From an uncultured Sphingomonadaceae bacterium (lineage in GTDB: Bacteria > Pseudomonadota > Alphaproteobacteria > Sphingomonadales > Sphingomonadaceae): a DNA stretch of 64,000 nucleotides. The notes under the pieces were generated by a model. That model was not told where the DNA came from. It made no database searches and worked only from the letters and a program-made list of their open reading frames with translations. The stretch spans positions 1,048 through 65,047 of the forward strand of contig CAZWMK010000002.1 of assembly GCA_964635065.1 (NCBI GenBank). Reading direction: 5' to 3'. Position 1 is the first letter of the stretch. Every line of letters begins with the position of its first letter. Positions 1 through 64,000 of this stretch are shown in pieces. The position numbers and the translations under genes were made by a program.

Positions 1-216
1 GATGAAGCCTGCCTTGCGCCTGCGCCAGTTTTGTCGCCGGATGAGATCAAGGCCATCCGCGAAGCTGAGCATGTGTCGCAGCCGGTGTTCGCGCGCTATC
101 TCAACGTGTCGAAGAACCTAGTGTCGGACTGGGAGCGCGGAGCGAAGAAACCGGGTGGCCCGGCACTGCGGCTGTTGTCGATCATCCAGCGCAGCGGGCT
201 GGATGCGGTTGCGTAA
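1..216 (+). CDS. XRE-family HTH antitoxin-like protein (COG2944 / YiaG-HigA type), 5' end outside window
   Basis: The frame is open from nt 1. 'VSQPVFARYLNVSKNLVSDWERGAKKPGGPALRLLSII' is the classic HTH_3 pattern of this antitoxin family. Any partner toxin would lie left of the window. Confidence 0.6.
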   Translation, partial: DEACLAPAPVLSPDEIKAIREAEHVSQPVFARYLNVSKNLVSDWERGAKKPGGPALRLLSIIQRSGLDAVA

Positions 217-395
217 ACCGGGACATTATCACACCGTATCCCCAGCTGCATGAAACGGATTTCACCGGTTTGAAATCGATGAGCTTGACGGTTCCGCGAT
301 GAGGAGCACACAGTCTCTGCTGACGGGTACGATCCACCTGATCGAGTTAATATATAGAAACTTCCGGAAAATGGAGATGTCAGATTTTCAAGTCA

Positions 396-836
396 TTGTT
401 CGGCAAGCCCGAAGCTAGTCCGCCTCCCACGATCATTCGGGATCTGAACGGTCTGAAGCCCCACCTAGCACAGGCCGGTTATTCTATTGAAGACAGGCCG
501 TCCGTCGAAATCCTTGGTGTCCCGATGGAACGCGTCCGCATGAACCAAGCAGGAGTAGTCTCTGCAGTTGGATTCGGGGGCGGGTATTTTCATATAGTGC
601 GTATGATCGGGCTTACGCGGACATTGACGCCGAAGGAGATCGTCGATTTTAACGCAAGTGTCCAAATTTTCAACGTTACGCCCAATGATGAACCCCCGAG
701 CGCTATCATAAAAACGCATGTTCCGGCGCGATATGGTGCAGTACTTCAAACGATAATAGACTTGCTTTCATATTCCGATGATGCAGTAAAAAAGCTTATT
801 GCAGTCGTTGGCGAAAGTAGTGTGAAGGGGATATAA
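396..836 (+). CDS. YbjN-like (T3SS-chaperone-like fold) hypothetical protein
   Basis: 146-aa ORF in very AT-rich DNA. Its layout resembles the YbjN family ('LAQAGYSIED', 'IVDFNASVQIFNV', C-terminal helix). The start is uncertain: TTG at 396 has no good SD. Confidence 0.4.
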   Translation: MFGKPEASPPPTIIRDLNGLKPHLAQAGYSIEDRPSVEILGVPMERVRMNQAGVVSAVGFGGGYFHIVRMIGLTRTLTPKEIVDFNASVQIFNVTPNDEPPSAIIKTHVPARYGAVLQTIIDLLSYSDDAVKKLIAVVGESSVKGI

Positions 837-837
837 A

Positions 838-1233
838 TTGGAAAATACGTTTATCCAGACGCAAGATTTGCGCTCACTTGATAAGGCAATTAAAAAAATT
901 GGCATTGAATGCATCGAAGGGCGCGAAAATGGTGTTCCCGTCTTAACTGTTACAGTTGGACGCATTCTGTTTATGGCTATGATTCACAATCAGTGCCTAA
1001 AGCTCATCTATCGCTTACGAGAAGATAATTTTCAGGGTGGCGTAGCATTCGCCAACCACTGGAACTCGATGAATTTTCTTGGCACGTTAATCCCAATGAC
1101 CGATGGCTTCGTAATGAAATATGAAAGCCTTGTAAGTCACGGTCTTATTGTAGGAAATCTCACAGATACGCTGACATTGTTTGCGGCTTCTGTAGATAAA
1201 TTTCTGGACGAGTGGTTCACGCTCACATCGTAG
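838..1233 (+). CDS. YbjN-like (putative sensory transduction regulator family) protein
   Basis: TTG start 8 nt after an AAGGGG SD and 1 nt after the upstream stop. 'LDKAIKKIGIECIEGRENGVPVL' and 'FANHWNSMNFLGTLIPMTDGFVMKYESLV' match the YbjN pattern (N-terminal L..L...G, central aNxWN motif). Confidence 0.5.
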   Translation: MENTFIQTQDLRSLDKAIKKIGIECIEGRENGVPVLTVTVGRILFMAMIHNQCLKLIYRLREDNFQGGVAFANHWNSMNFLGTLIPMTDGFVMKYESLVSHGLIVGNLTDTLTLFAASVDKFLDEWFTLTS

Positions 1234-1261
1234 CAGTTATGGAGGGTTCTCGCATCGGTGT

Positions 1262-1471
1262 TTACCCGAATACTAGACCCAATAGAAACAGACCTAGAGC
1301 AACTGGGATCGCCAGAATCATCAGTTGCGCCATGCAGCCTGCAGACCAGCATCCAGCGGCAACCCCATTTGAAACTGCGCCCTCAACCTTTTTTCCAGAT
1401 GGATTTAATACGAAGCCAGCGATGGCTCCGAAAACCACTATGACTACAATGATGGTGAAAATCGTTCCCAT
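1262..1471 (-). CDS. Small membrane protein with two predicted TM helices
   Basis: Hydrophobic stretches 'GTIFTIIVVIVVFGAIAGFVL' and 'MAQLMILAIPVALGLFLLGLVF', with a 'GCWSAGC' loop. ATG at 1471 follows a GAGAG SD 19 nt after the upstream stop. An alternative TTG at 1498 overlaps that stop. Confidence 0.45.
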   Translation of the reverse strand: MGTIFTIIVVIVVFGAIAGFVLNPSGKKVEGAVSNGVAAGCWSAGCMAQLMILAIPVALGLFLLGLVFG

Positions 1472-1490
1472 GTTGGCTCTCAGATTCCCT

Positions 1491-2765
1491 TTATTCAAAT
1501 ATCAATTCTGAGCGGAAAAATCCGCTGATGATGAAAGTTGAGGATGGACCATCCTTCTGGATTTCTATCGATCCAATCTCCTTTACCCATCGGGCGGAAT
1601 CGTCATATGTCGGCTCCGCAACCGTTGGCTGTTCACGCAGTTCAGAAATTGCATCATGCTTCACACCTTGGCGGACTATGACCCGGGTGACGGGCTTCGA
1701 GCCGAGGGGAATAGGCCTTGGCAAGTCGATGTTGAGTTCACGACCTAGATAACCTTCGTCGAACTTGGTCCGAAGCATCTCTGCCTGTCCAAGTTCAGCA
1801 CGCGCACGCGCATCTCGCTCTGCGACGACAGCCTCACGTCGTTTCTCAGCCTTCTTTGTTTTTCGTCGGACGGCGGTGACTGAATAGCCCAACGGCGCTG
1901 CGGTTACTTCTGCTGTTGCCTCGAATCCCGCCAGCCTCAATGCCTTCGCGATCATCCCGCGTGTCGCTGCATCGTCCGCGTTTCCGATCTGATCCGGCTT
2001 TACGATCAAAGGCTCGTCAGGCTCCGGATCAATGATCGTCAGCTTGCTCTTTTCGCGGCCATCAACTCCGATTGACAAGCCGCATACAAGACGCTGGCCG
2101 GTATGCCCTGGCGGGAAAATTACCGACAACTTTTGCGCCACTCCGCCGACTGGCGGTGGCCCTTTCCCTCCGAGTTGATTGCTGCTGTACCCAACGCCCG
2201 ATTGCGTTCCCTTGCACTCCACTACATGCCATACGCCGGACAAATCACGGGCAACGAAATCCGGCGTTTTGTTCGGGCCGCGCTTGGCGGCGCGATGCTG
2301 CGTAGCGCCCGTTGATGCAGCAAAACGCTGCATGAAATATCGACCGTCGACAATCCTGTCGAACCGCAGATTGTCGTTGAGCCAAAGCATTGGAAGGCCC
2401 ATCCCGAAATCGTCACTGAGGATTGTCTTCTGGTGAGCGTCCAAATCCGCGAAGCTCTGCGTTAGTCGCAAATCAGGGTCTGCCGAGATCGCCGCGAGAT
2501 AACGCACCCAAGCCCAAAATTCGCTCAATGACACCCCAGTTGTGGCAATGGGCGTCGTCAAGAATCCGATCATCAGAAGTGCTGATGGAACATGAATATC
2601 AACGGTCTGAACACCGCTGTGGAATGTGCTAGGAAACGTTGGCAACGCTCCCTTGCGCGGCCAAGTGGCCTTCTTGATGTCGATTGCCAACGATCGGTTC
2701 ATAGCCTCGAATGGGTTCCCATAGTTTGCATTTCTTTCACCGGCACGAGGTTCGGCGAATTGCAC
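1491..2765 (-). CDS. Uncharacterised PD-(D/E)xK nuclease-like protein with charged linker and C-terminal domain
   Basis: 424-aa ORF with a GTG start. 'KTPDFVARDLSGVWHVVECKGTQSG' is a D...ExK restriction-endonuclease-fold core (TnsA/Mrr-like 'tPDF..EvK'), preceded by acidic 'LSDDFGMGLP'. A Lys/Arg/Glu-rich segment 'RRKTKKAEKRREAVVAERDARARAELGQAEM' follows, then a roughly 90-aa C-terminal domain. Confidence 0.6.
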   Translation of the reverse strand: MQFAEPRAGERNANYGNPFEAMNRSLAIDIKKATWPRKGALPTFPSTFHSGVQTVDIHVPSALLMIGFLTTPIATTGVSLSEFWAWVRYLAAISADPDLRLTQSFADLDAHQKTILSDDFGMGLPMLWLNDNLRFDRIVDGRYFMQRFAASTGATQHRAAKRGPNKTPDFVARDLSGVWHVVECKGTQSGVGYSSNQLGGKGPPPVGGVAQKLSVIFPPGHTGQRLVCGLSIGVDGREKSKLTIIDPEPDEPLIVKPDQIGNADDAATRGMIAKALRLAGFEATAEVTAAPLGYSVTAVRRKTKKAEKRREAVVAERDARARAELGQAEMLRTKFDEGYLGRELNIDLPRPIPLGSKPVTRVIVRQGVKHDAISELREQPTVAEPTYDDSARWVKEIGSIEIQKDGPSSTFIISGFFRSELIFE

Positions 2766-2850
2766 AGTCTTGATGGCTATCTGCTACAAATAGGTCAATT
2801 CTGACCGATTTTTCGAACTCACGCGGGCTATCCATCATGCGCCGGATCGG

Positions 2851-3153
2851 CTACAAAATCCGCGTGAAACCAAGGCCTTTGGCATCGGAAATCGGGCGGG
2901 GAAGTGGTCGATCACATCGGTCCAAATAGGGAACAACTTCGCGCACACCGTACGCGACAAATCGCAGGTAAAAGCCAGAATAAAATATTTTTATATCAAC
3001 ATGATACTGGCTATGCGAGAAATTGGCAGCTTCTCCGTCGAATCTGACTTGCGAATAGCCCTCGCCATTCACGCAAATCACATCTGGCGAAAAGGCGAGG
3101 AAATCTCCCAGCTTCAACTGGCTTGACGGCGCGATTGAACATAAGTAGAACAA
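2851..3153 (-). CDS. Hypothetical protein (weak call)
   Basis: 100-aa ORF in about 40% GC DNA upstream of the nuclease-like gene. TTG start without a convincing SD and no recognisable motif. Confidence 0.25.
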   Translation of the reverse strand: MFYLCSIAPSSQLKLGDFLAFSPDVICVNGEGYSQVRFDGEAANFSHSQYHVDIKIFYSGFYLRFVAYGVREVVPYLDRCDRPLPRPISDAKGLGFTRIL

Positions 3154-3201
3154 CCTTGCCTTTCGCAGTGTGATCCAGGCTCCATGAACATGGAGTCCAG
3201 C

Positions 3202-3510
3202 ATGACACGCAATGTTTCAATCCAGACCTACCTCCCCAAGCATGTCGCTGCCTGGGTGCAGGACGAAGCCACCCGCGCCAAGCAGAGCCGCAGTCAGTGG
3301 ATCGGCGCTATCGTCACGGACCTGTTTCAAGGGCAGGAGTTCCGAGAGGAGGGGCGCAAGAACGTCGATCACATCAAGCGGCAGTTGACCTTCATTGCCG
3401 TTGCGCTCGATGGCTTGCTTCTCGAACATCCTGACAAGACCCTTCGCGGCAGGGTGCATGACGCCCACCGGCGCAAGGTGACACAGGCCGATCCGGAGCA
3501 AGGCCAATGA
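3202..3510 (+). CDS. Ribbon-helix-helix (CopG/Arc-like) DNA-binding protein of the island
   Basis: 'RNVSIQTYLPKHVAAWVQDEATRAKQSRSQWIGAIVTDL' is a beta-strand plus two-helix RHH pattern. GGAG lies 6 nt before ATG 3202. The stop overlaps the next ORF (ATGA). Confidence 0.55.
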   Translation: MTRNVSIQTYLPKHVAAWVQDEATRAKQSRSQWIGAIVTDLFQGQEFREEGRKNVDHIKRQLTFIAVALDGLLLEHPDKTLRGRVHDAHRRKVTQADPEQGQ

Positions 3511-3770
3511 TCCGCCGCACAGGATCAATGTTGCGCGAGAGCGAACAGCTTGCGCTGCCTTTTACCCAGCCCGCTGCGATGGCAACCACGCTCGAGCCGA
3601 TCTCCGTCAGGATCGCGGACGCCATCCGGTTGACCGGCATCCGGCGATCCAAGCTCTATGAACTGATCGCTTCGGGCGATCTGGAGACGGTCAAGATCGG
3701 GCGGTGCACTCTGGTCCCGGTGGCCAGCCTGCACGCTCTGATCGAGCGTGCGCGGCAAGGGCGGTTATGA
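3507..3770 (+). CDS. AlpA/excisionase-family HTH protein
   Basis: 'ISVRIADAIRLTGIRRSKLYELIASGDLETVKIGRCTLVPVASLHALIE' is the typical AlpA/MerR-like excisionase HTH. The true start may be ATG 3579, giving 63 aa. Confidence 0.7.
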   Translation: MIRRTGSMLRESEQLALPFTQPAAMATTLEPISVRIADAIRLTGIRRSKLYELIASGDLETVKIGRCTLVPVASLHALIERARQGRL

Positions 3771-5015
3771 CGCGCTGTGGCCGAACTTCGGGCGCAGGAT
3801 GGTCGCGCCGTCTCGCAACTGGTCGATGTAATCGGACCAGTGCTGCATCATGCGGACGCGCTCCTCCCAGTACTGGCCACGGGCATACGCGCGGCGGATA
3901 GAGTTACCGTCTGCATGGGCCAGTTGTCGCTCGATGGCATCGGGGTTCCAGATGCCCATTTCGTTGAGCAAAGTGGCGGCCATGGCGCGGAAGCCGTGGC
4001 CCGTCATCTGATCCTTGCTAAAACCCAGCCGACGCAAGGCCGCATTGATCGTGTTGTCCGACATCGGGCGGTCAAGAGCGCGCAACGACGGAAACAGGAA
4101 GACGCTGTAGCTGGCGTCATGCTCAATTTCGCGAATGATGGCCAAGGCCTGCCGTGACAGAGGTACGGCGTGAGGACGGCGCATTTTCATCTTGTGGTCC
4201 GGGATTGTCCAGACGCACCTGTCGAAGTCGAACTCGCTCCATTCCGCCCAGCGCAGTTCGCCGGGGCGGACAAATAAGTGCGGCAGGAGGCGCAGCGCGA
4301 TCCGGGTCAGCGCATTGCCTTCATAGTCCGCGACAGCGCGAAGTAGTGCGCCAGCATCGGTTGCAGTCGTGATCGCTGCCCGGTGATTGGTGCGCGGGGT
4401 GACGAGCGCACCGCGCAGGTCCGAGCAGATGTCCCGCTCGGCCCGCGCCGTGGCGATAGCATAGCGAAAGACCTGGCTGCAGGTGCTGCGGATGCGGTTG
4501 GCGGTGTCGTACCGCTTCGAGGCTTCGATCTTCTTGAGGACGAGCAGCAGTTCGTGGGCGGTGATTTCCGAGATCGGTCGCTTGCCCAAGGCCGGGTAGG
4601 TTTGCGCCAGCAACCAGCGCGCCTTCTTGAGAGTAATGGCTGCCAGCCCTTCCTTCTCGATCTTCTCCAGCCATTCTTCCGCCACGGCCTGGAACGTGTT
4701 GGTGGCGGCGATCGATTTGGCGATCTTGTCCAGCTTGGCCTGTTCAAGCGGATCAAGCCCCTTGGCGAGTTTGCGGCGCGCTTCGAGCAGCAGCTCGCGC
4801 GCATCGCCCAGCAGAATCTCCGGCCAGCGTCCGAACGACAACGTCCGTTGCTGTCCGCCGAAGCGATAGTTCATGCGCCAGTATCGGATACCAGTGGTTT
4901 TCACGAGCAGGTACAGGCCGTCGCGATCCGACAGCTTGTAATCCTTCTCTCGGGGTCTGGCGTGCTTCACCGCGTTTGCGGTCAGGCCCGTCTTGCGTTT
5001 CGCACCTTCCGACAT
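3765..5015 (-). CDS. int: Tyrosine-type site-specific integrase (P4-like, DUF4102 N-terminal domain)
   Basis: N-terminus 'LTANAVKHARPREKDYKLSDRDGLYLLVKTTGIRYWRMNYRFGGQQRTLSFG'. The C-terminal catalytic region has 'HGFRAMAATLL' and 'RQLAHADGNSIRRAY'. It lies adjacent to the tRNA 3' end. Confidence 0.92.
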   Translation of the reverse strand: MSEGAKRKTGLTANAVKHARPREKDYKLSDRDGLYLLVKTTGIRYWRMNYRFGGQQRTLSFGRWPEILLGDARELLLEARRKLAKGLDPLEQAKLDKIAKSIAATNTFQAVAEEWLEKIEKEGLAAITLKKARWLLAQTYPALGKRPISEITAHELLLVLKKIEASKRYDTANRIRSTCSQVFRYAIATARAERDICSDLRGALVTPRTNHRAAITTATDAGALLRAVADYEGNALTRIALRLLPHLFVRPGELRWAEWSEFDFDRCVWTIPDHKMKMRRPHAVPLSRQALAIIREIEHDASYSVFLFPSLRALDRPMSDNTINAALRRLGFSKDQMTGHGFRAMAATLLNEMGIWNPDAIERQLAHADGNSIRRAYARGQYWEERVRMMQHWSDYIDQLRDGATILRPKFGHSAS

Positions 5016-5179
5016 TGATGGACCTCCGCATTCATGCTCCGGGTCCGATCCATCATCTGTACCATCATTGTACCCGGATGCAGGTGGAACCGTCCGAACC
5101 GATGCGGGCGATAATACCAGAAAAAGTGCTGGAAAACAGCCGTTTGATGGACGTTACCGGACGTCTTCAAACGGAGAAA

Positions 5180-5253
5180 TGGAGGCCCGAGCCGGAATCG
5201 AACCGGCGTGCAAGGATTTGCAGTCCTCTGCGTAACCACTCCGCCATCGGGCC
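5180..5253 (-). tRNA. tRNA-Cys (anticodon GCA)
   Basis: The reverse complement reads GGCCCGATGGCGGAGTGGTTACGCAGAGGACTGCAAATCCTTGCACGCCGGTTCGATTCCGGCTCGGGCCTCCA. It has a 7-bp acceptor stem GGCCCGA/TCGGGCC, anticodon loop CTGCAAA, T-loop GGTTCGATTCC and an encoded CCA. Confidence 0.92.
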
Positions 5254-5404
5254 ACCGCGGCGCTTGTCGTTATTTTTTGGACCATGGTCAAGCCCCTAGT
5301 TGGCGGTCGGCGCCGGGACTGGCAATTTCTTTCAAGCCGGTTCCTTCCTGTCGGGGAGATACCGTCCTGTAGCCATGCTCCCGTGATGCGGGGCTTGCTG
5401 GCAA

Positions 5405-5911
5405 TCAGCCCGGACGGGCAGGTGAAAGCCGGTCGATGGCGCCGCTGTCCAGCAAGGGCGCGGCCTCAATGTGATGGGCATCCATCAGCACGGCCAACCG
5501 TTCCATGGCCGCAAGGATCATCGCCTGCTCCCACGGCGGAAGCGCGGCAAAACGGTCGATGAATGTCACCTGCAAGGGATCCGGCGCATTTGCGAGCGCA
5601 ACCTTGCCTTCAGGCAACATGCTGAGAAGAAACTGGCGCTTGTCCCGGTCGCTGCGCTGGCGCTGCACGAAACCCAGGGCCTCGAGGCGGTCGACGATGG
5701 TGGTGATCGTTGCCTGACTGAATTGAAGTGCCTGCGCGATCGTACCGGGCGTCGCCCCTTGCCGTGCATCAATCTCGCGCAAGACGAGCAATTGCGACGG
5801 CGTCAGGCCGGTTGCCGTTGCAAGCTGGCGGCTGCCGATTTCGGTGGCGCGCAGCACCCGTCGCAGGGCGCGCAATGTCAGCGAAGCGATTTCCGAATCC
5901 ATGCGCTCATG
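5405..5911 (-). CDS. ectR: MarR-family regulator, EctR-like (divergent from ectA)
   Basis: Winged-HTH 'LTPSQLLVLREIDARQGATPGTIAQALQFSQATITTIVDRLEALGFVQRQRSDRDKRQ'. It sits divergent to ectABCD, the position typical of EctR. The start is uncertain (ORF extends to 5962). Confidence 0.7.
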   Translation of the reverse strand, partial: HERMDSEIASLTLRALRRVLRATEIGSRQLATATGLTPSQLLVLREIDARQGATPGTIAQALQFSQATITTIVDRLEALGFVQRQRSDRDKRQFLLSMLPEGKVALANAPDPLQVTFIDRFAALPPWEQAMILAAMERLAVLMDAHHIEAAPLLDSGAIDRLSPARPG

Positions 5912-5962
5912 CATAGCCCCAAGTGCGAAGCCACGCCAGAATGGACGCCGCATTCTGGTCAA

Positions 5963-6192
5963 CCTTGCAAAATATTACTTTATAATATAAAACATATTTC
6001 AGCCTAAGGGTTGAACCCCCTGTGGAAAAACCTATATTTTTAGCCATTAAATCGCCAGAAAACAGGCTTGGCACCGAAATTTAATTCGGGAGACGAATTA
6101 TAACCCCCCAAGCGACAACAACCGCCACACGCGCGCAGCATCGCAAACAGAATGAAAATGATGCGGCATCGAATGTCAGCTTTCGCCAGCCC
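5963..6192. promoter_or_regulatory. AT-rich ectR/ectA divergent control region
   Basis: 'TTGCAAAATATTACTTTATAATATAAAAC' can be read as TTGCAA-N17-TAAAAC. It contains the imperfect palindrome TATTA-CTTTA-TAATA. No experimental support. Confidence 0.3.
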
Positions 6193-6690
6193 ATGGCGAC
6201 GGATGGCCCGGCGATCACGGCCCTGATCGCTGCGTGCCCGCCGCTTGATGGCAACTCGGCCTATTGCAACCTGTTGCAGTGCAGCGACTTTGCCGACACC
6301 TGCATCGTCGCCGAACATGCGGGTGCCATCGTCGGCTGGGTATCAGGTTACAGATCGCCTGCTGCCCGGGAGAATTTTTTCATCTGGCAGGTCGCCGTAG
6401 CGCCGGACGCACGGGGACAAGGGTTGGCACAGCGGATGATCGATGCCTTGCTCGCCCGTCCCGCAGCCGCCAGCGCCGTTTATCTGACGACGACGATCAC
6501 GAACGACAATCGCGCCTCATGGGCCCTGTTCGAGGGGCTGGCCCGCGTCTGGCAGGCGCCATTCACAAAAAGCGTTCGTTTCGATCAGGACATCCATTTC
6601 GCAGGTGCGCACGCCACTGAATGGCAAGTCCGCATCGGCCCACTGCCCGCACGCGCGGCTGCCCCCCCTTCAAGGAGCATGACCTTATGA
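6193..6690 (+). CDS. ectA: L-2,4-diaminobutyrate acetyltransferase
   Basis: 'DGPAITALIAACPPLDGNSAYCNLLQCSDFADTCIVAE' and 'FIWQVAVAPDARGQGLAQRMIDALL' are the EctA/GNAT signature. The conserved 'FRQP' lies just upstream of the first ATG with no canonical start in frame. Confidence 0.88.
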   Translation: MATDGPAITALIAACPPLDGNSAYCNLLQCSDFADTCIVAEHAGAIVGWVSGYRSPAARENFFIWQVAVAPDARGQGLAQRMIDALLARPAAASAVYLTTTITNDNRASWALFEGLARVWQAPFTKSVRFDQDIHFAGAHATEWQVRIGPLPARAAAPPSRSMTL

Positions 6691-7994
6691 CAAACGCCCA
6701 TCCCATCCCCAGCCCCGGCACGCCCGATACCGCCATTTATGAACGGCGGGAATCGGCTGTTCGCAGCTATGCCCGATCGCTTCCGCGCCAGTTCACGCGC
6801 GCGGAAGGTGTGTGGATGCACGACAATCAGGGAGGGCGTTACCTCGACTTCCTGTCGGGATGTTCGACCCTGAACTATGGCCACAACCACCCGGTGCTGA
6901 AACAGGCCCTGCTCGATTATATCGCAGCCGACGGCATCACCCATGGCCTCGACCTCCACACGGATGCCAAGGCGGATTTCCTTGATGCCCTGGAAACCCA
7001 TATTCTGGAACCGCGCAACATGGACTATCGCGTCATGTTCACGGGACCGACAGGCACCAACGCCGTCGAGGCTGCCATCAAGCTGGCCCGCAAGGTGACT
7101 GGCCGCGAACTGGTGATTGCCTTCACCAATGGCTTTCACGGCATGACGCTTGGCGCCCTCGCCTGCACCGGCAATGCAACCAAGCGCGCCGGCGCTGGCG
7201 TGCCTCTCGCCCATGTCTCGCACGAGCCGTACGACGGCTATCACGGCCCGGACGTCGATACTGCGGACCTGCTCGAGCGCCGCCTGTCTGATCCGTCAAG
7301 CGGCCTGGACGCGCCCGCAGCCATTCTGGTGGAAACGGTGCAGGGCGAAGGCGGACTCAATGCGGCATCACCGGAATGGATGCGCAGGATCGCTGCGATC
7401 GCCAAACGCCACGGCGCACTGCTGATCGTCGACGACATTCAGGCAGGCTGCGGCCGCACCGGCGGCTTTTTCAGCTTCGAAGGCATGGGCTTCACGCCGG
7501 ATATCGTCACCATGGCGAAATCACTGTCGGGCATGGGCCTGCCCTTCGCCCTGACCCTGTTCCGGCCCGAACTCGACCAATGGTCGCCCGGCGAACACAA
7601 TGGCACCTTCCGGGGCAACAATCACGCCTTCGTGACGGCGGCCGCTGCGCTCCGTCATTTCTGGAGCACCAATGCCTTCCAGAAGGACGTTGCCCGCCGC
7701 GGCGGGCTGCTTGAGCGGCGACTGGACGCCATGGCCAAAAACCATGGCCTGTCCACACGTGGACGAGGCATGATGCAGGGCATCAACATGGGGTCGGGCG
7801 ACATTGCCGCGGCCGTGACCGCCCGCTGCTTCACGCAGGGGCTCATCCTCGAAACCAGCGGTCCGCACGACGAGATTGTGAAGGTGCTTGCCCCGCTTGT
7901 CATCGACGACGCGCTCCTCGCCGCAGGTCTCGACATTCTGGAAGACAGCATCGGCGAAACCATGGCCACGCCCTTTGGCGTCGCCGCCGAATAA
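6687..7994 (+). CDS. ectB: Diaminobutyrate--2-oxoglutarate transaminase
   Basis: '[52 protein letters not shown]' and '[19 protein letters not shown]', with the PLP lysine in 'TMAKSLSG'. ATGA overlap with the ectA stop. Confidence 0.95.
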
Positions 7995-8025
7995 ACGACG
8001 GCTCAGCAGCAGGGAAATCAGATTC

Positions 8026-8439
8026 ATGATCGTCCGTTCGCTCAGGGAAATCCGTAAAACGGATCGAAACGTCCAGTCAAAACAGTGGGAAAGCGCCCGT
8101 CTGCTGCTCAAGGACGACCAGATGGGCTTCTCCTTCCACGTCACCACGATGTACGCGGGGGAAGAACTGCACATGCATTACCAGAACCATCTCGAAGCCG
8201 TGCTGGTGCTGAAAGGCACAGGCACGATCGAGGATCTGGGAACAGGCATCACCCATGATCTGGCGCCGGGCGTCATGTATGCGCTGAATGCCCATGACAG
8301 GCACATCGTGCGGCCTGCAACCAATATCCTGTGCGCCTGCGTTTTTAATCCGCCCGTCACTGGCAGCGAAGTCCATGACGAAACTGGCGCCTATCCCGCC
8401 GATCCAGAACGCGTGCGCGAGGCCGCACTGGAAGACTGA
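8026..8439 (+). CDS. ectC: L-ectoine synthase (cupin)
   Basis: '[66 protein letters not shown]' is a near-canonical EctC N-terminus. Confidence 0.95.
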
Positions 8440-8466
8440 CGTTCAGACCCAATCAGGGAGAGTCCC

Positions 8467-9387
8467 ATGAAAGACCTCTACCCATCGCGCCACGCACCCG
8501 TGGCGCAGTTTTTGCCGCGCCTTGATCCCGTCGTGCACAGCGACTGGAACAATAATGCGCCGCTCAGCCTGGCACAAACCGATGCCTTCGACCGGAACGG
8601 CTTTCTTGTGCTGGAAAATCTCTTCTCAGCCGCCGAGGTTGCCTATCTGCAACACGAGGCACGCGCACTTCTGGGTGCGCCCGATGCACTTGCCACGGAA
8701 ACGGTCATCACAGAGCCAGGCAGCCGCGAAGTCCGTTCGATCTTCAACATTCACGTGCAAAGCCGGGCCATCGCGCGTCTTACCGCCGATTCACGTCTGG
8801 CGGGCGTCGCCCGTTTTCTGCTGGGTGACGATGTGTACATTCATCAGTCGCGGCTGAATTACAAACCCGGCTTTCAGGGTAAGGAATTCTACTGGCACAG
8901 CGATTTCGAGACCTGGCACGTCGAAGACGGCATGCCACGCATGCGGGCGCTGTCGATGTCGGTGCTTCTGGCCGAAAACACGCCGCACAACGGGCCACTG
9001 ATGCTGATTCCCGGATCGCATCACAGCTATCTGACCTGCGTGGGCGAAACGCCTGAAAATCATTACCGCATGTCCCTGAAAAAACAGGAATATGGCGTTC
9101 CGGACGAGGAAAGTCTTGCCGATCTTGCCGCGCGGCACGGCATTGTCGCCCCGACCGGAAAACCCGGATCGGTCGTGATCTTCGATTGCAATATCATGCA
9201 CGGCTCGAACGGCAACATCACGCCCTATCCGCGCGCCAATGCCTTTCTCGTTTACAATGCCATGACAAACCGTCTGGCCGCGCCCTTTGGGGCCGTGAAG
9301 CCGCGCCCGGATTTCATTGCCGCGCGCGACAAACCACAGGCAATTGTGCCCGTGTCGGGGCCGCTGATAGAGGAAGTGACGGCATGA
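8467..9387 (+). CDS. ectD: Ectoine hydroxylase (Fe(II)/2-oxoglutarate dioxygenase)
   Basis: 'FYWHSDFETWHVEDGMPRMRALSMSVLL' is the EctD signature region with the HxD iron ligands, followed by 'IMHGSNGNITP'. Confidence 0.95.
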   Translation: MKDLYPSRHAPVAQFLPRLDPVVHSDWNNNAPLSLAQTDAFDRNGFLVLENLFSAAEVAYLQHEARALLGAPDALATETVITEPGSREVRSIFNIHVQSRAIARLTADSRLAGVARFLLGDDVYIHQSRLNYKPGFQGKEFYWHSDFETWHVEDGMPRMRALSMSVLLAENTPHNGPLMLIPGSHHSYLTCVGETPENHYRMSLKKQEYGVPDEESLADLAARHGIVAPTGKPGSVVIFDCNIMHGSNGNITPYPRANAFLVYNAMTNRLAAPFGAVKPRPDFIAARDKPQAIVPVSGPLIEEVTA

Positions 9388-9646
9388 TGGCCGGCCATAG
9401 CGTCGAGAAAATCGGCGGCACATCAATGGCTGCCACGGCCACCCTGTTCGACAATGTGCTGATTGCCGGACGCAAGGGGCCGGATCTCTACAATCGCATT
9501 TTTGTTGTCTCCGCTTATGCCGGCATCACCAACCTGCTCCTGGAGAACAAGAAAAACAGAACGCCGGGCGTCTACGCGCCTTTGTCATGGACGATGGCAG
9601 CAATAGCTGGCGTACGGCGATGGAGGCGGTGCGCGCGGCCATTCTG
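9384..9646 (+). pseudogene. ask: Ectoine-cluster aspartokinase (ask_ect), N-terminal remnant only, frameshifted
   Basis: ATGA overlap with ectD. 'MMAGHSVEKIGGTSMAATATLFDNVLIAGRKGPDLYNRIFVVSAYAGITNLLLENKK..PGVYA' is an Ask N-terminus. The reading continues in another frame as 'FVMDDGSNSWRTAMEAVRAAIL' (1-nt loss near 9576-9581). About 85 of roughly 470 expected codons remain. Confidence 0.75.
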
Positions 9647-10401
9647 ACAATCACCGTAGCGTTGAGCGGCGGTCTGACGTTGCTGAACATGCTCTACCAG
9701 CAACGCCCCGGCGCCGCCAACAAGCCGGTGAAGGGCTATGTGCAGATTGGCTCGAACGACAGGTGCGGGTCGGCGACTGGATCGAGATGGAGCAACTGAA
9801 CGCCGACGGCGACGTCATCGACATCGCCCTGCACACGGTAAAAGTGCAGAATTTTGACAAGACGATCACCACCATACCCACGCATCGCCTGGTGTCGGAA
9901 AGTTTCCGCAACTGGCGCGGCATGTCGGAATCGGGTGGCCGCCGGATCATGCGCGCCTTGTTGCTCGATCAGACCAGCGTGCGCTTCCTCGACGCCAAGG
10001 ACATCGATCAGCTGTCGCGTTTAACCCTGCTGCACGACTATCTTGCGCACAAACAGGCGGAGATCGCGACATGGAACAAGGCGCATGCCACCAACGTGCC
10101 GGATGAACGCCGGCTGACGAATATCGGCACCTTCCGCGCCTATGTGCATGCCTATCTCAAGGCGCGGTCGGATATCGCGCAGGACAAAACCCTGATGGTC
10201 CGCCAGCTGGCTCTCGGCGAAAATGGCCTGCCGTTGCAGGTCTATGCCCTTGCCGACACGACCGACTGGGGCGAATATGAAGCGATCCAGGCCGATATCT
10301 TCGATCACCTGATCGCCATCATGCCGGCATTCGGTTTGAACCTCTATCAACGTCCGGCAGGCAGCGACCTCGTTCGATCCGCCTTTGCCCAGTGGCTCTG
10401 A
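9647..10401 (+). pseudogene. YbdG/MscM-type mechanosensitive channel, 5'-truncated and frameshifted
   Basis: 'VGDWIEMEQLNADGDVIDIALHTVKVQNFDKTITTIPTHRLVSESFRNWRGMSESGGRRI', 'TNIGTFRAYVHAYL' and 'YEAIQADIFDHLIAIMPAFGLNLYQ' align with my recollection of E. coli YbdG from about residue 170 onward. 'GYVQIGSND' sits in a different frame (shift near 9760). The TM region is absent. Confidence 0.8.
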
Positions 10402-10424
10402 TGGATAATTTTTTTGGTTTCCTT

Positions 10425-10710
10425 GGGTTGCAGGCAGATTCATCCCATGCTTTCGCGGCGCTCATGGAAGATCAGCCTGTTGAAGTTGTAGGCCAGGTTG
10501 CAAAGGGTCAGCTTCGCTTCGGCACGGGCCAGGCCGATGGTTCGGATGAACAGCCCGAATCTGTTCTTCTGATGGGCGAAGACGTGTTCGATATGGCGCG
10601 GATCGAGGACTTGGCAGCGTTGGCCCGCGCCGCTGCCTTCGGCATGGGCTTGCCCATGGGTTTGCGCCGATGGATGCGCGATATAAGCATTCGGCCCAAC
10701 CGCCACTTAC
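10425..10710 (-). mobile_element. IS5-family element remnant (terminal approx. 285 bp, transposase C-terminus, frameshifted)
   Basis: 'RHIEHVFAHQKNRFGLFIRTIGLARAEAKLTLCNLAYNFNRLIF' is an IS5/DDE_Tnp_1 C-terminus. The upstream part 'IHRRKPMGKPMPKAAARANAAKSSIRA' is in another frame. The putative terminus is GGGTTGCAGGCAGATTCATCC. Confidence 0.7.
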
Positions 10711-10944
10711 CTGTTTTCTAGCTTGTTTTTTCCTGCAATGCCTTGAAAGGTAAGTACAATTTGTCGTTTCGAGCACCTTGATTCCAGCCCCATACGTGAT
10801 GCGACGCCAAGGTGAGATTCAGCACTGTTATTCTTTCTGCCATCTCGGGCGGCTGAAGACCGCCGCGATGGTTTCGGCACGCCCAACCAACAGGAATCAA
10901 CAGGATGGTTGCGTGAGCCGTCTTCGCTTCCATCGCCGCCGTTA

Positions 10945-11392
10945 TTAGCGGAGGTGCTGGAAGTCCTGCTGCATCTGAATGGGGTTCGAGGGATCGGCCC
11001 CCATCTGCACGAGGATTGCCCGGACGGCCCCCGCAACGCGCTTCTTGAGGGTGGTCTGGTTACCGGGCTGCGATGACGTTGATGTGGAGTGGCGTGCTGC
11101 CGGCCGCAATGGCAAGCAGGCGGTCGATGTTCGGATGTGCGCCCGGACGCTGGCGTGCGTCTGCCGTATGTTCGCCAAACAGTTGCAAGCCATATTCGGC
11201 GGCCTTTGTATCCAGCATGTCAAAGCATTGGTTCAGATAATGATAGACCGCGAGCGAGCCTTGCTTGCCCGGCTGGTTTTCGATGCACGCGACAATCACG
11301 CCCTTGTCGTCGAGGAGGTCGATGCGGTGCACGTCGTCGATGGCCGGAAGATTCTCTAGGTTGTTTCTGAAGCTTGCGTCGGGTTGAAGCAT
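10945..11392 (-). pseudogene. Roadblock/LC7 (MglB-like) domain protein, apparently frameshifted near its 3' end (tentative)
   Basis: 'NLENLPAIDDVHRIDLLDDKGVIVACIE' and 'IDRLLAIAAGSTPLHINVIAAR' resemble the Roadblock/LC7 pattern. Reading continues in another frame ('NQTTLKKRVAGAVRAIL...'). No partner GTPase is nearby. Confidence 0.3.
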
Positions 11393-11560
11393 GGCCGAAA
11401 GTCCTTGAAGCCTGATGGTTGCGCGCAGGGGTTTAACAACTTCATGCCGCTCGTGTCACGACATTGTGCAGATCAAAATGCAGTGATGCCTCGAACAGGA
11501 TGCGGTCGATAGAAAGTCGACGGGGCGTAAGGTTGCCTGCTTTCCTGCTGCGATACATAA

Positions 11561-11611
11561 TTCTGCTTGTGCGTCGATTCGCGCGCATGGTGTCAATCAA
11601 GGAGGACTATC
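11561..11611 (+). promoter_or_regulatory. Candidate ROSE-like RNA thermometer in the hsp20 leader
   Basis: 5'-UUCUGCUUG (11561-11569) can pair with the SD region CAAGGAGGA (11598-11606), leaving a single G-G opposition. The UYGCU-type anti-SD is the hallmark of ROSE elements upstream of alphaproteobacterial sHSP genes. Confidence 0.35.
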
Positions 11612-12040
11612 ATGAACACTCTCGCGAAACGTAACCGTTTCTTTGATGACTTCTTTCGTGATTTCCCGTTCGGCTATGCCATCAAGCCCTTGCACGGCGA
11701 TCCGCTGCTTTCGCCTGACAAGATCAAGATCGATGTCAGAAATAATGAAAAGAGTTTCACCGTGCAGGCCGAAATGCCGGGTCTCAACAAGGACGATATT
11801 CATGTCACGGTCGATGGGAATATCGTCACCATCCAGGCCGAGGTGAAGCAATATGACGCCGACACCGAAGATGGTCAGACTGTCCACTCCGAACGTTATT
11901 ATGGCGCGATCCAGCGCAGCTTTGCGCTGCCCTCAGCGGTCGCGGAAGCCAATGTGACGGCAAAATACGAGAATGGTATTCTGGTTCTGAACCTGCCGAA
12001 GGAAGATGCAGCGGCGACCAGAAAGGTTGTTATCAGCTGA
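11612..12040 (+). CDS. Hsp20/alpha-crystallin family small heat-shock protein
   Basis: AGGAGG SD precedes the start. 'FTVQAEMPGLNKDDIHVTVDGNIVTIQAEVK', 'ERYYGAIQRSFALP' and 'AKYENGILVLNLPK' form a canonical alpha-crystallin domain. Confidence 0.92.
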   Translation: MNTLAKRNRFFDDFFRDFPFGYAIKPLHGDPLLSPDKIKIDVRNNEKSFTVQAEMPGLNKDDIHVTVDGNIVTIQAEVKQYDADTEDGQTVHSERYYGAIQRSFALPSAVAEANVTAKYENGILVLNLPKEDAAATRKVVIS

Positions 12041-12064
12041 ACGCCCGGTCAGGGGCGGTCGGCT

Positions 12065-12096
12065 GGCCGGGAGGGACAGCCTGTCGCCTCCCGGCC
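12065..12096. terminator. GC-rich hairpin between convergent hsp20 and yeaQ-like genes
   Basis: GGCCGGGAGG / CCTCCCGGCC 10-bp stem with a 12-nt loop and no clear U-tract. Confidence 0.3.
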
Positions 12097-12105
12097 GCGC
12101 GATGG

Positions 12106-12372
12106 TCAGCGGATGGACTTGCGCTGAACCAGATTGACAATTCCAAGCAGGATGACCGCGCCGACAAAGGCGACGATCAGGCCGGTGATGGAAAATTCCT
12201 GCACGCTGCCCCTGATGCCGAACAGCGGGCCGGAGACCGCATTTCCGATCAATGAGCCGACAATGCCGACGATAATATTCCACAAGAGGCCCATCGAGGC
12301 ATCGCGGTTCATCACGAGACTGGCGAGCCATCCAGCGACGCCGCCTACGATCAGTGCAATGATCCAACCCAT
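12106..12372 (-). CDS. GlsB/YeaQ/YmgE-family stress-response membrane protein
   Basis: 'GWIIALIVGGVAGWLASLVM', 'GLLWNIIVGIVGSLIGN' and 'LIVAFVGAVILLGIVNLV' are typical of the transglycosylase-associated family. Confidence 0.85.
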   Translation of the reverse strand: MGWIIALIVGGVAGWLASLVMNRDASMGLLWNIIVGIVGSLIGNAVSGPLFGIRGSVQEFSITGLIVAFVGAVILLGIVNLVQRKSIR

Positions 12373-12384
12373 TTTATGCTCTCC

Positions 12385-13143
12385 TCAGTTGCGGATTTCT
12401 ACTTGTGTAACGCTGACGCCTACATATTGATCCGTTTCGAGAGGGGCTTCTTCGTCACGTGACGACAACAGAAACCGCCAGATCAGCGCACCAATGGCAG
12501 CGCCGATGAGAGGGGCGACCCAGAACAGCCACAATTGTCCCATGGCCGCAGTGTCGGCGAAAAGCGCCACGCCTGTCGAACGCGCCGGGTTGACCGAGGT
12601 GTTGGTGACGGGAATCGAGATCAGGTGAATGAGAGTCAGCGCCAGTCCGATCGCAACCGGGGCGAAGCCGGCCGGCGCCGTCCGTGCCGTTGCGCCGAGG
12701 ATCACGATAAGAAAACCTGCGGTCAGAATGATTTCCGTCAGGAGTGCGGCACCCATCGCATATCCACCGGGCGAGAGCGCGCCATAGCCGTTCGTGGCAA
12801 AACCACCTGCACTCCAGCCTGCCTTGCCGGACGCAACGGCATATAGCGCGGCCCCGGCGGCGACCGCGCCGAGGATCTGGGCGATCCAGTAGGGGATGAG
12901 ATCCCGCCAGGCGAAGCGCTTGGCCAGCGCAAGGCCAAGCGAAACTGCGGGATTGAAATGGCCGCCCGAGATGCCGCCCACGGCATAGGCCATGGTCAGA
13001 ACGGTCAGACCGAAGGCCAGCGATACACCAGCAAAACCGATGCCGAGTTCGGGAAAGGCCGCAGCCAGAACCGCCGACCCGCAACCGCCGAACACAAGCC
13101 AGAATGTGCCGATCAATTCGGCAGATAATTTGCGTAACATCAT
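12385..13143 (-). CDS. aqpZ: Aquaporin Z
   Basis: '[21 protein letters not shown]' with two NPA boxes ('[11 protein letters not shown]', '[11 protein letters not shown]'). It has an unusual roughly 25-aa C-terminal extension. Confidence 0.95.
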
Positions 13144-13210
13144 TCTCTCCCCTGGTTGTTCATCCCGTGATGTTCAGCCTTGGCAGCAACCCCTGGCGCA
13201 AGGCGCTGGA

Positions 13211-13804
13211 TCAGCGCCCCAGACGGCTGGCCAAGCTGAGGATGTCGTCGAGGGGATTGCCGTCACCGTCGGCGTCGATCAGCGCCGCAAGGCCGCCAAG
13301 CCCGCCCGACTGGGCCTGTCCGCCGCCCAAGGCGCCACCGAGCACCTGACCGAGCAGGCCGCCGAGACCGCCCTGGGCGGACGCATCGCTCGATGCACCG
13401 CTCTTCTGCTGGGCGAGAAAGCCGGTGACGGCCATGGCGAGGAGCGGCAGCATCTTCTTGAGGAGCGTGGCGTCGATCCCGGTCGACTGCGCCGCCTGGC
13501 CTGCGACTGTGCGGCTGACATCCCTGGAGCCGAAGATCTGTCCAAGAATTTCATTGCCCGGTGCGGTCGGCGTGGGTTCGTTTCTGGTGACGGCGTCAAG
13601 CAAATTGCCGCCACCGACGCTACCCAGCATGTCGATCAAGCCACCAAGGCCGCCGGGCGCGGGCTGCGCCTGTTTCTTGAAGCCGCCGAGAATGGCGGGC
13701 AGCAGGGCTTCGACCCCGTTGCGCGCTGTGGCTTGATCAACCCCAAGTTCGCGCGAGATCGATTCGACTGCGCCGGTCTGTTTCAGGATGTCTGCAAAAT
13801 TCAT
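13211..13804 (-). CDS. DUF937-family protein
   Basis: 'MNFADILKQTGAVESISRELGVDQATARNGVEALLPAILGGFKKQ' followed by Gly-rich repeats (GGLGGL), typical of DUF937. Confidence 0.65.
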   Translation of the reverse strand: MNFADILKQTGAVESISRELGVDQATARNGVEALLPAILGGFKKQAQPAPGGLGGLIDMLGSVGGGNLLDAVTRNEPTPTAPGNEILGQIFGSRDVSRTVAGQAAQSTGIDATLLKKMLPLLAMAVTGFLAQQKSGASSDASAQGGLGGLLGQVLGGALGGGQAQSGGLGGLAALIDADGDGNPLDDILSLASRLGR

Positions 13805-14104
13805 GGAGCATTCTTTCCGGTGCAATAATGACTGGAGCTTCGCAGGGCATCAGAAACTGCCAGTGCGACTTGTTCAGGAAGCGTACACGGCAAATAATTA
13901 TTTTGTGGATGCTGCCACATAATTACAGTTTGATCGATGTTTTTTTTACAAGGAAATTCAAGGCGACACCCTTGATGTGTGCGAGGGGATAAACTGTTGT
14001 GAAAACAACCATTCACGCTGTTACGATGATAAATCATAGCTCTTGTCAGTGGCAGGCTGATTTCATTTTCCCTCAAGCCGCGATCTGTGGTTGATGCTGG
14101 CCGC

Positions 14105-15526
14105 ATGACTATGTCGGGAGCATCGCGCGCGGCCTTCGCGCTCTTCTCAGTCGCCCTGGGCGTCATGGCGGCGGGCTGTGCGGCCGGTGACGATTATCGC
14201 CCGCCCGTCGAGACGGACCTCGGCATCCCGCCAGCCTATCGCGGGACCGAGGCACAGACGTTGGAGGCGAGGCAGCTGGCCGATTGGTGGCGCCGCTTCG
14301 ACGATCCGGCGCTTGACGCTCTGATCGCGCGCGCGCTTTTTACAAATCTTGACATCACGCAGGCGCGGCTGAGGCTGGTGCAGGCGCGTGAAGCGGCGGT
14401 TCAGGCTGGCGCGGCCTATGCCCCGCGCATTGATGCCAGCCTGGATGGAGGGCGCAACCTGCGTATGCCCGGTGCCGATGGCAGCCGCTTTTCGGCTGGT
14501 GCCGACGCAAGCTGGGAAATCGATCTGTTCGGCGGCATTGGCCGGTCGGTCGAAGCGGCCAGAGCGGCCGCCGAAAGCGTGGAATATGACCTTGCCAGCG
14601 TGCGCGTGGCCATCATTGCCGAAACGGCAAGCAATTACATCCAGCTCCGCCAGCTGCAGGAACAGAAACGCATCGCGCGCGAGACGCTGACGATACAGGA
14701 TGATAATCTGCAGATCGCGCAATGGCGCGTCATGGCCGGGCTGGCATCCGTACTTGATGTGGAGCAGGCCCGGACCCAGCGTGCGCAGACGGCGGCCAGT
14801 CTGCCGCTGCTTGAAGAGTCCATACGCAACACGCTTGCCCGTATCGCGGTCCTGACCGGACAAGCGCCCGGCGCGGCGACGCGTCTGCTGGAAACGCCGG
14901 GCCTGATCCCGATGCCGCCTGCCGTGATTGCCGCGGGCATTCCGGCAGATACATTGCGGCAACGGCCCGATGTCCGGGCCGCCGAACGGGCGCTGGCGCG
15001 GCAGACGGCGCTGATCGGTGTATCCGAGGCACAATTGCGTCCCGGGCTTTTCATCAGTGGCAATATCGGGAGCACGGCTCTGCGCTTTGGCGCACTGGGC
15101 GACATTGTGACCGGTGGCCTGTTCATGGGGCTGCGCCAGCTGATTTTCGACGGCGGTGCCGCGCGTTCTCGCGTCCGGGCGCAGCGCGCGGCTGCGGATG
15201 GTGCCTTTGCCGCCTATCGCCAGAACATATTGACGGCGCTGGAAGATGTGGAAAACGGCCTTGTTGCGGTCGACGCAACGTCCGAACGCTATGCGCAGCT
15301 TGAAATCGCGCGCGATGCCGCCAGCAATTCGGCGCTCCTGGCCCGCGACCAATATCGTGCGGGGCTGACCGATTTCAGTGCCCTGCTGGATGCCGAACGA
15401 TCACTGTTGTCCAGCCGGAACAACGAAGCGGCCGGCCGGGCCGACCGCGCCCGCGCCGTGGTGCAGCTTTATCGCGCATTGGGCGGAGGATGGCAGACGA
15501 TGGATGATGGAATACAGAATGACTGA
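14105..15526 (+). CDS. Efflux outer-membrane factor lipoprotein (NodT/OprM family)
   Basis: Lipobox 'VMAAGCA', then 'WWRRFDDPALDALIARAL..NLDI' and a second repeat 'RPDVRAAERALA'. This is the two-repeat TolC-like architecture. Confidence 0.85.
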   Translation: MTMSGASRAAFALFSVALGVMAAGCAAGDDYRPPVETDLGIPPAYRGTEAQTLEARQLADWWRRFDDPALDALIARALFTNLDITQARLRLVQAREAAVQAGAAYAPRIDASLDGGRNLRMPGADGSRFSAGADASWEIDLFGGIGRSVEAARAAAESVEYDLASVRVAIIAETASNYIQLRQLQEQKRIARETLTIQDDNLQIAQWRVMAGLASVLDVEQARTQRAQTAASLPLLEESIRNTLARIAVLTGQAPGAATRLLETPGLIPMPPAVIAAGIPADTLRQRPDVRAAERALARQTALIGVSEAQLRPGLFISGNIGSTALRFGALGDIVTGGLFMGLRQLIFDGGAARSRVRAQRAAADGAFAAYRQNILTALEDVENGLVAVDATSERYAQLEIARDAASNSALLARDQYRAGLTDFSALLDAERSLLSSRNNEAAGRADRARAVVQLYRALGGGWQTMDDGIQND

Positions 15527-16892
15527 CCCTGCCGCGCACGCAGACAAACCCTCGATCGAAGCGCTTCTGGGCGTGACGCCGCAGAAACCCTGGCGCACAT
15601 GGCTGGCGCGCGGCGCTGCGCTTGTCGCGCTTCTGCTGGCGCTCTATCTGCTGACGCGCTGTTTTGGCGGCGAGGACGTGCCCCGCTACATCTCGCAGTC
15701 GGTCGAACGTGGCGATCTTGTCGTCACCGTATCGGCAACCGGCAATCTGAAGCCGGTCAACCAGGTCGATGTCGGCTCCGAACAATCGGGCCTGATCACG
15801 CATGTGCTGGTGGACGTCAACGATCAGGTGACAAAGGGGCAGCTCCTGGCGCGTCTCGATACATCACGGCTGCTGGATAATGTGGCACAGGGGCGGGCGC
15901 AGGTGACAGCGGCGCAGGCGCAGGTGGCACAGGCGGACGCGCAGGCGTCGCTGGCGCGTGCCACGCTAGCGCGGCAGGAGCATGTCCACGCGCTGTCCGG
16001 CGGCAAGGTGCCGTCGAAAACCGAACTCGACAGCGCGCGGGCGCAAACGGCGGCGGCTGTGGCCACTGCACAGGCAGCGCGGGCGCAACTGGCGGTGGCG
16101 CGGGCGCAATTGTCGTCGGCTGAAATCAACCTGTCCAAGGCGCGCATCGTCTCGCCGGTGACGGGCGTGGTGCTGTCGCGGGCAATCGAGCCGGGCCAGA
16201 CGGTGGCGGCATCGTTCAACGCGCCGGTGCTGTTCACCATCGCAGAGGATCTGCGCAAGATGGAACTTGAAGTCGCGGTCGACGAGGCGGACGTTGGCGT
16301 GGTCACGGCCGGCCAGTCAGCGGTTTTTACGGTCGATGCCTTTCCCGGACGCACTTTTCCCGCGCGTATCACCCGCGTCAATGTCGGTGCCAATACGGCG
16401 GGCGCTGCCACGGGAAGCAGCAGCGCGGCGGCCAGCGTCGTGTCCTATTCGGCGGTGCTCGCCGTCGATAATCAGGATCAGACCCTGCGCCCGGGCATGA
16501 CCGCGACCGCCGAAATCCGTGCGCGCGAGGTCAAGGGCGCATTGCTGGTGCCCAATGCGGCCTTGCGCTTTTCGCCTGACGCGGCATCGGGTGCGGACAA
16601 TCGCGGTATCACCGGAACCCTGATTCCGCCACGCATGCGGCGGGGCAATGGCACGCGCACGGTCAGCTTTGGCGCCGGCAGTCGCCAGACGGTTCATGTC
16701 GAGGAAAGCGAAGGGCAATTGCGCGCCGTCAACCTGATCGTGGGCGACAGCGATGGCAGCATGACCGTGGTGTCGGACTCTGCGCTGAAAGCGGGCATGC
16801 GTGTGGTCACCGGTCGCCTGGCGGCCGGGCAGACCGTTGCCGGGGCATCCGGACGTCGCAACACGAACGGAACAAGCGCCAATGGCCGATGA
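15519..16892 (+). CDS. HlyD/MacA-type periplasmic adaptor subunit
   Basis: TM anchor 'GAALVALLLALYLL'. 'VTVSATGNLKPVNQVDVGSEQSGLITHVLVDVNDQVTKGQLLARLD' is followed by a coiled-coil Ala/Gln-rich hairpin and 'ARIVSPVTGVVLSR'. An alternative start is at 15504. Confidence 0.85.
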   Translation: MTDPAAHADKPSIEALLGVTPQKPWRTWLARGAALVALLLALYLLTRCFGGEDVPRYISQSVERGDLVVTVSATGNLKPVNQVDVGSEQSGLITHVLVDVNDQVTKGQLLARLDTSRLLDNVAQGRAQVTAAQAQVAQADAQASLARATLARQEHVHALSGGKVPSKTELDSARAQTAAAVATAQAARAQLAVARAQLSSAEINLSKARIVSPVTGVVLSRAIEPGQTVAASFNAPVLFTIAEDLRKMELEVAVDEADVGVVTAGQSAVFTVDAFPGRTFPARITRVNVGANTAGAATGSSSAAASVVSYSAVLAVDNQDQTLRPGMTATAEIRAREVKGALLVPNAALRFSPDAASGADNRGITGTLIPPRMRRGNGTRTVSFGAGSRQTVHVEESEGQLRAVNLIVGDSDGSMTVVSDSALKAGMRVVTGRLAAGQTVAGASGRRNTNGTSANGR

Positions 16893-17586
16893 CCAACCGC
16901 TGATCCGCCTGCGCGGGATCACCAAGACCTTTGGCACGGGCGCTGCGGCCTTTCAGGCCCTGAAGGGGGTCGATCTTGATATCGATGCCGGTGATTTCGT
17001 CGCCATCATGGGGCCATCGGGTTCGGGCAAGTCGACGATGATGAACATTCTCGGCTGTCTTGATGTGCCGACCACGGGCCAGTTCAGCTTCAAGGGCCAC
17101 GCCATCGAACGGCTGAACAATGATCAGCGCGCCTTGTTGCGACGAAAATATCTCGGCTTTGTCTTTCAGGGCTTCAATCTTTTGTCCCGGACATCGGCGC
17201 TGGAAAATGTCGAATTGCCTCTGGTTTATCGCGGCATGGACAAGCAGGAACGCCGCCGCCTTGGCATGGCGGCACTTGAACGGATGGGCCTCGCGGAATG
17301 GTGGGATCATACGCCTGCCGAACTGTCGGGCGGGCAGCAGCAGCGGGTCGCCATCGCCCGCGCCATCGTCACCAGTCCCGAAGTGCTGCTGGCAGACGAA
17401 CCGACCGGCAATCTCGATACGGAACGCTCACTCGAAATCATGAAACTGCTGGATGGTTTCAACCGCGATGCAGGGCTGACCATTCTCATGGTCACGCACG
17501 AAGCGGAAATGGCCCGCTTTGCGCATACAGTCATTCATTTCCGCGATGGCCGGGTTGAAAATATCGAACGACGAGCGCGCGGATGA
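16882..17586 (+). CDS. ABC transporter ATP-binding protein (MacB/LolD-type, stand-alone ATPase)
   Basis: Walker A 'GPSGSGKST', Q-loop, signature '[14 protein letters not shown]' and Walker B '[11 protein letters not shown]'. It overlaps the upstream stop. Confidence 0.92.
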
Positions 17587-18791
17587 TCGGGATCACCATC
17601 AATCTCGCCCTGCGTGAAATCATGCGCCACAAGCTGCGCGCTTTTTTGACGACGCTTGGCATCATCATCGGTGTTTCTGCGGTTGTCACCATGGTCACGC
17701 TGGGAAGAGGAGCGACGGCTGCAGTCAGTCAGCAAATCAGCGCGCTTGGCTCGAACATCCTGCAACTGCGGCCCGGTCAGGGATATGGCCGTGGCGGTGG
17801 CGGGCCGCGTCCGCCCGACTTCAAGGCGCAGGATGTCGCGGCCATTGCGCGACAGATTGCCGGGATCAGGGCCGTTGCGCCGCAAGCGCAGACAAGCGGC
17901 ATAGCCGTCTATGGCGGCAACAACTGGAGCACGACGATCAACGGCACGACCTCTGCCTATTTCGAGGCCCAGAAATGGGAACTGCAAAGCGGCCGCCTGT
18001 TCATGGCGGAAGAGGAACAGGCCGGAAAGGCCGTGTGCATCATCGGGCAGACGCTGCGCGCAAACCTGTTTAAACAGGCCGACCCCATCGGCAGGCAGTT
18101 TCGCATCAAGGATGTCAGCTGCCAGGTGATCGGCCTGCTGTCTGCGCGCGGGCAGGCGGGGTTTGGCGCCAACCAGGATGATGTCGTGATCATGCCGATC
18201 AAGCTGGTGCAGCGCCGCTTTACCGGCAACCGCGACATCAGCATGATCATGGTCGCGGTCGACGATGCTTATGATACGCAGGGCGTGCAGGCGTCGATCG
18301 AGGATCTGATGCGCGAACGGCGCCGGATCAAGCCGGGCAGCGAGGACAATTTCAATATCTTCGATACACGGCAGGTCATGGATACGCTGACCGGTACAAC
18401 GACGATCCTGACACAGATCGTGTCCGCCGTGGCAGCCATTTCCCTGCTTGTTGGCGGCATCGGTATCATGAACATCATGCTTGTCTCGGTGACGGAACGC
18501 ACCCGCGAAATCGGTATCCGCCTTGCCATCGGCGCGGTGGCGCACGAAGTCTTGCTGCAATTTCTGGTGGAAGCCGTCGTATTGTCCTGCCTTGGCGGCT
18601 TGGCCGGGCTGGTGCTGGCCTTCGCGGCTTCCGCGCTCATCGCTCCGATGATGCAGGTGCCCTTCATCTTCGACCCGCAGATCAACCTTCTGGCTTTTCT
18701 GTTTTCGGCGGCGATCGGCGTTCTGTTCGGCTATTTCCCGGCCCGCCGTGCCGCCGCGCTCAACCCGATCGATGCCTTGCGTCACGAATGA
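17583..18791 (+). CDS. ABC transporter permease (MacB_PCD + FtsX domains)
   Basis: ATGA overlap with the ATPase gene. 'LREIMRHKLRAFLTTLGIIIGVSAVV' and the C-terminal FtsX region 'ERTREIGIRLAIGA' and 'FGYFPARRAAALNPIDALRHE'. Confidence 0.92.
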   Translation: MIGITINLALREIMRHKLRAFLTTLGIIIGVSAVVTMVTLGRGATAAVSQQISALGSNILQLRPGQGYGRGGGGPRPPDFKAQDVAAIARQIAGIRAVAPQAQTSGIAVYGGNNWSTTINGTTSAYFEAQKWELQSGRLFMAEEEQAGKAVCIIGQTLRANLFKQADPIGRQFRIKDVSCQVIGLLSARGQAGFGANQDDVVIMPIKLVQRRFTGNRDISMIMVAVDDAYDTQGVQASIEDLMRERRRIKPGSEDNFNIFDTRQVMDTLTGTTTILTQIVSAVAAISLLVGGIGIMNIMLVSVTERTREIGIRLAIGAVAHEVLLQFLVEAVVLSCLGGLAGLVLAFAASALIAPMMQVPFIFDPQINLLAFLFSAAIGVLFGYFPARRAAALNPIDALRHE

Positions 18792-18820
18792 AAGCAGCTG
18801 TGCCGTGAACGTCAGTGCCT

Positions 18821-18930
18821 TTAGGCAAAGGCGGATCGGACCAGGTTGCTGCCTGCCGGACGTTGATAGAGGTTCAAGCCGAATGCCGGCATGATGGCGA
18901 TCAGGTGATCGAAGATATCGGCCTGGATCG
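18821..18930 (-). pseudogene. 3'-terminal 36 codons of a second ybdG-type mscS gene
   Basis: The reverse complement matches 10283-10389 with 4 mismatches in about 108 nt ('QADIFDHLIAIMPAFGLNLYQRPAGSNLVRSAFA*'). The rest of the gene is missing. Confidence 0.7.
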
Positions 18931-19030
18931 TGCTGAAGCGAAGCTGACCCTTTGCAACCTGGCCTGCAACTTCAACAGGCTGATCTTCCATGAGCGTCGC
19001 GAAAGCATGGGATGAATCTGCCTTGAACCG
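18931..19030 (+). mobile_element. IS5-family element remnant (terminal approx. 100 bp)
   Basis: Encodes 'RAEAKLTLCNLACNFNRLIFHERRESMG*'. About 97% identical to the inverted copy at 10433-10524. Terminus CCTTGAACC, reading GGTTCAAGGCAGATTCATCC inward. Confidence 0.7.
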
Positions 19031-19060
19031 CCTCGGGATTGCAGGAGGCCATTCGCTTTA

Positions 19061-19802
19061 AATTATGTGGCCATTGGTGCCAACATCATGGCGGCTCTAC
19101 TGGGCACCATCACGCCGTTCTGCTCCTGCTCGTCCATTCCCTTGTTCATCGGCTTCACCAGCGCTGGCTTGCCGATCGGGGTGACTGGTGGACCTCGCCT
19201 CCATCATCCTGCTGGCCAGCGTGTTCAACTGGGCGATCGCGCTGGCTTATGTCGCAGTCGGCCTTGTGCTCGCTGTGCTGGGAGGCACGCTGATCAGCCG
19301 GATGAAAATGGAGCACCATGTCGAGGCATTCGTGTTCAACAGCCCGGTCATGGAGAGCGAGGATGGCCATCTGACCCGGCGCCAGCGCTGCGACTTCGCC
19401 TGGGATCAGGTTGCCGAAATTTTTGCCAAGGTCTGGTTCTATGTGCTCATCGGCGTCGGCATCGGGGCTGCCATTCACAACTGGGTGCCCGAAGCCTTCA
19501 TTGCCGCACTGCTGGGGCAGGACAAATGGTGGTCGGTCCTCGTCGCGACGTTGGTCGGGATCCCGATATACGCCGATATCTTCGGCACCCTTCCCATTGC
19601 AGAAGCACTGGTCGGCAAAGGCGTGGGCATCGGCACCGCCCTGGCGTTCATGACAGCGGTGACCGCCCTGTCCCTGCCCTCCATGATCATGCTCAAACGC
19701 GTCATAAAATTGCCGCTGCTGCTGCTCGTCGCAGGAATCGTTGCCGTCGGCATCATCCTGATCGGCTATCTGTTCAACGCTTTTGGCACCATGTTCCATT
19801 GA
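19061..19802 (+). pseudogene. ArsP/DUF318-type permease (CxC 'TPFCSCS' family), 5'-truncated with an internal deletion/frameshift at about 19187
   Basis: '[37 protein letters not shown]' in one frame is joined after one stray nt to '[13 protein letters not shown]...[32 protein letters not shown]' in another. The expected N-terminal roughly 60 aa are absent at the IS scar. Confidence 0.7.
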
Positions 19803-19815
19803 ATTGGAAAGGCAT

Positions 19816-20052
19816 ATGATCATCAAGATCCTTGGTTCAGGTTGCAAGAAGTGCATCGCTCTGGGCGAAAATGCGAAGGCGGCTGCCGATGCCGCCGGAA
19901 TCCCGGCGGACATTGTGAAGGTCACCGACGATGCGCAGATCGCGGCCTACGGTGTGATGTCGACGCCTGCCCTCGTGATTGACGAAAAGGTTGTTTCGGC
20001 CGGCAAGGTGCTGACCGTGCCGGAAGTGGCCGAAAAGCTCGAAGCCGCCTGA
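19816..20052 (+). CDS. Thioredoxin-like redox-active disulfide protein 2 (Thioredoxin_3 family)
   Basis: '[21 protein letters not shown]', '[16 protein letters not shown]' and 'GKV'. This family is the usual partner of the upstream permease family. Confidence 0.8.
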
Positions 20053-20114
20053 CGCAGGACTGCCAAAACACAGATGTTGTCGCGCGCAGGGCGCGTCGAT
20101 GGCGGCGCCGGGAA

Positions 20115-20136
20115 AACCTGTCGTTAATGACAGGTT
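20115..20136. promoter_or_regulatory. Perfect palindrome AACCTGTC-N6-GACAGGTT upstream of the 20.2-25.1 kb operon (candidate operator)
   Basis: 8-bp perfect arms with the 6-nt AT-rich spacer GTTAAT, 66 nt upstream of the first start codon and not followed by a U-tract. Confidence 0.3.
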
Positions 20137-20201
20137 GTTATACAGTTGTGCAACAAGGAGCAATGTCCTAGCCTTCCTCCAAATATAAATGGAGGGGATG
20201 G

Positions 20202-20744
20202 ATGCAGTCCAAAGAGGACAAGCTTGACGCACTGATCAGTCGTCAGGAAATCTATGAGGTGCTCACCCGTTATTGCCGCGGCGTCGATCGCTGCGATGTG
20301 GACCTCATACGCTCTGTATATCACGAAGACGCGATGGATGATCACGGCATGTTCAAGGGCCGCGGAGTCGATTTCGCGCCGTGGATCGTGGCGTGGGAAC
20401 GTGAAAACCTGAAGCAGGGCCAGCATTTCATCGGCAATTTCCGCTGCGACCTGCAAGGCGACATCGCCTATACGGAAACATACTGCATTTCCTTCAGCGA
20501 AGCCAAGGATGGCCGGAATGCGACCGTTTACAATCGTTACGTAGACCGGTTCGAGCGCCGTAACGGCGAATGGAAAATCGCTGACCGTGTCGTCGTCATC
20601 GATCTCAGCCGCCTCGATGAACCGGGGCCGCCCTTCGGCGAAGTGCCGGGATGGGAATTCACGTTCGGGCAGCGCGACCACAGCGATGCATCCTATCGCC
20701 GCCCGTCAGTCAGGCAGGAAACAGAAGAAGGAGCCGTCGCATGA
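20202..20744 (+). CDS. NTF2-like / SnoaL_4-family protein
   Basis: 'LISRQEIYEVLTRYCRGVDRCDVDLIRSVYHEDAMDDHG' and 'RYVDRFERRNGEWKIADRVVV'. Paralogous to the genes at 55897 and 56481. Confidence 0.8.
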   Translation: MQSKEDKLDALISRQEIYEVLTRYCRGVDRCDVDLIRSVYHEDAMDDHGMFKGRGVDFAPWIVAWERENLKQGQHFIGNFRCDLQGDIAYTETYCISFSEAKDGRNATVYNRYVDRFERRNGEWKIADRVVVIDLSRLDEPGPPFGEVPGWEFTFGQRDHSDASYRRPSVRQETEEGAVA

Positions 20745-21568
20745 CACAGGGCACATTTCACGGCCTGACCGCCGTGGTCACGGGGGCGGCACGCGGTCAG
20801 GGGCGCGAAATGGCGCTCCAGTTCGCACAGCAGGGCGCCAACATCGCCATCTGCGATCTCGGTCGTCCCAATCTGGCGACGGTTGATTATCCGCTGGCGA
20901 CATCCCAGGAATTGGAGGCGGTCGCCGATGCGGTTCGCGGACATGGCGTCAAGGTCGTTACCCGCAGTTGCGATATCCGGGATCAGGCGCAGGTGGATGC
21001 CTTCATCGCGGCAGCAGCGGACGCTTTTGGCCGCATCGACATTCTTGTGAACAATGCAGGCATTCTGTCCGGCAACAAGCCGGTGCACGAAATGTCGGAC
21101 GAGCAGTTCGTGACGATGATCGACGTCAACCTGACCGGCGTCTGGCGCGTCACCCGGTCTGCCGTACCGCATCTGATCAAGGCCGGTGGCGGCCGGATCA
21201 TCAATGTGGCGTCTGCCGCCGGGCTGGTCGGCGCGCCGGGCTTTGGTCATTACTGCGCTGCAAAGCATGGTGTCATCGGCCTGACCAAGACGATGGCCGC
21301 TGAACTTGCACCCTATCATATCACGGTCAATGCCATCTGCCCCGGCCTGGTTGACACGCGTATGGTCGAACATTCGGCGGAGCAGCTCGCAGGGCAGCTC
21401 GGGATCAGTGAGGATGCAGCTTACGAAGCCTTCCTCTCGGTTCATCTCATCAAGGAACGCATCACGCCCGGACAGACAGCCGCCGCCGTGCTCTATCTTG
21501 CCAGCGAAGCTGCACGGACCGTGACGGGCGCCTGCCTGCCTGTCGATGCGGGCTGGACTGCCACCTGA
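20741..21568 (+). CDS. SDR-family oxidoreductase (carveol-dehydrogenase-like subgroup)
   Basis: 'AVVTGAARGQGREMALQFAQQGANIAICDL', 'NNAG' and 'YCAAKHG'. ATGA overlap with the upstream gene. Confidence 0.9.
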   Translation: MTQGTFHGLTAVVTGAARGQGREMALQFAQQGANIAICDLGRPNLATVDYPLATSQELEAVADAVRGHGVKVVTRSCDIRDQAQVDAFIAAAADAFGRIDILVNNAGILSGNKPVHEMSDEQFVTMIDVNLTGVWRVTRSAVPHLIKAGGGRIINVASAAGLVGAPGFGHYCAAKHGVIGLTKTMAAELAPYHITVNAICPGLVDTRMVEHSAEQLAGQLGISEDAAYEAFLSVHLIKERITPGQTAAAVLYLASEAARTVTGACLPVDAGWTAT

Positions 21569-21587
21569 AGCAACAAGGACAAACAAG

Positions 21588-22379
21588 ATGGAAAGAACGG
21601 ATAATCGGCTTGCGGGCACGGTCGCGCTCGTCACGGGCGCCGCCGGGGGCATTGGCTCGGCCATCTGCAAGGCGCTGGCAGAGGCGGGGGCAGAGGTCAT
21701 TGCGACCGATCTGCCGTCCATCCCTGCCGCAAAACGTCCGGAGGGGCACTGGATCGACCTTGATGTGACGGATGAGGCCGCATGGGACAGGGCCGTAGCC
21801 GAGGTACAGGCGCGCCATGGCCGGCTCGACATTCTCGTCAACAATGCCGGAATTGATGTCATCGAGAAATTCGAGGACATGACGCTGCAAAGCTGGCGGC
21901 GGACGCAGGCGGTCAATGTCGATGGCGTATTTCTTGGCATGCGCAAGATGTTGCCCCTCTTGCGCGCGGGCGGCATCCGCCGCAGCGGCGGTGCGTCGGT
22001 GATCAATATGTCCTCGATCGCCGGGCTGGTGGGCGCGGACTTCAATGCAGCCTATTGCGCAAGCAAGGGTGCCGTGCGTCTGATGAGCAAGGCCGTTGCC
22101 ATCGAATTCAGCGCGCTTGGCTATAAGGTCAGGGTCAATTCCGTGCATCCGGGCGGCGTCGATACCCCGATGGTGGAGTCGATTTTCCAGAGCTACGTCG
22201 ACCTCGGCGTGATTGCTTCGGCGGATGCGGCCTATGACATGTCCGCAAGGGCACATGCGCTGGGCCGCATGGCCCGCCCCGGCGAAATTGCGGCAGCCGT
22301 GCGTTTTCTTGCATCAGACGAAGCAAGCTACATGCATGGCTCGGAGCTGGTGATCGACGGCGGTTACACCGCGCGCTGA
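21588..22379 (+). CDS. SDR-family oxidoreductase
   Basis: 'ALVTGAAGGIGSAICKALAEAGAEVIATDL', 'NNAGI', 'YCASKGAV' and 'VNSVHPGGVDTPM'. Confidence 0.9.
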   Translation: MERTDNRLAGTVALVTGAAGGIGSAICKALAEAGAEVIATDLPSIPAAKRPEGHWIDLDVTDEAAWDRAVAEVQARHGRLDILVNNAGIDVIEKFEDMTLQSWRRTQAVNVDGVFLGMRKMLPLLRAGGIRRSGGASVINMSSIAGLVGADFNAAYCASKGAVRLMSKAVAIEFSALGYKVRVNSVHPGGVDTPMVESIFQSYVDLGVIASADAAYDMSARAHALGRMARPGEIAAAVRFLASDEASYMHGSELVIDGGYTAR

Positions 22380-22415
22380 CGCCATAACACAACAATGCAT
22401 CGGGAGGATCTTATC

Positions 22416-22931
22416 ATGAACAACAACGACAGCCTCCGGCGTCTTGTCGCCAAATCGGACATCATCGAACTGACGCACAGGGTTGCGCGCGCCGTGGACC
22501 GGAATGACGTCGAATTATTCTGCGCCGGCTTCACCAACGGCGGCCACTTTGATGCCGGCATGGTGGCGGGTGCAATGCCGGAAGTGGGGCGCACCATGTT
22601 TGCCGCCATCGGCGACAGTCTGCGCAGAACCCAGCATGTGCTCAGCAATCACATTATCATGATCGACGGAGACACGGCCAAGGGCGAAATTTATGTAACA
22701 GGAACGGCCTTCTATGATCAGGACGGCGTCGAAACCGAACTGGTTTTCGGCGGCCGTTATCTTGACAACTATGTGCTTGAGGGCGACGCGTGGAAAATTT
22801 CGTATCGACGCATTGTCGTTGATTACGCGCGCATCCAGAAATCCACGCACACGAACGAAGGCATGTACGAAGCGACGAGTTACAAGGGTACGAAAAACAA
22901 AGAAGACCCGTCTTACAAGTACATATTCTGA
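22416..22931 (+). CDS. NTF2-like / SnoaL-family protein
   Basis: 'LVAKSDIIELTHRVARAVDRNDVELFCAGF' and 'GRYLDNYVLEGDAWKISYRRIV'. GGGAGGA SD precedes ATG 22416. Confidence 0.75.
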   Translation: MNNNDSLRRLVAKSDIIELTHRVARAVDRNDVELFCAGFTNGGHFDAGMVAGAMPEVGRTMFAAIGDSLRRTQHVLSNHIIMIDGDTAKGEIYVTGTAFYDQDGVETELVFGGRYLDNYVLEGDAWKISYRRIVVDYARIQKSTHTNEGMYEATSYKGTKNKEDPSYKYIF

Positions 22932-22999
22932 CCCGCATCGAGCGGGGGCAGAAAAGTACAGCCTGATTTTTCAAATCAAATGATAGAGATAAAAAACGC

Positions 23000-25105
23000 A
23001 TGATCCGACGCTCCCCTTTATCCCGTGCATGGCTCGTTATGCTCGTCGCCGGATCAGCCGCACTGAGCGGCTGCACCGGCACACGTTCCGACACACAGGA
23101 CTCTTCCGCCCTGCTGAGCGATGCGGATAATGGGGAAAACTGGCCGGCCTTCGGGCGCACCTATGATGAGCGGCATTACAGTCCGCTGTCGGAAATCAAC
23201 GAAAACACCGTGTCAGGCCTGAAACTCGCCTGGTTTCACGATCTGCCGGTCGGCAATGCGGTCAGCGGTCCACTCGCAGTCGACGGGATTCTCTATACCG
23301 CCACCGGTTACAGCGTGGTTCGCGCGTTCGAGGCAGCGACAGGCAAGCTGCTTTGGGAACATGACACACATGCCGCCGAAGCCGCCGGCAACAAGCTGCG
23401 TCAGGGCTGGGGTATTCGCGGGCTGGCCTATTGGGACGGCATGGTCTTCGTCGGCACGCACGATGGTCGCCTCGTCGCACTCGATACCAAGGACGGCAGC
23501 GAAGTATGGAGCCGGATGACGGTCGAGAAGGATGATGTCAGGTTCATCTCCGGTCCGCCGCGCGTTTTCAACGGCAAGGTCATCATCGGCCATGGTGGTG
23601 CCGATGTCGGGCCGGTTCGCGGCTATGTCACGACCTTCGACGCCAAGACCGGAAAACAGCTCTGGCGGTTCCACACCGTCCCCGGCAACCCGGCCGACGG
23701 TTTTGAAAATGATGCAATGAAAATGGCCGCCGAAACCTGGCATGGCGAATGGTGGAAGTATGGCGGCGGCGGCACAGTCTGGAATGCCATGACCTACGAC
23801 CCCGAAACCGACACGATCCTCATTGGGACCGGCAATGGCGCACCATGGAACCATCGCATCCGCAGCGAGGGCAAGGGCGACAATCTTTTCGTATGTTCCA
23901 TCGTCGCGCTGGATGCCAACACCGGTGAATATAAGTGGCATTATCAGACGAACCCCGGCGAAAGCTGGGATTACAATGCCGCAATGGACATGCAGCTTGC
24001 CGATCTGACCATTGATGGAAAGCCGAGGAAGGTCGTCATGACGGCACCGAAGAACGGCTTTTTCTACGTGATCGACCGCACGAACGGAAAACTGATTTCC
24101 GCCGAGAAAATTGCGAAGGTGACCTGGGCATCGCATGTCGACATCAAGACCGGACGGCCTGTCGAAAATCCCGGAATCCGTTATCCGAACGGGAAGGATT
24201 TCGAACTCTGGCCTGGTGCGAACGGGGCGCATAACTGGCTGCCGATGTCTTTCGATCCCGCGCGCAACGTCGCGTTTATCCCGGTCCTGAGCCAGCCTTC
24301 GAAATACAATGATCGGGGCATCGACCCCAAGACGTGGACATTCGTGCCGGGCAGCGCAAACGACGCCGCCGTGAACATCGACCTGACCTCCGATGATCCG
24401 GAAGCTGGCACCAGCGCACTCATGGCCTGGGATGTGCTGTCCCAAAAGCGGCTGTGGTCGGTGCCGACACCCGGTTTCTGGAACGGCGGCACCATGGCGA
24501 CCGCTGGCAATCTCGTCTTTCAGGGCCATGCCGATGGCACGTTCAATGCCTATTCGGTCAAGGACGGAAGCCGGCTCTGGTCGTTTGATGCGCAGACGGG
24601 CGTGCTGGCCCCGCCAATCACCTATTCGGTCGGTGGGCGGCAATATATAACCGTGCTGTCGGGCTTCGGCGGAAGCGGCGCCCTGTTCGGTGACGTGGTG
24701 GCCAAGTTCGGCTGGGACTCCCGGATGCAACCGCGCCGAATCCTCACTTTCGCACTCAATGGCACAGCGACCTTGCCGCCGCCACCGCCGAAATATACGC
24801 CAAAGCCGGTCGATGATCCCAGCTTCGTGCCGGACGCAAAACTCTATTCGGCTGGTCAGAAGGTCTATTACCAACGCTGCGTCGTGTGCCACGGCATCGA
24901 CCTGAAGGCAGCCGGCCTCGCGCCCGATCTGCGCGCATCACCCGTGCCGCCCAACGACGAAGCATTCGAGGCGGTGGTGCGCGGCGGTGCGCTGGTCACG
25001 CAAGGCATGCCGAGCTTCGCCGACGTGCCAGCCGATGAAATCGCGGCCGTACGCCACTTTATCCGTGCCAACGGTCGCGCCTTCGCACAGGCAAGCGCAA
25101 AATAA
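23000..25105 (+). CDS. PQQ-dependent dehydrogenase with C-terminal cytochrome c domain (quinohaemoprotein), lipoprotein signal
   Basis: Lipobox 'ALSGCTG'. Propeller motifs 'NWPAFGRTYDERHYSPL' and 'GGGTVWNAMTYDPETDTILIGTGN'. C-terminal 'CVVCHG'. There is no vicinal Cys-Cys pair. Confidence 0.9.
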   Translation: MIRRSPLSRAWLVMLVAGSAALSGCTGTRSDTQDSSALLSDADNGENWPAFGRTYDERHYSPLSEINENTVSGLKLAWFHDLPVGNAVSGPLAVDGILYTATGYSVVRAFEAATGKLLWEHDTHAAEAAGNKLRQGWGIRGLAYWDGMVFVGTHDGRLVALDTKDGSEVWSRMTVEKDDVRFISGPPRVFNGKVIIGHGGADVGPVRGYVTTFDAKTGKQLWRFHTVPGNPADGFENDAMKMAAETWHGEWWKYGGGGTVWNAMTYDPETDTILIGTGNGAPWNHRIRSEGKGDNLFVCSIVALDANTGEYKWHYQTNPGESWDYNAAMDMQLADLTIDGKPRKVVMTAPKNGFFYVIDRTNGKLISAEKIAKVTWASHVDIKTGRPVENPGIRYPNGKDFELWPGANGAHNWLPMSFDPARNVAFIPVLSQPSKYNDRGIDPKTWTFVPGSANDAAVNIDLTSDDPEAGTSALMAWDVLSQKRLWSVPTPGFWNGGTMATAGNLVFQGHADGTFNAYSVKDGSRLWSFDAQTGVLAPPITYSVGGRQYITVLSGFGGSGALFGDVVAKFGWDSRMQPRRILTFALNGTATLPPPPPKYTPKPVDDPSFVPDAKLYSAGQKVYYQRCVVCHGIDLKAAGLAPDLRASPVPPNDEAFEAVVRGGALVTQGMPSFADVPADEIAAVRHFIRANGRAFAQASAK

Positions 25106-25223
25106 CGGACGCAGTGCGGCATTCGGGCAAGGCGCGGTGCGCGATCACCGGGACCGGCAAGCAATGCGTGCCAGCCGGACGCCTGCCGCGCGAACGGGCC
25201 GCAGGCACAGGCGTTGTCAGGTT

Positions 25224-25252
25224 GACTGGCGCACGACAGATGTGCGCCAGTC
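25224..25252. terminator. Hairpin between the convergent PQQ-dehydrogenase and antiporter genes
   Basis: GACTGGCGCAC / GTGCGCCAGTC 11-bp perfect stem with a 7-nt loop, ending 1 nt from the antiporter stop codon. Confidence 0.4.
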
Positions 25253-25253
25253 C

Positions 25254-26237
25254 TCAGAAAGCGCCGACCGTGTAAGCCGTGTAGGCTGCATAGGATGTGA
25301 CGAGGACGAAGCCTTCTCTCCTGCTCAACCGGCCACCGGTGAAAGCGAAGAGCATGACAATCAGCGATGCGGCCACCAGAAACCAGAGGTCAAAGGCCAT
25401 CATGCTGGCAGGAACGGAGGTGGGCGCCGTTACACCCGTCACCCCGCCGATGAACAGGATGTTGTAGATGTTGGAGCCAAGGACGTTGCCAAGGGCAATG
25501 TCACCTTCCTTCCGGTAAGCCGCGACGGCAGATGTCATCAGTTCCGGGAATGAGGTGCCGACGGCCACGATCGTCAGCCCGATGACAGCATCGCTCACCC
25601 CGAGATCCGCCGCGATCTTCATGGCGCCATCCACCAGAAGGTTACCGCCGCCCACGATCAATGCGAGGCCAGCCAGGAACAGGAGAATGGCCATCGAGAG
25701 CCTTCCGCCGGGTTGTTCCTGCGGGATCAGGGCCGGATCGACTTCTTCCATCGCCACGGCGCGATCATAAGCGGCGCTGTGGGGCGCTCCCAATCGTTCC
25801 TGGCGATACGCATAATAAACATATCCCGCCATGGCGATCAGGAAGATAATGCCAGCCTCGCGCGAGAGGCCAACAGTCGCCGCAGCTGCAAGCAGCGCCA
25901 GAACGGCCAGAGTGCCAATGCCGCCATCACGCCAAAGCGTGCGTGTTTTTACCGCAATAGGCATGATCAGTGCAGCTATTCCGAGGATCAACAGAGCATT
26001 GGCAATGTTCGATCCGACAATGTTGCCGATGGCAATACCCGGTGACCCGGCAAGGCTAGCCTGCACACTGGCGGCAAGTTCAGGCATCGACGTGCCCATG
26101 CCCACCACTGTCAGGCCGATCAGCATCGGCGACAGGCTGAGCCTTTCGGCAATCCGAACAGCCCCGCGGACCAACAGGTCACCGCCTGCAATCAGCAGGA
26201 CAAGACCCAGCAACAGGAAGAACGCATCAGCAAGCAT
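25254..26237 (-). CDS. Ca2+/Na+ antiporter (CaCA / YrbG family)
   Basis: Two alpha-repeats, 'GLTVVGMGTSMPELAASV' and 'GLTIVAVGTSFPELMTS', each followed by 'GNIVGSNI/GNVLGSNI'. Confidence 0.9.
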   Translation of the reverse strand: MLADAFFLLLGLVLLIAGGDLLVRGAVRIAERLSLSPMLIGLTVVGMGTSMPELAASVQASLAGSPGIAIGNIVGSNIANALLILGIAALIMPIAVKTRTLWRDGGIGTLAVLALLAAAATVGLSREAGIIFLIAMAGYVYYAYRQERLGAPHSAAYDRAVAMEEVDPALIPQEQPGGRLSMAILLFLAGLALIVGGGNLLVDGAMKIAADLGVSDAVIGLTIVAVGTSFPELMTSAVAAYRKEGDIALGNVLGSNIYNILFIGGVTGVTAPTSVPASMMAFDLWFLVAASLIVMLFAFTGGRLSRREGFVLVTSYAAYTAYTVGAF

Positions 26238-26365
26238 GATATGGCCGCAACCCTTGCAAGGACATTGATTGACAGTCCGCAGGATGATGACAGGCGCCTG
26301 TCACCGGGGTTCTCGCCGGGGTTCTCGCGTGGCATGTCGGCTCCACTGACATATGGCGGGATGCC

Positions 26366-26731
26366 CTATTCCGCGGGCGTGGGTGCTGTCCGCTCGGCAG
26401 CATCCTTGACCGCCTCGCGTGCAGCATTGCCCAGCGCCGCGCCATCAACAGCCCTGTCGATGCCAGCCATCAAGGCCTCCTCGTCGATGACAGCGCCGAC
26501 AATGGCCATTTCCTCGACCGGAAGCGCGTCGCGCAGTGCCTGACTTGCGGCAGCTTGCGCCATGCCCTTGACCGCCTCTTCGTTCACCGCCGAGGTAACA
26601 GCATCGACAAGGCCCTGCCCTTCGATGGCCGCGTCTGCCTTGCTGGTCAGCTCTGAGGCCTGTTCTGCAACATCGCCACATGCAGCAAGTGCGAACGCTG
26701 CGCCCGTCACGAAGATCATCTTTCTCATCAT
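26366..26731 (-). CDS. Hypothetical lipoprotein
   Basis: 'MMRKMIFVTGAAFALAACGD' is a signal peptide plus lipobox. The mature part is Ala/Glu-rich. Confidence 0.5.
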   Translation of the reverse strand: MMRKMIFVTGAAFALAACGDVAEQASELTSKADAAIEGQGLVDAVTSAVNEEAVKGMAQAAASQALRDALPVEEMAIVGAVIDEEALMAGIDRAVDGAALGNAAREAVKDAAERTAPTPAE

Positions 26732-27054
26732 GCCAGCTTTGCCGCTTACCTGCATGCCGGCCCTGATCTGGACACGGGCACGGACGCGCTGCGCCACAAA
26801 GTCAGGCAGATAAATCGGGGGCATCGTTGGTCTCCTCTTCGAACCATCAGGTTACCGGAGGATCCGCCACGCTTTGAAGGGGGTACAAACCGGGCCTTGA
26901 AAGCATCGGATCATCCGATGCGGTCCGACATCACGCGCACTTACACGCGTCAGAGGGGCCCGGTCCGCTCTGGAAAGATGGTGGTGCGTGTGGCGATGTC
27001 AAGCACAGGCAGATGGGAATTCTCTCCCCGGCTGTCACCAGCCATCAGGCGCCC

Positions 27055-27438
27055 TCACCCCGCCATTTGCAGGCCCGTCTCAACTCTGCCTTCAAGCTCA
27101 TGGACTGCATTGCGCCGCCGATGCACCAGCCATGCTTCAAAAGCGGCGGCTGGCATGGGTTCGGCCAGCAGATAGCCCTGAAATTCATGGCACCCCAGCT
27201 TGCGCAGATATGTCACCTGATCCAGGCGCTCCACATCTTCCGCGACAATCTTCTGGCCAAGGCCGGAGGCGACGTTGAAGATGGCAAGCCACATGGCGTC
27301 AGTCCGCCCCGGCGCGCCAATGCTGCTCACCAGCGAGCGGTCGATCTTGAGTGAATCGTGCTGCAGGCGAGCCAACTGCGAAAGGTTGGAATAACCGTTG
27401 CCAAAATCGTCGATCGCACTCCGAACGCCGAGCCGAGG
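27055..27438 (-). pseudogene. C-terminal fragment of an EAL-domain phosphodiesterase
   Basis: 'LGVRSAIDDFGNGYSNLSQLARLQHDSLKIDRSLV', 'IVAEDVERLDQ' and 'GCHEFQGYLLAEPMP'. An in-frame TGA lies immediately upstream (27439-27441). There is no start codon and no N-terminal half. Confidence 0.7.
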
Positions 27439-27519
27439 TCAACCAGGATGCACAAGAAGACAGGTGGCTTTCAAGCCTGCACCGTGGTGAATGAAGTTGC
27501 ATGAAAAAGGAGAGGTCTC

Positions 27520-27891
27520 ATCAAGCGGGAACACGTCGCAGCAACGCCTGGCCAGATCAAGGTCTGGTTTGATGGCGGCTGTCCGCTATGCCGCCGCGAA
27601 ATCATGCTCATGCAGCGGCTCGACCGTGCCGGACGGATCAGATTTATCGACGTCACCAGCCCTGATGCGCCCTGCCCGCTTGATCCCAAGATCATGCTCG
27701 CCCGTTTCCATGCCGAGGAGAACGGGATGATCCTGTCAGGCGCAGCAGCCTTTGCCGCCATGTGGCGGGCAATTCCCCTGCTCCGCCCGCTGGGGCTGGC
27801 CGCCCGGTTGCCGGGGATCACGCATTTGCTGGAATGGGCCTATGCTGGCTTTCTCCGGATCAGGCCGCGTCTGCAGGAGCGTTTGCGTTGA
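27520..27891 (+). CDS. DCC-family thiol-disulfide oxidoreductase (DUF393); start codon problematic
   Basis: 'KVWFDGGCPLCRREIMLMQRLDRAGRIRFIDV' and 'LLRPLG' resemble DCC-family features from memory. The CPLC motif (27580-27591) lies upstream of the first ATG (27604). See the finding on the A5 run and ATC start. Confidence 0.7.
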   Translation: MKREHVAATPGQIKVWFDGGCPLCRREIMLMQRLDRAGRIRFIDVTSPDAPCPLDPKIMLARFHAEENGMILSGAAAFAAMWRAIPLLRPLGLAARLPGITHLLEWAYAGFLRIRPRLQERLR

Positions 27892-29207
27892 GCGACGCAC
27901 GCTATCGCAAGGTGCCTTCGGCCCGGCTTTCGCGTCTGGCGTCATTTGGCCAGCTGGCGGGCGGCATTGCAGGCGGCATGATCGCCGAAGGCGCGCGCCG
28001 GCTGGCAAGCGGGGAGCGACCACGCATGGCCGATCTGCTGCTGACGCCCGGCAATGCGCTTCGCCTCACCGAGCAGCTCTCGCGCCTGCGCGGCGCAGCG
28101 ATGAAACTCGGGCAGATGATCTCGCTCGATGCCGGCGATCTCCTGCCTGCCGAACTGACAGCCATCATGGCCCGGCTGCGCGATGCGGCCCATTTCATGC
28201 CACCGGCCCAGCTCAACCGGGTCCTGTCGGCTGAATGGGGGCGCGACTGGCGGCGGCGCTTCTCCCATTTCGACGCGACACCGATTGCAGCGGCATCAAT
28301 CGGACAGGTCCACCGCGCCACCCTGCCCGATGGCCGCATGCTGGCCATCAAGGTGCAATATCCCGGCGTTGCCGCCAGCATCGATGCCGATGTGGATAAT
28401 GTCGACACCCTGCTGCGCCTTTCGGGCCTGCTGCCAGCCACCCTCGACATCGCCCCGTTGCTGGCCGAAGCAAAGCAGCAATTGCGCGAGGAAGCCGACT
28501 ATCGGCGGGAAGCCGGGCAGATGCGCCGCTATCATGCCCTTCTGGCAGGAGATCCGGCATTCGTCATGCCCCAGCCTGTCGACGAACTTTCGGGCGAACG
28601 GGTGCTGGCGATGGATTTCATCGCTGGCAGCCCGATCGAAACATTGATGCAGGCGCCCCGCGAAACCCGCGATACGGTTATGAAAGCCCTGTTTGGACTG
28701 GTCCTGCGCGAACTGTTCGAATTCGGCCATATGCAGACCGATCCCAATTTCGCCAACTTCCGCTGGCAGGCCGATACAGGCCGCATCGTCCTGCTCGACT
28801 TCGGAGCGACCCGCGCGATTCCACAAGCGACGGCCGATGCCTATCGCAATCTGATGCGGGCGGGTCTGGCTGAAGACCATCAGGCCCTCCGTGCTGCCCT
28901 GTTGGCCGTCGGCTTTGTCACGCCCGGCATTTTGCAGCGTCACGGCCGGGCGATAGACGACATGATCGCGGTGCTCCTGCGTCATCTCGGCAAGCCGGGG
29001 GCATTTGATTTTGCCGATCGCAGCTTTGTCGATCGCATACGCGGCCAGGCACAGCATATCGCCGCCGACCGCGCCGCCTGGCATGTTCCACCGGCCAACA
29101 CCCTTTTCGTTCAGCGCAAGATCAGCGGCACAGCCATGCTCGCTGTGCGCATGGAGGCACGGCTCCCACTGCGCGACATGGTGTCTGCCTTCATGGCACA
29201 ATCCTGA
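27888..29207 (+). CDS. ABC1/UbiB-family atypical protein kinase
   Basis: 'LRGAAMKLGQMISL', 'FDATPIAAASIGQVHRATLPDGRMLAIKVQYPGV' and 'HMQTDPNFANF'. The TTG start overlaps the DCC stop (TTGA). The start is uncertain. Confidence 0.85.
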   Translation: MSDARYRKVPSARLSRLASFGQLAGGIAGGMIAEGARRLASGERPRMADLLLTPGNALRLTEQLSRLRGAAMKLGQMISLDAGDLLPAELTAIMARLRDAAHFMPPAQLNRVLSAEWGRDWRRRFSHFDATPIAAASIGQVHRATLPDGRMLAIKVQYPGVAASIDADVDNVDTLLRLSGLLPATLDIAPLLAEAKQQLREEADYRREAGQMRRYHALLAGDPAFVMPQPVDELSGERVLAMDFIAGSPIETLMQAPRETRDTVMKALFGLVLRELFEFGHMQTDPNFANFRWQADTGRIVLLDFGATRAIPQATADAYRNLMRAGLAEDHQALRAALLAVGFVTPGILQRHGRAIDDMIAVLLRHLGKPGAFDFADRSFVDRIRGQAQHIAADRAAWHVPPANTLFVQRKISGTAMLAVRMEARLPLRDMVSAFMAQS

Positions 29208-29390
29208 ACGGGCTGCGCCAACATCGCACGCGCCGCGTCCTTGTCCTGTCCGCGCGACGGTATCGATAGCGGCTTGCCTGCCCCTCAGACGTGGCTAAAC
29301 TCTCCGCAGAGGCTGGATTGACTCGATCATTTTGCATTTTTATACAACAGATGAACAATAAACATTCAGTCCATTTGGGGAGATTCTGGC

Positions 29391-30182
29391 ATGGATAAGG
29401 TTCTCGACGGCAAGGTTGCGCTCGTCACGGGCGCGGGCCGCGGCATTGGCCGTGCGATGGCGCTGGCTTATGGCGCAGCGGGTGCCAAGGTGGTGGTGGT
29501 ATCGCGCACGCCCGCCACGGTGGACGCCGTCGCGCAGGAAATCCGCGATGCCGGTGGTGAAGCGATTGGCGTTGCCTGCGATGTCGGACACCGCGACGAA
29601 GTGTTCGCCGCCGTGCAGAAGGCTGTCGACACCTTTGGCGGGCTGCACATCGTCGTCAACAACGCGCAGGGCTTCGGCACCGAAGCCGATCCCCAGCCGT
29701 CGACCGTGTTCGTCGCCTGCGAGGATACCAACGAAGAAGAATGGGAATACACCTTCCGCACCGGTGCGACCGCATCGCTGTGGTTCATGAAGGCCGCCTT
29801 CCCGCACATGAAAAAGGCCGGTTACGGCCGCATCATCAACTTCGCCTCGTCATCGGGCCAGATCGGCTTTGAAGGCAACACCTGCTACAACGCCACCAAG
29901 GAAGCGATCCGCGCGCTGAGCCGGACCGCCGCCCGCGAGTGGGGCCAGTATGGCATTACGGTCAACATCATCAATCCGGCGATCGAAACGCGTGCGTTCG
30001 ATGCGTGGAAATCGGCGCGTCCCGAATTCGTCGAAGCCTTGAAGCAGAAGATTCCGATGCGCCGCCTTGGCGAGCCGGAGCGCGATGCAGGGCCGCTCGC
30101 CGTGTTTCTCGCCTCGCCGGGTGCCAGCTACATCACCGGCCAGACGGTGATGCTTGAAGGCGGCATGCACACGCTGCCCTGA
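29391..30182 (+). CDS. SDR-family oxidoreductase
   Basis: 'ALVTGAGRGIGRAMALAYGAAGAKVVVVSR', 'NNAQG' and 'YNATKEA'. Confidence 0.9.
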   Translation: MDKVLDGKVALVTGAGRGIGRAMALAYGAAGAKVVVVSRTPATVDAVAQEIRDAGGEAIGVACDVGHRDEVFAAVQKAVDTFGGLHIVVNNAQGFGTEADPQPSTVFVACEDTNEEEWEYTFRTGATASLWFMKAAFPHMKKAGYGRIINFASSSGQIGFEGNTCYNATKEAIRALSRTAAREWGQYGITVNIINPAIETRAFDAWKSARPEFVEALKQKIPMRRLGEPERDAGPLAVFLASPGASYITGQTVMLEGGMHTLP

Positions 30183-30253
30183 CAAACTGACACAATCATG
30201 CGGCGCCCCCAACGGGCGCCGCCTCTCTTTCACGCCTTGGGGAAGGACGGATC

Positions 30254-31012
30254 ATGGGTTTGCTTGATGGCAAGGTGGCAATCGTCACCGGTGGTGGCAG
30301 CGGCATCGGACAGGCGGTGGCTGTCGGTTTCGCGCGCGAGGGCGCGAAAGTCGTCATCTGCGGCCGGCGCGAGGATGCAGGCGCCGAAACGGTCGCCATG
30401 ATCAACAAGCTGGGCGGCGATTGCCTGTTCGTCAAAACCGATGTTTCGAAGGCCAGCGAAGTCGAGGCGCTCGTCGCCCGCACCGTCGACCGTTACGGCA
30501 AGCTCGATGCCGCGTTCAACAATGCGGGCGCCTTCTTTGGCGCAGGCTTTCTGGCCGACCTGTCGGAAGAGGATTTCGAACTCAGCTGCAACGCCAATAT
30601 CCGCAGCACCTTCCTGTGCCTGAAATACCAGATCGCGCAGATGATGAAGCAGGGCCATGGCGGCTCGATCATCAACAACGCCTCCGCACAAAGCCACATC
30701 GCGCTCGGCTATTCAGCGCATTATACGGCGGCGAAGCACGCCATCCTTGGCTACACGCGCGCCGCCGCCGTCGATTACGCCCGGCACAACATCCGCGTGA
30801 ACTGCATTTCGCCGGGCGTCGTGCTGACGCCGATGATGGCGGGCTTCGACCCCGCCGCGCCCGAAACACAGAACATCATGAACGCCATTCCGGCGGGCCG
30901 CGTCGCCACGCCCGATGAAATGGCCGGCACCGTCGTCTTCATGGCGTCCGACATGTCGCCCTACATGCATGGCGCCGCAATCTCCGTCGACGGCGGATGG
31001 GTCGCGCACTAG
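30254..31012 (+). CDS. SDR-family oxidoreductase (glucose-1-dehydrogenase-like)
   Basis: 'AIVTGGGSGIGQAVAVGFAREGAKVVICGR', 'NNAG', 'YTAAKHAI' and 'NCISPGVVLTPM'. Confidence 0.9.
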   Translation: MGLLDGKVAIVTGGGSGIGQAVAVGFAREGAKVVICGRREDAGAETVAMINKLGGDCLFVKTDVSKASEVEALVARTVDRYGKLDAAFNNAGAFFGAGFLADLSEEDFELSCNANIRSTFLCLKYQIAQMMKQGHGGSIINNASAQSHIALGYSAHYTAAKHAILGYTRAAAVDYARHNIRVNCISPGVVLTPMMAGFDPAAPETQNIMNAIPAGRVATPDEMAGTVVFMASDMSPYMHGAAISVDGGWVAH

Positions 31013-31039
31013 GCCACACACGCCACAGGAGAGGCCGAT

Positions 31040-31735
31040 ATGGCGAACATCCTCATCACGGGCGCGGCGCGCGGGCTGGGTTATGAACTCGCCCGCCAGT
31101 TCGCCGCCGCAGGTCACCGCGTCTTTGCCACCTGTCGCAATCCGGCGGGTGCCGCGCGCCTTCAGGCCGCCGCCGCTGCATCGGACGGTCTACTCACCGT
31201 TCACGCGATGGACGTCGGCGACATGGCCTCGGTCAAGGCCTGCGCCGAGGAACTGCACGACCTGCCGGTCGACATCCTGATCAACAATGCCGGCGTCTGG
31301 GGCGGCCTCGACACGCAAGTGCTGGCCAACATGGACTATGACAACTGGGCGCATGAACTGAACATCATGCTGATGGGGCCGTTCCGTGTGGTGCAGAATT
31401 TCCTGCCCCATATCCGGCGTGGCACAGACAAAAAGATCGTCTCGATCACCAGCCAGACCGCCGCGCACAGCTACGATCATGCCGTCGGCTATTCCTATGC
31501 CAGCGCCAAGGCCGGACTGAACCGCCTGATGACCGCGCTGGCCGAAGAACTGAAACCCGAAGGGATCATCGTCGCCCTTCTCCATCCCGGCTGGATCAGG
31601 ACCGAAATGGCCGGTCCCGGCGCCGATCTCGAACCGGCGGATGCAGCGGCTGACAATGTCCGCGTCATTTCAGGGCTGACGCTGGCCGACAGTGGCAAGT
31701 TCCTTAAATGGACCGGTGACGTTCATCCGTGGTGA
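31040..31735 (+). CDS. SDR-family oxidoreductase (CsgA/C-factor-like short form)
   Basis: 'ILITGAARGLGYELARQFAAAGHRVFATCR', 'NNAGV', 'YASAKAGLN' and 'LHPGWIRTEM'. Confidence 0.85.
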   Translation: MANILITGAARGLGYELARQFAAAGHRVFATCRNPAGAARLQAAAAASDGLLTVHAMDVGDMASVKACAEELHDLPVDILINNAGVWGGLDTQVLANMDYDNWAHELNIMLMGPFRVVQNFLPHIRRGTDKKIVSITSQTAAHSYDHAVGYSYASAKAGLNRLMTALAEELKPEGIIVALLHPGWIRTEMAGPGADLEPADAAADNVRVISGLTLADSGKFLKWTGDVHPW

Positions 31736-31800
31736 ACGGGGTTTTGTCCTGTCCGGACAATCCGCTTTATTCGCGGGCAGCGATTGCCTAAGGACAGGCC

Positions 31801-32394
31801 ATGCCATTGATTGTCGATCACGACGAACGGCGCGCGCTCATCGCCAATGTCGTCAAGGAAATGATTGCTGAATCCGGTCTGGAATCAGTGACGGTGCGCG
31901 CCGTTGCCCGCAAGGCGGGTTTCAGCTCGACCATCCTGTCGCATTATTTCCGCGACAAGCAGCATCTGCTGATTTCCGCCTTCGCCTCTGTCCTCAGAGA
32001 GTCTCCAGTGCGGGTGCATGCCGCAATGGCGGCGGGTGGCAGCCTGATCGATTGTCTCGATGTCTTGCTTCCGAACACTGCCGCCAATCTGCGCGACTGG
32101 CAGGCCTGGTTCGGTTTCTGGGGCAAGGTCACGCATGATCCCGAACTCGCCGCCGAACGGCTGGCGGGTGTCGAGGAAACGCAAAAGACGCTGGCTGAAA
32201 TCCTGCGTTACGGCATTGATCGCGGCGAACTGCCCGATGATCTCGACCTGACCTTCCACTGCAACCGCATCCAGATCTTTCTGAACGGGCTGGTCAGCAT
32301 GGTCATCATGAAGCCTGAAGCCTGGCCACCAAGTGCCCAGCGCGAGGCGCTGGAATGGCAGATCAGGCTGATGCGGATGCACCCCAAAGGCTGA
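31801..32394 (+). CDS. TetR-family transcriptional regulator
   Basis: N-terminal HTH 'GLESVTVRAVARKAGFSSTILSHYFRDKQHLL'. Confidence 0.85.
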   Translation: MPLIVDHDERRALIANVVKEMIAESGLESVTVRAVARKAGFSSTILSHYFRDKQHLLISAFASVLRESPVRVHAAMAAGGSLIDCLDVLLPNTAANLRDWQAWFGFWGKVTHDPELAAERLAGVEETQKTLAEILRYGIDRGELPDDLDLTFHCNRIQIFLNGLVSMVIMKPEAWPPSAQREALEWQIRLMRMHPKG

Positions 32395-32533
32395 ACTTTC
32401 CGTCCCTGCCATTCCCGACCGTTCCCGTCACGCTGCCTGCCGACGCAGGCGGCGCGCCCTCGCATGTGGGCTTTTTATTTTAGACATGCGAACAATAAAA
32501 TGTTACCCCTGCATGTAATTGGGGAGAGCAAAA

Positions 32534-33766
32534 ATGCCGACAAATACTGACAATATCGAGCGAATCATCGATTGGGAAAAGGCGCGCACCGCGCCGCCCA
32601 GCGACTATCCCGCATTGCCGGAAATTCCGGGTGGCCGCTACATCCGCCAGGATTTCTACGATCTGGAACAGGAATATGTCTGGAAGGGCGCGTGGGTCTG
32701 CGCCGGCCGCGACGAAGACCTGAAGACGCCCGGCAACTATCGCCAGTTCACCAAGCTCGGCAAGCCGATCCTGCTTGTCCGCGGCAAGGACGATGTGTTG
32801 CGCGCCTTCTACAACACCTGCCGCCATCGCGGCGCGCCGGTCGTGCGCGACGAAAGCGGCCAGACCGGGCTGTTGCGCTGCCAGTATCACAGCTGGTCCT
32901 ATGGCCTTGACGGCCATCTGATCGGCGTGCCCGACGAGCGCGACTTTGCCTGCCTGAACAAGGCCGAACGCGGCCTCATCGAACTGCGCTGCGAAACATG
33001 GAACGGCCTGGTCTTTGTCAATCAGGACATGAACGCCATGCCGCTCACCGAATATCTCGGCGGACTGGTCGGCGAACTCGCCTGCGTCGGCATGGACAAG
33101 CTGCGCGTCGTCCATGAGCAAAGCTATATCGTCGACTGCAACTGGAAGGCGCTCGCCGACGCATTCCTCGAAGTCTATCATGTCAACACCATCCACCCGA
33201 CGAATGCGGGCATCATGCTCGACAGCCGGGCGGCGGCGATGGGGCTGATGCGCCATGGCCATTCGCGGATGGCAACGCGCAAGAACATGAATCAGGGCCT
33301 GAACTTCGTCGAATATGAAGGCGCACCCGACATCGCGTCGATGCCTGATTTCTATCGCCGCAACAACGTCGCCTACAGTATCTTCCCGAACTTCATCTCG
33401 CCGGTCGAACCGACGGGCTTTCCGATCCTGCTCTTCTGGCCGCGCGGCCTGCGCCAGTCGGAAATGCAGGCGATCTACATCGCGCCCGACTGGGGCGACG
33501 GCCCGCGCCCGGCCTTCTGGGACCGCTTCCTGCCGATCTTCGATCAGGTGCTGCAAGAAGACACGATGAATCTCGAGCCCATACAGGCCTCGCTCGATTC
33601 CGGCGCGTTTACCGGCATGATGATCAACTATCAGGAACGCCGCATCTACTGGCTGCATGAAGAAATCGACCGCCGCATCGGCGCCGAAAACATCCCCGAA
33701 GGTCTCGCAGTCGCGCAGGTCCTGTCGGACCATATCGAAACGCCCCTCGAACAAGCCGCCGAATAA
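32534..33766 (+). CDS. Rieske [2Fe-2S] non-haem-iron oxygenase, alpha subunit
   Basis: Rieske motif 'CRHRG..(17)..CQYHSWSY'. The catalytic-domain His pair is probably within 'FLEVYHVNTIHP' (motif assignment from memory, not aligned). GGGGAG SD. Confidence 0.9.
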   Translation: MPTNTDNIERIIDWEKARTAPPSDYPALPEIPGGRYIRQDFYDLEQEYVWKGAWVCAGRDEDLKTPGNYRQFTKLGKPILLVRGKDDVLRAFYNTCRHRGAPVVRDESGQTGLLRCQYHSWSYGLDGHLIGVPDERDFACLNKAERGLIELRCETWNGLVFVNQDMNAMPLTEYLGGLVGELACVGMDKLRVVHEQSYIVDCNWKALADAFLEVYHVNTIHPTNAGIMLDSRAAAMGLMRHGHSRMATRKNMNQGLNFVEYEGAPDIASMPDFYRRNNVAYSIFPNFISPVEPTGFPILLFWPRGLRQSEMQAIYIAPDWGDGPRPAFWDRFLPIFDQVLQEDTMNLEPIQASLDSGAFTGMMINYQERRIYWLHEEIDRRIGAENIPEGLAVAQVLSDHIETPLEQAAE

Positions 33767-33840
33767 CGGCGCACCGGGTAGCAGCACGAAAAAGCGTGAG
33801 GGGCATTGATGCCCCCTCACCGACAGGGGAGGTTTCATCC

Positions 33841-35211
33841 ATGGAAAACATACCGCTTGGCACCGCGCGCAGTACGGGCGACAGCTGGGAAGACATTCTC
33901 GAAACCAGCCTGACGCCGGTGCCAGCGCATCTGCGCGAAGACCATTATGAATATCGCGGCTCCGACGCCATTCCGGCCGAGCGCTACACCTCGCCCGAAT
34001 ATTTCCGTCTCGAGCGCGAAAAAATGTGGCCCAACGTCTGGCAGTTCGCCGCACGCGAGGAAGAACTGCCGCAGCCGGGCGACTATGTGCTCTACGAAAA
34101 TGTCGGCCGTTCCTATCTCGTCGTACGGCAGGACGATGGCACCATCCGCGCCTTCCACAATGTCTGCCTGCATCGCGGTCGCAAGCTCCGCACCGAAAGC
34201 GGCAGCGCCGACCAGTTCCAGTGCCCGTTCCACGGCTTTACATGGCACAAGGACGGCAGCCTCGCGCAAATCCCCTGCCGCTGGGATTTCGGCCATCTGA
34301 CCGACGAGAAGATGCAGTTGCCCGAAGCCAAGGTCGCGGTGTGGCAGGGCTTCGTCTTCATCCGCGAAAATGACGAAGGGCCGTCGATCGAGGACTATCT
34401 CGCGCCAATGCCCGAACATTTTGCCCAGTGGCGCAATGAGGAGTGCACGACCGCCATGTGGGTCGGCAAGGTCGTCAACGCCAACTGGAAGGTGGTGATG
34501 GAAGCCTTCATGGAAGCGTGGCACTCGGTCGTGACCCACCCGCAGTTCCTCGGTTTCCTCGGCGATGCCAACACGCGCTACGACATCTACGGCGACCATG
34601 TGAACCGCGCGCTCACGCCATCGGGTGTGCTGTCGCCGCATCTTTACAACACCGGCAAGACCGAACAGTGGATCGTCGACGAATTCCTGAAGGGCAATGG
34701 CCGCAACAATGCCGATGGCGCGGTCGTCGTCCCCGAGGGCTGGACGGCGCGCCAGACGCTGGGCGACTATTTCCGCAAGGAATTCGGCGCGGCGGCCAAT
34801 CGGGATTATTCGAACGTCAGCGACGGCGAAGTGATCGACTCGCTCGTCTACAATGTCTTTCCGAACTTCTCGCCCTGGGGCGGTTTCCTGCCGACCATCG
34901 TCTATCGCTGGCGCCCCTGGCCCGATCAGGACCGCACGCTGATGGAGGTGCGCCTGCTCACGCGTGTGCCGAAGGGCGAACCGCACCCGCCCTGCCCAGC
35001 CATGCACATGCTGGGCGAGGATGAGCCATGGGCATCGTTCACGGGCTGGGGCGTACTCGGATCAGTGTTCGATCAGGACATGGAAAACCTGCCCTATGTG
35101 CAGGACGGGCTGAAATGCTCGGCCAACAACCGCGTCGAACTGGGCAATTATCAGGAAATCCGCATCCGCCAGTTCCAGCAGACGCTCGACAAATATCTTG
35201 CCCGTTTCTGA
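33841..35211 (+). CDS. Rieske [2Fe-2S] non-haem-iron oxygenase, alpha subunit (second, divergent copy)
   Basis: 'CLHRG..(16)..CPFHGFTW' and 'FMEAWHSVVTHP'. GGGGAGG SD. Confidence 0.9.
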   Translation: MENIPLGTARSTGDSWEDILETSLTPVPAHLREDHYEYRGSDAIPAERYTSPEYFRLEREKMWPNVWQFAAREEELPQPGDYVLYENVGRSYLVVRQDDGTIRAFHNVCLHRGRKLRTESGSADQFQCPFHGFTWHKDGSLAQIPCRWDFGHLTDEKMQLPEAKVAVWQGFVFIRENDEGPSIEDYLAPMPEHFAQWRNEECTTAMWVGKVVNANWKVVMEAFMEAWHSVVTHPQFLGFLGDANTRYDIYGDHVNRALTPSGVLSPHLYNTGKTEQWIVDEFLKGNGRNNADGAVVVPEGWTARQTLGDYFRKEFGAAANRDYSNVSDGEVIDSLVYNVFPNFSPWGGFLPTIVYRWRPWPDQDRTLMEVRLLTRVPKGEPHPPCPAMHMLGEDEPWASFTGWGVLGSVFDQDMENLPYVQDGLKCSANNRVELGNYQEIRIRQFQQTLDKYLARF

Positions 35212-35227
35212 TTCAGCTAAAGGTTCC

Positions 35228-37192
35228 ATGACGATGAAACTGCTCGAACCGATCAAACTTGGCCCGGTCCAGCTCAAGAACCGTGTCGTCTCGACCGCAC
35301 ACGCCGCCTTTACCGACTTCTTCAAGCCGGACTGCGACGGCGAACGTTACATGGCCTATCAGGAGCGCCGCGCCCGCGGCGGTACCGGCCTGATCATCAC
35401 CACGGCCATGCATGTCCACGAAGCCAGCCAGATGCTCAATCACTGGGTGTTCGAACCGGAAACCATGGCGGTGAAATTCCGCAAGATCAGCGAACGCGTC
35501 CATCGCCATGGCGCCAAGATCTTTGCGCAGGTCTTTCACTTCGGTGTGGTCGGCAAATCGGAAACGCACGACGACTTCAAGCCGCTGTGGGGCTTTTCAC
35601 CGCTCGAAAGCCTTGATGGCGAAACCTGCCATGTCATGACCGACGCCGAGATCGAGGAAGTGATCGATGCCTTTGTCGCAGCGTCGACCTGCGCCACCGA
35701 AAATGGCATTGACGGCATCGAACTGCACGCCACCCACGGCTATCTCCTGCAGCAATCCTTCACCCCCTATGCCAACCGCCGCACCGACAAATGGGGTCAG
35801 CGGCTTTATTTCGTCACCGAAGTGGCCAAGCGTGTGCGCGCGGCGATCGGGACCGACAAGGCCATGGGCATCCGCATCTCGCTCGACGATTTCAGGGGCC
35901 GTGCGCAAGGTGGCCTCGATTTCGATGATGTGCTCGATATCGTCGACGATCTCGTGAAAACCGGCCTGTTCGATTATGTGAACACGTCCGAAGGCAGCGG
36001 CTATTTCGACTATTCGCGCGTCATTTCATCGTTCCGGCACAAGTTCGGCAAGACGCTGCCCGCCGTCCGTGCGCTGCGCGAACGCATCAAGGCCGCTGTC
36101 CCCGTGATCGGTGTCAACAAGATCCCGACCGTTGATCTCGCCGAACGTGCTTTGGAAGAAGGCGACTGCGACCTTGTCGGCATGACGCGCGCGCAGATCG
36201 CCGACCCCGATCTCGTCTACAAGCTCGAACATGGCGAAGCGCCGCGCATACGCACCTGCACGGGCGCCAATCAGGGCTGCATCGACCGCGTCGCCACCTA
36301 TCCCATCACCTGCATCCAGAACCCTGAAGTCGGCGAGGAAAACCGCTTTGCCGAACTGGCGAAAAAGCCGGTGACGCCGAAACGCGTGCTGGTGGTGGGC
36401 GGTGGCCCGGCCGGCATGAAGGCTGCCGAAGTCGCGGCCCGCCATGGTCATCAGGTGACGCTGGCCGAGTCCTCGCACCGGCTGGGTGGACGCCTCAACC
36501 TCGTCGAAAAGCTGGGGGCTGCGGCTAACCTCCTGTCGATGACGGCATGGATCGAACAGGAATTGCAGCAGTTGCAGGTCCGCGTGATGTTGCAGACCAA
36601 GGTCGACGAGGATTTCATCCGCAACCTTGCGCCCGACGCCATCATCCTGGCATCCGGCGCGCGCGCCAAGGGCACGATCCAGCTCGACAGCGACGGCTCG
36701 ATCCCGATGCTCGACATCGACAGCGCGGTGCAGGGCCAGTTCGACGGCCAGACCTTCGAGATGAAGGGCACGCATGCCCTCCTCATCGACCGGCGTGGCC
36801 ATTACGAGACGGCGCTTGCCATCGAAGCCATGGTGCAGCGTGGCGCGAAAGTCACCGTCGTCACGCCGTTCCTCACCTTCGGCGCGAACCTCGGCTTCAC
36901 CTTCCTCGCCGATTATCTCGGTCTGCTGCCACAATGGGGCGTGCGCGTGATCACGCAGGGACAGGTCAAGCATATCGCCAATGGCACGGCGCACATCCTG
37001 AACGGCGCGACCGGCCAGACGGAGGAACTGGCGTTCGACTTCGCGGTTGCGGGCGTACCCGCCGCACCGGTCGATGAATTGCAGGATGTCTGCGCCCGCC
37101 ATGCGCCCACCAAGGTCGTGGGCGATGCCTATGCCCCACGCACCGCGCTGGAAGCGATCCGCGAAGGCGACCGTATCGGTCGTACGCTCTGA
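35228..37192 (+). CDS. NADH:flavin oxidoreductase of the 2,4-dienoyl-CoA reductase/TMADH type (OYE TIM barrel plus FAD/NAD(P) domains)
   Basis: 'LKNRVVSTAH', 'GIDGIELHATHGYLLQQSF', linker 'CTGANQGCIDR...ITC' and Rossmann 'VLVVGGGPAGMKAAE'. Confidence 0.9.
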   Translation: MTMKLLEPIKLGPVQLKNRVVSTAHAAFTDFFKPDCDGERYMAYQERRARGGTGLIITTAMHVHEASQMLNHWVFEPETMAVKFRKISERVHRHGAKIFAQVFHFGVVGKSETHDDFKPLWGFSPLESLDGETCHVMTDAEIEEVIDAFVAASTCATENGIDGIELHATHGYLLQQSFTPYANRRTDKWGQRLYFVTEVAKRVRAAIGTDKAMGIRISLDDFRGRAQGGLDFDDVLDIVDDLVKTGLFDYVNTSEGSGYFDYSRVISSFRHKFGKTLPAVRALRERIKAAVPVIGVNKIPTVDLAERALEEGDCDLVGMTRAQIADPDLVYKLEHGEAPRIRTCTGANQGCIDRVATYPITCIQNPEVGEENRFAELAKKPVTPKRVLVVGGGPAGMKAAEVAARHGHQVTLAESSHRLGGRLNLVEKLGAAANLLSMTAWIEQELQQLQVRVMLQTKVDEDFIRNLAPDAIILASGARAKGTIQLDSDGSIPMLDIDSAVQGQFDGQTFEMKGTHALLIDRRGHYETALAIEAMVQRGAKVTVVTPFLTFGANLGFTFLADYLGLLPQWGVRVITQGQVKHIANGTAHILNGATGQTEELAFDFAVAGVPAAPVDELQDVCARHAPTKVVGDAYAPRTALEAIREGDRIGRTL

Positions 37193-37216
37193 TCCGGCAC
37201 TGAAGGGCGCGTCGCC

Positions 37217-38365
37217 TCAGGCGCGCGCCCACGCCATGATGCTGTCCACGATCCGCTGTGCGGCCTGTCCGTCGCCGTAAATGTCAGACAGGCCGTACCG
37301 CGCGGATCGTTGCGTCGGATCGTCAAGCACGCCATTCACCGCCGCGACAATCCGCGCCATGTCAGTCCCCACCAGTCGCGCACTGCCGACGGCAACGGCC
37401 TCTGTACGCTCGGTTGCCGCGCGCATGACCAGTACGGGCGTGCCCAGCGCCGTGGCTTCTTCCTGCACACCCCCTGAATCCGTCAGAACCAGCGCGGCCC
37501 GGCGCAACAGGGCGATGAACGGCAAGTAATCCAGCGGCGCGATCAGGTGGACATTGGCCCGCCCGCCCAGCCTCTGCACAATCGCGTCGCGGACCATCGG
37601 ATTGGGATGCAGCGGACAGACGATCTCCACATCCGCGCGCGCGGCGATCACATCCAGTGCAGCCGCAATGCTGTGAAAACCCCCGCCAATGCTCTCGCGC
37701 CGGTGGCTGGTGACCAGAACCAGCTGCCGGCTTTCGGCAAAAGCAAAGCGCTGCGCCAGCATATGCGCCAGTGCGACGTCGCTTTCGACCCGGGCCACAG
37801 CATCGCGCAGTGCATCGATCACGGTATTCCCGGTCACCACAATATGTGCCGGGTCGACATTTTCCGCCACAAGATTGGCGCGCGCGCCCTCGGTCGGCGC
37901 GAAATGCAACGTTGCAAGGCTCGCGGTCAGCCTGCGGTTCCCCTCCTCCGGCCATGGCGACAGGCGATTGCCGGTGCGCAGCCCCGCCTCGACATGACCG
38001 ACCGGGATACGCTGGTAATAGGCGGCAAGCGCGGCGGCAAAGCTTGTCGTCGTATCGCCATGGACGAGAAGCAGATCAGGCTGTTCCAGTGCCAGCACAG
38101 GGGCCAGTCCGCGCAATATGGCCTCTGTCACGTCCGACAGCCCCTGTCCGGGTCGCATCAGATCAAGATCATGGTCAGGCACGATGCCGAACTGCGTCAG
38201 CATCTGATCCAGCATGTCGCGGTGCTGTGCCGTCACGCACACGCGCGAGACTACATCGGGCGTTTCCGCCAGCCGCCTGATCAGTGGCGCCAGCTTGATC
38301 GCTTCGGGCCGGGTGCCAAACACCGTCAGCACCTTCAATACGGCCGCGCCGCGCCCCTTGACCAT
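37217..38365 (-). CDS. wecB: UDP-N-acetylglucosamine 2-epimerase (non-hydrolysing)
   Basis: 'KVLTVFGTRPEAIKLAPL', 'VHGDTTT', 'HVEAGLRT' and 'DSGGVQEE'. The true start may be TTG 38338, giving the usual MKVLTVFG N-terminus. Confidence 0.9.
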   Translation of the reverse strand: MVKGRGAAVLKVLTVFGTRPEAIKLAPLIRRLAETPDVVSRVCVTAQHRDMLDQMLTQFGIVPDHDLDLMRPGQGLSDVTEAILRGLAPVLALEQPDLLLVHGDTTTSFAAALAAYYQRIPVGHVEAGLRTGNRLSPWPEEGNRRLTASLATLHFAPTEGARANLVAENVDPAHIVVTGNTVIDALRDAVARVESDVALAHMLAQRFAFAESRQLVLVTSHRRESIGGGFHSIAAALDVIAARADVEIVCPLHPNPMVRDAIVQRLGGRANVHLIAPLDYLPFIALLRRAALVLTDSGGVQEEATALGTPVLVMRAATERTEAVAVGSARLVGTDMARIVAAVNGVLDDPTQRSARYGLSDIYGDGQAAQRIVDSIMAWARA

Positions 38366-38372
38366 GATGTCG

Positions 38373-38381
38373 CCCCCCCCC
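38373..38381 (-). repeat. G9 homopolymer (C9 on + strand) just upstream of wecB
   Basis: GGGGGGGGG-CGACATC-ATG on the coding strand. This is the longest homopolymer I noticed in the window. Confidence 0.9.
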
Positions 38382-38545
38382 GCGCATTGGCCCTTTGCCC
38401 CTTGGACAAGAAAATAGTTATACTGATCAGGCGACAGAAGTCATGGTCGCAAGACAAAACAGCAATGCTTTCCGAAAAAACATGCTTCTACAATATCGAC
38501 AGCGCAGTTTGTGACTGGCGACACCGGCCTTGGGGGAACAAGCGC

Positions 38546-40165
38546 ATGGCAGAACAGATCGACGAATATGATTTCATCGTCAGCGGGGCAGGCTCTGCCG
38601 GGTGCGCCGTTGCCGCGCGCTTGAGCGAAGGCGGCAGATACACGGTCCTGCTGCTTGAAGCCGGGCCACCCGACAAGGCCTTCTGGATCAGGGTGCCGAT
38701 GGGTTTTCCCATGCTGTTCACCGACAGGCGTGTGAACTGGATGTTCGAATCCGAGCCGGAACCCGAACTGATGGACCGCCGCATGTATCAGCCGCGCGGC
38801 AAGGTGCTGGGTGGCACCAGTTCGATCAACGGCATGCTCTACATCCGTGGCCATGCGCGCGACTATGATCATTGGCGCCAGCTTGGTTGCACCGGCTGGG
38901 GCTATGACGATGTCCTGCCCTTTTTCCGCAAGGCCGAGGACCAGCAGCGTGGCGAGGATGAATTTCACGGCGTCGGTGGCCCGCTCACCGTCTCCGACCA
39001 GCCCGAACGGTCCGAAATCGCTGATGCCATTGTCGCCGCAGCCCAGCAGGCCGGCATCCCCTACACGCCGGATTTCAACGGCGCCCAACAGGAAGGCACG
39101 GGTTTTTACCAGACGACGACGCGCAACAAACGCCGGATGAACACGTCGCAGGCCTATCTCGCCCCTGCCCGCACGCGGCGCAATCTGCACATCGAAACCG
39201 GCGCACACGCCACGCGCATCCTCGTCGAAAACCGCCGCGCCGTCGGCATCGAATATCGCACCAGGGCCGGGATCAGAACCGCCCGCGCGCGGCGCGAAAT
39301 CGTGGTTTCGGGCGGTGCCTTCGGCTCTCCCCAGCTGTTGCAGCTGTCGGGAATCGGCCCGGCTGCCCACCTGCGGTCGTTCGGTATCGCCCCGGTGCTT
39401 GATCTGCCCGGCGTCGGGTCGAATCTCATGGATCATTTCTATGCCTCGCTCACCTTTCGGTGCAGCAAGCCGATCACGATCAACGAACTGGCGAACAGCC
39501 CGTTGAAACAGCTGAAGGCCGGGCTGGAATATGTGCTTTTCCGGCGCGGCGCACTCAGCAACAATGGCATTTTCGCGGGCGTTTTCACCCGCACCGATGC
39601 CATGCAGGATCGCCCCAATCTTCAGATCAATACCAATATCTGGACGGTGCAAAGCCGCACCAAAACGGGGATGAAGGCGCATCCATTCCCCGGCTTCACC
39701 ATGAGTCCGGTCCATCTCAACCCGCGCGCTTCGGGCACGGTGCGGCTGAAATCCGCCGATCCGCTCGCCGCCCCTGAAATCCGGCAGAACTTCCTGAAAG
39801 ACCGCGTCGATATCGATGCGATGATCGCGGGCGTACGGATCGTCCGCAACATCGCCGCGCAACCGGCGCTGGCGTCCTATTATGACGGGGAAGTCGCGCC
39901 CGGCCCTGGCGTGCAAAGCGACGACGAGATCGAGGCATGGCTGCGCGCCAACGCCATTGCCAATCTGCATCCGGTCGGATCGTGCCGCATGGGGGTGCAG
40001 GACGATGCCGTGGTCGATCCCGAACTCAGGGTGCGCGGCATCGATGGCCTGCGCGTCGCCGATGCCTCGATCATGCCGACGCTACCGGCAGGCAACACCA
40101 ATGCGCCCGCGATCATGATCGGCGAAAAAGCGGCCGACATGATCCTGCGCGCGGCGCGCGCCTGA
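38546..40165 (+). CDS. GMC-family FAD oxidoreductase (choline/alcohol dehydrogenase-like)
   Basis: 'YDFIVSGAGSAGCAVAARLSE', 'GKVLGGTSSINGMLY' and the C-terminal 'HPVGSCRMG' and 'LRVADASIMP'. Confidence 0.9.
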   Translation: MAEQIDEYDFIVSGAGSAGCAVAARLSEGGRYTVLLLEAGPPDKAFWIRVPMGFPMLFTDRRVNWMFESEPEPELMDRRMYQPRGKVLGGTSSINGMLYIRGHARDYDHWRQLGCTGWGYDDVLPFFRKAEDQQRGEDEFHGVGGPLTVSDQPERSEIADAIVAAAQQAGIPYTPDFNGAQQEGTGFYQTTTRNKRRMNTSQAYLAPARTRRNLHIETGAHATRILVENRRAVGIEYRTRAGIRTARARREIVVSGGAFGSPQLLQLSGIGPAAHLRSFGIAPVLDLPGVGSNLMDHFYASLTFRCSKPITINELANSPLKQLKAGLEYVLFRRGALSNNGIFAGVFTRTDAMQDRPNLQINTNIWTVQSRTKTGMKAHPFPGFTMSPVHLNPRASGTVRLKSADPLAAPEIRQNFLKDRVDIDAMIAGVRIVRNIAAQPALASYYDGEVAPGPGVQSDDEIEAWLRANAIANLHPVGSCRMGVQDDAVVDPELRVRGIDGLRVADASIMPTLPAGNTNAPAIMIGEKAADMILRAARA

Positions 40166-40290
40166 AAAGCCCTTCACCGGGAGCGCATGGCTCCGCTCTT
40201 GCTTCCTTTGCGGTTCCAGTGTGATAAGTCTTCATCATCAGGCGGAAAATGACGGCGGAAAGCCGCGCCCGCTTTCGGGGAGAGGTCTCA

Positions 40291-41328
40291 ATGCAGGCAT
40301 GGCTGGTCCATGGCTATGGCGACATGCGGTTGGCCGAAGTGCCCGAACCGGTGGCCAAGCCCGGCTGGGTCAAGGTCAGAGTTCGTGTCGCCCAGCCCAG
40401 CATCACCGAGATCCTGTTGTTCCACGGCGAAAAAACCTATGGCCACGACATTATCGCCCGCCGATTGTCGGCAGGTCCGGCGCAATTGTTCGGTCATGAG
40501 TTTTCGGGCGAAGTCGTGGCACTGGGGGCTGGCGTCACCAGCCTTGCGGTCGGTGACCGGGTAACGGCACGCGGTTCCCATCCCGAAGGCATTGTTGGCT
40601 TCGACTATCCCGGCGCCTTTGCCGACTATGGCATTTTCCCCGAAAGCCTGCTGGCGAAGCTGCCCGATCATGTCAGCGACAGCGAGGGCGCGGCGATCCA
40701 GCCGCTGACCGATTGCGTCGCCGCTGCCCATGCGGGCGACATCCGCCCCGGCGACACCGCCATCGTCATCGGACTTGGTGCGATGGGCCTTGGCTGCCTG
40801 CAAGCCGCGCGGGCCTTGGGCGCGGGCACCGTCGTCGGCATTGCCCGTCGTCCGCAGGTGCTCGACATGGCGCGCACACTCGGCGCCGATGTCGTGATCG
40901 ACGCCAACCGCGACGATCCGGTGGAGGCCGTCCGCGCGCTGACGGGTGGGCGGGGTGCGGATGTCGTTTTCGAGTGCGCGGGCGGGCCTGTCGCGCGCGG
41001 ACTTGCGGGCAATGCAACACTTGTCCAGGCGGCGCAGATGGTGCGCGACGAAGGCCGCGTCGTCGGCGTTGCCTTCGATGGCGATGCCGCCATCCTGCCC
41101 TACAGCGCCTTTCGCTTCCGCAGCATCCAGTATCGCTTCCCGCGCATACTGACGCGCGCCATGTTCGAGGAAACGGTGGCCTTGGTCGCCTCGGGCGCCA
41201 TCCGGCTCCGACCGCTTATCACCCATGTGCTCGATGGCATCGGCTCTCTGCCGTCCGCTTTCGATCTCACCGCCGACAAGGCGCAGCATGGCCTCATCAA
41301 CCCTGCCCAGATCCGCATTTCATCCTGA
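40291..41328 (+). CDS. Zinc-type medium-chain alcohol dehydrogenase/reductase
   Basis: 'GHEFSGEVVALG' and the Rossmann motif 'VIGLGAMGLGCLQAARALGA'. Confidence 0.85.
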   Translation: MQAWLVHGYGDMRLAEVPEPVAKPGWVKVRVRVAQPSITEILLFHGEKTYGHDIIARRLSAGPAQLFGHEFSGEVVALGAGVTSLAVGDRVTARGSHPEGIVGFDYPGAFADYGIFPESLLAKLPDHVSDSEGAAIQPLTDCVAAAHAGDIRPGDTAIVIGLGAMGLGCLQAARALGAGTVVGIARRPQVLDMARTLGADVVIDANRDDPVEAVRALTGGRGADVVFECAGGPVARGLAGNATLVQAAQMVRDEGRVVGVAFDGDAAILPYSAFRFRSIQYRFPRILTRAMFEETVALVASGAIRLRPLITHVLDGIGSLPSAFDLTADKAQHGLINPAQIRISS

Positions 41329-41343
41329 CAGACGGAGAGCCGC

Positions 41344-41724
41344 ATGACCCGCAAAGAACTGGCCCATCACCTGTTCCAGACTGTCTATTACGGCAACATC
41401 GACCGTGGCGACATGGACGGCGCCGCCACCGCGCTCCACCCCGATATTGTCTGGAGCCATGCACAGGTCTGGGCGCATCATGAATTCGCGCGCGGCGAGG
41501 CCAAGGTGCTCCACGGGCGCAAGGCGGTGCATGATTATCTCGCCGCCCGCGTCCCCCAGTTGCGCGAGGCCGCGATCACCCACCATGTCCGCGAAATGGT
41601 CATGGAAGGCGATACCGGCGCGTTCATCGGCGCGGTCGAAGGACCGGGGCCGGAACAGCGGTTCATGGTATGGTTCACGCTGAAAGACGACCTGATCGGC
41701 ACCTATACGCTGCGCCCGCTCTGA
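41344..41724 (+). CDS. NTF2-like / SnoaL-family small protein
   Basis: 126 aa. 'YGNIDRGDMDGAATALHPDIVWSH', 'GRKAVHDYLA' and 'LKDDLIGTYTLRP' fit the SnoaL fold pattern. Confidence 0.6.
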   Translation: MTRKELAHHLFQTVYYGNIDRGDMDGAATALHPDIVWSHAQVWAHHEFARGEAKVLHGRKAVHDYLAARVPQLREAAITHHVREMVMEGDTGAFIGAVEGPGPEQRFMVWFTLKDDLIGTYTLRPL

Positions 41725-42842
41725 CGCGCTCCGCGCCGCTTCTGCCAGCGCAACACCCCCGTTGCGAACAGGCCGAGCGGCGCAAGTCCCGCCACGAGCA
41801 CCAGCCAGCGCAGCAACAGCCCGCCTGCCGAACCATCGTGCAGCGCGTGGAGCCAGTTGTTGACCGTCGTCAGCGTTCCGGCGCGCTGCGCATCGACCAG
41901 CGCCGACACCCGGCCATCGGCGGCATCGACGAACACATAGCTGTGCGGAAAGCGATGGCTCGGGTCGCCTGGCTGCTGCATCCGCAGCACATAGACGCCC
42001 CCTGCCGCTGGCGGCGTCTCGATCCACGCAAGCCGCGCGTCGGGCAGCGTCGCCTGCGCGCGGGCGACCGCCTGATCGACGCCGACCAGCCGCCCGCGCA
42101 CTGCGGTCGCAGGCCAGACAGGCTTGTCGACCGGCCCCAGCACCGGGGCCAGCACGGCGTTGCTTTCGACCGGAAGGGCAAGCATGACGCCGGTCCCCAC
42201 CAGCATCAAGGACAAGGCGATGCTCGTCAGCCCCGCCAGCTTGTGCCAGTCATAAAGCGCGCGGATGGGCGGCGCCCCGCGCTTCAGCGCCAGCGCCTTT
42301 TTCCACTGACCGCCACGCGGCCACCATGCCCACAGCCCGCTGAGCAACAGCACCAGAAGCGCCAGCCCGGCATAGCCCATGATCACGCCGCCCACCGGAC
42401 CGATGAGCAGGCGATAATGCAGGTTGTAGATCCACGTCATCGCGCTATCGCCCCAATAGTCGCGGCGCAGCACGCGGTCGCCATCGGGCGACAGCCAGAC
42501 CAGCATCGGCGCGAAATCCGCGCCCGCCCGCTCCGGCGGATTATAATAGCGCGCTGGAATCGCCCCCGGCGCGCCCGTCGCCTCGAACCGCCATGGCCCG
42601 AACTTGTCGGGATAGGCGGCGCGCACTGTCTGATAGGCCCGCTCCCACGACACCGGGGCGACAGGTGCCGCCACGGCCATTTCAGGGTTCAGCGCCGCAT
42701 CAATGCGCGGATAGAAAACCAGCATTGATCCGGTCAGCCCCGCCAGCACGAACAGCGCGCCCAAGGTCAGGCCCAACCACAGGTGAATGTGGCGGACGAC
42801 ACCCCGGATACGGACGCGGTCGTGCGGGCGGGACCGGATCAT
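41703..42842 (-). CDS. PepSY-associated TM helix protein (PiuB-like)
   Basis: 'VRHIHLWLGLTLGALFVLAGLTGSMLVF', 'LHYRLLIG', 'YDWHKLAG' and 'LHALHDGSAGG'. Confidence 0.8.
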   Translation of the reverse strand: MIRSRPHDRVRIRGVVRHIHLWLGLTLGALFVLAGLTGSMLVFYPRIDAALNPEMAVAAPVAPVSWERAYQTVRAAYPDKFGPWRFEATGAPGAIPARYYNPPERAGADFAPMLVWLSPDGDRVLRRDYWGDSAMTWIYNLHYRLLIGPVGGVIMGYAGLALLVLLLSGLWAWWPRGGQWKKALALKRGAPPIRALYDWHKLAGLTSIALSLMLVGTGVMLALPVESNAVLAPVLGPVDKPVWPATAVRGRLVGVDQAVARAQATLPDARLAWIETPPAAGGVYVLRMQQPGDPSHRFPHSYVFVDAADGRVSALVDAQRAGTLTTVNNWLHALHDGSAGGLLLRWLVLVAGLAPLGLFATGVLRWQKRRGARQSGRSV

Positions 42843-42845
42843 GGC

Positions 42846-44885
42846 CTAGAAGCGCGCGCGCACACTGGCCGATACCGTGCGCCCGTCTGCCGGACTGTGC
42901 AGCGTCTGTGCACCGTCCCACCAGACATATTCGCGGTATTCATCGGTCAGGTTCTTGACGGTCAGCGCGACTTCGACAGCCTCGGTCACGCGATAGGCGG
43001 CCTCGGCATTGAGCACGGCAAAATCACCGAACCGCCCACGATTGTTGCTGGTCGTCAGTTCATAGGCTGACTGGCCATTGCCCCACAGCGACAGGCGCAG
43101 GCGCGATACGCCGGTAAAGTCCGCCCCGCCCGACCACAGCCAGCGCGGCGTATGGTCAAGGTCGTTGCCGAGCGTCAGCGGCGAGGCCGGATCGGGCGTC
43201 GTGATGATCGCCTTCTGCCAGGCCAGCGCGCCCCAGAATGACAGGCCTTGAACGGGTCGCGCGCTTAGCTGCACATCGATCCCCTGCCGCTTGGTTGCGC
43301 CGACATTTTCGAAATCGCCCAAGGGATCGTTGAGCTTGCGCTTGATCTCGCCGCTCGCCTTCTGCTCCCAGAAGGCGACGCGCGTTTCAATGCGGTCGTG
43401 CGGCGCATATTTCACGCCGATTTCCCAGCCCTCGTTCACGGATGGCGCAAGGTCGATCTGGCGCGGCGGGATGAGATAGGCGCCCGACCCAAGTCCGATC
43501 TGGAAGGTCTTGCCCCAGTTTCCATAAAGCGTCAGCCCATTAAGCGGCGTGACGGCGACCGAGATTTTCGGCTGGTCGATGCTGCCATAATCGTTGATCG
43601 GTGCGGTCGTGCCATTGAGCCGGTTGGCGAAATCGCCGCCCACCCAGTCGATGCGATAGGCGGGCGTGATCTTCAGCCACGGCGCCGGTTCAAGGATCGC
43701 CTGCACGTAAACGCCGCCGACCGAAACGTCGAACTGCTGGTCGCGCGTCTGGCTGGTCGCCACGCGGTTGACCGAAAGATAGCGCCGCGATTCATTGTCC
43801 TGTTTCTGGATGTCGCCGCCCAGTTCCACCATCAGCGGCATCCCCGCCAGATTGGCGTGATAGTGCATGGCCATGAGCGCGCCCCACTGGTCTTCGTCGG
43901 TCACGCGGCGCTGCTGCGATGCGCCCGCCGAAAATTTGACGTAGCGATCATCACGGAAACGATTGAAATAGGCCTTGGCCGACAGGTCGAAATCGTCCGA
44001 CAGGGCGGCATCCAGGTGCAGGCTGTATTGTCCGATCTTACGACGGTCGCCATCCGAAGCGTTATAGGCATTGGTCATGCGCGGATCGGCTTCGGCATCG
44101 GCGCGGGTCAGATAGCCGGCTTCCTGCGCCTTGCCGTCATAATGGCGCGCAATGGCGCCAAGCCGCAGATCGTCCGAGGCATTGTAGAACCATTTGCCCG
44201 CAAGGCTCAGCCGTTTCGTACGGCCATGATCGCGATAGCCTTGTGCATCACGGTAGGCGACAAGGTAATTCTGGCTGAACTTGCCGTTTTCCAGCCCCGC
44301 CGAAACCTGCCCTTCATAGCTGTTGTAGCTGCCTGCCGACAGCTTGGTGTCGAGATAGGTGCCACCCGTGCGCGTGCGGATGTTGGCGTTGCCTGCGATA
44401 CTGTGCAGGCCATGGCGCGGGTCCGACGTGCCGCGCACGACTTCGATGCTTTCGATGTCGAGCGGGAAGACCATGTCGATGAACGGCATGTTGCCGTCAT
44501 TGCTGTTTGACGGAATACCGTCGATCAGCAGCTTCACCGCGTTGATCTCGCCTTCGCCATTAAAGCCACGGAACGAGAATTTGCCGCTCGTCGTGCCCTG
44601 GTTGAAATCGGTCAGCAGCACGCCAGGCAGGCGACCGATCAGTTCCCAGACATAATCGACATCGGCACGCTGCGCGACGTCCGCGCCCAGCCGGTCGACC
44701 GAGGTGACGACGTTCTGGCTGCTGCCTGCCATGCCACGTGCGGTGACGACAATGTCGCCGACGGAAAAGCTGGTATCCGGTGCCTCGATGCGCCCACGCG
44801 TGGCGGGCGCATGGCCTTCATGGTTCTGGGCTAGGACGGGGGCCGCCGACAGCAGGGCGGCAAGAATGGTCATGGACGTTTTCAT
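42846..44885 (-). CDS. TonB-dependent outer-membrane receptor
   Basis: Signal 'MKTSMTILAALLSAAPVLAQ', plug motifs 'IVVTA' and 'IESIEVVRGTSDPRHG', and C-terminal 'GRTVSASVRARF'. Confidence 0.9.
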   Translation of the reverse strand: MKTSMTILAALLSAAPVLAQNHEGHAPATRGRIEAPDTSFSVGDIVVTARGMAGSSQNVVTSVDRLGADVAQRADVDYVWELIGRLPGVLLTDFNQGTTSGKFSFRGFNGEGEINAVKLLIDGIPSNSNDGNMPFIDMVFPLDIESIEVVRGTSDPRHGLHSIAGNANIRTRTGGTYLDTKLSAGSYNSYEGQVSAGLENGKFSQNYLVAYRDAQGYRDHGRTKRLSLAGKWFYNASDDLRLGAIARHYDGKAQEAGYLTRADAEADPRMTNAYNASDGDRRKIGQYSLHLDAALSDDFDLSAKAYFNRFRDDRYVKFSAGASQQRRVTDEDQWGALMAMHYHANLAGMPLMVELGGDIQKQDNESRRYLSVNRVATSQTRDQQFDVSVGGVYVQAILEPAPWLKITPAYRIDWVGGDFANRLNGTTAPINDYGSIDQPKISVAVTPLNGLTLYGNWGKTFQIGLGSGAYLIPPRQIDLAPSVNEGWEIGVKYAPHDRIETRVAFWEQKASGEIKRKLNDPLGDFENVGATKRQGIDVQLSARPVQGLSFWGALAWQKAIITTPDPASPLTLGNDLDHTPRWLWSGGADFTGVSRLRLSLWGNGQSAYELTTSNNRGRFGDFAVLNAEAAYRVTEAVEVALTVKNLTDEYREYVWWDGAQTLHSPADGRTVSASVRARF

Positions 44886-45011
44886 GATGAGAAACCCGAT
44901 AGAAATGAACGACAGGTCATCCGGAAAACCGCGCAAGAACATCTGTCTGCATCTGGTGTTTACCTGGTGCAGAGAGGGAGCGAACCGGATGATGCCGTTC
45001 ACTGCGCGCGG

Positions 45012-45377
45012 TCAGCGCAGCGTGGGCGGGCCATGGGCTGGCGGCGGCGGCGCGGCCAGCCGGTGCGTCGTCAGATCGGCAATCGCCGCACCGAACGTCA
45101 GGACGAGGCCATAGGCGAAGGGTATCGTCATGGCCAGCGCATCGACATGCAAAAGCGCACTGCCCATGCCAGGGGCAAACAGGCAGGGGCTTTCCGCCGT
45201 ATCTGGCTGGGCAGGCGTTTTCTGGCCAAGGTCGATGACGACCTGTTTCTGACCCATGCCCGAACACAAAATGATGGTCACGCCATCCGTGCTGGTGGCG
45301 GGCATATAGCCCGCAGGCACCAGCATCCGCAGGGCAAGCCCGCAGAACAGCAGCGTCGCAAGAAGCGCCCGCCCCAT
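45012..45377 (-). CDS. DUF2946-like small protein
   Basis: 'LLATLLFCGLALRMLVPAGYMP' and 'ILCSG' and 'SPCLFA' fit the DUF2946 pattern found with TonB receptor/PepSY sets. The start is uncertain. Confidence 0.45.
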   Translation of the reverse strand: MGRALLATLLFCGLALRMLVPAGYMPATSTDGVTIILCSGMGQKQVVIDLGQKTPAQPDTAESPCLFAPGMGSALLHVDALAMTIPFAYGLVLTFGAAIADLTTHRLAAPPPPAHGPPTLR

Positions 45378-45573
45378 ATCGCCCTGTCTGGTCCATGCCT
45401 GCATGGCTGGCGCGTTAGGCGATTGATGACCAACTGTCAAAGCAATGTCGCCGCCAGCCCGCTTTGCGGCCAATTGCCTTTGCCGTCAGGCCTGATAGAT
45501 TCGCCATGCGGCGGCCATGACAACAAAAACACATGGCTGTCGGCATGGGGAGGCTTTCGTGAAAGACCGGTGG

Positions 45574-47730
45574 ATGATGCGCGCTGCCATGACGGCGGCG
45601 GCGCTGACGGGAACAGCTGCACTCGTGGCGCGCGCCGGCGATGGCCCTGCGCCGGGCGGCAGCTACACCGTCGCGCAGTATCAGGCCGGACAGGCGGTCT
45701 ATGAAGCCAGTTGCACCGTCTGTCACGACCGCAGGCTTGAAGGCTCGTCGCACGGCCCGGCGCTGAAAGGCCCGACCTTCGCGCAACATTGGGCCAGCCG
45801 CAGCAGCGACGACCTCCTTGCCTTCACGCAGTCGATGATGCCCCCCGCTCAGGGCGGCAGCCTGTCGGCGCAGGACTATGCCGCCGTCACTGCCTATGTG
45901 CTCGCCGCAAACGGCCATGGGGCGGGGCACGTGCCGCTTGCCAAAGGCCGCGCCGTGCCGATTGGCCGCGCGGGCCATTCCCCGCCCCCGGCCGCCGCGC
46001 CGCCTATGGCTGCCGCAGGCGCTCAAAAGCCCGAACGCTATTCCAGCGCCTTCGAGGACATGGTCGCCCGTCTTGGCGCACAAAACCGCAGCGCGCCCGT
46101 GCTCGCCCCTGTCACCGAAGCGATGTTGAGCGCGCCCCCGCCCGGATCATGGCTGAACTGGCGCCGCACGCGCACCGGCCATGGCGACAGCCCGCTTAAT
46201 GCGATCAACGCGGCCAATGTCGGGTCACTGAAACTCGCCTGGGTGATGGCGCTGCCCGATGGCGTCAACCAGACAACGCCTTTGGTGCATGACGGCGTGC
46301 TGTTCGTCATCGCGCCCGGCGGACGGCTCATGGCGCTCGACGCCGCAAACGGCGACTTCATCTGGGACTATCGCTATGCCCCGACGTCGGGCGACAAGGT
46401 CGCAGTCACGCCGATGCGCAACATCGCGATTTATGGTCACAACATCTATCTTGCCACGCCAGATGCCGCACTGGTCGCCGTCGATGCCCGCAGTGGCCGC
46501 GAGGTATGGCGCACGCAAAAAGCCGACACCGCCGATGGCTTCACCCACACGGCAGGGCCGGTGATTGCCAATGGCGTCGTCATCAGCGGCATCAACGGCT
46601 GCGAGCGCTTCAAGAAACAACCCTGCTTCGTCAGTGGCCACGATCCCGAAACGGGCCGCGAACTGTGGCGCACATCGGTCATCGCCCAGCCTGGCGACCA
46701 TGGCGACAGGAGCTGGGCTGGCCTCGCCCCGGAATTTCGCGCAGGTGGCGACATGTGGATCGCCGGCACCTATGATCCGGCCACCGACAGCTATTTCATC
46801 GGCACGGCACAGGCAAAGCCCTGGGTTGCCGCCAGTCGCCGTATGACGCCGAAAGATGACGTGCTTTACACCAATTCCACCCTTGCACTTGATCCGCGCA
46901 CCGGGCGCATCAAATGGTGGTTCCAGCACAGCCCCGGCGAAACGCTCGACATGGACGTGGTCTATGAACGCGTTGCTGTCGACGATGGCGACCAGTCGTA
47001 TTTGTTCACGGCCGGCAAGGACGGCATTCTCTGGAAGCTCGACCGTAAAAGCGGCAAATATCGCGGCCATGTCGAAACCGTCTATCAGGACGTATTCACG
47101 CACATCGACCGGAAGACCGGCAAGGTCACACTGCGTCCCGATCTCATGACAGCGCAGGTCGGGCAGTTCATACCGTCATGCCCCACCACCTTTGGCGGCC
47201 ACAACTGGCAGGCGATGGCCTATGACCGGGCGCAGCATGCGCTAATTATCCCGCTGTTGCAGATGTGCGGCGGCATTGCCGGATCGGCGGTCGATTTCAA
47301 GCTCGGTGGCGGCGGCCTTGGCGTCGGCGCGCTATCGGACCCCGGACGCTCTGTTCACATGCCCGGCACCGAAAAAGGCCAGTTTGCCAAGCTCGCATCC
47401 TATGATGTCCGCAGTCTGAAACCGCTGTGGTCGATCACCCAGCCCACGCCTTTTTCAACAGCGGCGCTGGCGACCGCAGGCGGGCTGGTGTTCATCGGCG
47501 ACGTCGACCGTTATTTCAAGGCGTTCGACACGAAAACAGGCAAGCTGTTGTGGCAGACGCGCCTCGGCACGGCAGCGCATGGATTCCCGATTTCCTATGC
47601 GGCAGGCGGCAAGCAGTATGTTGCCATCACCGCAGGCCAACTCGGCGCCTATCTCCTGGTCGCCGGCCAGGCCGGGCGGATATACCAGCCTGCCAATGGC
47701 AATGCGCTCTATGTGTTCGCGCTGCCCTGA
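45574..47730 (+). CDS. PQQ-dependent dehydrogenase with N-terminal cytochrome c domain
   Basis: Signal 'MMRAAMTAAALTGTAALVARA'. Haem site 'CTVCHD' with 'MMPP'. The propeller follows: 'LNWRRTRTGHGDSPL', 'TTPLVHDGVLFV' and repeated 'G.E.W' blades. Confidence 0.85.
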   Translation: MMRAAMTAAALTGTAALVARAGDGPAPGGSYTVAQYQAGQAVYEASCTVCHDRRLEGSSHGPALKGPTFAQHWASRSSDDLLAFTQSMMPPAQGGSLSAQDYAAVTAYVLAANGHGAGHVPLAKGRAVPIGRAGHSPPPAAAPPMAAAGAQKPERYSSAFEDMVARLGAQNRSAPVLAPVTEAMLSAPPPGSWLNWRRTRTGHGDSPLNAINAANVGSLKLAWVMALPDGVNQTTPLVHDGVLFVIAPGGRLMALDAANGDFIWDYRYAPTSGDKVAVTPMRNIAIYGHNIYLATPDAALVAVDARSGREVWRTQKADTADGFTHTAGPVIANGVVISGINGCERFKKQPCFVSGHDPETGRELWRTSVIAQPGDHGDRSWAGLAPEFRAGGDMWIAGTYDPATDSYFIGTAQAKPWVAASRRMTPKDDVLYTNSTLALDPRTGRIKWWFQHSPGETLDMDVVYERVAVDDGDQSYLFTAGKDGILWKLDRKSGKYRGHVETVYQDVFTHIDRKTGKVTLRPDLMTAQVGQFIPSCPTTFGGHNWQAMAYDRAQHALIIPLLQMCGGIAGSAVDFKLGGGGLGVGALSDPGRSVHMPGTEKGQFAKLASYDVRSLKPLWSITQPTPFSTAALATAGGLVFIGDVDRYFKAFDTKTGKLLWQTRLGTAAHGFPISYAAGGKQYVAITAGQLGAYLLVAGQAGRIYQPANGNALYVFALP

Positions 47731-47949
47731 CACCCGACGGTTGTGTGCTCATTCAAGGCAAATTTTTGTACTCAAGCGGAAAGGCGTGGCGCTTCATTTT
47801 GCCACCTATTCAAATTGGGAGCATGAAACCCACTAGCAGAGCTGACGGCTTGTGATTAGAGACGCCCAATAGAGCAGTGTTTATGCAGTTCTGTCACACT
47901 GCCGAAAATTGCGGACTGAAAGCGTGTTCCGGGAGGATAAGCGTTAAAA

Positions 47950-49728
47950 ATGGCAAGGGTTGATCAGGGCGTTCCCGACCACCTTCATCAGGTTGTCGAT
48001 TGTCAGTGGGCTTGCCCCGCACACACACCTGTCCCGGAATATCTGCGCCTGATTGCCCAGGGGCGCTATGCCGAATCCTATGAAGTCAACTGGTGGTCGA
48101 ACGTGTTTCCCGGCATTTTGGGCCGTGTCTGCGATCGCCCGTGCGAACCGGCCTGCCGCCGTGGCCGCGTCGAGGAAGAACCGGTTGCCATCTGCCGCCT
48201 GAAACGCGTTGCGGCCGACAACAAGGGCGACATTTCCGCCATGCTGCCGAAGGCGCCCACGGCCAAGAACGGCAAGCGCATCGCCTGTGTCGGCGCTGGC
48301 CCTGCGTCGCTCACCGTCGCGCGCGACCTTGCCCTGAATGGCTATCAGGTGACCGTGCTTGACGGCGGCCATCAGGCTGGCGGCATGATGCGCAGCCAGA
48401 TCCCGAAGTTCCGCCTGCCCGACGAAGTGATCGACGAGGAATGCGGCTATGTCGAAGGCCTCGACGTCGAAATCCGCCTGAACAGCTGGATTTCCAGCCT
48501 GAAGGACTTGCACGCCGAAGGCTGGGACGCCGTCTTTGTCGGCACCGGCGCACCGCGCGGCCGCGATGCCGACCTGCCGGGCCGTCAGGAGGCTGCCGCC
48601 AACATCCACATCGGCATCGACTGGCTGTCGAACCTCGCGTTCGGCCATGTCGACAGCGTCGGCAAGCGCGTGATCGTGCTTGGCGGCGGCAACACCGCCA
48701 TGGACTGCTGCCGCTCTGCCCGCCGCCTCGGTGCCGAGGAAGTCCGCGTCATCGTCCGTTCGGGCTTCGATGAAATGAAGGCCTCGCCCTGGGAAAAGGA
48801 AGAGGCGCTGCACGAAGACATCATCATCCAGAACTGCATGGTTCCGATGAGCTTCGAGCACGACAACGGCAAACTGACCGGCGTCACCTTCGAACATGTC
48901 GAAGTCCAGTATGACGACAAGGGCCGCCGCTCGCTCGTGCCGACCGGGCGCATGGAAACCGTCGGTTGCGATCAGGTGCTGATCGCCATCGGTCAGGAAA
49001 ACAGCTTCCCGTGGATCGAACGCGACATCGGCCTCGAATTCGACAAGTGGGGCATGCCGGTTGTCGACGCCAAAACCTTGCAGTCGACGGTGCCGAACAT
49101 CTTCTTCGGCGGTGACGCGGCGCTTGGTCCGAAGAACATCATCACGGCCGTCGCCCAGGGGCATGAAGCGGCGATCTCGATCGACCTGTTCCTGAAAGGC
49201 AAGGATGTCGTCGCCGACCGTCCGGCCGACCGGATCACGCTCGCCAGCCAGAAGATGGGCATCCACGAATGGGCCTATGATAACGAAGTCACGAACGATC
49301 TGCGCCACAAGGTGCCGATACGCGACCTCGACATCGCTCTCAAAGACGTGCGCCTCGAACTCGAACTCGGCTATGACGAAAAGCTCGCCTATGCCGAGGC
49401 CGAACGCTGCTTCAACTGCGATATGGCGACGGTGTTCACGCCGTCGACCTGCATTGAATGCGACAGCTGCGTCGACATCTGCCCGACCGAATGCATCACC
49501 TTCACCGAAGACGGCGAAGAAGATGATCTGCGCGGGCGCCTGAAGGCACCTGCCCTGAACGACGATCAGCCGCTTTACATCGCCGGCGGCCTGAAAACCG
49601 GCCGTGTCATGGTGAAGGACGAAAATGTCTGCCTTCACTGCGGCCTGTGTTCTGAACGCTGCCCGACCAATGCATGGGACATGCAGAAGGTCGACTGGCT
49701 CGTCGCCCATGCGGGCGCGGAGGCTTGA
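47950..49728 (+). CDS. GltD-like NAD(P)H-dependent FAD oxidoreductase fused to a 2x[4Fe-4S] ferredoxin domain
   Basis: 'CPAHTPVPEYLRLI', 'CDRPCEPAC', 'IACVGAGPASLTVARDL' and 'VLGGGNTAMDC'. The C-terminal region has 'CFNCDMA..CIECDSCVDICPTEC' and 'CLHCGLCSERCP'. Confidence 0.85.
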   Translation: MARVDQGVPDHLHQVVDCQWACPAHTPVPEYLRLIAQGRYAESYEVNWWSNVFPGILGRVCDRPCEPACRRGRVEEEPVAICRLKRVAADNKGDISAMLPKAPTAKNGKRIACVGAGPASLTVARDLALNGYQVTVLDGGHQAGGMMRSQIPKFRLPDEVIDEECGYVEGLDVEIRLNSWISSLKDLHAEGWDAVFVGTGAPRGRDADLPGRQEAAANIHIGIDWLSNLAFGHVDSVGKRVIVLGGGNTAMDCCRSARRLGAEEVRVIVRSGFDEMKASPWEKEEALHEDIIIQNCMVPMSFEHDNGKLTGVTFEHVEVQYDDKGRRSLVPTGRMETVGCDQVLIAIGQENSFPWIERDIGLEFDKWGMPVVDAKTLQSTVPNIFFGGDAALGPKNIITAVAQGHEAAISIDLFLKGKDVVADRPADRITLASQKMGIHEWAYDNEVTNDLRHKVPIRDLDIALKDVRLELELGYDEKLAYAEAERCFNCDMATVFTPSTCIECDSCVDICPTECITFTEDGEEDDLRGRLKAPALNDDQPLYIAGGLKTGRVMVKDENVCLHCGLCSERCPTNAWDMQKVDWLVAHAGAEA

Positions 49729-49733
49729 AATCC

Positions 49734-51575
49734 ATGACTGCCATCACTGCCACCAACGACTTTGTCATCAAGTTCGCCAACGTCAACGGCTCCGGCTCGG
49801 CGTCGGCCAACGAGATGTTCGCCCGCGCCATCATCCGCATGGGTGTGACCGTGTCGCCGCGCAACATCTTCCCGTCGAACATCCAGGGCCTGCCGACCTG
49901 GTATGAACTGCGCGTATCGGCCGATGGCTGGCTGGGCCGCCGCGGCGGCTGCGACCTCATGGTTGCGCTCAATCCGCAGACCTGGGACCGCGACGTCGCG
50001 GAAATCGTGCCGGGCGGCTATCTGTTCTACGATTCCACCCGCGTTCTGCCGCAATCGAAGTTCCGCGACGATATCAATGTCATCGGAATTCCGCTGACAG
50101 AAATCTGCGCGAAGGAATTCCCGATCGCGGCGCAGCGTCACCTGTTCAAGAACATCATGTATGTCGGGGCGCTGACCGCGCTTCTCGACATGGATTTTGC
50201 CGTTGTCGAACAGCTGATCGCCAAGCAGTATCGCGGTAAGGACAAGCTGATCGAAGGCAACCGCCGGGCCGCGCGCATCGGCTATGACCATGCCCGCGAA
50301 AACTTCGCCTGCCCGATCGGCCTGCGCGTCGAGCGTGGCGACAGCGTCGGCGACCGCATCTTCATCGACGGCAACAGTGCGCTTGGCCTTGGCGCTGTCT
50401 ATGGCGGGGCCACGGTCGCCGCCTGGTATCCGATCACGCCGTCGACCTCGGTGGTCGAAGCCTTCACCGCCTATTGCCGCAAATATCGCACCGATCCGGA
50501 AAGCGGCACGGCGCGCTATGCCATCGTGCAGGCCGAAGACGAACTGGCGTCGATCGGCATGGTGATCGGTGCGGGCTGGAACGGCGCGCGCGCCTTCACC
50601 GCCACGTCGGGCCCCGGCATCTCCCTGATGCAGGAATTCATCGGCCTGTCCTATTTCGCCGAAGTGCCGTCGGTGATCGTCGATGTTCAGCGCGGCGGTC
50701 CCTCGACCGGCATGCCGACGCGCACGCAGCAGTCCGACCTTCTGCTCTGCGCCTATGCTTCGCATGGCGACACGCGGCACATCCTGCTCTTCCCCGAAGA
50801 CCCGCACGAATGTTTCACCATGGGGGCGGAAGCCTTCGATCTGGCCGAACGTTTCCAGACCCCGGTATTCGTCATGACCGATCTCGACATCGGCATGAAC
50901 GAACGGCTGTGCAAACCGTTCACCTGGGATGACAATGCCCGCTATGATCGCGGCAAGGTGATGACTGCCGAAGAACTCGAAGCGGGCAAGAATTTCGGCC
51001 GCTATCTCGATGTCGACGGCGACGGCATCCCCTATCGCACATTGCCCGGCACCCACCCGACCAAGGGTGCCTATTTCACGCGCGGCACCACCCGCAACCC
51101 CTATGCCAAATACAGCGAAGTGGGTGCGGACTATGTCTACAACATGGAACGCCTGCGCCGTAAGCATGACACCGCAAAATCCGTCGTTCCCGCGCCGGAA
51201 ATCCGGGCGGCCAGCCAGCCGACGTCCTATGGCGTCGTCTATTACGGCTCGACCGCGCCCGCGATGGACGAGGCGCTGGCGCGCATGGAAGCCGATGGCA
51301 TCCACGTCAACGCGCTGCGTGTCCGCGCCTTCCCCTTCGCCGACAGCATCAACGATTTCATCGAACAGCATGAAGCCGTGTTCGTCGTCGAACAGAATGA
51401 AAGCGCGCAGCTGCGCACCATGCTGATCAACGAAGGCGACCTCGACCCGAAGAAGCTCGTGCGGGTGCTGCATTATGACGGCACGCCCATCACCGCCCGC
51501 TTCATTGCGGAGGCGATCACGTCCGTGATCGACGACCGCAAGGTCCAGCCCCTCCCGACGTCGCTGAAGAGGTAA
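49734..51575 (+). CDS. korA: 2-oxoacid:acceptor (ferredoxin) oxidoreductase, alpha subunit
   Basis: 'FVIKFANVNGSGSASANEMFARAIIRMGVTVSPRNIFPSNIQGLPTWYELRVS' and 'AAWYPITPST'. Confidence 0.9.
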   Translation: MTAITATNDFVIKFANVNGSGSASANEMFARAIIRMGVTVSPRNIFPSNIQGLPTWYELRVSADGWLGRRGGCDLMVALNPQTWDRDVAEIVPGGYLFYDSTRVLPQSKFRDDINVIGIPLTEICAKEFPIAAQRHLFKNIMYVGALTALLDMDFAVVEQLIAKQYRGKDKLIEGNRRAARIGYDHARENFACPIGLRVERGDSVGDRIFIDGNSALGLGAVYGGATVAAWYPITPSTSVVEAFTAYCRKYRTDPESGTARYAIVQAEDELASIGMVIGAGWNGARAFTATSGPGISLMQEFIGLSYFAEVPSVIVDVQRGGPSTGMPTRTQQSDLLLCAYASHGDTRHILLFPEDPHECFTMGAEAFDLAERFQTPVFVMTDLDIGMNERLCKPFTWDDNARYDRGKVMTAEELEAGKNFGRYLDVDGDGIPYRTLPGTHPTKGAYFTRGTTRNPYAKYSEVGADYVYNMERLRRKHDTAKSVVPAPEIRAASQPTSYGVVYYGSTAPAMDEALARMEADGIHVNALRVRAFPFADSINDFIEQHEAVFVVEQNESAQLRTMLINEGDLDPKKLVRVLHYDGTPITARFIAEAITSVIDDRKVQPLPTSLKR

Positions 51576-51579
51576 TGCA

Positions 51580-52635
51580 ATGACCTACATTCCAAAGCCG
51601 AAACTGCTGCGTCCGGACCAGCCGAAGAACGAACTGGGCTACACACGCCGCGATTATGAAGGCGCGATTTCGACGCTGTGCGCGGGTTGCGGCCATGATT
51701 CGACCAGCGCCGCCATCGTTCAGGCCTGCTTCGAACTCGATATCGAGCCGCACCGTGTCGCCAAGCTGTCCGGCATCGGCTGTTCGTCGAAAACGCCCGA
51801 CTATTTCCTGGGCAATTCGCACGGCTTCAACAGCGTTCACGGCCGCATGCCGTCGGTGCTGACCGGCGCCGCCCTTGCCAACCGCGAGCTCATCTACCTC
51901 GGCGTCTCGGGCGACGGCGACTCCGCGTCCATCGGCATCGGTCAGTTCGCCCATGCCATGCGGCGCGGCGTGAACATGACCTACATCGTCGAAAACAACG
52001 GCGTTTACGGCCTGACCAAGGGCCAGTTCTCGGCCACTGCCGACAAGGGATCGAAGAGCAAGCGCGGCGTGATGAACGCCGACAACCCGATCGATCTCGT
52101 CGCCCTCGCGCTCCAGATCGGCGCGTCCTATGTCGCGCGCAGTTTTTCGGGCGACAAGGAGCAGCTTGTGCCGCTGATCAAGGGTGCGCTGCGCCATCGC
52201 GGTCCAGCCTTCATCGACGTGCTCAGCCCCTGCGTCACCTTCAACAACCACGCCGGCTCGACCAAGAGCTACGACTATGTCCGCGAACACAATGAAGCCG
52301 TGAACAGCCTCGACGTGATCCTGCCGCGCGACAAGATCGAAACCTCATATGCGCCGGGCGAACTGCGCCGCGTGGTCCAGCACGACGGTTCGGTGCTGAT
52401 GCTGCGCAAGCTCGGCGACGATTATGATCCCACCGACCGCATCAGCGCGATGAATCATCTGCACGAACGCGCGGCCCTTGGTGAAATCGTCACGGGCCTG
52501 CTGTTCGTCGATGAAAGCGGTGAAGACATGCACCGCAACCTCAACATGGTTGAAACGCCGTTGAACCGTCTGGGCGATGCCGATCTCTGCCCCGGTGCCT
52601 CCGCGCTTGAAGCCCTGAACGCCTCGCTGCGCTGA
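51580..52635 (+). CDS. korB: 2-oxoacid:ferredoxin oxidoreductase, beta subunit (TPP-binding)
   Basis: 'LCAGCGHDS', 'GIGCSS' and 'VSGDGDSASIGIGQFAHAMRRGVNMTYIVENNGVYGLTKGQ'. Confidence 0.9.
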   Translation: MTYIPKPKLLRPDQPKNELGYTRRDYEGAISTLCAGCGHDSTSAAIVQACFELDIEPHRVAKLSGIGCSSKTPDYFLGNSHGFNSVHGRMPSVLTGAALANRELIYLGVSGDGDSASIGIGQFAHAMRRGVNMTYIVENNGVYGLTKGQFSATADKGSKSKRGVMNADNPIDLVALALQIGASYVARSFSGDKEQLVPLIKGALRHRGPAFIDVLSPCVTFNNHAGSTKSYDYVREHNEAVNSLDVILPRDKIETSYAPGELRRVVQHDGSVLMLRKLGDDYDPTDRISAMNHLHERAALGEIVTGLLFVDESGEDMHRNLNMVETPLNRLGDADLCPGASALEALNASLR

Positions 52636-52667
52636 AATTGCGGGCCGCGTGCCCGGCACATGACCAA

Positions 52668-52702
52668 AACACCGGCAGGATCACGCATCCTGCCGGTGTT
52701 TT
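52668..52702 (+). terminator. Intrinsic terminator after korB
   Basis: Perfect 14-bp stem AACACCGGCAGGAT / ATCCTGCCGGTGTT with a 5-nt loop, running into TTTT, 33 nt after the stop. Confidence 0.65.
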
Positions 52703-52826
52703 CATGCCACAGCCCGGCATCGCGCGATGGCGTTGCCACCGCCTGTTGCCAGCTCACCGTGCACTGTTGCCAGTTGCCTGTTCCATGCTAGCCTTCGCAG
52801 CCTGAAACATGGGGAAGGACAACGAC

Positions 52827-53291
52827 ATGGCAGACAAGGGCGTTTACGCGATCGTCCCGCAGATCAACTCCGACGACCGCGCCGCGATCCACGACACGCT
52901 GGCCGCCTATGGCGCCACCTTCGACAATGGCGATCTTGCCGCCTTTGGCCGCCTGATCGCGCCTGATGCCGTTGTCCGCCTGCCGTCTGGCGACCGCTTC
53001 ATCGAACAGGCACGTGGCCATGACGCGCTGATGGCCCTGTTCGACGGCATCCGCAGCGACCTGCGCAGCAAGGGGCTGCAGCCCCGCCATCATGTCAGCA
53101 CCATCATGATCAAAAGCGCCAGCGCCACGCGGGCCGAAACGGACGCCTATCTGCTTTACACCGAACATGACAATGCCAGCGGCGATACCAAAGTCGTTCG
53201 CGGCGGAATCTACAGCTTCACGCTGGAAAAGCGCGACGGCGCATGGCTGATCATCGACTGGTCGGTGAAATACGACGGCTTCAGCCTCTAG
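52827..53291 (+). CDS. NTF2-like / SnoaL_4-family protein
   Basis: 'DRAAIHDTLAAYGATFDNGDLAAFGRLIAPDAVV' and 'YSFTLEKRDGAWLIIDWSV'. Confidence 0.6.
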   Translation: MADKGVYAIVPQINSDDRAAIHDTLAAYGATFDNGDLAAFGRLIAPDAVVRLPSGDRFIEQARGHDALMALFDGIRSDLRSKGLQPRHHVSTIMIKSASATRAETDAYLLYTEHDNASGDTKVVRGGIYSFTLEKRDGAWLIIDWSVKYDGFSL

Positions 53292-53423
53292 CGTAACCAT
53301 CCCTTTATTCACCTGTCGTCAGGGCTGTACGTGACTATATTAAAAAATTCGGGCCTCAGTGGCACAAATCCTGTATCGTGGGCGTTGTAGGCATGTGTTT
53401 TTAACAACGCCCCAGCTACTGTC

Positions 53424-55591
53424 ATGATATGTCCAAAAATCCTGCCGAATGAAGCGCAGCGCCTCGAAGAGCTGGCGGATTATGGTTTCATCACCGATCC
53501 GCTTGAACCGCAACTCGATCCGATCGTCGAATTGACGGCCAGGCTTTTCCAGGCGCCCGCAGCGGCGGCCAACATGATCGGCGAACACGAAGCCTTTTTC
53601 GCTTCTGCCGTCGGGGTTGGCACATGCGACATGGGACGCGACGTCTCCTTTTGTGCGCATACCATCACCGGCAACGATGTGCTGGTGATCCCCGATGCCA
53701 CGCTGGATGATCGGTTCCACGACAATCCGCTTGTCACGGGCGACGCTCATTTCCGTTTTTATGCCGGGGTGCCGCTCCGCACGCCCGCCGGGCATGCACT
53801 CGGCGCGCTGTGCATTGTCGATACGCGGCCACGGAATGATTTCAGCGAAAGCGATCGCCGGCTGCTGGCATATCTGGGCCAGCTCGCCACCGAACAGCTG
53901 ACGATCCGCCGCCTGCGCATCGCACCAGCCATGCCCGCTTCGCCCATCTCGCGCGTACATCGCAAAACGCCATCATTGGCTTCGATGCCGAACAACGCAT
54001 CACCTTGTGGAACGAAGCGGCCACGAAGATCTTCGGCATCAGCGATACCGACGCACGCCAGAAAAAGCTTTCCGCATTCTTCACGCCGTCCAGTGCGCAA
54101 AGATTGACGGCGGCCATTGCCAGCAACATGTCGGATGTCGACACGGAAGCCGCGCCGCAGCACATCGATTTGCAAGGCCTGCGTGCAAATGGCCAGATAT
54201 TTCCGGTCGAATTCGCGCTGTCGCACTGGCAGGATGGTGGCCAGCAATATTTTGCGGCACTGATTGTCGATGCCTCGGAAAAGCATCAGCAGCGCGACGA
54301 CCTTTATCACGCGCAATATGTCGATGAAGCCACCGGACTGTTCAACCGCCGCTATGCGATGAAAGTCATTGCAGAGGAGGCGACGCGCAACGATCCCTTC
54401 TCGGTCATTCTCGTGCGCATCGAGAATTACAAGGATTACTGCCTCGCGCATGGTCAGGCCGCTGGAAACAGGCTGATGCGCGAACTGGCGCCGCGCCTCA
54501 AAGCATCCTTGCGCCCGATCGACATTCTGGCGCGCGTCGGCCCGGATGAATTCAGTCTGACATTGCCCGGCGTGGCCGATCCCATTCGCACGGGCGATGT
54601 GGTGCGTCATCTGCTCGCGAACATCCATTCGACGCTGCGCATCGACAAGCAAAGCATCATGGCTTCGGCCCATTGCGGCATCTACCTGCACAATGCCGAT
54701 GGCCCCGAGCCGAACGAAATTCTGGCGAACGCCGACCTCGCCGTGATGCAGGCCATCAACACCGGCGCGACACATGTCATCTTCGACCCCGCGCTGCGGT
54801 CCATCGCCGTGGAGCGGCAAAAATATCTGGAAGAATTACAGCAGGCTCTGGATCATCAGCAATTCAAGCTCTTCTATCAGCCACAGATCAGGCTGAGCGA
54901 TGGCAAGCTCATGGGTGCCGAGGCGCTGTTGCGCTGGGAGCACCCGGAACGCGGCCTCCTACCGCCCGGCGCCTTCCTTCCCGCACTGGAAGGCAGCGCG
55001 CTCTCCGCCGATGTCGGAAACTGGGTGATCGACACTGCTTGCCGGCAGGTTGCGCAGTGGCAGCGGCAGGGCTTTTCAGATCTGCGGATCGGGGTCAACA
55101 TCGCCACCGCCCAGTTGCAAAATGGCAAATTGCTCACACAGATCAAAGCCGCCCTGGCCAGCGCAAAAATCCCGCCCGAAGCGCTGGAGCTGGAAATAAC
55201 GGAAAACGTCTTGCTCGAACATGAAGGCTTTCGGGAACAGTTCGTGCAACTGCGTGAACTGGGGGTTGGCCTCGCTTTCGATGATTATGGCACGGGCTAT
55301 GCCTCACTCAACCTCCTCACGCGCTATCCCATTACGCGGCTGAAAATCGATCGCAGTTTCATCTGGGACATGCACACCTCGCCCTCACACCGGGCGGTGA
55401 TCAGCGCGATTGTTAATCTTGGCCACAACCTCAACCTGACGGCCATTGCCGAAGGCATTGAAACCGAAGAACAAAGGGCCGCCCTTGTCGAACTGGGCTG
55501 CGACGAAGGCCAAGGCTATTTCTATGCCAAGCCTTTGCCTGCCGCCGAATTCGAAGTCCAATATGGCATCGGTCAGTCTCGGCGCACCTGA
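53424..55591 (+). pseudogene. GAF-PAS-GGDEF(degenerate)-EAL c-di-GMP signalling protein, apparent frameshift at about 53.92-53.94 kb
   Basis: GAF: 'NEAQRLEELADYGF', 'SFCAHTI', 'RFYAGVPL' and 'GALCIVD'. The PAS region 'ARFAHLARTSQNAIIGFDAEQRITLWNEAATKIFG' continues in another frame with no start codon. GGDEF site 'RVGPDEF'. EAL: 'EALLRWEHP', 'DDYGTGYASL', 'IAEGIETEEQ' and 'QGYFYAKP'. Confidence 0.8.
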
Positions 55592-55604
55592 AAAGGCTGA
55601 ATAT

Positions 55605-55635
55605 ACAGCGCCAATTCGAAACCGGCTGTTTTTTC
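55605..55635 (+). terminator. Weak hairpin plus T6 after the EAL gene
   Basis: ACAGC...GCTGT 5-bp stem followed by TTTTTT, 14 nt after the stop. Confidence 0.3.
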
Positions 55636-55896
55636 GCGCTTGACCGTGCGCACGGCGAATCCCGCAGCCAGTGCCGTTTGATGATGGAATATGAAGCCCA
55701 CGTCTGAGACTGAAATCACTGAACATCATGGGGTGGGGCGCAATCCGATGCGCCCTGCCCTTTCTTTTGCGCACGCACCGCTTGAAAAGACAGTCATGCC
55801 TGTCTTTAATGGCTCCTGCCGCCAAGCGAGGGGTCAACCCCGTGGGCGGCGGGCGTGATCGACGCACCATCATGTGCGGCGCCTGCCTTTGGGGAG

Positions 55897-56484
55897 ATGA
55901 GCATGACTATCAGCGATGCCGACATTGAAGACCTGATCGCACGACGGGACATTTACGACGTATTGACCCGCTATTCCCGCGCGCTGGATCGTTGCGATGT
56001 CGCCTTGATGCAGTCGGTCTACTGGCCCGACGGGGTCGACTATCATGGCGTTTTCAATGGTAATGCCGCCGAGTTTGCCGAATTCATCGTCCGGGAAATC
56101 CAGAACTGGTTCGAAGTGACGATGCACGGTCTGATGAACGTGCACATGGAAATCAAGGGCGACGTCGCCTGCACCGAAACCTATCTGTTTGCCTATCACA
56201 AGGTGCGCGCCGACAAGGCGCACGAGATTTTCGGGTCACGCTACATGGCGATGTTCGAAGGCCATGGCCTCGATCCGAACCATCATCATTTCTATTTCGG
56301 CGGCCGCTATCTCGACCGTTTGGAACGTCGCAATGGCGAATGGCGCATTGCCCGCCGACAGGTTGTCATGGACTGGAACGACAGCCGGCCATCGGGTGAA
56401 ATCCTCGATCAGGGCATGTTCGCCACGCTCCGTCCTCTGGGCGAAAGGGGGAAAGGCGATCTCGTCTTTTCCAATGTGCCATGA
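55897..56484 (+). CDS. NTF2-like / SnoaL_4-family protein (tandem paralogue 1)
   Basis: 'LIARRDIYDVLTRYSRALDRCDVALMQSVYWPDGVDYHG' and 'GRYLDRLERRNGEWRIARRQVVMDWNDS'. Confidence 0.8.
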   Translation: MSMTISDADIEDLIARRDIYDVLTRYSRALDRCDVALMQSVYWPDGVDYHGVFNGNAAEFAEFIVREIQNWFEVTMHGLMNVHMEIKGDVACTETYLFAYHKVRADKAHEIFGSRYMAMFEGHGLDPNHHHFYFGGRYLDRLERRNGEWRIARRQVVMDWNDSRPSGEILDQGMFATLRPLGERGKGDLVFSNVP

Positions 56485-57059
56485 ACCGCCGCGCTGACCT
56501 TGCGGACCTCGTCGCCCGGCGCGACGTTTATGCCGTCCTCACGCGCTATTGCACCGCGCTCGATCGTGCCGATCTCGACATGATGCGCACGGTTTACTGG
56601 CCGGATGGCGAGGATGTACACGGCATCTACAGCGGCAATGCGGGCGAATTCGTGCCATTCATCATTTCGGAAATCACCCGCTATTTCGAAATGGGCACGC
56701 ACTGCCTGCTCAATGTCGACATCAAGGTGGATGGCGATGTCGCCTGCGCTGAAAGCTATCTCTATTCGGTCTGCCGCGTGCGGGCCGACATGATGGAGGC
56801 GCTGCTCGGCAGCCGCTATGCCGCCCACTGGGGTGGACGCGGGCTGGATGCCGGCAAGGAACTGTTCATCATGGCCGGCCGCTATATCGACCGGCTCGAA
56901 CGCCGGGGCAGTGAATGGCGCATCTTCAAACGACAGGTCGTGATGGACTGGAACGACAGCAACCCGTCGAACCAGATCCTCGATCAGGGCATGTTCGCGT
57001 CTCTGCGCCCGCTGGGACAGTGGGGCAAGGACGATCCCTTTTACGCCAATACGCCCTGA
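56481..57059 (+). CDS. NTF2-like / SnoaL_4-family protein (tandem paralogue 2)
   Basis: ATGA overlap with paralogue 1. 'LVARRDVYAVLTRYCTALDRADLDMMRTVYWPDGEDVHG' and 'GRYIDRLERRGSEWRIFKRQVVMDWNDS'. Confidence 0.8.
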   Translation: MNRRADLADLVARRDVYAVLTRYCTALDRADLDMMRTVYWPDGEDVHGIYSGNAGEFVPFIISEITRYFEMGTHCLLNVDIKVDGDVACAESYLYSVCRVRADMMEALLGSRYAAHWGGRGLDAGKELFIMAGRYIDRLERRGSEWRIFKRQVVMDWNDSNPSNQILDQGMFASLRPLGQWGKDDPFYANTP

Positions 57060-58586
57060 TTACAGGCGAAGCACACGGCTGGCGCGGCCAAGCACCTGCT
57101 TGTCCTGCGCCGGCAGCGCCCATTTCAACGTCAGCCAGATTGCCGCGAACAGGATCGGCAGCAGAATGGCCAGCCGCAAAAAGGCGGGCGCTGTCAGGAC
57201 GAGCCACGACAGGCCGACCGCTGCGCTGCTGACAATCAGCGCCCGCCATGCCGTGGTGGCAAAGGGAGGCGCGAAGGGGTGCAGGTCTTCGTGGCGGTTG
57301 AGCTGGACAATCGGGATCAGGGCCGATGCGGCAAGGCCAAGGCCAACCGCCAGCGCCAGCCCGGTCAGGCCGAAGGCTGGCACCAGAAACCAGCCGGCCG
57401 CCGCCGCCAGCACCAGCGCGACAAGGCTTCCGATGAGCGGGTGGTTATACTGGCTGATCACCTGCTGGATCGCCGCCGCCTGCCCGCCAAAGGCTTCGAT
57501 GCCGCGCGCAAAACTCAAAATGGCAAGCGCGGGCCAGGCCGCCAGGGCGCCAGGGCCGAACAGGTCGAGGATGGCCGGGGCGCCGGCGATGATTACCGCC
57601 GACAGCGGCAGCGCAATCGCAATGCTCAGCCGGGTGGCAAAGCCATAAATGCTGGCAATCGCCTTGCGGTCGCGGTCGCCTTCCGCCGCCGACGCCAGTG
57701 GCGAGACGACATAGGAAAAGGCGATGCGGATCATCTGGATGATCGAACTGACCTTGCGCGCGATCGTATAAAGCGCCGACGCTTGCGCACCCGATGCGCC
57801 GGGCAGCATCAGGTTCAGGATAACAGGGGGCGCATCGCCGAACAGGCGCGCGACAATGTTATAGGGCAGGATCGACAGTCCCGCGAGCAATGTCCCGCGC
57901 ACCAGCCCCGGCGCATGGCAGCGCCGGAACAGCGCCGGACCGTCATAGTGAATAAACAGCAGCCGCACCGACAAAAGCGCCGTCACGCTGAGCGAGGCAA
58001 GATGCGCGTAAAGCAGGCCACGCACGCCGAAACCTGCCGCCCAGAAACCGCCCGCCAGTAGAAGGCGGATCAACTGTTCCCAGAAAATCCGCAGCCGGAT
58101 TTCCGCGCCAAAGACCCGCCGCGCGCGCAGTGCCGATGTCGCAACCTCGACAAAGGCCCAAAGCGGCAGCGCCCAGGCGAACAGCTGCACGCTTTCAACC
58201 AGAATCGCTTCCTCGCTCGGGGCCACATTCAGCCAGCCGGCAAACCATGGCGCATGCCACGATATCAAAAACGCAAGAACAAGCGACGGCAGCACGCCCA
58301 AGAGCAGCGCTGCGCGCAGCACGGCGGCCTGCCTTTGCGGTGTCCCCGCCTGTGGCACCACGCGCTGCAAACCCGATGTCACACCAAGGTCGGCCACATT
58401 TTCAATGAGATTCACCGCCGCCCACAGCACGGCATACAGGCCATAGCCCGACAGTCCGAACATCCAGACATAGAGTGGCTGGGACACCACCTCGATCACG
58501 CCGCCGATGCGTGACAACATGGCCGCGCCCGCGCCCTTGGCGACGTCGCGATTGGAAATGCTGTTCGGGGCGTCCGGTTCGTTCAT
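57060..58586 (-). CDS. MOP-superfamily polysaccharide/oligosaccharide flippase (Wzx/MurJ-like)
   Basis: About 12-14 hydrophobic segments and an N-terminal 'AKGAGAAMLSRIGGVIEVVSQPLYVWMFG'. The ORF track extends to 58703. Confidence 0.75.
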   Translation of the reverse strand: MNEPDAPNSISNRDVAKGAGAAMLSRIGGVIEVVSQPLYVWMFGLSGYGLYAVLWAAVNLIENVADLGVTSGLQRVVPQAGTPQRQAAVLRAALLLGVLPSLVLAFLISWHAPWFAGWLNVAPSEEAILVESVQLFAWALPLWAFVEVATSALRARRVFGAEIRLRIFWEQLIRLLLAGGFWAAGFGVRGLLYAHLASLSVTALLSVRLLFIHYDGPALFRRCHAPGLVRGTLLAGLSILPYNIVARLFGDAPPVILNLMLPGASGAQASALYTIARKVSSIIQMIRIAFSYVVSPLASAAEGDRDRKAIASIYGFATRLSIAIALPLSAVIIAGAPAILDLFGPGALAAWPALAILSFARGIEAFGGQAAAIQQVISQYNHPLIGSLVALVLAAAAGWFLVPAFGLTGLALAVGLGLAASALIPIVQLNRHEDLHPFAPPFATTAWRALIVSSAAVGLSWLVLTAPAFLRLAILLPILFAAIWLTLKWALPAQDKQVLGRASRVLRL

Positions 58587-58717
58587 GTGACTGGTTCGGG
58601 CTATAGACCCGCCCGGCCCGAATACAAAGAGGCGCAACAGCGGGTTTTGCCATAATATTGCCGTCGATTGCCGCGACCAAGGCGCAGTTGCGTTCACAAT
58701 CAAGGATCGGCCCGCGC

Positions 58718-59869
58718 ATGTCCCAGACGTCTTCCGTGATCATCGCCATCATTGGCGAGGCCCCCCTCAAGGTGTGGGGACTGAGCCAGCACGAACGTCT
58801 GACCCGCATCGCCGCCAAGGCCGGTTACCAGCTGGGCACGGAACCCGTCGCGGCCGGAAGCGATGCCGTGCAGATCATCGTCAACGGCCGCTACTGCTTT
58901 GATCCGCTATGGCTGACCGAAATGCGCAACCATGGCCCGCGCATCCTGACACTGGACAGCGTGCCCGTCCTTGCCATCGTCGAAACGCCCGCCGCTTATG
59001 CCGCAGTGACCGCCGCCATGCAGGCCGATGCGCCATTGGCCGCCGCAGCCGGTCTGCCCGCGGTCATCGCCTATGAGGATGTGCCGCCCACCATCTTCAA
59101 CCAGGCGCTGCGCAAGCGCGAACGCCCCTTCCTGATGCGCGTCACACGTGACAGCATTCCGGCCATCGAACGCGCCAGCTATTTCGGTGCCTACAAGGGC
59201 GTTACCGACATTTTGACGAAATATCTCTGGCCCGAACTGGCGCTGTGGCTGACCCGCCTGGCCGCGCGCATCGGCATGACGCCCAATATGGTGACGGCGA
59301 TTGGCGGCACCTTGTGCCTTGTCGCCCTCTGGTTCTTCGCGACCGGCCAATATTGGACCGGCATCGCCTGCGGCTTTGGCTTCATGGTGCTTGATACGGT
59401 CGACGGCAAGCTGGCGCGCTGCACCATCACCTCCAGCTACTGGGGCAACTTTTTCGACCATGGCATCGACCTTATCCATCCGCCTTTCTGGTGGTATGCA
59501 TGGGGTCTGGGCCTTGCCGCCCATGGCCTGCCGTTGTCGGATGCCCTGTTCTTCTGGGTGATGGTTGCCATTGTCGCGGGTTATGTCCTGCAACGGCTGA
59601 TCGAAGGCTGGTATATTGGCAAGCTCGGTCTCGACATGCACATCTGGCAGCCGTTTGATTCGCGTTTCCGGCTGATCACCGCGCGGCGCAATCCGAACAT
59701 GGTGATCCTTGTCGCCGCCCTCCTCGCCGGACGGCCCGATATCGGCCTCCTTGCGGTTGCTGTCTGGACCGTGCTGTCGCTCGTTGTCCATGCTGTCCGT
59801 CTGGCGCAGGCAACCGCAACGAAAGCGCGCGATGGCAAGATCACAAGCTGGATGGTGGAGCCGGCATGA
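58718..59869 (+). CDS. CDP-alcohol phosphatidyltransferase-family membrane protein with about 165-aa soluble N-terminal domain
   Basis: Signature 'DTVDGKLARCTITSSYWGNFFDHGIDLIH' (DxxDGxxAR..G...D...D). The N-terminal 'VIIAIIGEAPLKVWGLSQHERL' resembles a degenerate nucleotidyltransferase fold. Confidence 0.85.
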   Translation: MSQTSSVIIAIIGEAPLKVWGLSQHERLTRIAAKAGYQLGTEPVAAGSDAVQIIVNGRYCFDPLWLTEMRNHGPRILTLDSVPVLAIVETPAAYAAVTAAMQADAPLAAAAGLPAVIAYEDVPPTIFNQALRKRERPFLMRVTRDSIPAIERASYFGAYKGVTDILTKYLWPELALWLTRLAARIGMTPNMVTAIGGTLCLVALWFFATGQYWTGIACGFGFMVLDTVDGKLARCTITSSYWGNFFDHGIDLIHPPFWWYAWGLGLAAHGLPLSDALFFWVMVAIVAGYVLQRLIEGWYIGKLGLDMHIWQPFDSRFRLITARRNPNMVILVAALLAGRPDIGLLAVAVWTVLSLVVHAVRLAQATATKARDGKITSWMVEPA

Positions 59870-60294
59870 ATGCAACGATCACGAAATTCGGCTATCCCGC
59901 CACGCTGATCCGCGCCTATGACCATTGGGTCGTGCTCGCGCGGCCCGCGCAGCTGACGCTTGGTTCGCTCGTACTCGCTTCGACCAGCGATGCGACGGCT
60001 TTCGGCGATCTGCCGCCGGCAGCCTTTGCTGAACTGCACAGCGTCACGCACGCACTCGAAGCCGCGCTCAAGGCCGCTGTCGACCACGACCGTCTGAATT
60101 ACCTGATGCTGATGATGGTGGACCCGCACGTCCACTTCCATGTCTTCCCGCGCTATGACGGCACACGCACGGGCGGCGGTCTGACACTGGCCGATCCTTC
60201 ATGGCCCGGCCCGCCCGATCTCGGCAAGGCAACGAAAGGCGATGCCGATGCGCTGGCGGCGCTTGTCGGCTGGCTCAGGCCTTACTGGGCCTGA
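59866..60294 (+). CDS. HIT-family (histidine triad) protein
   Basis: ATGA overlap with the upstream gene. The histidine triad is 'DPHVHFHVFPRY'. Confidence 0.75.
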   Translation: MNATITKFGYPATLIRAYDHWVVLARPAQLTLGSLVLASTSDATAFGDLPPAAFAELHSVTHALEAALKAAVDHDRLNYLMLMMVDPHVHFHVFPRYDGTRTGGGLTLADPSWPGPPDLGKATKGDADALAALVGWLRPYWA

Positions 60295-60308
60295 TCAACT
60301 GGGACTGA

Positions 60309-61061
60309 TCAACGGGCGTTCGCCGCCCATCCCGCCGTCAGCGCCCGCGCGGCGTCAACGTCGGCGGGAAAATCGACCTCGCCCCATTCCAGCCCGGCAA
60401 TCGACACGGTATGGATGGGCGTGGTGTTCGCAAGATTGTCGATGGCACGCAGATACCAGCATTTCACGCCATCGGGCGTGCGCATCATGCGTTCGACCTC
60501 TGCCCGGAAAATAGCGCCGCCCGCGCCCGTCATCGCCAGCATGCCGATCGATTCGGCATTGGCGACATCGGCAGACAGCCGCTTTCCGATCGACAGCAGC
60601 CGGTCGCCATCGCGTGCGACCTTCATGTCGTCGTCGTCATAGGCGGGCTTGATATCGACGGTGACAGTGATCGGCGCGCGGGCTTCGGCCAGCAGTTTTG
60701 CCACGATAGCGGGCGACACCAGCGTATCGCCGTTCAGGATGATGAAATCACCCTGCATCGCTTCGCGCGCGATCCAGCAGGTGCCCAGATTATCGGCCAC
60801 CTGATAAAAGGGATTGAACAGCGTCTGGATCGTCACGCCGGAAATAGCCGCCAGATGCGCTTCCAGTTTTTCGGTGCGAAAGCCGGTGACGACAGTGATT
60901 TGGCGGATACCGTTCGCCACCAGTGCGGCGATCTGCCATTCGATCAGCGTCTTGCCGTTGAAGTCGATCATGCACTTCGGACGGTCGGCTGTCAGTGGCA
61001 ACAGGCGCGAACCCTGTCCTGCGCTCAATATGATGGCTTTGTCGATCATCGCACCGTTCAC
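60309..61061 (-). CDS. Nucleotidyltransferase (LicC / sugar-phosphate cytidylyl- or uridylyltransferase-like)
   Basis: 'AIILSAGQGSRLLPLTADRPKCMIDFNGKTLIEWQI' is the canonical GxGxRL...K signature. Confidence 0.85.
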   Translation of the reverse strand: MNGAMIDKAIILSAGQGSRLLPLTADRPKCMIDFNGKTLIEWQIAALVANGIRQITVVTGFRTEKLEAHLAAISGVTIQTLFNPFYQVADNLGTCWIAREAMQGDFIILNGDTLVSPAIVAKLLAEARAPITVTVDIKPAYDDDDMKVARDGDRLLSIGKRLSADVANAESIGMLAMTGAGGAIFRAEVERMMRTPDGVKCWYLRAIDNLANTTPIHTVSIAGLEWGEVDFPADVDAARALTAGWAANAR

Positions 61062-61199
61062 CAGAGGTCAAGAGGCCGGGCCCGCCTTGGCGCATCCGGC
61101 CTGTCCCCTGTTCATTCCGACTGCGGCGAAATCATGGCCACATCATCTCCGATTGCGGGCAGCCACCGAGATCAGCGGCCCGCCCGACAGGGAGGACAA

Positions 61200-61535
61200 T
61201 CAGCCTTTGCGGTTTTTCCGTGCGGCATAACGCGCATCGCGCGCAGCCTTCTTCTCGGCGTCCGTCAGCTCGACACGTGCCGCGGAGCTGGTTTTTGCGG
61301 CTTCCAGAGCCTGTTTTTTTGCATGTTTTTCCGCCTTTGCCTGCGCAATGGCATCGCGCCTTGCAGCACGCTTGGCTTCTTCCGCCGCTTCGCGCTTACG
61401 CTGGCTTTCCTGCCGGGCGGCCAGAACGGCGGCATCGACCGGCGCCTTGTTCTGAAACTGTTGCAGCGCATTGAGACGCGCCTGCTGTGCAAGCGCCGTG
61501 CGCTCCTGAAAACCGGGATCTCGAAATGAAGCCAT
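61200..61535 (-). CDS. DUF6481-like Lys/Ala/Glu-rich small protein
   Basis: 'MASFRDPGFQERTALAQQARLNALQQF' followed by a charged helical repeat. Such genes commonly neighbour csp genes in alphaproteobacteria. Confidence 0.55.
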   Translation of the reverse strand: MASFRDPGFQERTALAQQARLNALQQFQNKAPVDAAVLAARQESQRKREAAEEAKRAARRDAIAQAKAEKHAKKQALEAAKTSSAARVELTDAEKKAARDARYAARKNRKG

Positions 61536-61573
61536 GGATGTTAATCGTCTCGCGCATCAAAGGGAAAGGTGCA

Positions 61574-61614
61574 AGGACCGCGCGGAGCACCGTCATGGCG
61601 CTCCGCACGGTCCT
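61574..61614 (-). terminator. Hairpin terminator downstream of cspA
   Basis: 15-bp stem (AGGACCGCGCGGAGC / GCTCCGCACGGTCCT, 1 mismatch) beginning 7 nt after the stop, followed on the coding strand by TGCACCTTTCCCT. Confidence 0.5.
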
Positions 61615-61620
61615 GACATG

Positions 61621-61827
61621 TTAGGCGGCTTGCAGGTTGACTGCTGCCGTCTTGCCACGACGATCGGTCTCAAGCTCATAAGAAATGCGCTGATCCTTAT
61701 CGAGCGTGCGCATACCTGCGCGCTCAACCGCCGTGATGTGGACGAAAGCATCGCCGCTGCCGTCTTCCGGCGCGATGAAGCCATAACCCTTGTCGGCATT
61801 GAAGAATTTTACGGTTCCGGTGATCAT
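61621..61827 (-). CDS. cspA: Cold-shock protein (CspA family)
   Basis: 'MITGTVKFFNADKGYGFIAPEDGSGDAFVHITAV' carries the RNP1/RNP2 motifs. The ORF-track extension to 61908 is upstream read-through. Confidence 0.95.
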   Translation of the reverse strand: MITGTVKFFNADKGYGFIAPEDGSGDAFVHITAVERAGMRTLDKDQRISYELETDRRGKTAAVNLQAA

Positions 61828-61960
61828 ATGGGTATCCTTTATCCCATGGTGGACGGGCATGAACCAACAGCGGCTCATCCCGGCTTCGACAGAGCTAGAA
61901 AGGGACAAAAGGGAGAAATTAATCGGCCTAGTATCCGTCGCATGCGACGTCAGCGAAGCC

Positions 61961-61989
61961 TTGATACGCCATTAGAAATAAAAATGCAA
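61961..61989 (-). promoter_or_regulatory. Candidate sigma70-type promoter of cspA (TTGCAT-N17-TATCAA), implying a roughly 125-nt 5' UTR
   Basis: Read on the minus strand: TTGCAT (61989-61984), a 17-nt AT-rich spacer, then TATCAA (61966-61961). Long leaders are typical of csp genes. Confidence 0.35.
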
Positions 61990-62033
61990 ACAAAACACAA
62001 ATCGGGCTTTTATTTACATGAAAGCGGCGATGA

Positions 62034-62213
62034 TTAGCGCAGTTTCGCGATGTTTATGCCGTCCGCTTTTGCTTTGTCTTTTACCGATTCTTCACTGCGC
62101 GTCAGCGCCTTCGCTATCGCCTTCAGCGCCATGCCTTTCTTCGCCAGCGTGTGGAGCTTTTGCGTCTCGTCGCCAGTCCATGGCTGGCGGTGGCGTGTAA
62201 ATCTCTCGGTCAT
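62034..62213 (-). CDS. 59-aa SANT/Myb-like (GcrA-N-terminal-like) HTH protein, below the ORF-track cutoff
   Basis: My translation is MTERFTRHRQPWTGDETQKLHTLAKKGMALKAIAKALTRSEESVKDKAKADGINIAKLR. The pattern 'W+..E...L..L...G.....IA..L.RS...V' is like the GcrA/SANT HTH. Confidence 0.45.
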   Translation of the reverse strand: MTERFTRHRQPWTGDETQKLHTLAKKGMALKAIAKALTRSEESVKDKAKADGINIAKLR

Positions 62214-62405
62214 GCCTGTCCCCTGCGCGTCATATATCCCGCCAATGCGGCCCGACCTTCAGACATGTAGCAGCTTGACGCCCGCAACCAATCGCATTTC
62301 GAGGCCGGATTGCATCGCGCGCGCGCGCGAGGTCGGGAAAAACGGGCATTGGCCCCGTGCCCGATCGCGCATAAGGTCATGCCATTCAGAACGACAGGAT
62401 GACTC

Positions 62406-62774
62406 ATGCTGACCTACGCTACTGTTGGATCGAACAGGTTGCCCGAAGCCGTCGCCTTTTTTACCGACCTCCTGGCCATGATCGGTGTCGGCAAGTTGTT
62501 CGATCACCCCAGTGGCGGCGCCATCTTCGGCAAGGACGGAAAGCCGCTTTTTGGCGTGCTTGGTCCGCATGATGGCAAACCGGCCACAGTGGGCAACGGC
62601 TCGATGCTTGCCCTCGACATCCCGTCACGCGCTGAAGTCGACGCCTTTCATGCCAAGGCGCTCGCCCTTGGCGGGACCGACGATGGCGCACCGGGCGAAC
62701 GCGCCCCCGGTTATTACATGGCGTATTTCCGCGATCTCGACGGCAACAAATTCTGCGCCTGCCGCTTCGACTGA
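62406..62774 (+). CDS. VOC-family (glyoxalase/bleomycin-resistance fold) protein
   Basis: 122 aa. 'MLTYATVGSNRLPEAVAFF' and 'YMAYFRDLDGNKFCAC'. Confidence 0.75.
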   Translation: MLTYATVGSNRLPEAVAFFTDLLAMIGVGKLFDHPSGGAIFGKDGKPLFGVLGPHDGKPATVGNGSMLALDIPSRAEVDAFHAKALALGGTDDGAPGERAPGYYMAYFRDLDGNKFCACRFD

Positions 62775-62827
62775 CGGCCACTGCGCTGTCAACCGAACGC
62801 GCGCGAAAGACACAAGGGACAAAAGCG

Positions 62828-63694
62828 ATGACGCAGCGGGATTTGCTGGCCAGCTACTTCACCATTGCGGGCAATGTGCATCCCGCCTTCAACGATGTCC
62901 CCAGTCCGCATGATTTCCGCGACCGGGTCGAAGCCGCTGCACGTGCAGGCTATCGCGGCATCGGCCTGTTTGGCACCGACCTCAGGCCCGTCGTCGCCCG
63001 CTATGGCTATGGCGAAATGCGCCGCATCCTTGCGGATAATGGCATGAAATGGGTCGAGGTCGAATGTCTGTTCGACTGGTTCACCGATGGCCCGGCGCGA
63101 CAGGTGTCGGATGCATCACGCGCCTTCCTGCTGGAAACCGCAGGCGAGCTTGGCGCCTTTCACATGAAGGTCATCAGCGATCTTGATGCACGGCGCACGC
63201 CCGAAAGCATGGTCGCGGCCTTTGCCGGCCTGTGCGACGATGCAGCAAAGGCCGGCACCCGGATCAGCCTTGAGATCACGCCCTTCAGCAACACGCCGGA
63301 TCTGGCATCGGCGCTCAGCATCATCGACGGCGCAGGCCGCGCTAATGGCGGCCTGATGCTCGATCTCTGGCATGTCGTGCGCGGCGGCATCTCCTATGAT
63401 GCCATCGCCGCCTTGCCGCCGGGCAGGATTTTCGGCGTCGAACTCGACGATGCGGCCATGGTCGTGCAAGGTAGTTTGCTCGAAGACACGTTCGGACACC
63501 GCCGTTTCTGCGGCGAAGGCGATTTCGATGTGGCGGGCTTCATTGCCGCGCTCGATACGGCGGGCTTCACCGGGCCTTATGGCATTGAAGTGCTGTCGGA
63601 TGCCGTCCGCCAGATGCCGCTTGAAACCGCCGCGCAGCATTCTTTCCAGACGACCGCCCGCGCCTTCGAGGCTGTTGACGCACCAGGGAACTGA
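62828..63694 (+). CDS. Sugar-phosphate isomerase/epimerase (xylose-isomerase-like TIM barrel)
   Basis: 'AAARAGYRGIGLF', 'ISLEITPFS', 'LMLDLWHV' and 'VELDD'. Confidence 0.8.
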   Translation: MTQRDLLASYFTIAGNVHPAFNDVPSPHDFRDRVEAAARAGYRGIGLFGTDLRPVVARYGYGEMRRILADNGMKWVEVECLFDWFTDGPARQVSDASRAFLLETAGELGAFHMKVISDLDARRTPESMVAAFAGLCDDAAKAGTRISLEITPFSNTPDLASALSIIDGAGRANGGLMLDLWHVVRGGISYDAIAALPPGRIFGVELDDAAMVVQGSLLEDTFGHRRFCGEGDFDVAGFIAALDTAGFTGPYGIEVLSDAVRQMPLETAAQHSFQTTARAFEAVDAPGN

Positions 63695-63751
63695 TCCGCG
63701 CAGCCGGGGCGCCCCCTTGGCAAAACCGTCCGGGCTTGCCACCTTGGCGAC

Positions 63752-64000
63752 ATGAGCTTGTCCGAACCGACCATCCTGCCTGCTGCGACCATCATTCTCC
63801 TGCGCGATGCGCCCGCCGGTCCGCCCGAGATTTTCATGGTCGAGCGCGCGCGCACCATGCGCTTTGCCGCAGGCGCCATGGTGTTTCCGGGTGGCAAGGT
63901 CGATACGCATGACCACGACGTCGCCCGCGACCGGCGTCTTGCGCCGGGCTTCGACGCGCTCGATGCCGACGATGCCGCAGCCCGCGTTGCGGCGATCCGC
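63752..64000 (+). CDS. NUDIX-family hydrolase, 3' end outside window
   Basis: '[41 protein letters not shown]' is a typical N-terminal half of a NUDIX domain. The ORF is open to the window end. Confidence 0.6.

What the first reader, a model, noticed from the sequence alone, without database searches (positions are those of the whole stretch)
1262..3153. Candidate undescribed defence-type module: orphan PD-(D/E)xK nuclease-like protein plus a tiny 2-TM protein as island cargo
The 424-aa ORF carries a restriction-endonuclease-fold core ('TPDFVARDLSGVWHVVECKGTQ': D...ExK, preceded by acidic 'LSDDFGMG'). A highly charged helical linker and an unassignable roughly 90-aa C-terminal domain follow. 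A 69-78 aa protein with two TM helices and a 'GCWSAGC' loop starts 19 nt downstream, or overlaps if TTG 1498 is used. A weak 100-aa ORF lies upstream on the same strand. No methyltransferase, helicase, ATPase, SMC or cyclase partner is present. I cannot place the module in any named system I know (it is not Shedu, Hachiman, Lamassu, Cap4/CBASS, Kiwa or a type II R-M layout). A nuclease paired with a small membrane protein, sitting in the cargo slot of an integrase island, is the genomic context in which new anti-phage or anti-plasmid systems are typically found.
Basis: partly seen in the sequence, partly recalled or inferred. Interest (0 to 1): 0.8.

Follow-up and report, generated by a model that had tools for sequence, protein, structure and literature searches.

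The report
Lone unnamed nuclease gene; membrane neighbour unrelated
The large gene is a real, unnamed restriction-endonuclease-fold protein that travels between bacteria as a single gene on mobile DNA, probably as a one-protein defence. The small membrane protein next to it belongs to a different, unrelated gene module.

Summary
The big ORF is a real gene, best read as 403 aa (ATG 2702, not GTG 2765). It founds a large unannotated family: 476+ hits, and 637 clusters at 50% identity. It has no Pfam, NCBIfam, PADLOC, PHROG or PDB sequence match.

An AlphaFold model of the core shows the canonical alpha-beta-beta-beta-alpha-beta layout. D148, E162 and K164 are invariant. Nearly all top Foldseek hits are PD-(D/E)xK nucleases, but none is statistically significant.

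The two-gene module is refuted:
- Across 54 genomic loci plus plasmid and metagenome contexts the nuclease gene has no conserved neighbour.
- It moves as a single gene. In this clade the shared unit is window 1492-2955, from the stop codon to about 253 nt upstream, found in six different flanks.
- The 69-aa membrane gene is real, but it travels with the two genes on the opposite strand (window 359-1491). That trio also sits on small MobA/MobL plasmids that lack the nuclease.
- The 100-aa upstream ORF is not conserved.

The gene's contexts include integrative elements, an ICE, a prophage edge and plasmids. Its neighbours there include Gabija, dCTP deaminase, RES, KAP NTPase and Wadjet genes. 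The most likely role is a solitary defence nuclease with a swappable C-terminal domain. That role is inferred, not shown.

The parts
1491..2702 (-). Gene for a 403-aa PD-(D/E)xK-fold nuclease-like protein (the listed ORF reaches GTG 2765; the real start is ATG 2702).
   Evidence: 476+ homologues of about 403 aa all begin at the MNRSL/MDRxL position. The AF2 model has pLDDT 82.6 and pTM 0.87. There is no Pfam, NCBIfam, PADLOC, PHROG or PDB sequence hit.
2007..2447 (-). Nuclease core, residues 86-232. It includes SDDFGMG (2397-2417) on helix alpha-1 and PDF...ECKGTQ (2202-2264) on strands beta-2 and beta-3.
   Evidence: D148, E162, K164, Q167, K145, Q190 and D225 are invariant across 63 relatives at 23-44% identity. 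The domain model has pLDDT 91 with alpha-beta-beta-beta-alpha-beta order. Top Foldseek hits are AdnA, EcoRV, cap-snatching endonucleases, SduA, Cas4, RecE and HincII, with E from 0.03 to 1.
1494..2006 (-). Charged helical linker (residues 233-310) and beta-rich C-terminal domain (311-403). This is the variable half of the family.
   Evidence: Mean pairwise identity is 0.72 in the core and 0.37-0.41 here. In the wider family it is 0.38 against 0.10-0.13. Distant relatives align only to positions 1-270. No fold assignment was obtained.
1492..2955 (-). The unit that is actually shared between elements in this clade: the gene plus about 253 nt of 5' leader and promoter region.
   Evidence: This stretch is 94-97% identical to L001, L022, L055-57 and L075-79. 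The upstream homology boundary (window 2953-2965) is preceded by six different upstream flanks; the downstream boundary at the stop codon (1491/1492) is seen against L001 and L055-57, whereas L022 and L075-79 share the downstream sequence too.
1262..1471 (-). Gene for a 69-aa protein with two hydrophobic stretches and an invariant GAVSxG.AAGC.SAGC loop. It is a real gene but not a partner of the nuclease.
   Evidence: Six homologue clusters were found, five of exactly 69 aa. It follows the nuclease only in the window, L022 and L075-79. In L080 and L081 it follows a MobA/MobL relaxase that is unrelated to the nuclease; in L082/L083 only a truncated unidentified ORF lies upstream.
359..1491 (.). 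A separate three-gene module: the TM gene (-), a 131-aa gene at 838-1233 (+) and a roughly 135-146-aa gene at 396-836 (+).
   Evidence: This block is 72-76% identical in DNA to L080-L083, with the homology ending exactly at 1491. The 131-aa protein is 76% identical to the one in L081. The 131-aa gene is next to the TM gene in all nine loci and the roughly 130-135-aa gene wherever the contig allows (absent in L081).
2851..3153 (-). The 100-aa ORF, which is not a gene.
   Evidence: It straddles the cassette boundary at 2955. Its N-terminal part differs in every context, and in L075 a stop codon sits directly upstream of the shared C-terminal part. No family hit was found.
3184..5253 (.). Island backbone: a 108-aa gene (3184-3510 +), an excisionase-like HTH_17 gene (3507-3770 +), a tyrosine integrase (3765-5015 -) and tRNA-Cys (5180-5253 -).
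   Evidence: Pfam and NCBIfam hits support the gene assignments and ARAGORN and Rfam support the tRNA. The 108-aa protein is 34% identical to the 109-aa gene beside the coupling protein and TrwC relaxase in L075.

Best explanation
Window 1491-2702 (-) encodes a 403-aa member of a large, unnamed family of PD-(D/E)xK (restriction-endonuclease-fold) proteins.

Shown:
- The conserved first 270 residues or so carry an invariant D148 / E162-x-K164 / Q167 site. They are predicted to form the canonical nuclease core.
- The last 130 residues or so (charged helix plus beta-rich domain) vary or are replaced across the family.
- The gene has no conserved partner. It spreads as a single gene with its own 5' leader (here 1492-2955) among integrative elements, ICEs, prophage ends, plasmids and variable chromosomal spots. 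It occurs in Alpha-, Beta- and Gammaproteobacteria, Acidobacteriota and, distantly, Bacillus.
- The adjacent 69-aa membrane gene belongs to a neighbouring three-gene module and is not part of the nuclease's system.

Inferred:
- The protein is a metal-dependent DNA endonuclease that works alone as a one-protein defence against incoming phage or plasmid DNA.
- The conserved N-terminal module would cut, and the variable C-terminal domain would set what is recognised or when the enzyme fires. This would resemble methylase-less, modification-dependent (type IV-like) or Shedu/Upx-type solitary nucleases.
For: Fold and active site:
- D148, E162, K164, Q167, K145, Q190 and D225 are invariant in 63 relatives at 23-44% identity.
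- The domain model (pLDDT 91) orders the elements as alpha(SDD)-beta-[helix]-beta(PD)-beta(ExK)-alpha-beta.
- About 24 of the top 25 Foldseek PDB hits are PD-(D/E)xK nucleases, including AdnA, EcoRV, SduA, Cas4, RecE and HincII.
- The only sub-threshold sequence hits are to other PD-(D/E)xK families: Card1, and Hjc and HSDR_N.

Solitary gene:
- No neighbour cluster is shared across 55 loci.
- The 122 nearest neighbours fall into 104 different Pfam families.
- DNA homology between contexts is confined to the gene plus 0-400 nt upstream and 0-180 nt downstream in most clades. One clade shares about 600 nt downstream.

Mobile and defence context:
- RelE/HTH toxin-antitoxin plus integrases.
- ICE cargo beside an AAA_15/AAA_21 ATPase.
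- KAP NTPase.
- Integrase-proximal slot of a prophage.
- GajB in 3 loci, with RES and DNA methylase elsewhere.
- Plasmids carrying VapC/Phd and a 1851-aa helicase, Dcm+DUF4928+RES, Wadjet JetD plus a small alarmone synthetase, or an anti-phage dCTP deaminase.

Variable C-terminus.

Precedent:
- 8 of 13 PD-(D/E)xK defence systems in DefenseFinder are single genes (PMC13099982).
- A methylase-less nuclease has a C-terminal domain that sets its specificity (PMC12191111).
Against: - No Foldseek or profile hit is statistically significant. The best are E=0.029 for structure and 0.93 for sequence, so the fold call rests on consistency, not on any single hit.
- No nuclease activity or phage or plasmid phenotype is known.
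- I made no statistical test of enrichment near defence genes.
- Several loci sit between ordinary genes with no defence gene nearby: MarR/MutY, nitrate reductase/MarR and ThiC.
- No model in PADLOC-DB v2 matches.
- The family is almost absent from phage records: 0 of 50,697 phages and 1 full-length hit in 2.9 million viral contigs.
- It is rare on plasmids, in 11 of 72,556.
- The core is unusually well conserved for a defence gene, at 72% identity across bacterial classes.
Confidence: 0.5

Rival explanations
1. One reading: the nuclease and the 69-aa two-TM protein form a two-gene defence module, for example a nuclease plus a membrane effector or anchor.
For: The two genes are 19 nt apart on the same strand with no predicted terminator between them. 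They are adjacent in the window, L022 and L075-79.
Against: - All the co-occurring loci belong to one lineage that is 96-97% identical.
- The 93%-identical nuclease in L001 and L055-57 has different downstream genes.
- None of about 50 other loci has a small TM gene downstream.
- DNA homology switches exactly at 1491/1492.
- The TM gene occurs without the nuclease in L080-83; a MobA/MobL relaxase precedes it in L080 and L081, and the 131-aa gene follows it in all four.
Confidence: 0.04
2. The protein is a nuclease that serves the mobile elements themselves. It might cut branched DNA or act in recombination during element replication or transfer, or act against rival elements, rather than defend the host.
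For: - Many contexts are integrative or conjugative elements and plasmids.
- The element lineage in L075, L077 and L078 carries a TrwC relaxase and a coupling protein next to the gene; L076 and L079 show only the coupling-protein gene before the contig ends.
- There are weak profile hits to the Hjc resolvase.
- Structural neighbours include RecB-like, lambda-exonuclease-like and RecE nucleases.
- The core is highly conserved.
Against: - The gene is not linked to any particular relaxase, integrase or replication gene.
- It also sits alone between chromosomal housekeeping genes.
- A variable C-terminal domain is unusual for a housekeeping recombination enzyme.
Confidence: 0.2
3. The 1.46-kb unit is a selfish, free-standing endonuclease gene that promotes its own spread to new sites, in the manner of a homing endonuclease gene.
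For: - Homology between contexts is confined to a single gene with sharp ends.
- The 5' end falls within about 20 nt in six different flanks, and the 3' end at the stop codon where the downstream flank differs (L001, L055-57).
- The same single-gene pattern is seen in other clades.
- Large non-coding gaps surround the gene where it lies between core genes.
Against: - No terminal inverted or direct repeats and no target duplication were found.
- The flanks are not homologous between sites, as homing would require.
- The boundaries differ between clades. In Enterobacter/Pantoea they lie 125 nt upstream and about 600 nt downstream.
- In the window and L075 the cassette sits at the same position of related backbones, since the RHH-like neighbour is 34% identical. 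That fits ordinary recombination between related elements.
Confidence: 0.06
4. The protein is a self-restrained toxin or addiction factor, or a catalytically inactive DNA-binding protein. Either would stabilise or regulate the element rather than attack invaders.
For: - It sits next to toxin-antitoxin pairs in several elements (RelE/HTH, VapC/Phd, RES).
- The overall pI is basic at 9.1.
- No activity has been demonstrated.
Against: - The catalytic residues are strictly invariant, which argues against an inactive protein.
- No conserved small antitoxin-like ORF lies on either side.
Confidence: 0.1

Closest known systems
Solitary PD-(D/E)xK defence nucleases (Shedu SduA; Upx)
   Same: One polypeptide with a restriction-endonuclease-fold core and a D...ExK site, carried on mobile elements or in defence islands, with extra domains thought to control the nuclease. 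SduA (8ps4) is among the structural neighbours. Single-gene PD-(D/E)xK systems are a recognised class (PMC13099982).
   Different: No PADLOC or Pfam model of Shedu or any other system matches. The SduA match is weak (E=0.29, 91 columns). The core here lies in the N-terminal or middle part with the variable domain at the C-terminus. Upx is 1272 aa with two nuclease domains. No phenotype is known for this family.
Methylase-less, modification-dependent (type IV-like) nucleases such as the END nucleases
   Same: A nuclease without a partner methyltransferase, with a conserved cleavage module fused to a swappable C-terminal domain that sets specificity (PMC12191111).
   Different: No inactive EndoIII, SRA or other known modified-base reader was detected in the C-terminal domain. 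Dependence on DNA modification is entirely untested.
RecB-like nuclease domain (AdnA of AdnAB; Cas4; RecE/lambda-exonuclease group)
   Same: These are the best structural neighbours of the core model: AdnA E=0.029-0.27 with TM 0.33-0.37, Cas4 SSO0001 E=0.32, and RecE and LHK-Exo.
   Different: The similarity is below significance. There is no helicase or iron-sulfur module. The Q residue lies 3 positions after the lysine, which I judge from memory not to fit the usual QxxxY spacing. No Pfam PDDEXK_1 or Cas4 hit was found.
Card1/Can2 nuclease domain
   Same: This is the best sequence-profile match in the PDB. It aligns the 'D-x(n)-lHViECK' hairpin.
   Different: E=0.93 over only 36 residues. 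No CARF sensor domain is present and there is no CRISPR context.
Archaeal Holliday-junction resolvase Hjc (PF01870)
   Same: It shares the same 'PD...ExK' hairpin pattern. Two of 63 family members give sub-threshold Pfam hits, the best E=0.0088.
   Different: The hits are below Pfam's threshold. This protein is three times longer, and no evidence for junction resolution exists.
Tn7 TnsA
   Same: It has a similar short motif (PDF...E.K), which I recall from memory only and did not test.
   Different: No Pfam TnsA hit was found even at E<=1. No family recurs among the neighbours, and no rve/Mu-type transposase is among the commonest neighbour families listed. No transposon ends were found.

Membership tests
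PD-(D/E)xK (restriction-endonuclease-like) superfamily | Core alpha-beta-beta-beta-alpha-beta fold | tested here: met
   In the domain model (pLDDT 91) the order is H10-33, E35-40, E70-74, E79-87, H91-98, E122-131. The full-length model shows the same elements.
PD-(D/E)xK (restriction-endonuclease-like) superfamily | Conserved acidic residue at the start of beta-2 and (D/E)xK on beta-3 | tested here: met
   D148, E162 and K164 are invariant in 63 relatives at 23-44% identity. D97 and D98 on helix alpha-1 are at least 90% conserved.
PD-(D/E)xK (restriction-endonuclease-like) superfamily | Significant structural or profile similarity to solved members | tested here: inconclusive
   Top Foldseek hits are almost all PD-(D/E)xK nucleases, but the best is E=0.029 with probability 0.51. 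Card1 scores E=0.93. Hjc and HSDR_N are sub-threshold.
PD-(D/E)xK (restriction-endonuclease-like) superfamily | Metal-dependent nuclease activity | not testable with these tools
   This needs biochemistry.
Shedu (SduA, DUF4263) | Match to DUF4263/SduA profiles | tested here: not met
   No Pfam or PADLOC hit at E<=1. The Foldseek match to 8ps4 is only E=0.29.
Any system in PADLOC-DB v2.0.0 (2023) | Profile match to a component protein | tested here: not met
   No families matched the nuclease, the TM protein or the 100-aa ORF at E<=1.
Type II restriction-modification | Adjacent cognate DNA methyltransferase | tested here: not met
   No methyltransferase domain was found in the eight neighbouring window proteins scanned. 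DNA_methylase appears in only 2 of 122 nearest neighbours across loci.
Type IV (modification-dependent) restriction | Nuclease without a methylase plus a domain that reads modified DNA; cleavage only of modified DNA | not testable with these tools
   The methylase-less state is met. No known reader domain was detected. Substrate dependence needs experiments.
Tn7-like TnsA | TnsA N- and C-terminal domain profiles and neighbouring TnsB/TnsC genes | tested here: not met
   No Pfam hit and no conserved neighbours.
Card1/Can2 (CARF nucleases) | CARF sensor domain fused to the nuclease | tested here: not met
   Only a 36-residue motif aligns, at E=0.93. No CARF hit was found.
   Adjacency is found only in one lineage that is 96-97% identical. 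The TM gene is found without the nuclease in L080-83.
Insertion sequence / integron cassette | Terminal inverted repeats with target duplication, or an attC site after the gene | tested here: not met
   No flanking inverted or direct repeats were found. Against L001 and L055-57, homology ends at the stop codon, which leaves no room for a shared 3' recombination site.

The most novel reading that the evidence does not exclude
The gene plus its roughly 250-nt leader may be an autonomous selfish unit: a free-standing PD-(D/E)xK endonuclease gene that moves itself into unrelated sites without a transposase or integrase. That would explain the sharp single-gene homology boundaries seen in six different flanks and the lone insertions between housekeeping genes.

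The less radical but still new reading is a previously unrecognised one-protein defence family with a conserved cutting module and interchangeable C-terminal sensors. I put that at about 0.45.
Probability: 0.06. Interest if true: 0.8.

Novelty: new member of a known kind. Interest (0 to 1): 0.4.

Why it matters
If the inference holds, this adds a widespread, wholly unannotated family to the set of one-protein nuclease defences. The family spans hundreds of sequence clusters across several phyla. It has a clear conserved cutter and a variable C-terminal domain, which would make it a convenient case for studying how specificity domains are swapped.

For genome annotation, the work gives a fold-level assignment and a set of candidate active-site residues (from conservation and the predicted fold) to proteins now labelled only 'hypothetical'. 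It also shows that tight spacing on one strand (19 nt) is not evidence of a functional pair. Here the junction between two independently mobile modules falls exactly at a stop codon.

Tried and rejected
- **Family and sequence searches.** Scans of Pfam, NCBIfam, PADLOC and PHROGs gave no hit for the nuclease. A single-sequence search and a 35-sequence profile search against PDB sequences also found nothing.
- **Full-length structure searches.** Foldseek of the full-length model against the PDB and against viral structures gave only noise-level hits with long, poor alignments. This is why I modelled the core alone.
- **Exact-sequence look-up.** The window protein itself is not on record.
- **Conserved neighbours.** I found none among ORFs of 60 aa or more, among ORFs of 30-200 aa within 700 nt, or by domain family.
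- **Mobile-element ends and known RNAs.** I searched around the cassette for transposon-like ends, target duplications and known RNA families. I found none.
- **Promoter scan.** It found no convincing promoter in the leader.
- **Phages, viral contigs and E. coli.** No match in phage genomes or E. coli. Only 3 matches, 1 of them full-length, turned up in 2.9 million viral contigs.
- **Literature.** A search by accession numbers returned no papers.
- **Relaxase relationship.** The 403-aa MobA/MobL relaxase that precedes the TM gene in L081 is not a diverged relative of the nuclease. It is unrelated.
- **Paralogy in the TM module.** The 131-aa and 146-aa proteins are not paralogues of each other.
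Full report
**1. What is in the sequence**

The left 5.3 kb of the window is the end of an integrated element. In order it carries:
- tRNA-Cys (5180-5253, -)
- a tyrosine integrase (3765-5015, -)
- an excisionase-type HTH_17 gene (3507-3770, +)
- a 108-aa gene (3184-3510, +)
- the ORFs of the finding
- two genes on the + strand (838-1233 and 396-836)
- the 3' part of an HTH_3 gene cut by the window edge

To the right of the tRNA lie a MarR-type regulator and ectABCD, which are ordinary host genes. G+C falls from about 60% in the host to 45-57% in the element.

**2. The large ORF is a real gene of an unnamed family**

A search of 5.8 billion proteins gave 476+ relatives, with E-values down to 1e-252. 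All are labelled 'hypothetical', all lack a Pfam domain, and nearly all are 398-409 aa. They start at the position of ATG 2702, so the protein is 403 aa, not 424.

An exhaustive profile search found 637 clusters at 50% identity with E<=0.001, and 259 with E<=1e-30. Hosts are Alpha-, Beta- and Gammaproteobacteria, Acidobacteriota and, distantly, Bacillus. No source gives the protein a name.

No model in Pfam, NCBIfam, PADLOC-DB v2 or PHROGs matches, and no PDB sequence does either.

**3. Fold**

The full-length AlphaFold model is confident (pLDDT 82.6, pTM 0.87), but it gave only noise in Foldseek.

In a 63-sequence alignment of relatives at 23-44% identity, the invariant residues are Y68, G100, G142, K145, D148, E162, K164, G165, Q167, Q190, D225 and P226. 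H90, Q91, K92, S96, D97 and D98 are at least 90% conserved.

A model of residues 80-236 alone (pLDDT 91) gives this order:
- a helix carrying SDD
- a strand
- a short helical insert
- a strand starting at D148
- a strand carrying E162-C-K164
- a helix
- a further strand

This is the classic restriction-endonuclease core.

Its Foldseek neighbours in the PDB are almost all PD-(D/E)xK nucleases. They include the AdnA nuclease domain, EcoRV, bunyavirus cap-snatching endonucleases, Shedu SduA, Cas4 SSO0001, LHK-Exo, RecE, HincII, CinB, splicing endonucleases, VRR-NUC, SfsA and NucS. E-values run only from 0.03 to 2.

The only sub-threshold sequence hits point the same way:
- the Card1 nuclease hairpin, E=0.93
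- Hjc in two members, and HSDR_N in one

I therefore accept the fold assignment on consistent but individually weak evidence. The family joins no named nuclease family.

**4. A conserved cutter and a variable tail**

| Region (residues) | Mean pairwise identity, close set | Mean pairwise identity, wide set |
|---|---|---|
| 36-232 | 0.72-0.74 | 0.36-0.38 |
| 271-403 | 0.37-0.41 | 0.10-0.13 |

Distant relatives align only to positions 1-270 and have other C-termini of similar length. None of those C-termini has a Pfam match. The C-terminal domain here is acidic and beta-rich, and I could not assign it.

**5. The gene is solitary**

I collected 54 loci from species-representative genomes, plus metagenome, plasmid and viral loci.
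- Clustering all ORFs within 7 kb found no neighbour shared beyond close lineages.
- The same was true for ORFs of 30-200 aa within 700 nt.
- The 122 nearest neighbours fall into 104 Pfam families.

A small TM gene follows the nuclease only in the window and in L022, which carries the same element.

**6. The membrane gene belongs to another module**

The 69-aa protein is real. It has six homologue clusters, five of exactly 69 aa, with an invariant Cys-containing loop.

Its constant neighbour is the convergent 131-aa gene, usually with a 130-135-aa gene beyond it. This holds in the ICE-like elements L075-79, and in L080-83, where a MobA/MobL relaxase precedes the TM gene in L080 and L081. That relaxase is unrelated to the nuclease. 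The 131-aa protein is 76% identical to its L081 counterpart.

At the DNA level two blocks meet exactly at the nuclease stop codon:
- Window 359-1491 matches L080-83 at 72-76% identity.
- Window 1492-2955 matches L001 and L055-57 at 94% identity, and those loci have different genes downstream.

**7. A single-gene unit**

In this clade the shared stretch runs from the stop codon to about 253 nt upstream of the start. The upstream end falls within about 20 nt in six different flanks.

Other clades show the same confinement to the gene plus short flanks, in Rhodobacterales, Terriglobia and Roseovarius. In Enterobacter/Pantoea plasmids the shared piece extends about 600 nt downstream.

There are no terminal repeats, target duplications or known RNA elements. 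The 100-aa ORF straddles the upstream boundary and is not conserved.

In the window and in L075 the cassette occupies the same slot of related backbones, because the neighbouring 108/109-aa proteins are 34% identical. Ordinary recombination between related elements is therefore enough to explain at least that exchange.

**8. Contexts**

| Context | Loci |
|---|---|
| Small integrase islands with RelE/HTH | L055-57 |
| ICE-like elements with TrwC and a coupling protein | L075-79 |
| ICE cargo beside an AAA_15/AAA_21 ATPase | L062 |
| Integrase-proximal end of a prophage | L070 |
| Beside a KAP NTPase | L064-67 |
| Gabija GajB nearby | 3 loci |
| Plasmid with VapC/Phd, an integrase and a 1851-aa helicase | L072 |
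| Plasmid with Dcm, DUF4928 and RES | L073 |
| Plasmid with Wadjet JetD and a small alarmone synthetase | L074 |
| Plasmid with an anti-phage dCTP deaminase | L084 |
| Plasmid, flanked by IS5/IS6 copies | L085 |
| Lone insertions between housekeeping genes | L058, L063, L068 |

The family is rare. It is in 11 of 72,556 plasmids, in none of 50,697 phages, in no E. coli genome, and as one full-length copy in 2.9 million viral contigs.

**9. Interpretation**

Shown:
- a new PD-(D/E)xK-fold family
- an invariant catalytic triad
- a variable C-terminal domain
- solitary, horizontally mobile inheritance
- no link to the TM gene

Inferred, at about 0.5: a one-protein defence nuclease in which the variable C-terminal domain sets recognition or activation. 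Two precedents exist. Eight of the 13 PD-(D/E)xK systems in DefenseFinder are single genes (PMC13099982). A methylase-less nuclease is known whose C-terminal domain decides specificity (PMC12191111).

The rivals, with my estimates:
- a nuclease that serves the element itself (0.2)
- a self-restrained toxin or an inactive binder (0.1)
- a selfish self-spreading nuclease gene (0.06)

**10. Verdict**

This is a solid new-family candidate of a well-known kind (solitary nuclease cargo on mobile DNA), not a new two-component system. Interest is moderate at 0.4, because uncharacterised island nucleases are common and no mechanism beyond the fold is established.

Noticed in passing
window 359-1491 (TM gene 1262-1471 -, 131-aa gene 838-1233 +, roughly 135-146-aa gene 396-836 +); L075-L083: A conserved three-gene module of unknown function. 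It consists of a 69-aa protein with two hydrophobic stretches and two invariant cysteines in the loop, a 131-aa protein with a weak YbjN-like hit (E=0.011), and a 130-135-aa protein. The trio or most of it sits in ICE-like elements (L075-79) and in L080-83, where a MobA/MobL relaxase is seen in L080 and L081; L081 has the TM and 131-aa genes but no 130-135-aa gene call.
   Followed up: partly
window 1491/1492 and 2953-2965; L001, L022, L055, L075, L076: The nuclease cassette has very sharp homology ends. One falls exactly at its stop codon and the other within about 20 nt in six unrelated upstream flanks. No repeats or hairpins explain this.
   Followed up: partly
window 1-216 (+): This is the 3' part of an HTH_3 antitoxin-type gene, cut by the window edge. 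In the relatives L055-57 and L075-79 it is paired with a RelE-family toxin and followed by two tandem tyrosine integrases. The element therefore continues beyond the left end of the window.
   Followed up: partly
window 3184-3510 (+); L075:3943-4272: The 108-aa protein next to the excisionase is 34% identical to a 109-aa protein that lies beside a coupling protein and a TrwC relaxase in L075. This suggests the window's island is related to a mobilisable or conjugative element backbone.
   Followed up: partly
window 5405-9387: The host flank right of tRNA-Cys is a MarR-type regulator followed by ectA, ectB, ectC and ectD (ectoine and hydroxyectoine synthesis). All have strong NCBIfam matches.
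   Followed up: yes
L010, L020, L041 (about 11280-12135); L010:18717-18763, L020:19722-19768: In a Rhodobacterales subclade the nuclease gene is followed 65-123 nt later by a conserved 267-283-aa calcineurin-like phosphoesterase gene on the same strand. In L010 and L020 a 47-nt stretch matching positions 5180-5226 of the window's tRNA-Cys gene, with no tRNA called there, lies about 7.5-8.5 kb downstream, possibly an island attachment site.
   Followed up: no
L081 (1-10003): The gene order repeats with a period of about 6.1 kb (HigB, 121 aa, 147 aa, 91 aa and so on). This looks like a small circular MobA/MobL plasmid assembled as a tandem repeat.
   Followed up: no
L073:2733-2813 and L084:7681-7761: An 81-nt sequence just downstream of the nuclease gene in the Pantoea plasmid recurs elsewhere in the Enterobacter plasmid at 89% identity. 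It may be a small repeated element.
   Followed up: no
L085 (Paracoccus kondratievae pKON1, record 9473-22672): Here the nuclease gene is bracketed by copies of ISPko5 and, further out, ISPko6. The arrangement resembles a composite transposon.
   Followed up: no

Follow-up and report, generated by a model that had tools for sequence, protein, structure and literature searches.

In the analysed stretch of DNA (64,000 nucleotides from an uncultured Sphingomonadaceae bacterium, referred to as the window), two pairs of inverted repeats bracket a block of stress and efflux genes. One pair is derived from the 3' end of mscS and the other from an IS5-family element. The two pairs stand in swapped order, the IS breakpoints are internal to the element and microhomology is present at both new junctions. 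Most likely, the repeats are an ordinary, non-functional rearrangement scar and not transposon ends. They may well be the footprint of one imprecise inversion of ~8.4 kb, which would have proceeded by inverted template switches in replication, with no transposase activity, and would have been followed by deletions.

Inverted repeat pairs and their order

A repeat search of the window returned the mscS pair at 10283–10401 and 18812–18930 (119 nt, 93% identity) and the pair from the transposase 3' end at 10426–10538 and 18917–19029 (113 nt, 94% identity). Within-genome BLAST of the two arm pairs gave E-values of 2e-45 and 6e-44, which excludes chance; the near-identical inverted fragments described in the initial annotation are therefore real. 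The mscS core (10283–10389) differs between copies A and B at 4 of about 105–107 nt and the IS core at 3 of about 100 nt. The earlier difference counts are thus right on alignment, and the identity of 96–97% given with them holds for the cores but not for the whole arms, where it falls to 93–94% because additional mismatches cluster at the arm ends. The longest identical runs between the arms are 52 nt in mscS and 31 nt in the IS. Of the seven core substitutions, five affect third codon positions. Comparison with relatives assigns the amino-acid replacements D>N and Y>C and the nonsense change Q>stop to the B copies.

On the + strand, copy A reads mscS end and then IS(-), and copy B reads the reverse complement of the mscS end and then IS(+). 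Both pairs are inverted and their order is swapped, which gives the layout a.b.d'.c'.b'.d.e. This reading confirms that copy B is not the plain reverse complement of copy A. Arm b (10283–10401, + strand) is the last 119 nt of mscS. Arm d' (10426–10538, - strand) comprises 99 nt of IS coding sequence with the stop codon and 14 nt beyond it. Arm b' (18812–18930, - strand) is a decayed mscS 3' end that carries the D>N change, a premature TAA (18821–18823) and the old TGA (18812–18814). Arm d (18917–19029, + strand) is IS5-family fragment B in sense orientation, corresponds to IS positions of about 1061–1173, carries the Y>C change and has no terminal inverted repeat. At one arm end, a cluster of changes (CAG TGG CTC to TAA AGG CAC) creates a perfect hairpin, GCCTTT-AGGC-AAAGGC, at 18817–18832.

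IS5-family fragments

IS fragment A (10398–10708, - strand) consists of the last 88 transposase codons and a tail of ~42 nt, with the stop codon at 10440–10442. It corresponds to positions 890–1201 of a 1310-bp IS relative. The 88-residue translation matches plasmid IS5/IS1182-family transposases with up to 83% amino-acid identity, and an intact relative of 359 residues passes the NCBIfam model NF033581 (IS5 family; 204.8 bits, cut-off 140). Both results confirm the IS5-family origin. The transposase content of the window is limited to C-terminal fragments. In the 2.4-Mb assembly only three fragments of this IS are present; the third, on contig C68, also has no terminus.

Four intact IS relatives were compared, from Novosphingobium, Acetobacter and two Sphingobium plasmids. 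All four have terminal inverted repeats (..GGTTTTTGCGGGTCTCCAGCT) of 20–22 nt, located about 130–150 nt beyond the transposase stop. The fragments end 42 nt (A) and 14 nt (B) beyond the stop, and a search of the window that allowed up to 3 mismatches found no copy of the relatives' terminal repeat. Thus, all IS boundaries are internal breakpoints. Positions 10425 and 19030, previously taken as IS termini, are not termini, and the 24 nt regarded as a spacer in copy A are IS tail sequence.

A decayed composite transposon with outward-facing IS termini was considered and rejected, as the outer boundaries (10398 and 19029) lie inside the IS. In the window, no direct repeat that could be a target-site duplication is present at the boundaries. 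The flanks differ, with the mscS 3' end on the left and an ArsP-like permease gene lacking its start on the right. The composite-transposon-like bracket suggested in the initial annotation, with no intact IS outer end and no terminal repeat, is not supported, and the bracketed segment neither is nor was mobile as a unit.

Flanking genes and the enclosed block

In relatives, the gene order is ectABCD-ask-MFS-MFS-mscS, with mscS as the last gene of the ect operon. Here, a remnant of ask_ect, the aspartokinase gene of the ectoine cluster (9381–9632, + strand, about 82 codons), marks the left edge of a deletion of ~4.4 kb. A tblastn search with a relative's gene for a 483-aa protein with AA_kinase and ACT domains (L107, 6320–7768) matched only with residues 3–82. 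The remnant runs into a 5'-truncated mscS (segments a and b; 9623–10401, + strand), which extends from about codon 113 to the TGA at 10399–10401. Its product contains the Pfam domains MS_channel_2nd and MS_channel_3rd, relatives align to residues 1–209 of 212, and nucleotide homology to the mscS genes of L106 and L107 begins at 9623.

Segment c', the putative inverted block (10709–18811), consists of 350 nt of unassigned sequence, the gene block and a 20-nt spacer after macB. By Pfam, the block encodes DUF2322 (11060–11392, - strand), hsp20 (11567–12040, + strand), yeaQ/Transgly_assoc (12106–12372, - strand), aqpZ (12385–13143, - strand), DUF937 (13211–13825, - strand) and nodT-macA-macB (14087–18791, + strand), the last being an operon conserved in sphingomonads. 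To the right of fragment B, a stretch of 37 nt (19030–19066) matches no IS tail nor anything else in the genome; a resemblance to the IS tail at 14 of 17 positions is not significant. It is followed by the ArsP-like permease remnant (19067–19802, + strand), which lacks Pfam profile positions 1–50 and is split over two frames by a frameshift near 19186. No other ArsP piece was found in the genome. Both outer flanks are therefore damaged genes, as had been noted.

Junctions

At junction A (b/d', 10398–10403), the mscS stop region is joined to the IS tail ~42 nt beyond the transposase stop, with CTGAnG in common. BLAST to the Novosphingobium IS gives one unbroken match from 10708 to 10398 (85%), and the mscS homology of A to copy B extends to 10403. 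The mscS homology between the copies thus ends exactly where the IS tail of A starts, which fits the expectation if this is a switch point.

Junction B (b'/d, 18917–18930) reads ATCGGCCTGGATCG. Both parents have ATCGGCCTGG, followed by two mismatches and then CG. The shared 10-mer is located at 18917–18926 and is present in the mscS and IS parents (A, + strand, 10287–10296 and 10529–10538), so the microhomology described earlier is real, as are the IGLD and IGLA translations. The 10-mer is not the crossover itself, however. Copy B has the mscS-type AT directly after ATCGGCCTGG, which places the crossover in the following CG (18929–18930). The homeologous stretch has 12 matches in 14 nt, including the 3' CG; we estimate the probability of such agreement at a random junction at about 1e-5.

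Both new junctions are characterized by microhomology, and not by long homology or a recombinase site. They are reciprocal: A joins the mscS end to the IS end, and B joins the mscS interior to the IS interior. DNA around the four breakpoints is not predicted to fold better than shuffled sequence (z from -0.4 to -1.9), so nothing points to a fork-stalling structure.

Proposed inversion

Reciprocal junctions are the signature of one inversion with staggered breakpoints, and with such staggering both the mscS piece (b) and the IS piece (d) come to be present as inverted duplicates. In the model that we infer, with its ancestral order, replicative mechanism and order of later deletions, the ancestor would have carried ectABCD-ask-MFS-MFS-mscS(+), then a convergent macB-macA-nodT(-), further genes up to DUF2322, a resident IS5-family element (+) and further sequence. 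During replication, the nascent strand would have reached the mscS stop and switched to the opposite template in the IS tail, ~42 nt beyond the transposase stop, by CTGA pairing. It would then have copied backward through the IS, the entire gene block and the final 119 nt of mscS. By pairing on ATCGGCCTGGnnCG, it would have returned to the IS at a point 99 nt ahead of the transposase stop and continued from there. By such staggered switches, mscS[-119..stop] (b) and IS[-99..+42] (d) would each be present twice and inverted, as in a.b.d'.c'.b'.d.e. In later decay, the IS would have lost its 5' part (break at 10708), copy B its IS tail and the ArsP-like permease gene its start (break at 19029). 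In addition, ~4.4 kb from ask into mscS would have been deleted, and the copies would have diverged by 3–4%.

The similar core divergence of the two pairs (4 differences in mscS, 3 in the IS) is consistent with one origin. As the 2.4-Mb assembly holds so few fragments of this IS, two independent IS-mscS juxtapositions would be an unlikely coincidence. On the other hand, the IS of copy B ends at +14 and not at or beyond +42, so the inversion requires an extra deletion or a third switch.

The ancestral adjacency of mscS and macB was sought in relatives. Both genes are present in 13 same-family genomes, where they lie on separate contigs or at a distance of over 120 kb, and the 13 sphingomonad macB loci compared all lack a downstream mscS. 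At the closest mscS loci, the neighbouring genes are different ones. Searches of genome contigs, metagenome contigs and the protein collection yielded no relative above about 81% nucleotide identity. The relatives compared are distant (at most 81%), and in every one of them synteny is lost at both gene ends. The missing adjacency is therefore absent support for the inversion, not a refutation.

Alternative explanations

The same layout could have been reached by independent deletions, which we regard as unlikely. Two inverted IS copies and a second, 96%-identical mscS tail-to-tail with macB would each have been eroded by microhomology-mediated deletions, with four deletion junctions (10398–10403, 10708, 18917–18930 and 19029). 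The region is deletion-prone (the ask-mscS deletion, the truncated permease), the fragment on C68 has likewise lost its terminus, and the ancestral mscS/macB adjacency of a single-copy gene is not required. The third-position bias is expected if both copies diverged while coding; it fits divergence of functional genes slightly better, with a likelihood ratio of about 2.5 for this explanation by our estimate. However, an unobserved duplication or import of mscS is needed, as well as a second IS insertion beside the mscS copy and about three more events than for the inversion. Apart from this gene, the genome has a single mscS homologue, with 71% identity, and relatives carry this mscS once, at the end of the ect operon. 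The reciprocal junctions and the equal divergence of the two pairs are left unexplained. The original proposal, in which a second mscS paralogue and a second IS copy were each largely deleted, is accordingly possible but less parsimonious than an inversion. Rather unlikely, too, is a templated patch with unchanged orientation of the block. Here a break between macB and the permease gene would be repaired by invasion of a pre-existing locus A, with copying from 10403 back to 10283, a slip at CCAGGCCGAT, copying from 10538 back to 10426 and return, leaving a templated insertion of 232 nt. Since CCAGGCCGAT is a direct repeat in A on the + strand (10287–10296 and 10529–10538), junction B equals the slippage or tandem-duplication junction of a 256-nt unit of A. 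Neither the mscS/macB adjacency nor a later deletion at 19029 is necessary, and MMBIR-type repair is known to yield templated insertions with several switches (PMC6286558). This path nevertheless requires three switches, shows no demonstrable microhomology at the outer ends of B and has to start within ~3 nt of the existing mscS/IS junction of A, for which we estimate a chance of about 0.02–0.03.

The genome is a metagenome-assembled genome (88% complete, 210 contigs, 4% contamination), and the two junctions might not be together on one chromosome if the contig were an assembly, strain-mixture or amplification chimera. This is very unlikely. Artefacts copy sequence exactly, but the arms differ by 6–7% and include a nonsense change. 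Each junction sequence alone already implies staggered breakpoints, and a strain mixture would require that inversions arose independently in two strains at nearly identical sites. A programmed invertible segment acting as a phase-variation switch can hardly be envisaged, even though inverted repeats of 113–119 nt flank a gene block and their identical runs could in principle allow RecA-dependent flipping. All long ORFs between 6.6 and 29 kb were annotated with Pfam, and no invertase or recombinase gene came to light in or beside the block. Moreover, the arms are pseudogene fragments that have diverged by 6–7% and are not homogenised, and the pairs are permuted, which no known switch requires.

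Implications

Inverted IS fragments around efflux and stress genes are a tempting target for mis-annotation as a composite transposon, which is corrected here. If the inversion is true, hsp20, yeaQ and aqpZ came to lie beside the ectoine cluster as a by-product of rearrangement and do not form a selected 'stress island'. Template-switch inversions can be recognised without a reference genome by a simple signature, namely two pairs of inverted repeats whose order is swapped and whose breakpoints lie on microhomology. If the present inversion is indeed replicative, such permuted pairs could serve as a genome-wide search key for the frequency of these inversions, and for measuring template switching against IS- or rRNA-mediated reshaping of bacterial chromosomes. 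Template-switch inversions have already been shown in laboratory Escherichia coli and in human genomes. To our knowledge, reports of them as fixed events in natural bacteria are rare. We tentatively suggest that the present locus could be a natural, fixed bacterial case of a replicative dupINVdup inversion with flanking duplications of more than 100 nt, recognisable by swapped inverted repeats and perhaps by mutation clusters at the arm ends. These clusters may be traces of error-prone or quasipalindrome-templated synthesis.

Comparison with known systems

Like an IS-bounded composite transposon (for example of the Tn5 or Tn10 type, or one bounded by IS5-family elements), the locus has two inverted pieces of one IS around efflux and stress genes. 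In contrast to such a transposon, neither piece here has a terminal inverted repeat or a whole transposase gene, and a target-site duplication is absent. In Salmonella, the tandem inversion duplication (TID) is reportedly remodelled by deletions (Kugelberg et al. 2010, Genetics 185:65). A TID begins by strand-switching at short, imperfect inverted sequences, and deletions trimming its two direct copies can in principle leave a.b.d'.c'.b'.d.e. A TID contains three copies of the whole segment, whereas only duplications of ~0.1 kb are present here, with no sign of a triplicated intermediate.

In starving E. coli, near-reciprocal non-homologous inversions and complex rearrangements are explained by two inverted template switches (Lin et al. 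2011, PLoS Genet, PMC3161906), and the junction microhomologies of the complex events are 3–30 bp (PMC3161906). As in that study, the locus is bacterial, with two junctions at unequal positions, microhomology and no mobile-element enzyme, and the proposed mechanism is likewise an inverted switch followed by a return switch, inside or close to a fork (PMC3161906). Compared with the E. coli inversions (PMC3161906), the offsets here are 119 and at least 113–141 nt and no stalling secondary structure is evident. The event here is old (3–4% divergence) and fixed in a natural lineage, and its parent arrangement is a reconstruction.

The dupINVdup class of human complex structural variants (Brand 2015 as cited; Collins 2017, PMC5338099; Sanchis-Juan 2018, PMC6286558) shows junction microhomology and is attributed to FoSTeS/MMBIR (PMC5338099, PMC6286558). 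The human cases are defined by comparison with a reference genome, and their duplications span kilobases up to hundreds of kilobases; those described here are ~0.1 kb and have no reference state. The order a.b.d'.c'.b'.d.e is the same in both, inverted duplicates of the two breakpoint regions lying on either side of an inversion, and the layout of the present locus matches that of dupINVdup case P4 (PMC6286558).

Inverted repeats at both ends of the gene block

Two inverted repeat pairs bracket the block of genes comprising DUF2322, hsp20, yeaQ, aqpZ, DUF937 and nodT-macA-macB. A repeat search places pair 1 at 10283–10401 and 18812–18930 (119 nt, 93%) and pair 2 at 10426–10538 and 18917–19029 (113 nt, 94%), with E-values within the genome of 2e-45 and 6e-44. 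The only other genome match of either arm is an mscS paralogue on contig C61 (71% identical). The core mismatch counts of the initial annotation are borne out by alignment, with 4 differences over 107 nt for mscS and 3 over ~100 nt for the insertion sequence (IS); additional mismatches between the left locus (A) and the right locus (B) are concentrated at the arm ends.

Pair 1 is the authentic 3' end of mscS, to which relatives align up to residue 209 of 212. Copy B of this end translates to IQADIFDHLIAIMPAFGLNLYQRPAGSNLVRSAFA, followed by a stop. Pair 2 comes from the 3' end of an IS5-family transposase gene, which lies in antisense orientation in A and in sense orientation in B. The swapped block order had also been read correctly: on the plus strand, A consists of the mscS end and the IS in minus orientation, B consists of the reverse complement of the mscS end and the IS in plus orientation, and both blocks are inverted.

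At 18817–18832 the last three mscS codons of copy B are changed from CAG TGG CTC to TAA AGG CAC, and two of these substitutions create a hairpin with a perfect stem of 6 bp, GCCTTT-AGGC-AAAGGC. They may represent a quasipalindrome-templated mutation cluster, or else chance.

Boundaries of the IS fragments

The initial annotation suggested defining the ends of the element from an intact copy in the same genome. No such copy was found in the assembly, and four intact plasmid-borne relatives served to define the termini (Novosphingobium humi, Acetobacter oryzifermentans, Sphingobium herbicidovorans and Sphingobium sp. YC-XJ3). These elements are ~1.3 kb long, and those annotated as full length encode a transposase of 359 aa. 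Their terminal inverted repeats of 20–22 nt (..GGTTTTTGCGGGTCTCCAGCT) lie ~130–150 nt past the stop codon, which is at position 1159 of the Novosphingobium IS.

By BLAST with the Novosphingobium element, fragment A is a single piece covering IS positions 890–1201 (window 10708–10398, 85%). Fragment B covers positions 1061–1167, and the A/B alignment stretches its end to ~1173. Fragment A directly abuts the mscS stop codon; the 24 nt at 10402–10425, previously regarded as a spacer, are placed by BLAST in the IS tail. Positions 10425 and 19030 had been taken for outward-facing IS termini, and neither is an end of the IS when placed against the intact relatives. The terminal inverted repeat is absent throughout the window at ≤3 mismatches. 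Since the boundaries are not termini and the terminal repeats are missing, the proposed composite transposon fails its defining tests. Fragment B was also considered as a different IS variant with a tail running past 19029, and this was rejected: the downstream sequence matches none of the four IS tails.

A third fragment of the same IS (positions 416–831, 88% to the Novosphingobium copy), likewise without ends, is present at 6212–6627 of contig C68. Its neighbours are a phage-type integrase gene on one side and an RND efflux operon on the other, and the locus is unrelated to the block.

Junctions

Junction B (18917–18930) reads ...GATCGAAGATATCGGCCTGGATCG before and TGCTGAAGCG... after the join. 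The mscS parent is ATCGGCCTGGATCG, then CTTCAT, and the IS parent is ATCGGCCTGGCCCG, then TGCCGA; the join thus sits within the final CG. The parents match at 12 of 14 nt. The 10-mer reported earlier as junctional microhomology is present, but the actual join lies beyond it and beyond two mismatches. A 3' end ...GGATCG that paired with the IS template and was then extended would be expected to leave this layout.

Junction A (10398–10403) reads ...GGCTCTGA and then TGGATAAT.... The corresponding sequence is CACTGACG in mscS copy B and CCTGAAGGGTAAT in the tail of the Novosphingobium IS, and their comparison gives CTGAnG as common to both parents.

No fork-stalling hairpins were detected at the four breakpoints, where DNA folding is no better than in shuffles. 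The 37 nt between fragment B and the permease remnant (19030–19066) have no match. A fold-back, considered from a 14/17 likeness of 19032–19048 to the antisense IS tail (10417–10433), was discarded, as 112 of 2000 shuffles reach this likeness (p ~0.06).

Flanking regions and synteny

The window corresponds to positions 1048–65047 of contig CAZWMK010000002.1 in a metagenome-assembled genome of 2.4 Mb in 210 contigs, with 88% completeness and 4% contamination. Its genes have their closest homologues in Sphingobium, Sphingomonas and Novosphingobium; the reference set includes no further species of the host genus.

The left flank is an ectoine/hydroxyectoine locus with the aminotransferase gene ectB (6621–7994) and the PhyH-type dioxygenase gene ectD (8467–9387). 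In relatives the ect cluster is followed by ask, two MFS transporter genes and mscS, which is last and has a convergent, variable neighbour. The tail of the cluster is collapsed at 9381–10401, and both MFS genes are absent. An ask remnant of ~82 codons (9381–9632) runs into mscS, which is retained from ~codon 113 (9623–10401). Compared with the order in relatives, this fusion implies a deletion of ~4.4 kb.

Between fragment A and DUF2322, ~350 nt (10709–11060) have no Pfam match in long frames and no other copy in the genome. The 'Roadblock-like remnant' annotated at 10.7–11.06 kb is accordingly without Pfam match, and the adjoining gene is DUF2322. On the right, an ArsP-like permease remnant (19067–19802) lacks its start and carries a frameshift near 19186. 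A search of 24 same-family genomes gave no homologue at E≤1e-20 and one of 40 relatives gave a single match (37% identity), which identifies the gene as accessory DNA.

GC skew of the plus strand is positive at ~10–24 kb and negative in the remainder of the 64-kb window. As an inversion marker it was rejected: the switch does not fit the 10.4–18.9 kb block and marks a larger interval, and the per-gene third-position skew follows gene content, which suggests an effect of the genes present.

Synteny was searched in GTDB family genomes, in genome contigs (macB), in metagenome contigs (degenerate mscS pattern) and in a protein collection (macB and mscS) with its contigs. These collections contain no relative closer than ~81% nucleotide or 90% amino-acid identity, and an exact-protein look-up found no record identical to the macB product of the window. 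In the family genomes and in the contigs of all these sources, mscS never adjoins macB; the two are near each other in none of 13 same-family genomes with both genes. Synteny downstream of either gene differs in every relative examined.

Origin of the rearrangement

Let a stand for the body of mscS, b for mscS[-119..stop], c for the gene block plus upstream IS sequence, d for IS[-99..+42] and e for whatever followed. The window then has the order a.b.d'.c'.b'.d.e, in which b and d meet twice, end to end at junction A and start to start at junction B. This is the exact structure of an inversion with two staggered junctions. In the event proposed here, replication of mscS would have arrived at the stop codon and jumped to the opposite template within the IS tail. 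Copying would then have run backwards along the IS and the block and on into mscS for 119 nt, until a second switch returned synthesis forward into the IS. A single event of this kind would explain why b and d are each duplicated and swapped in order, why each junction lies on microhomology, why the two repeat pairs have diverged to a similar degree and why the A/B mscS homology stops precisely at the start of the IS tail of A. Later events would be required for a break at 10708 with loss of the upstream IS part, a break at 19029 with loss of the remaining IS tail and the first ~50 profile positions of the permease, and the ask-mscS deletion. Under an inversion, mscS and macB should have been convergent neighbours in the ancestor; the synteny of relatives is a lack of support for this and no contradiction.

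The initial annotation without its termini amounts to two independent IS copies and a duplicate mscS, all of them shortened by deletions. The region is plainly prone to deletion and third codon positions account for 5 of the 7 core substitutions, which suits this explanation. It requires, however, an unobserved 96%-identical mscS duplicate and a second IS insertion beside it, costs ~3 more events and does not account for the reciprocal junctions; we consider it a minor possibility. Without any inversion, a break between macB and the permease could have received a 232-nt patch templated by locus A, with synthesis slipping back at the direct repeat CCAGGCCGAT (10287–10296 and 10529–10538). This is unlikely: three switches are needed, and the start point must coincide with the pre-existing junction of A.

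An assembly artefact is unlikely given the 6–7% difference between the arms. An invertible segment acting as a programmed switch is highly improbable, with no recombinase found and arms that are decaying pseudogene pieces. The feature is a rearrangement scar without function, in a stretch of decaying DNA that separates the ectoine cluster from an accessory permease. Its most probable origin, at about even chances, is an old template-switch inversion with flanking inverted duplications of ~0.1 kb. The original observation stands, and its interpretation is partly supported.

The structure is that of the human dupINVdup class of complex structural variants, and case P4 of PMC6286558 is identical in its order (see also PMC5338099). 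In starving E. coli, Lin et al. (2011, PMC3161906) found 3–30 bp of microhomology at the junctions of complex events, and explained these and near-reciprocal inversions by two inverted template switches during replication. The scar is a newly seen natural case of this already known type of event.
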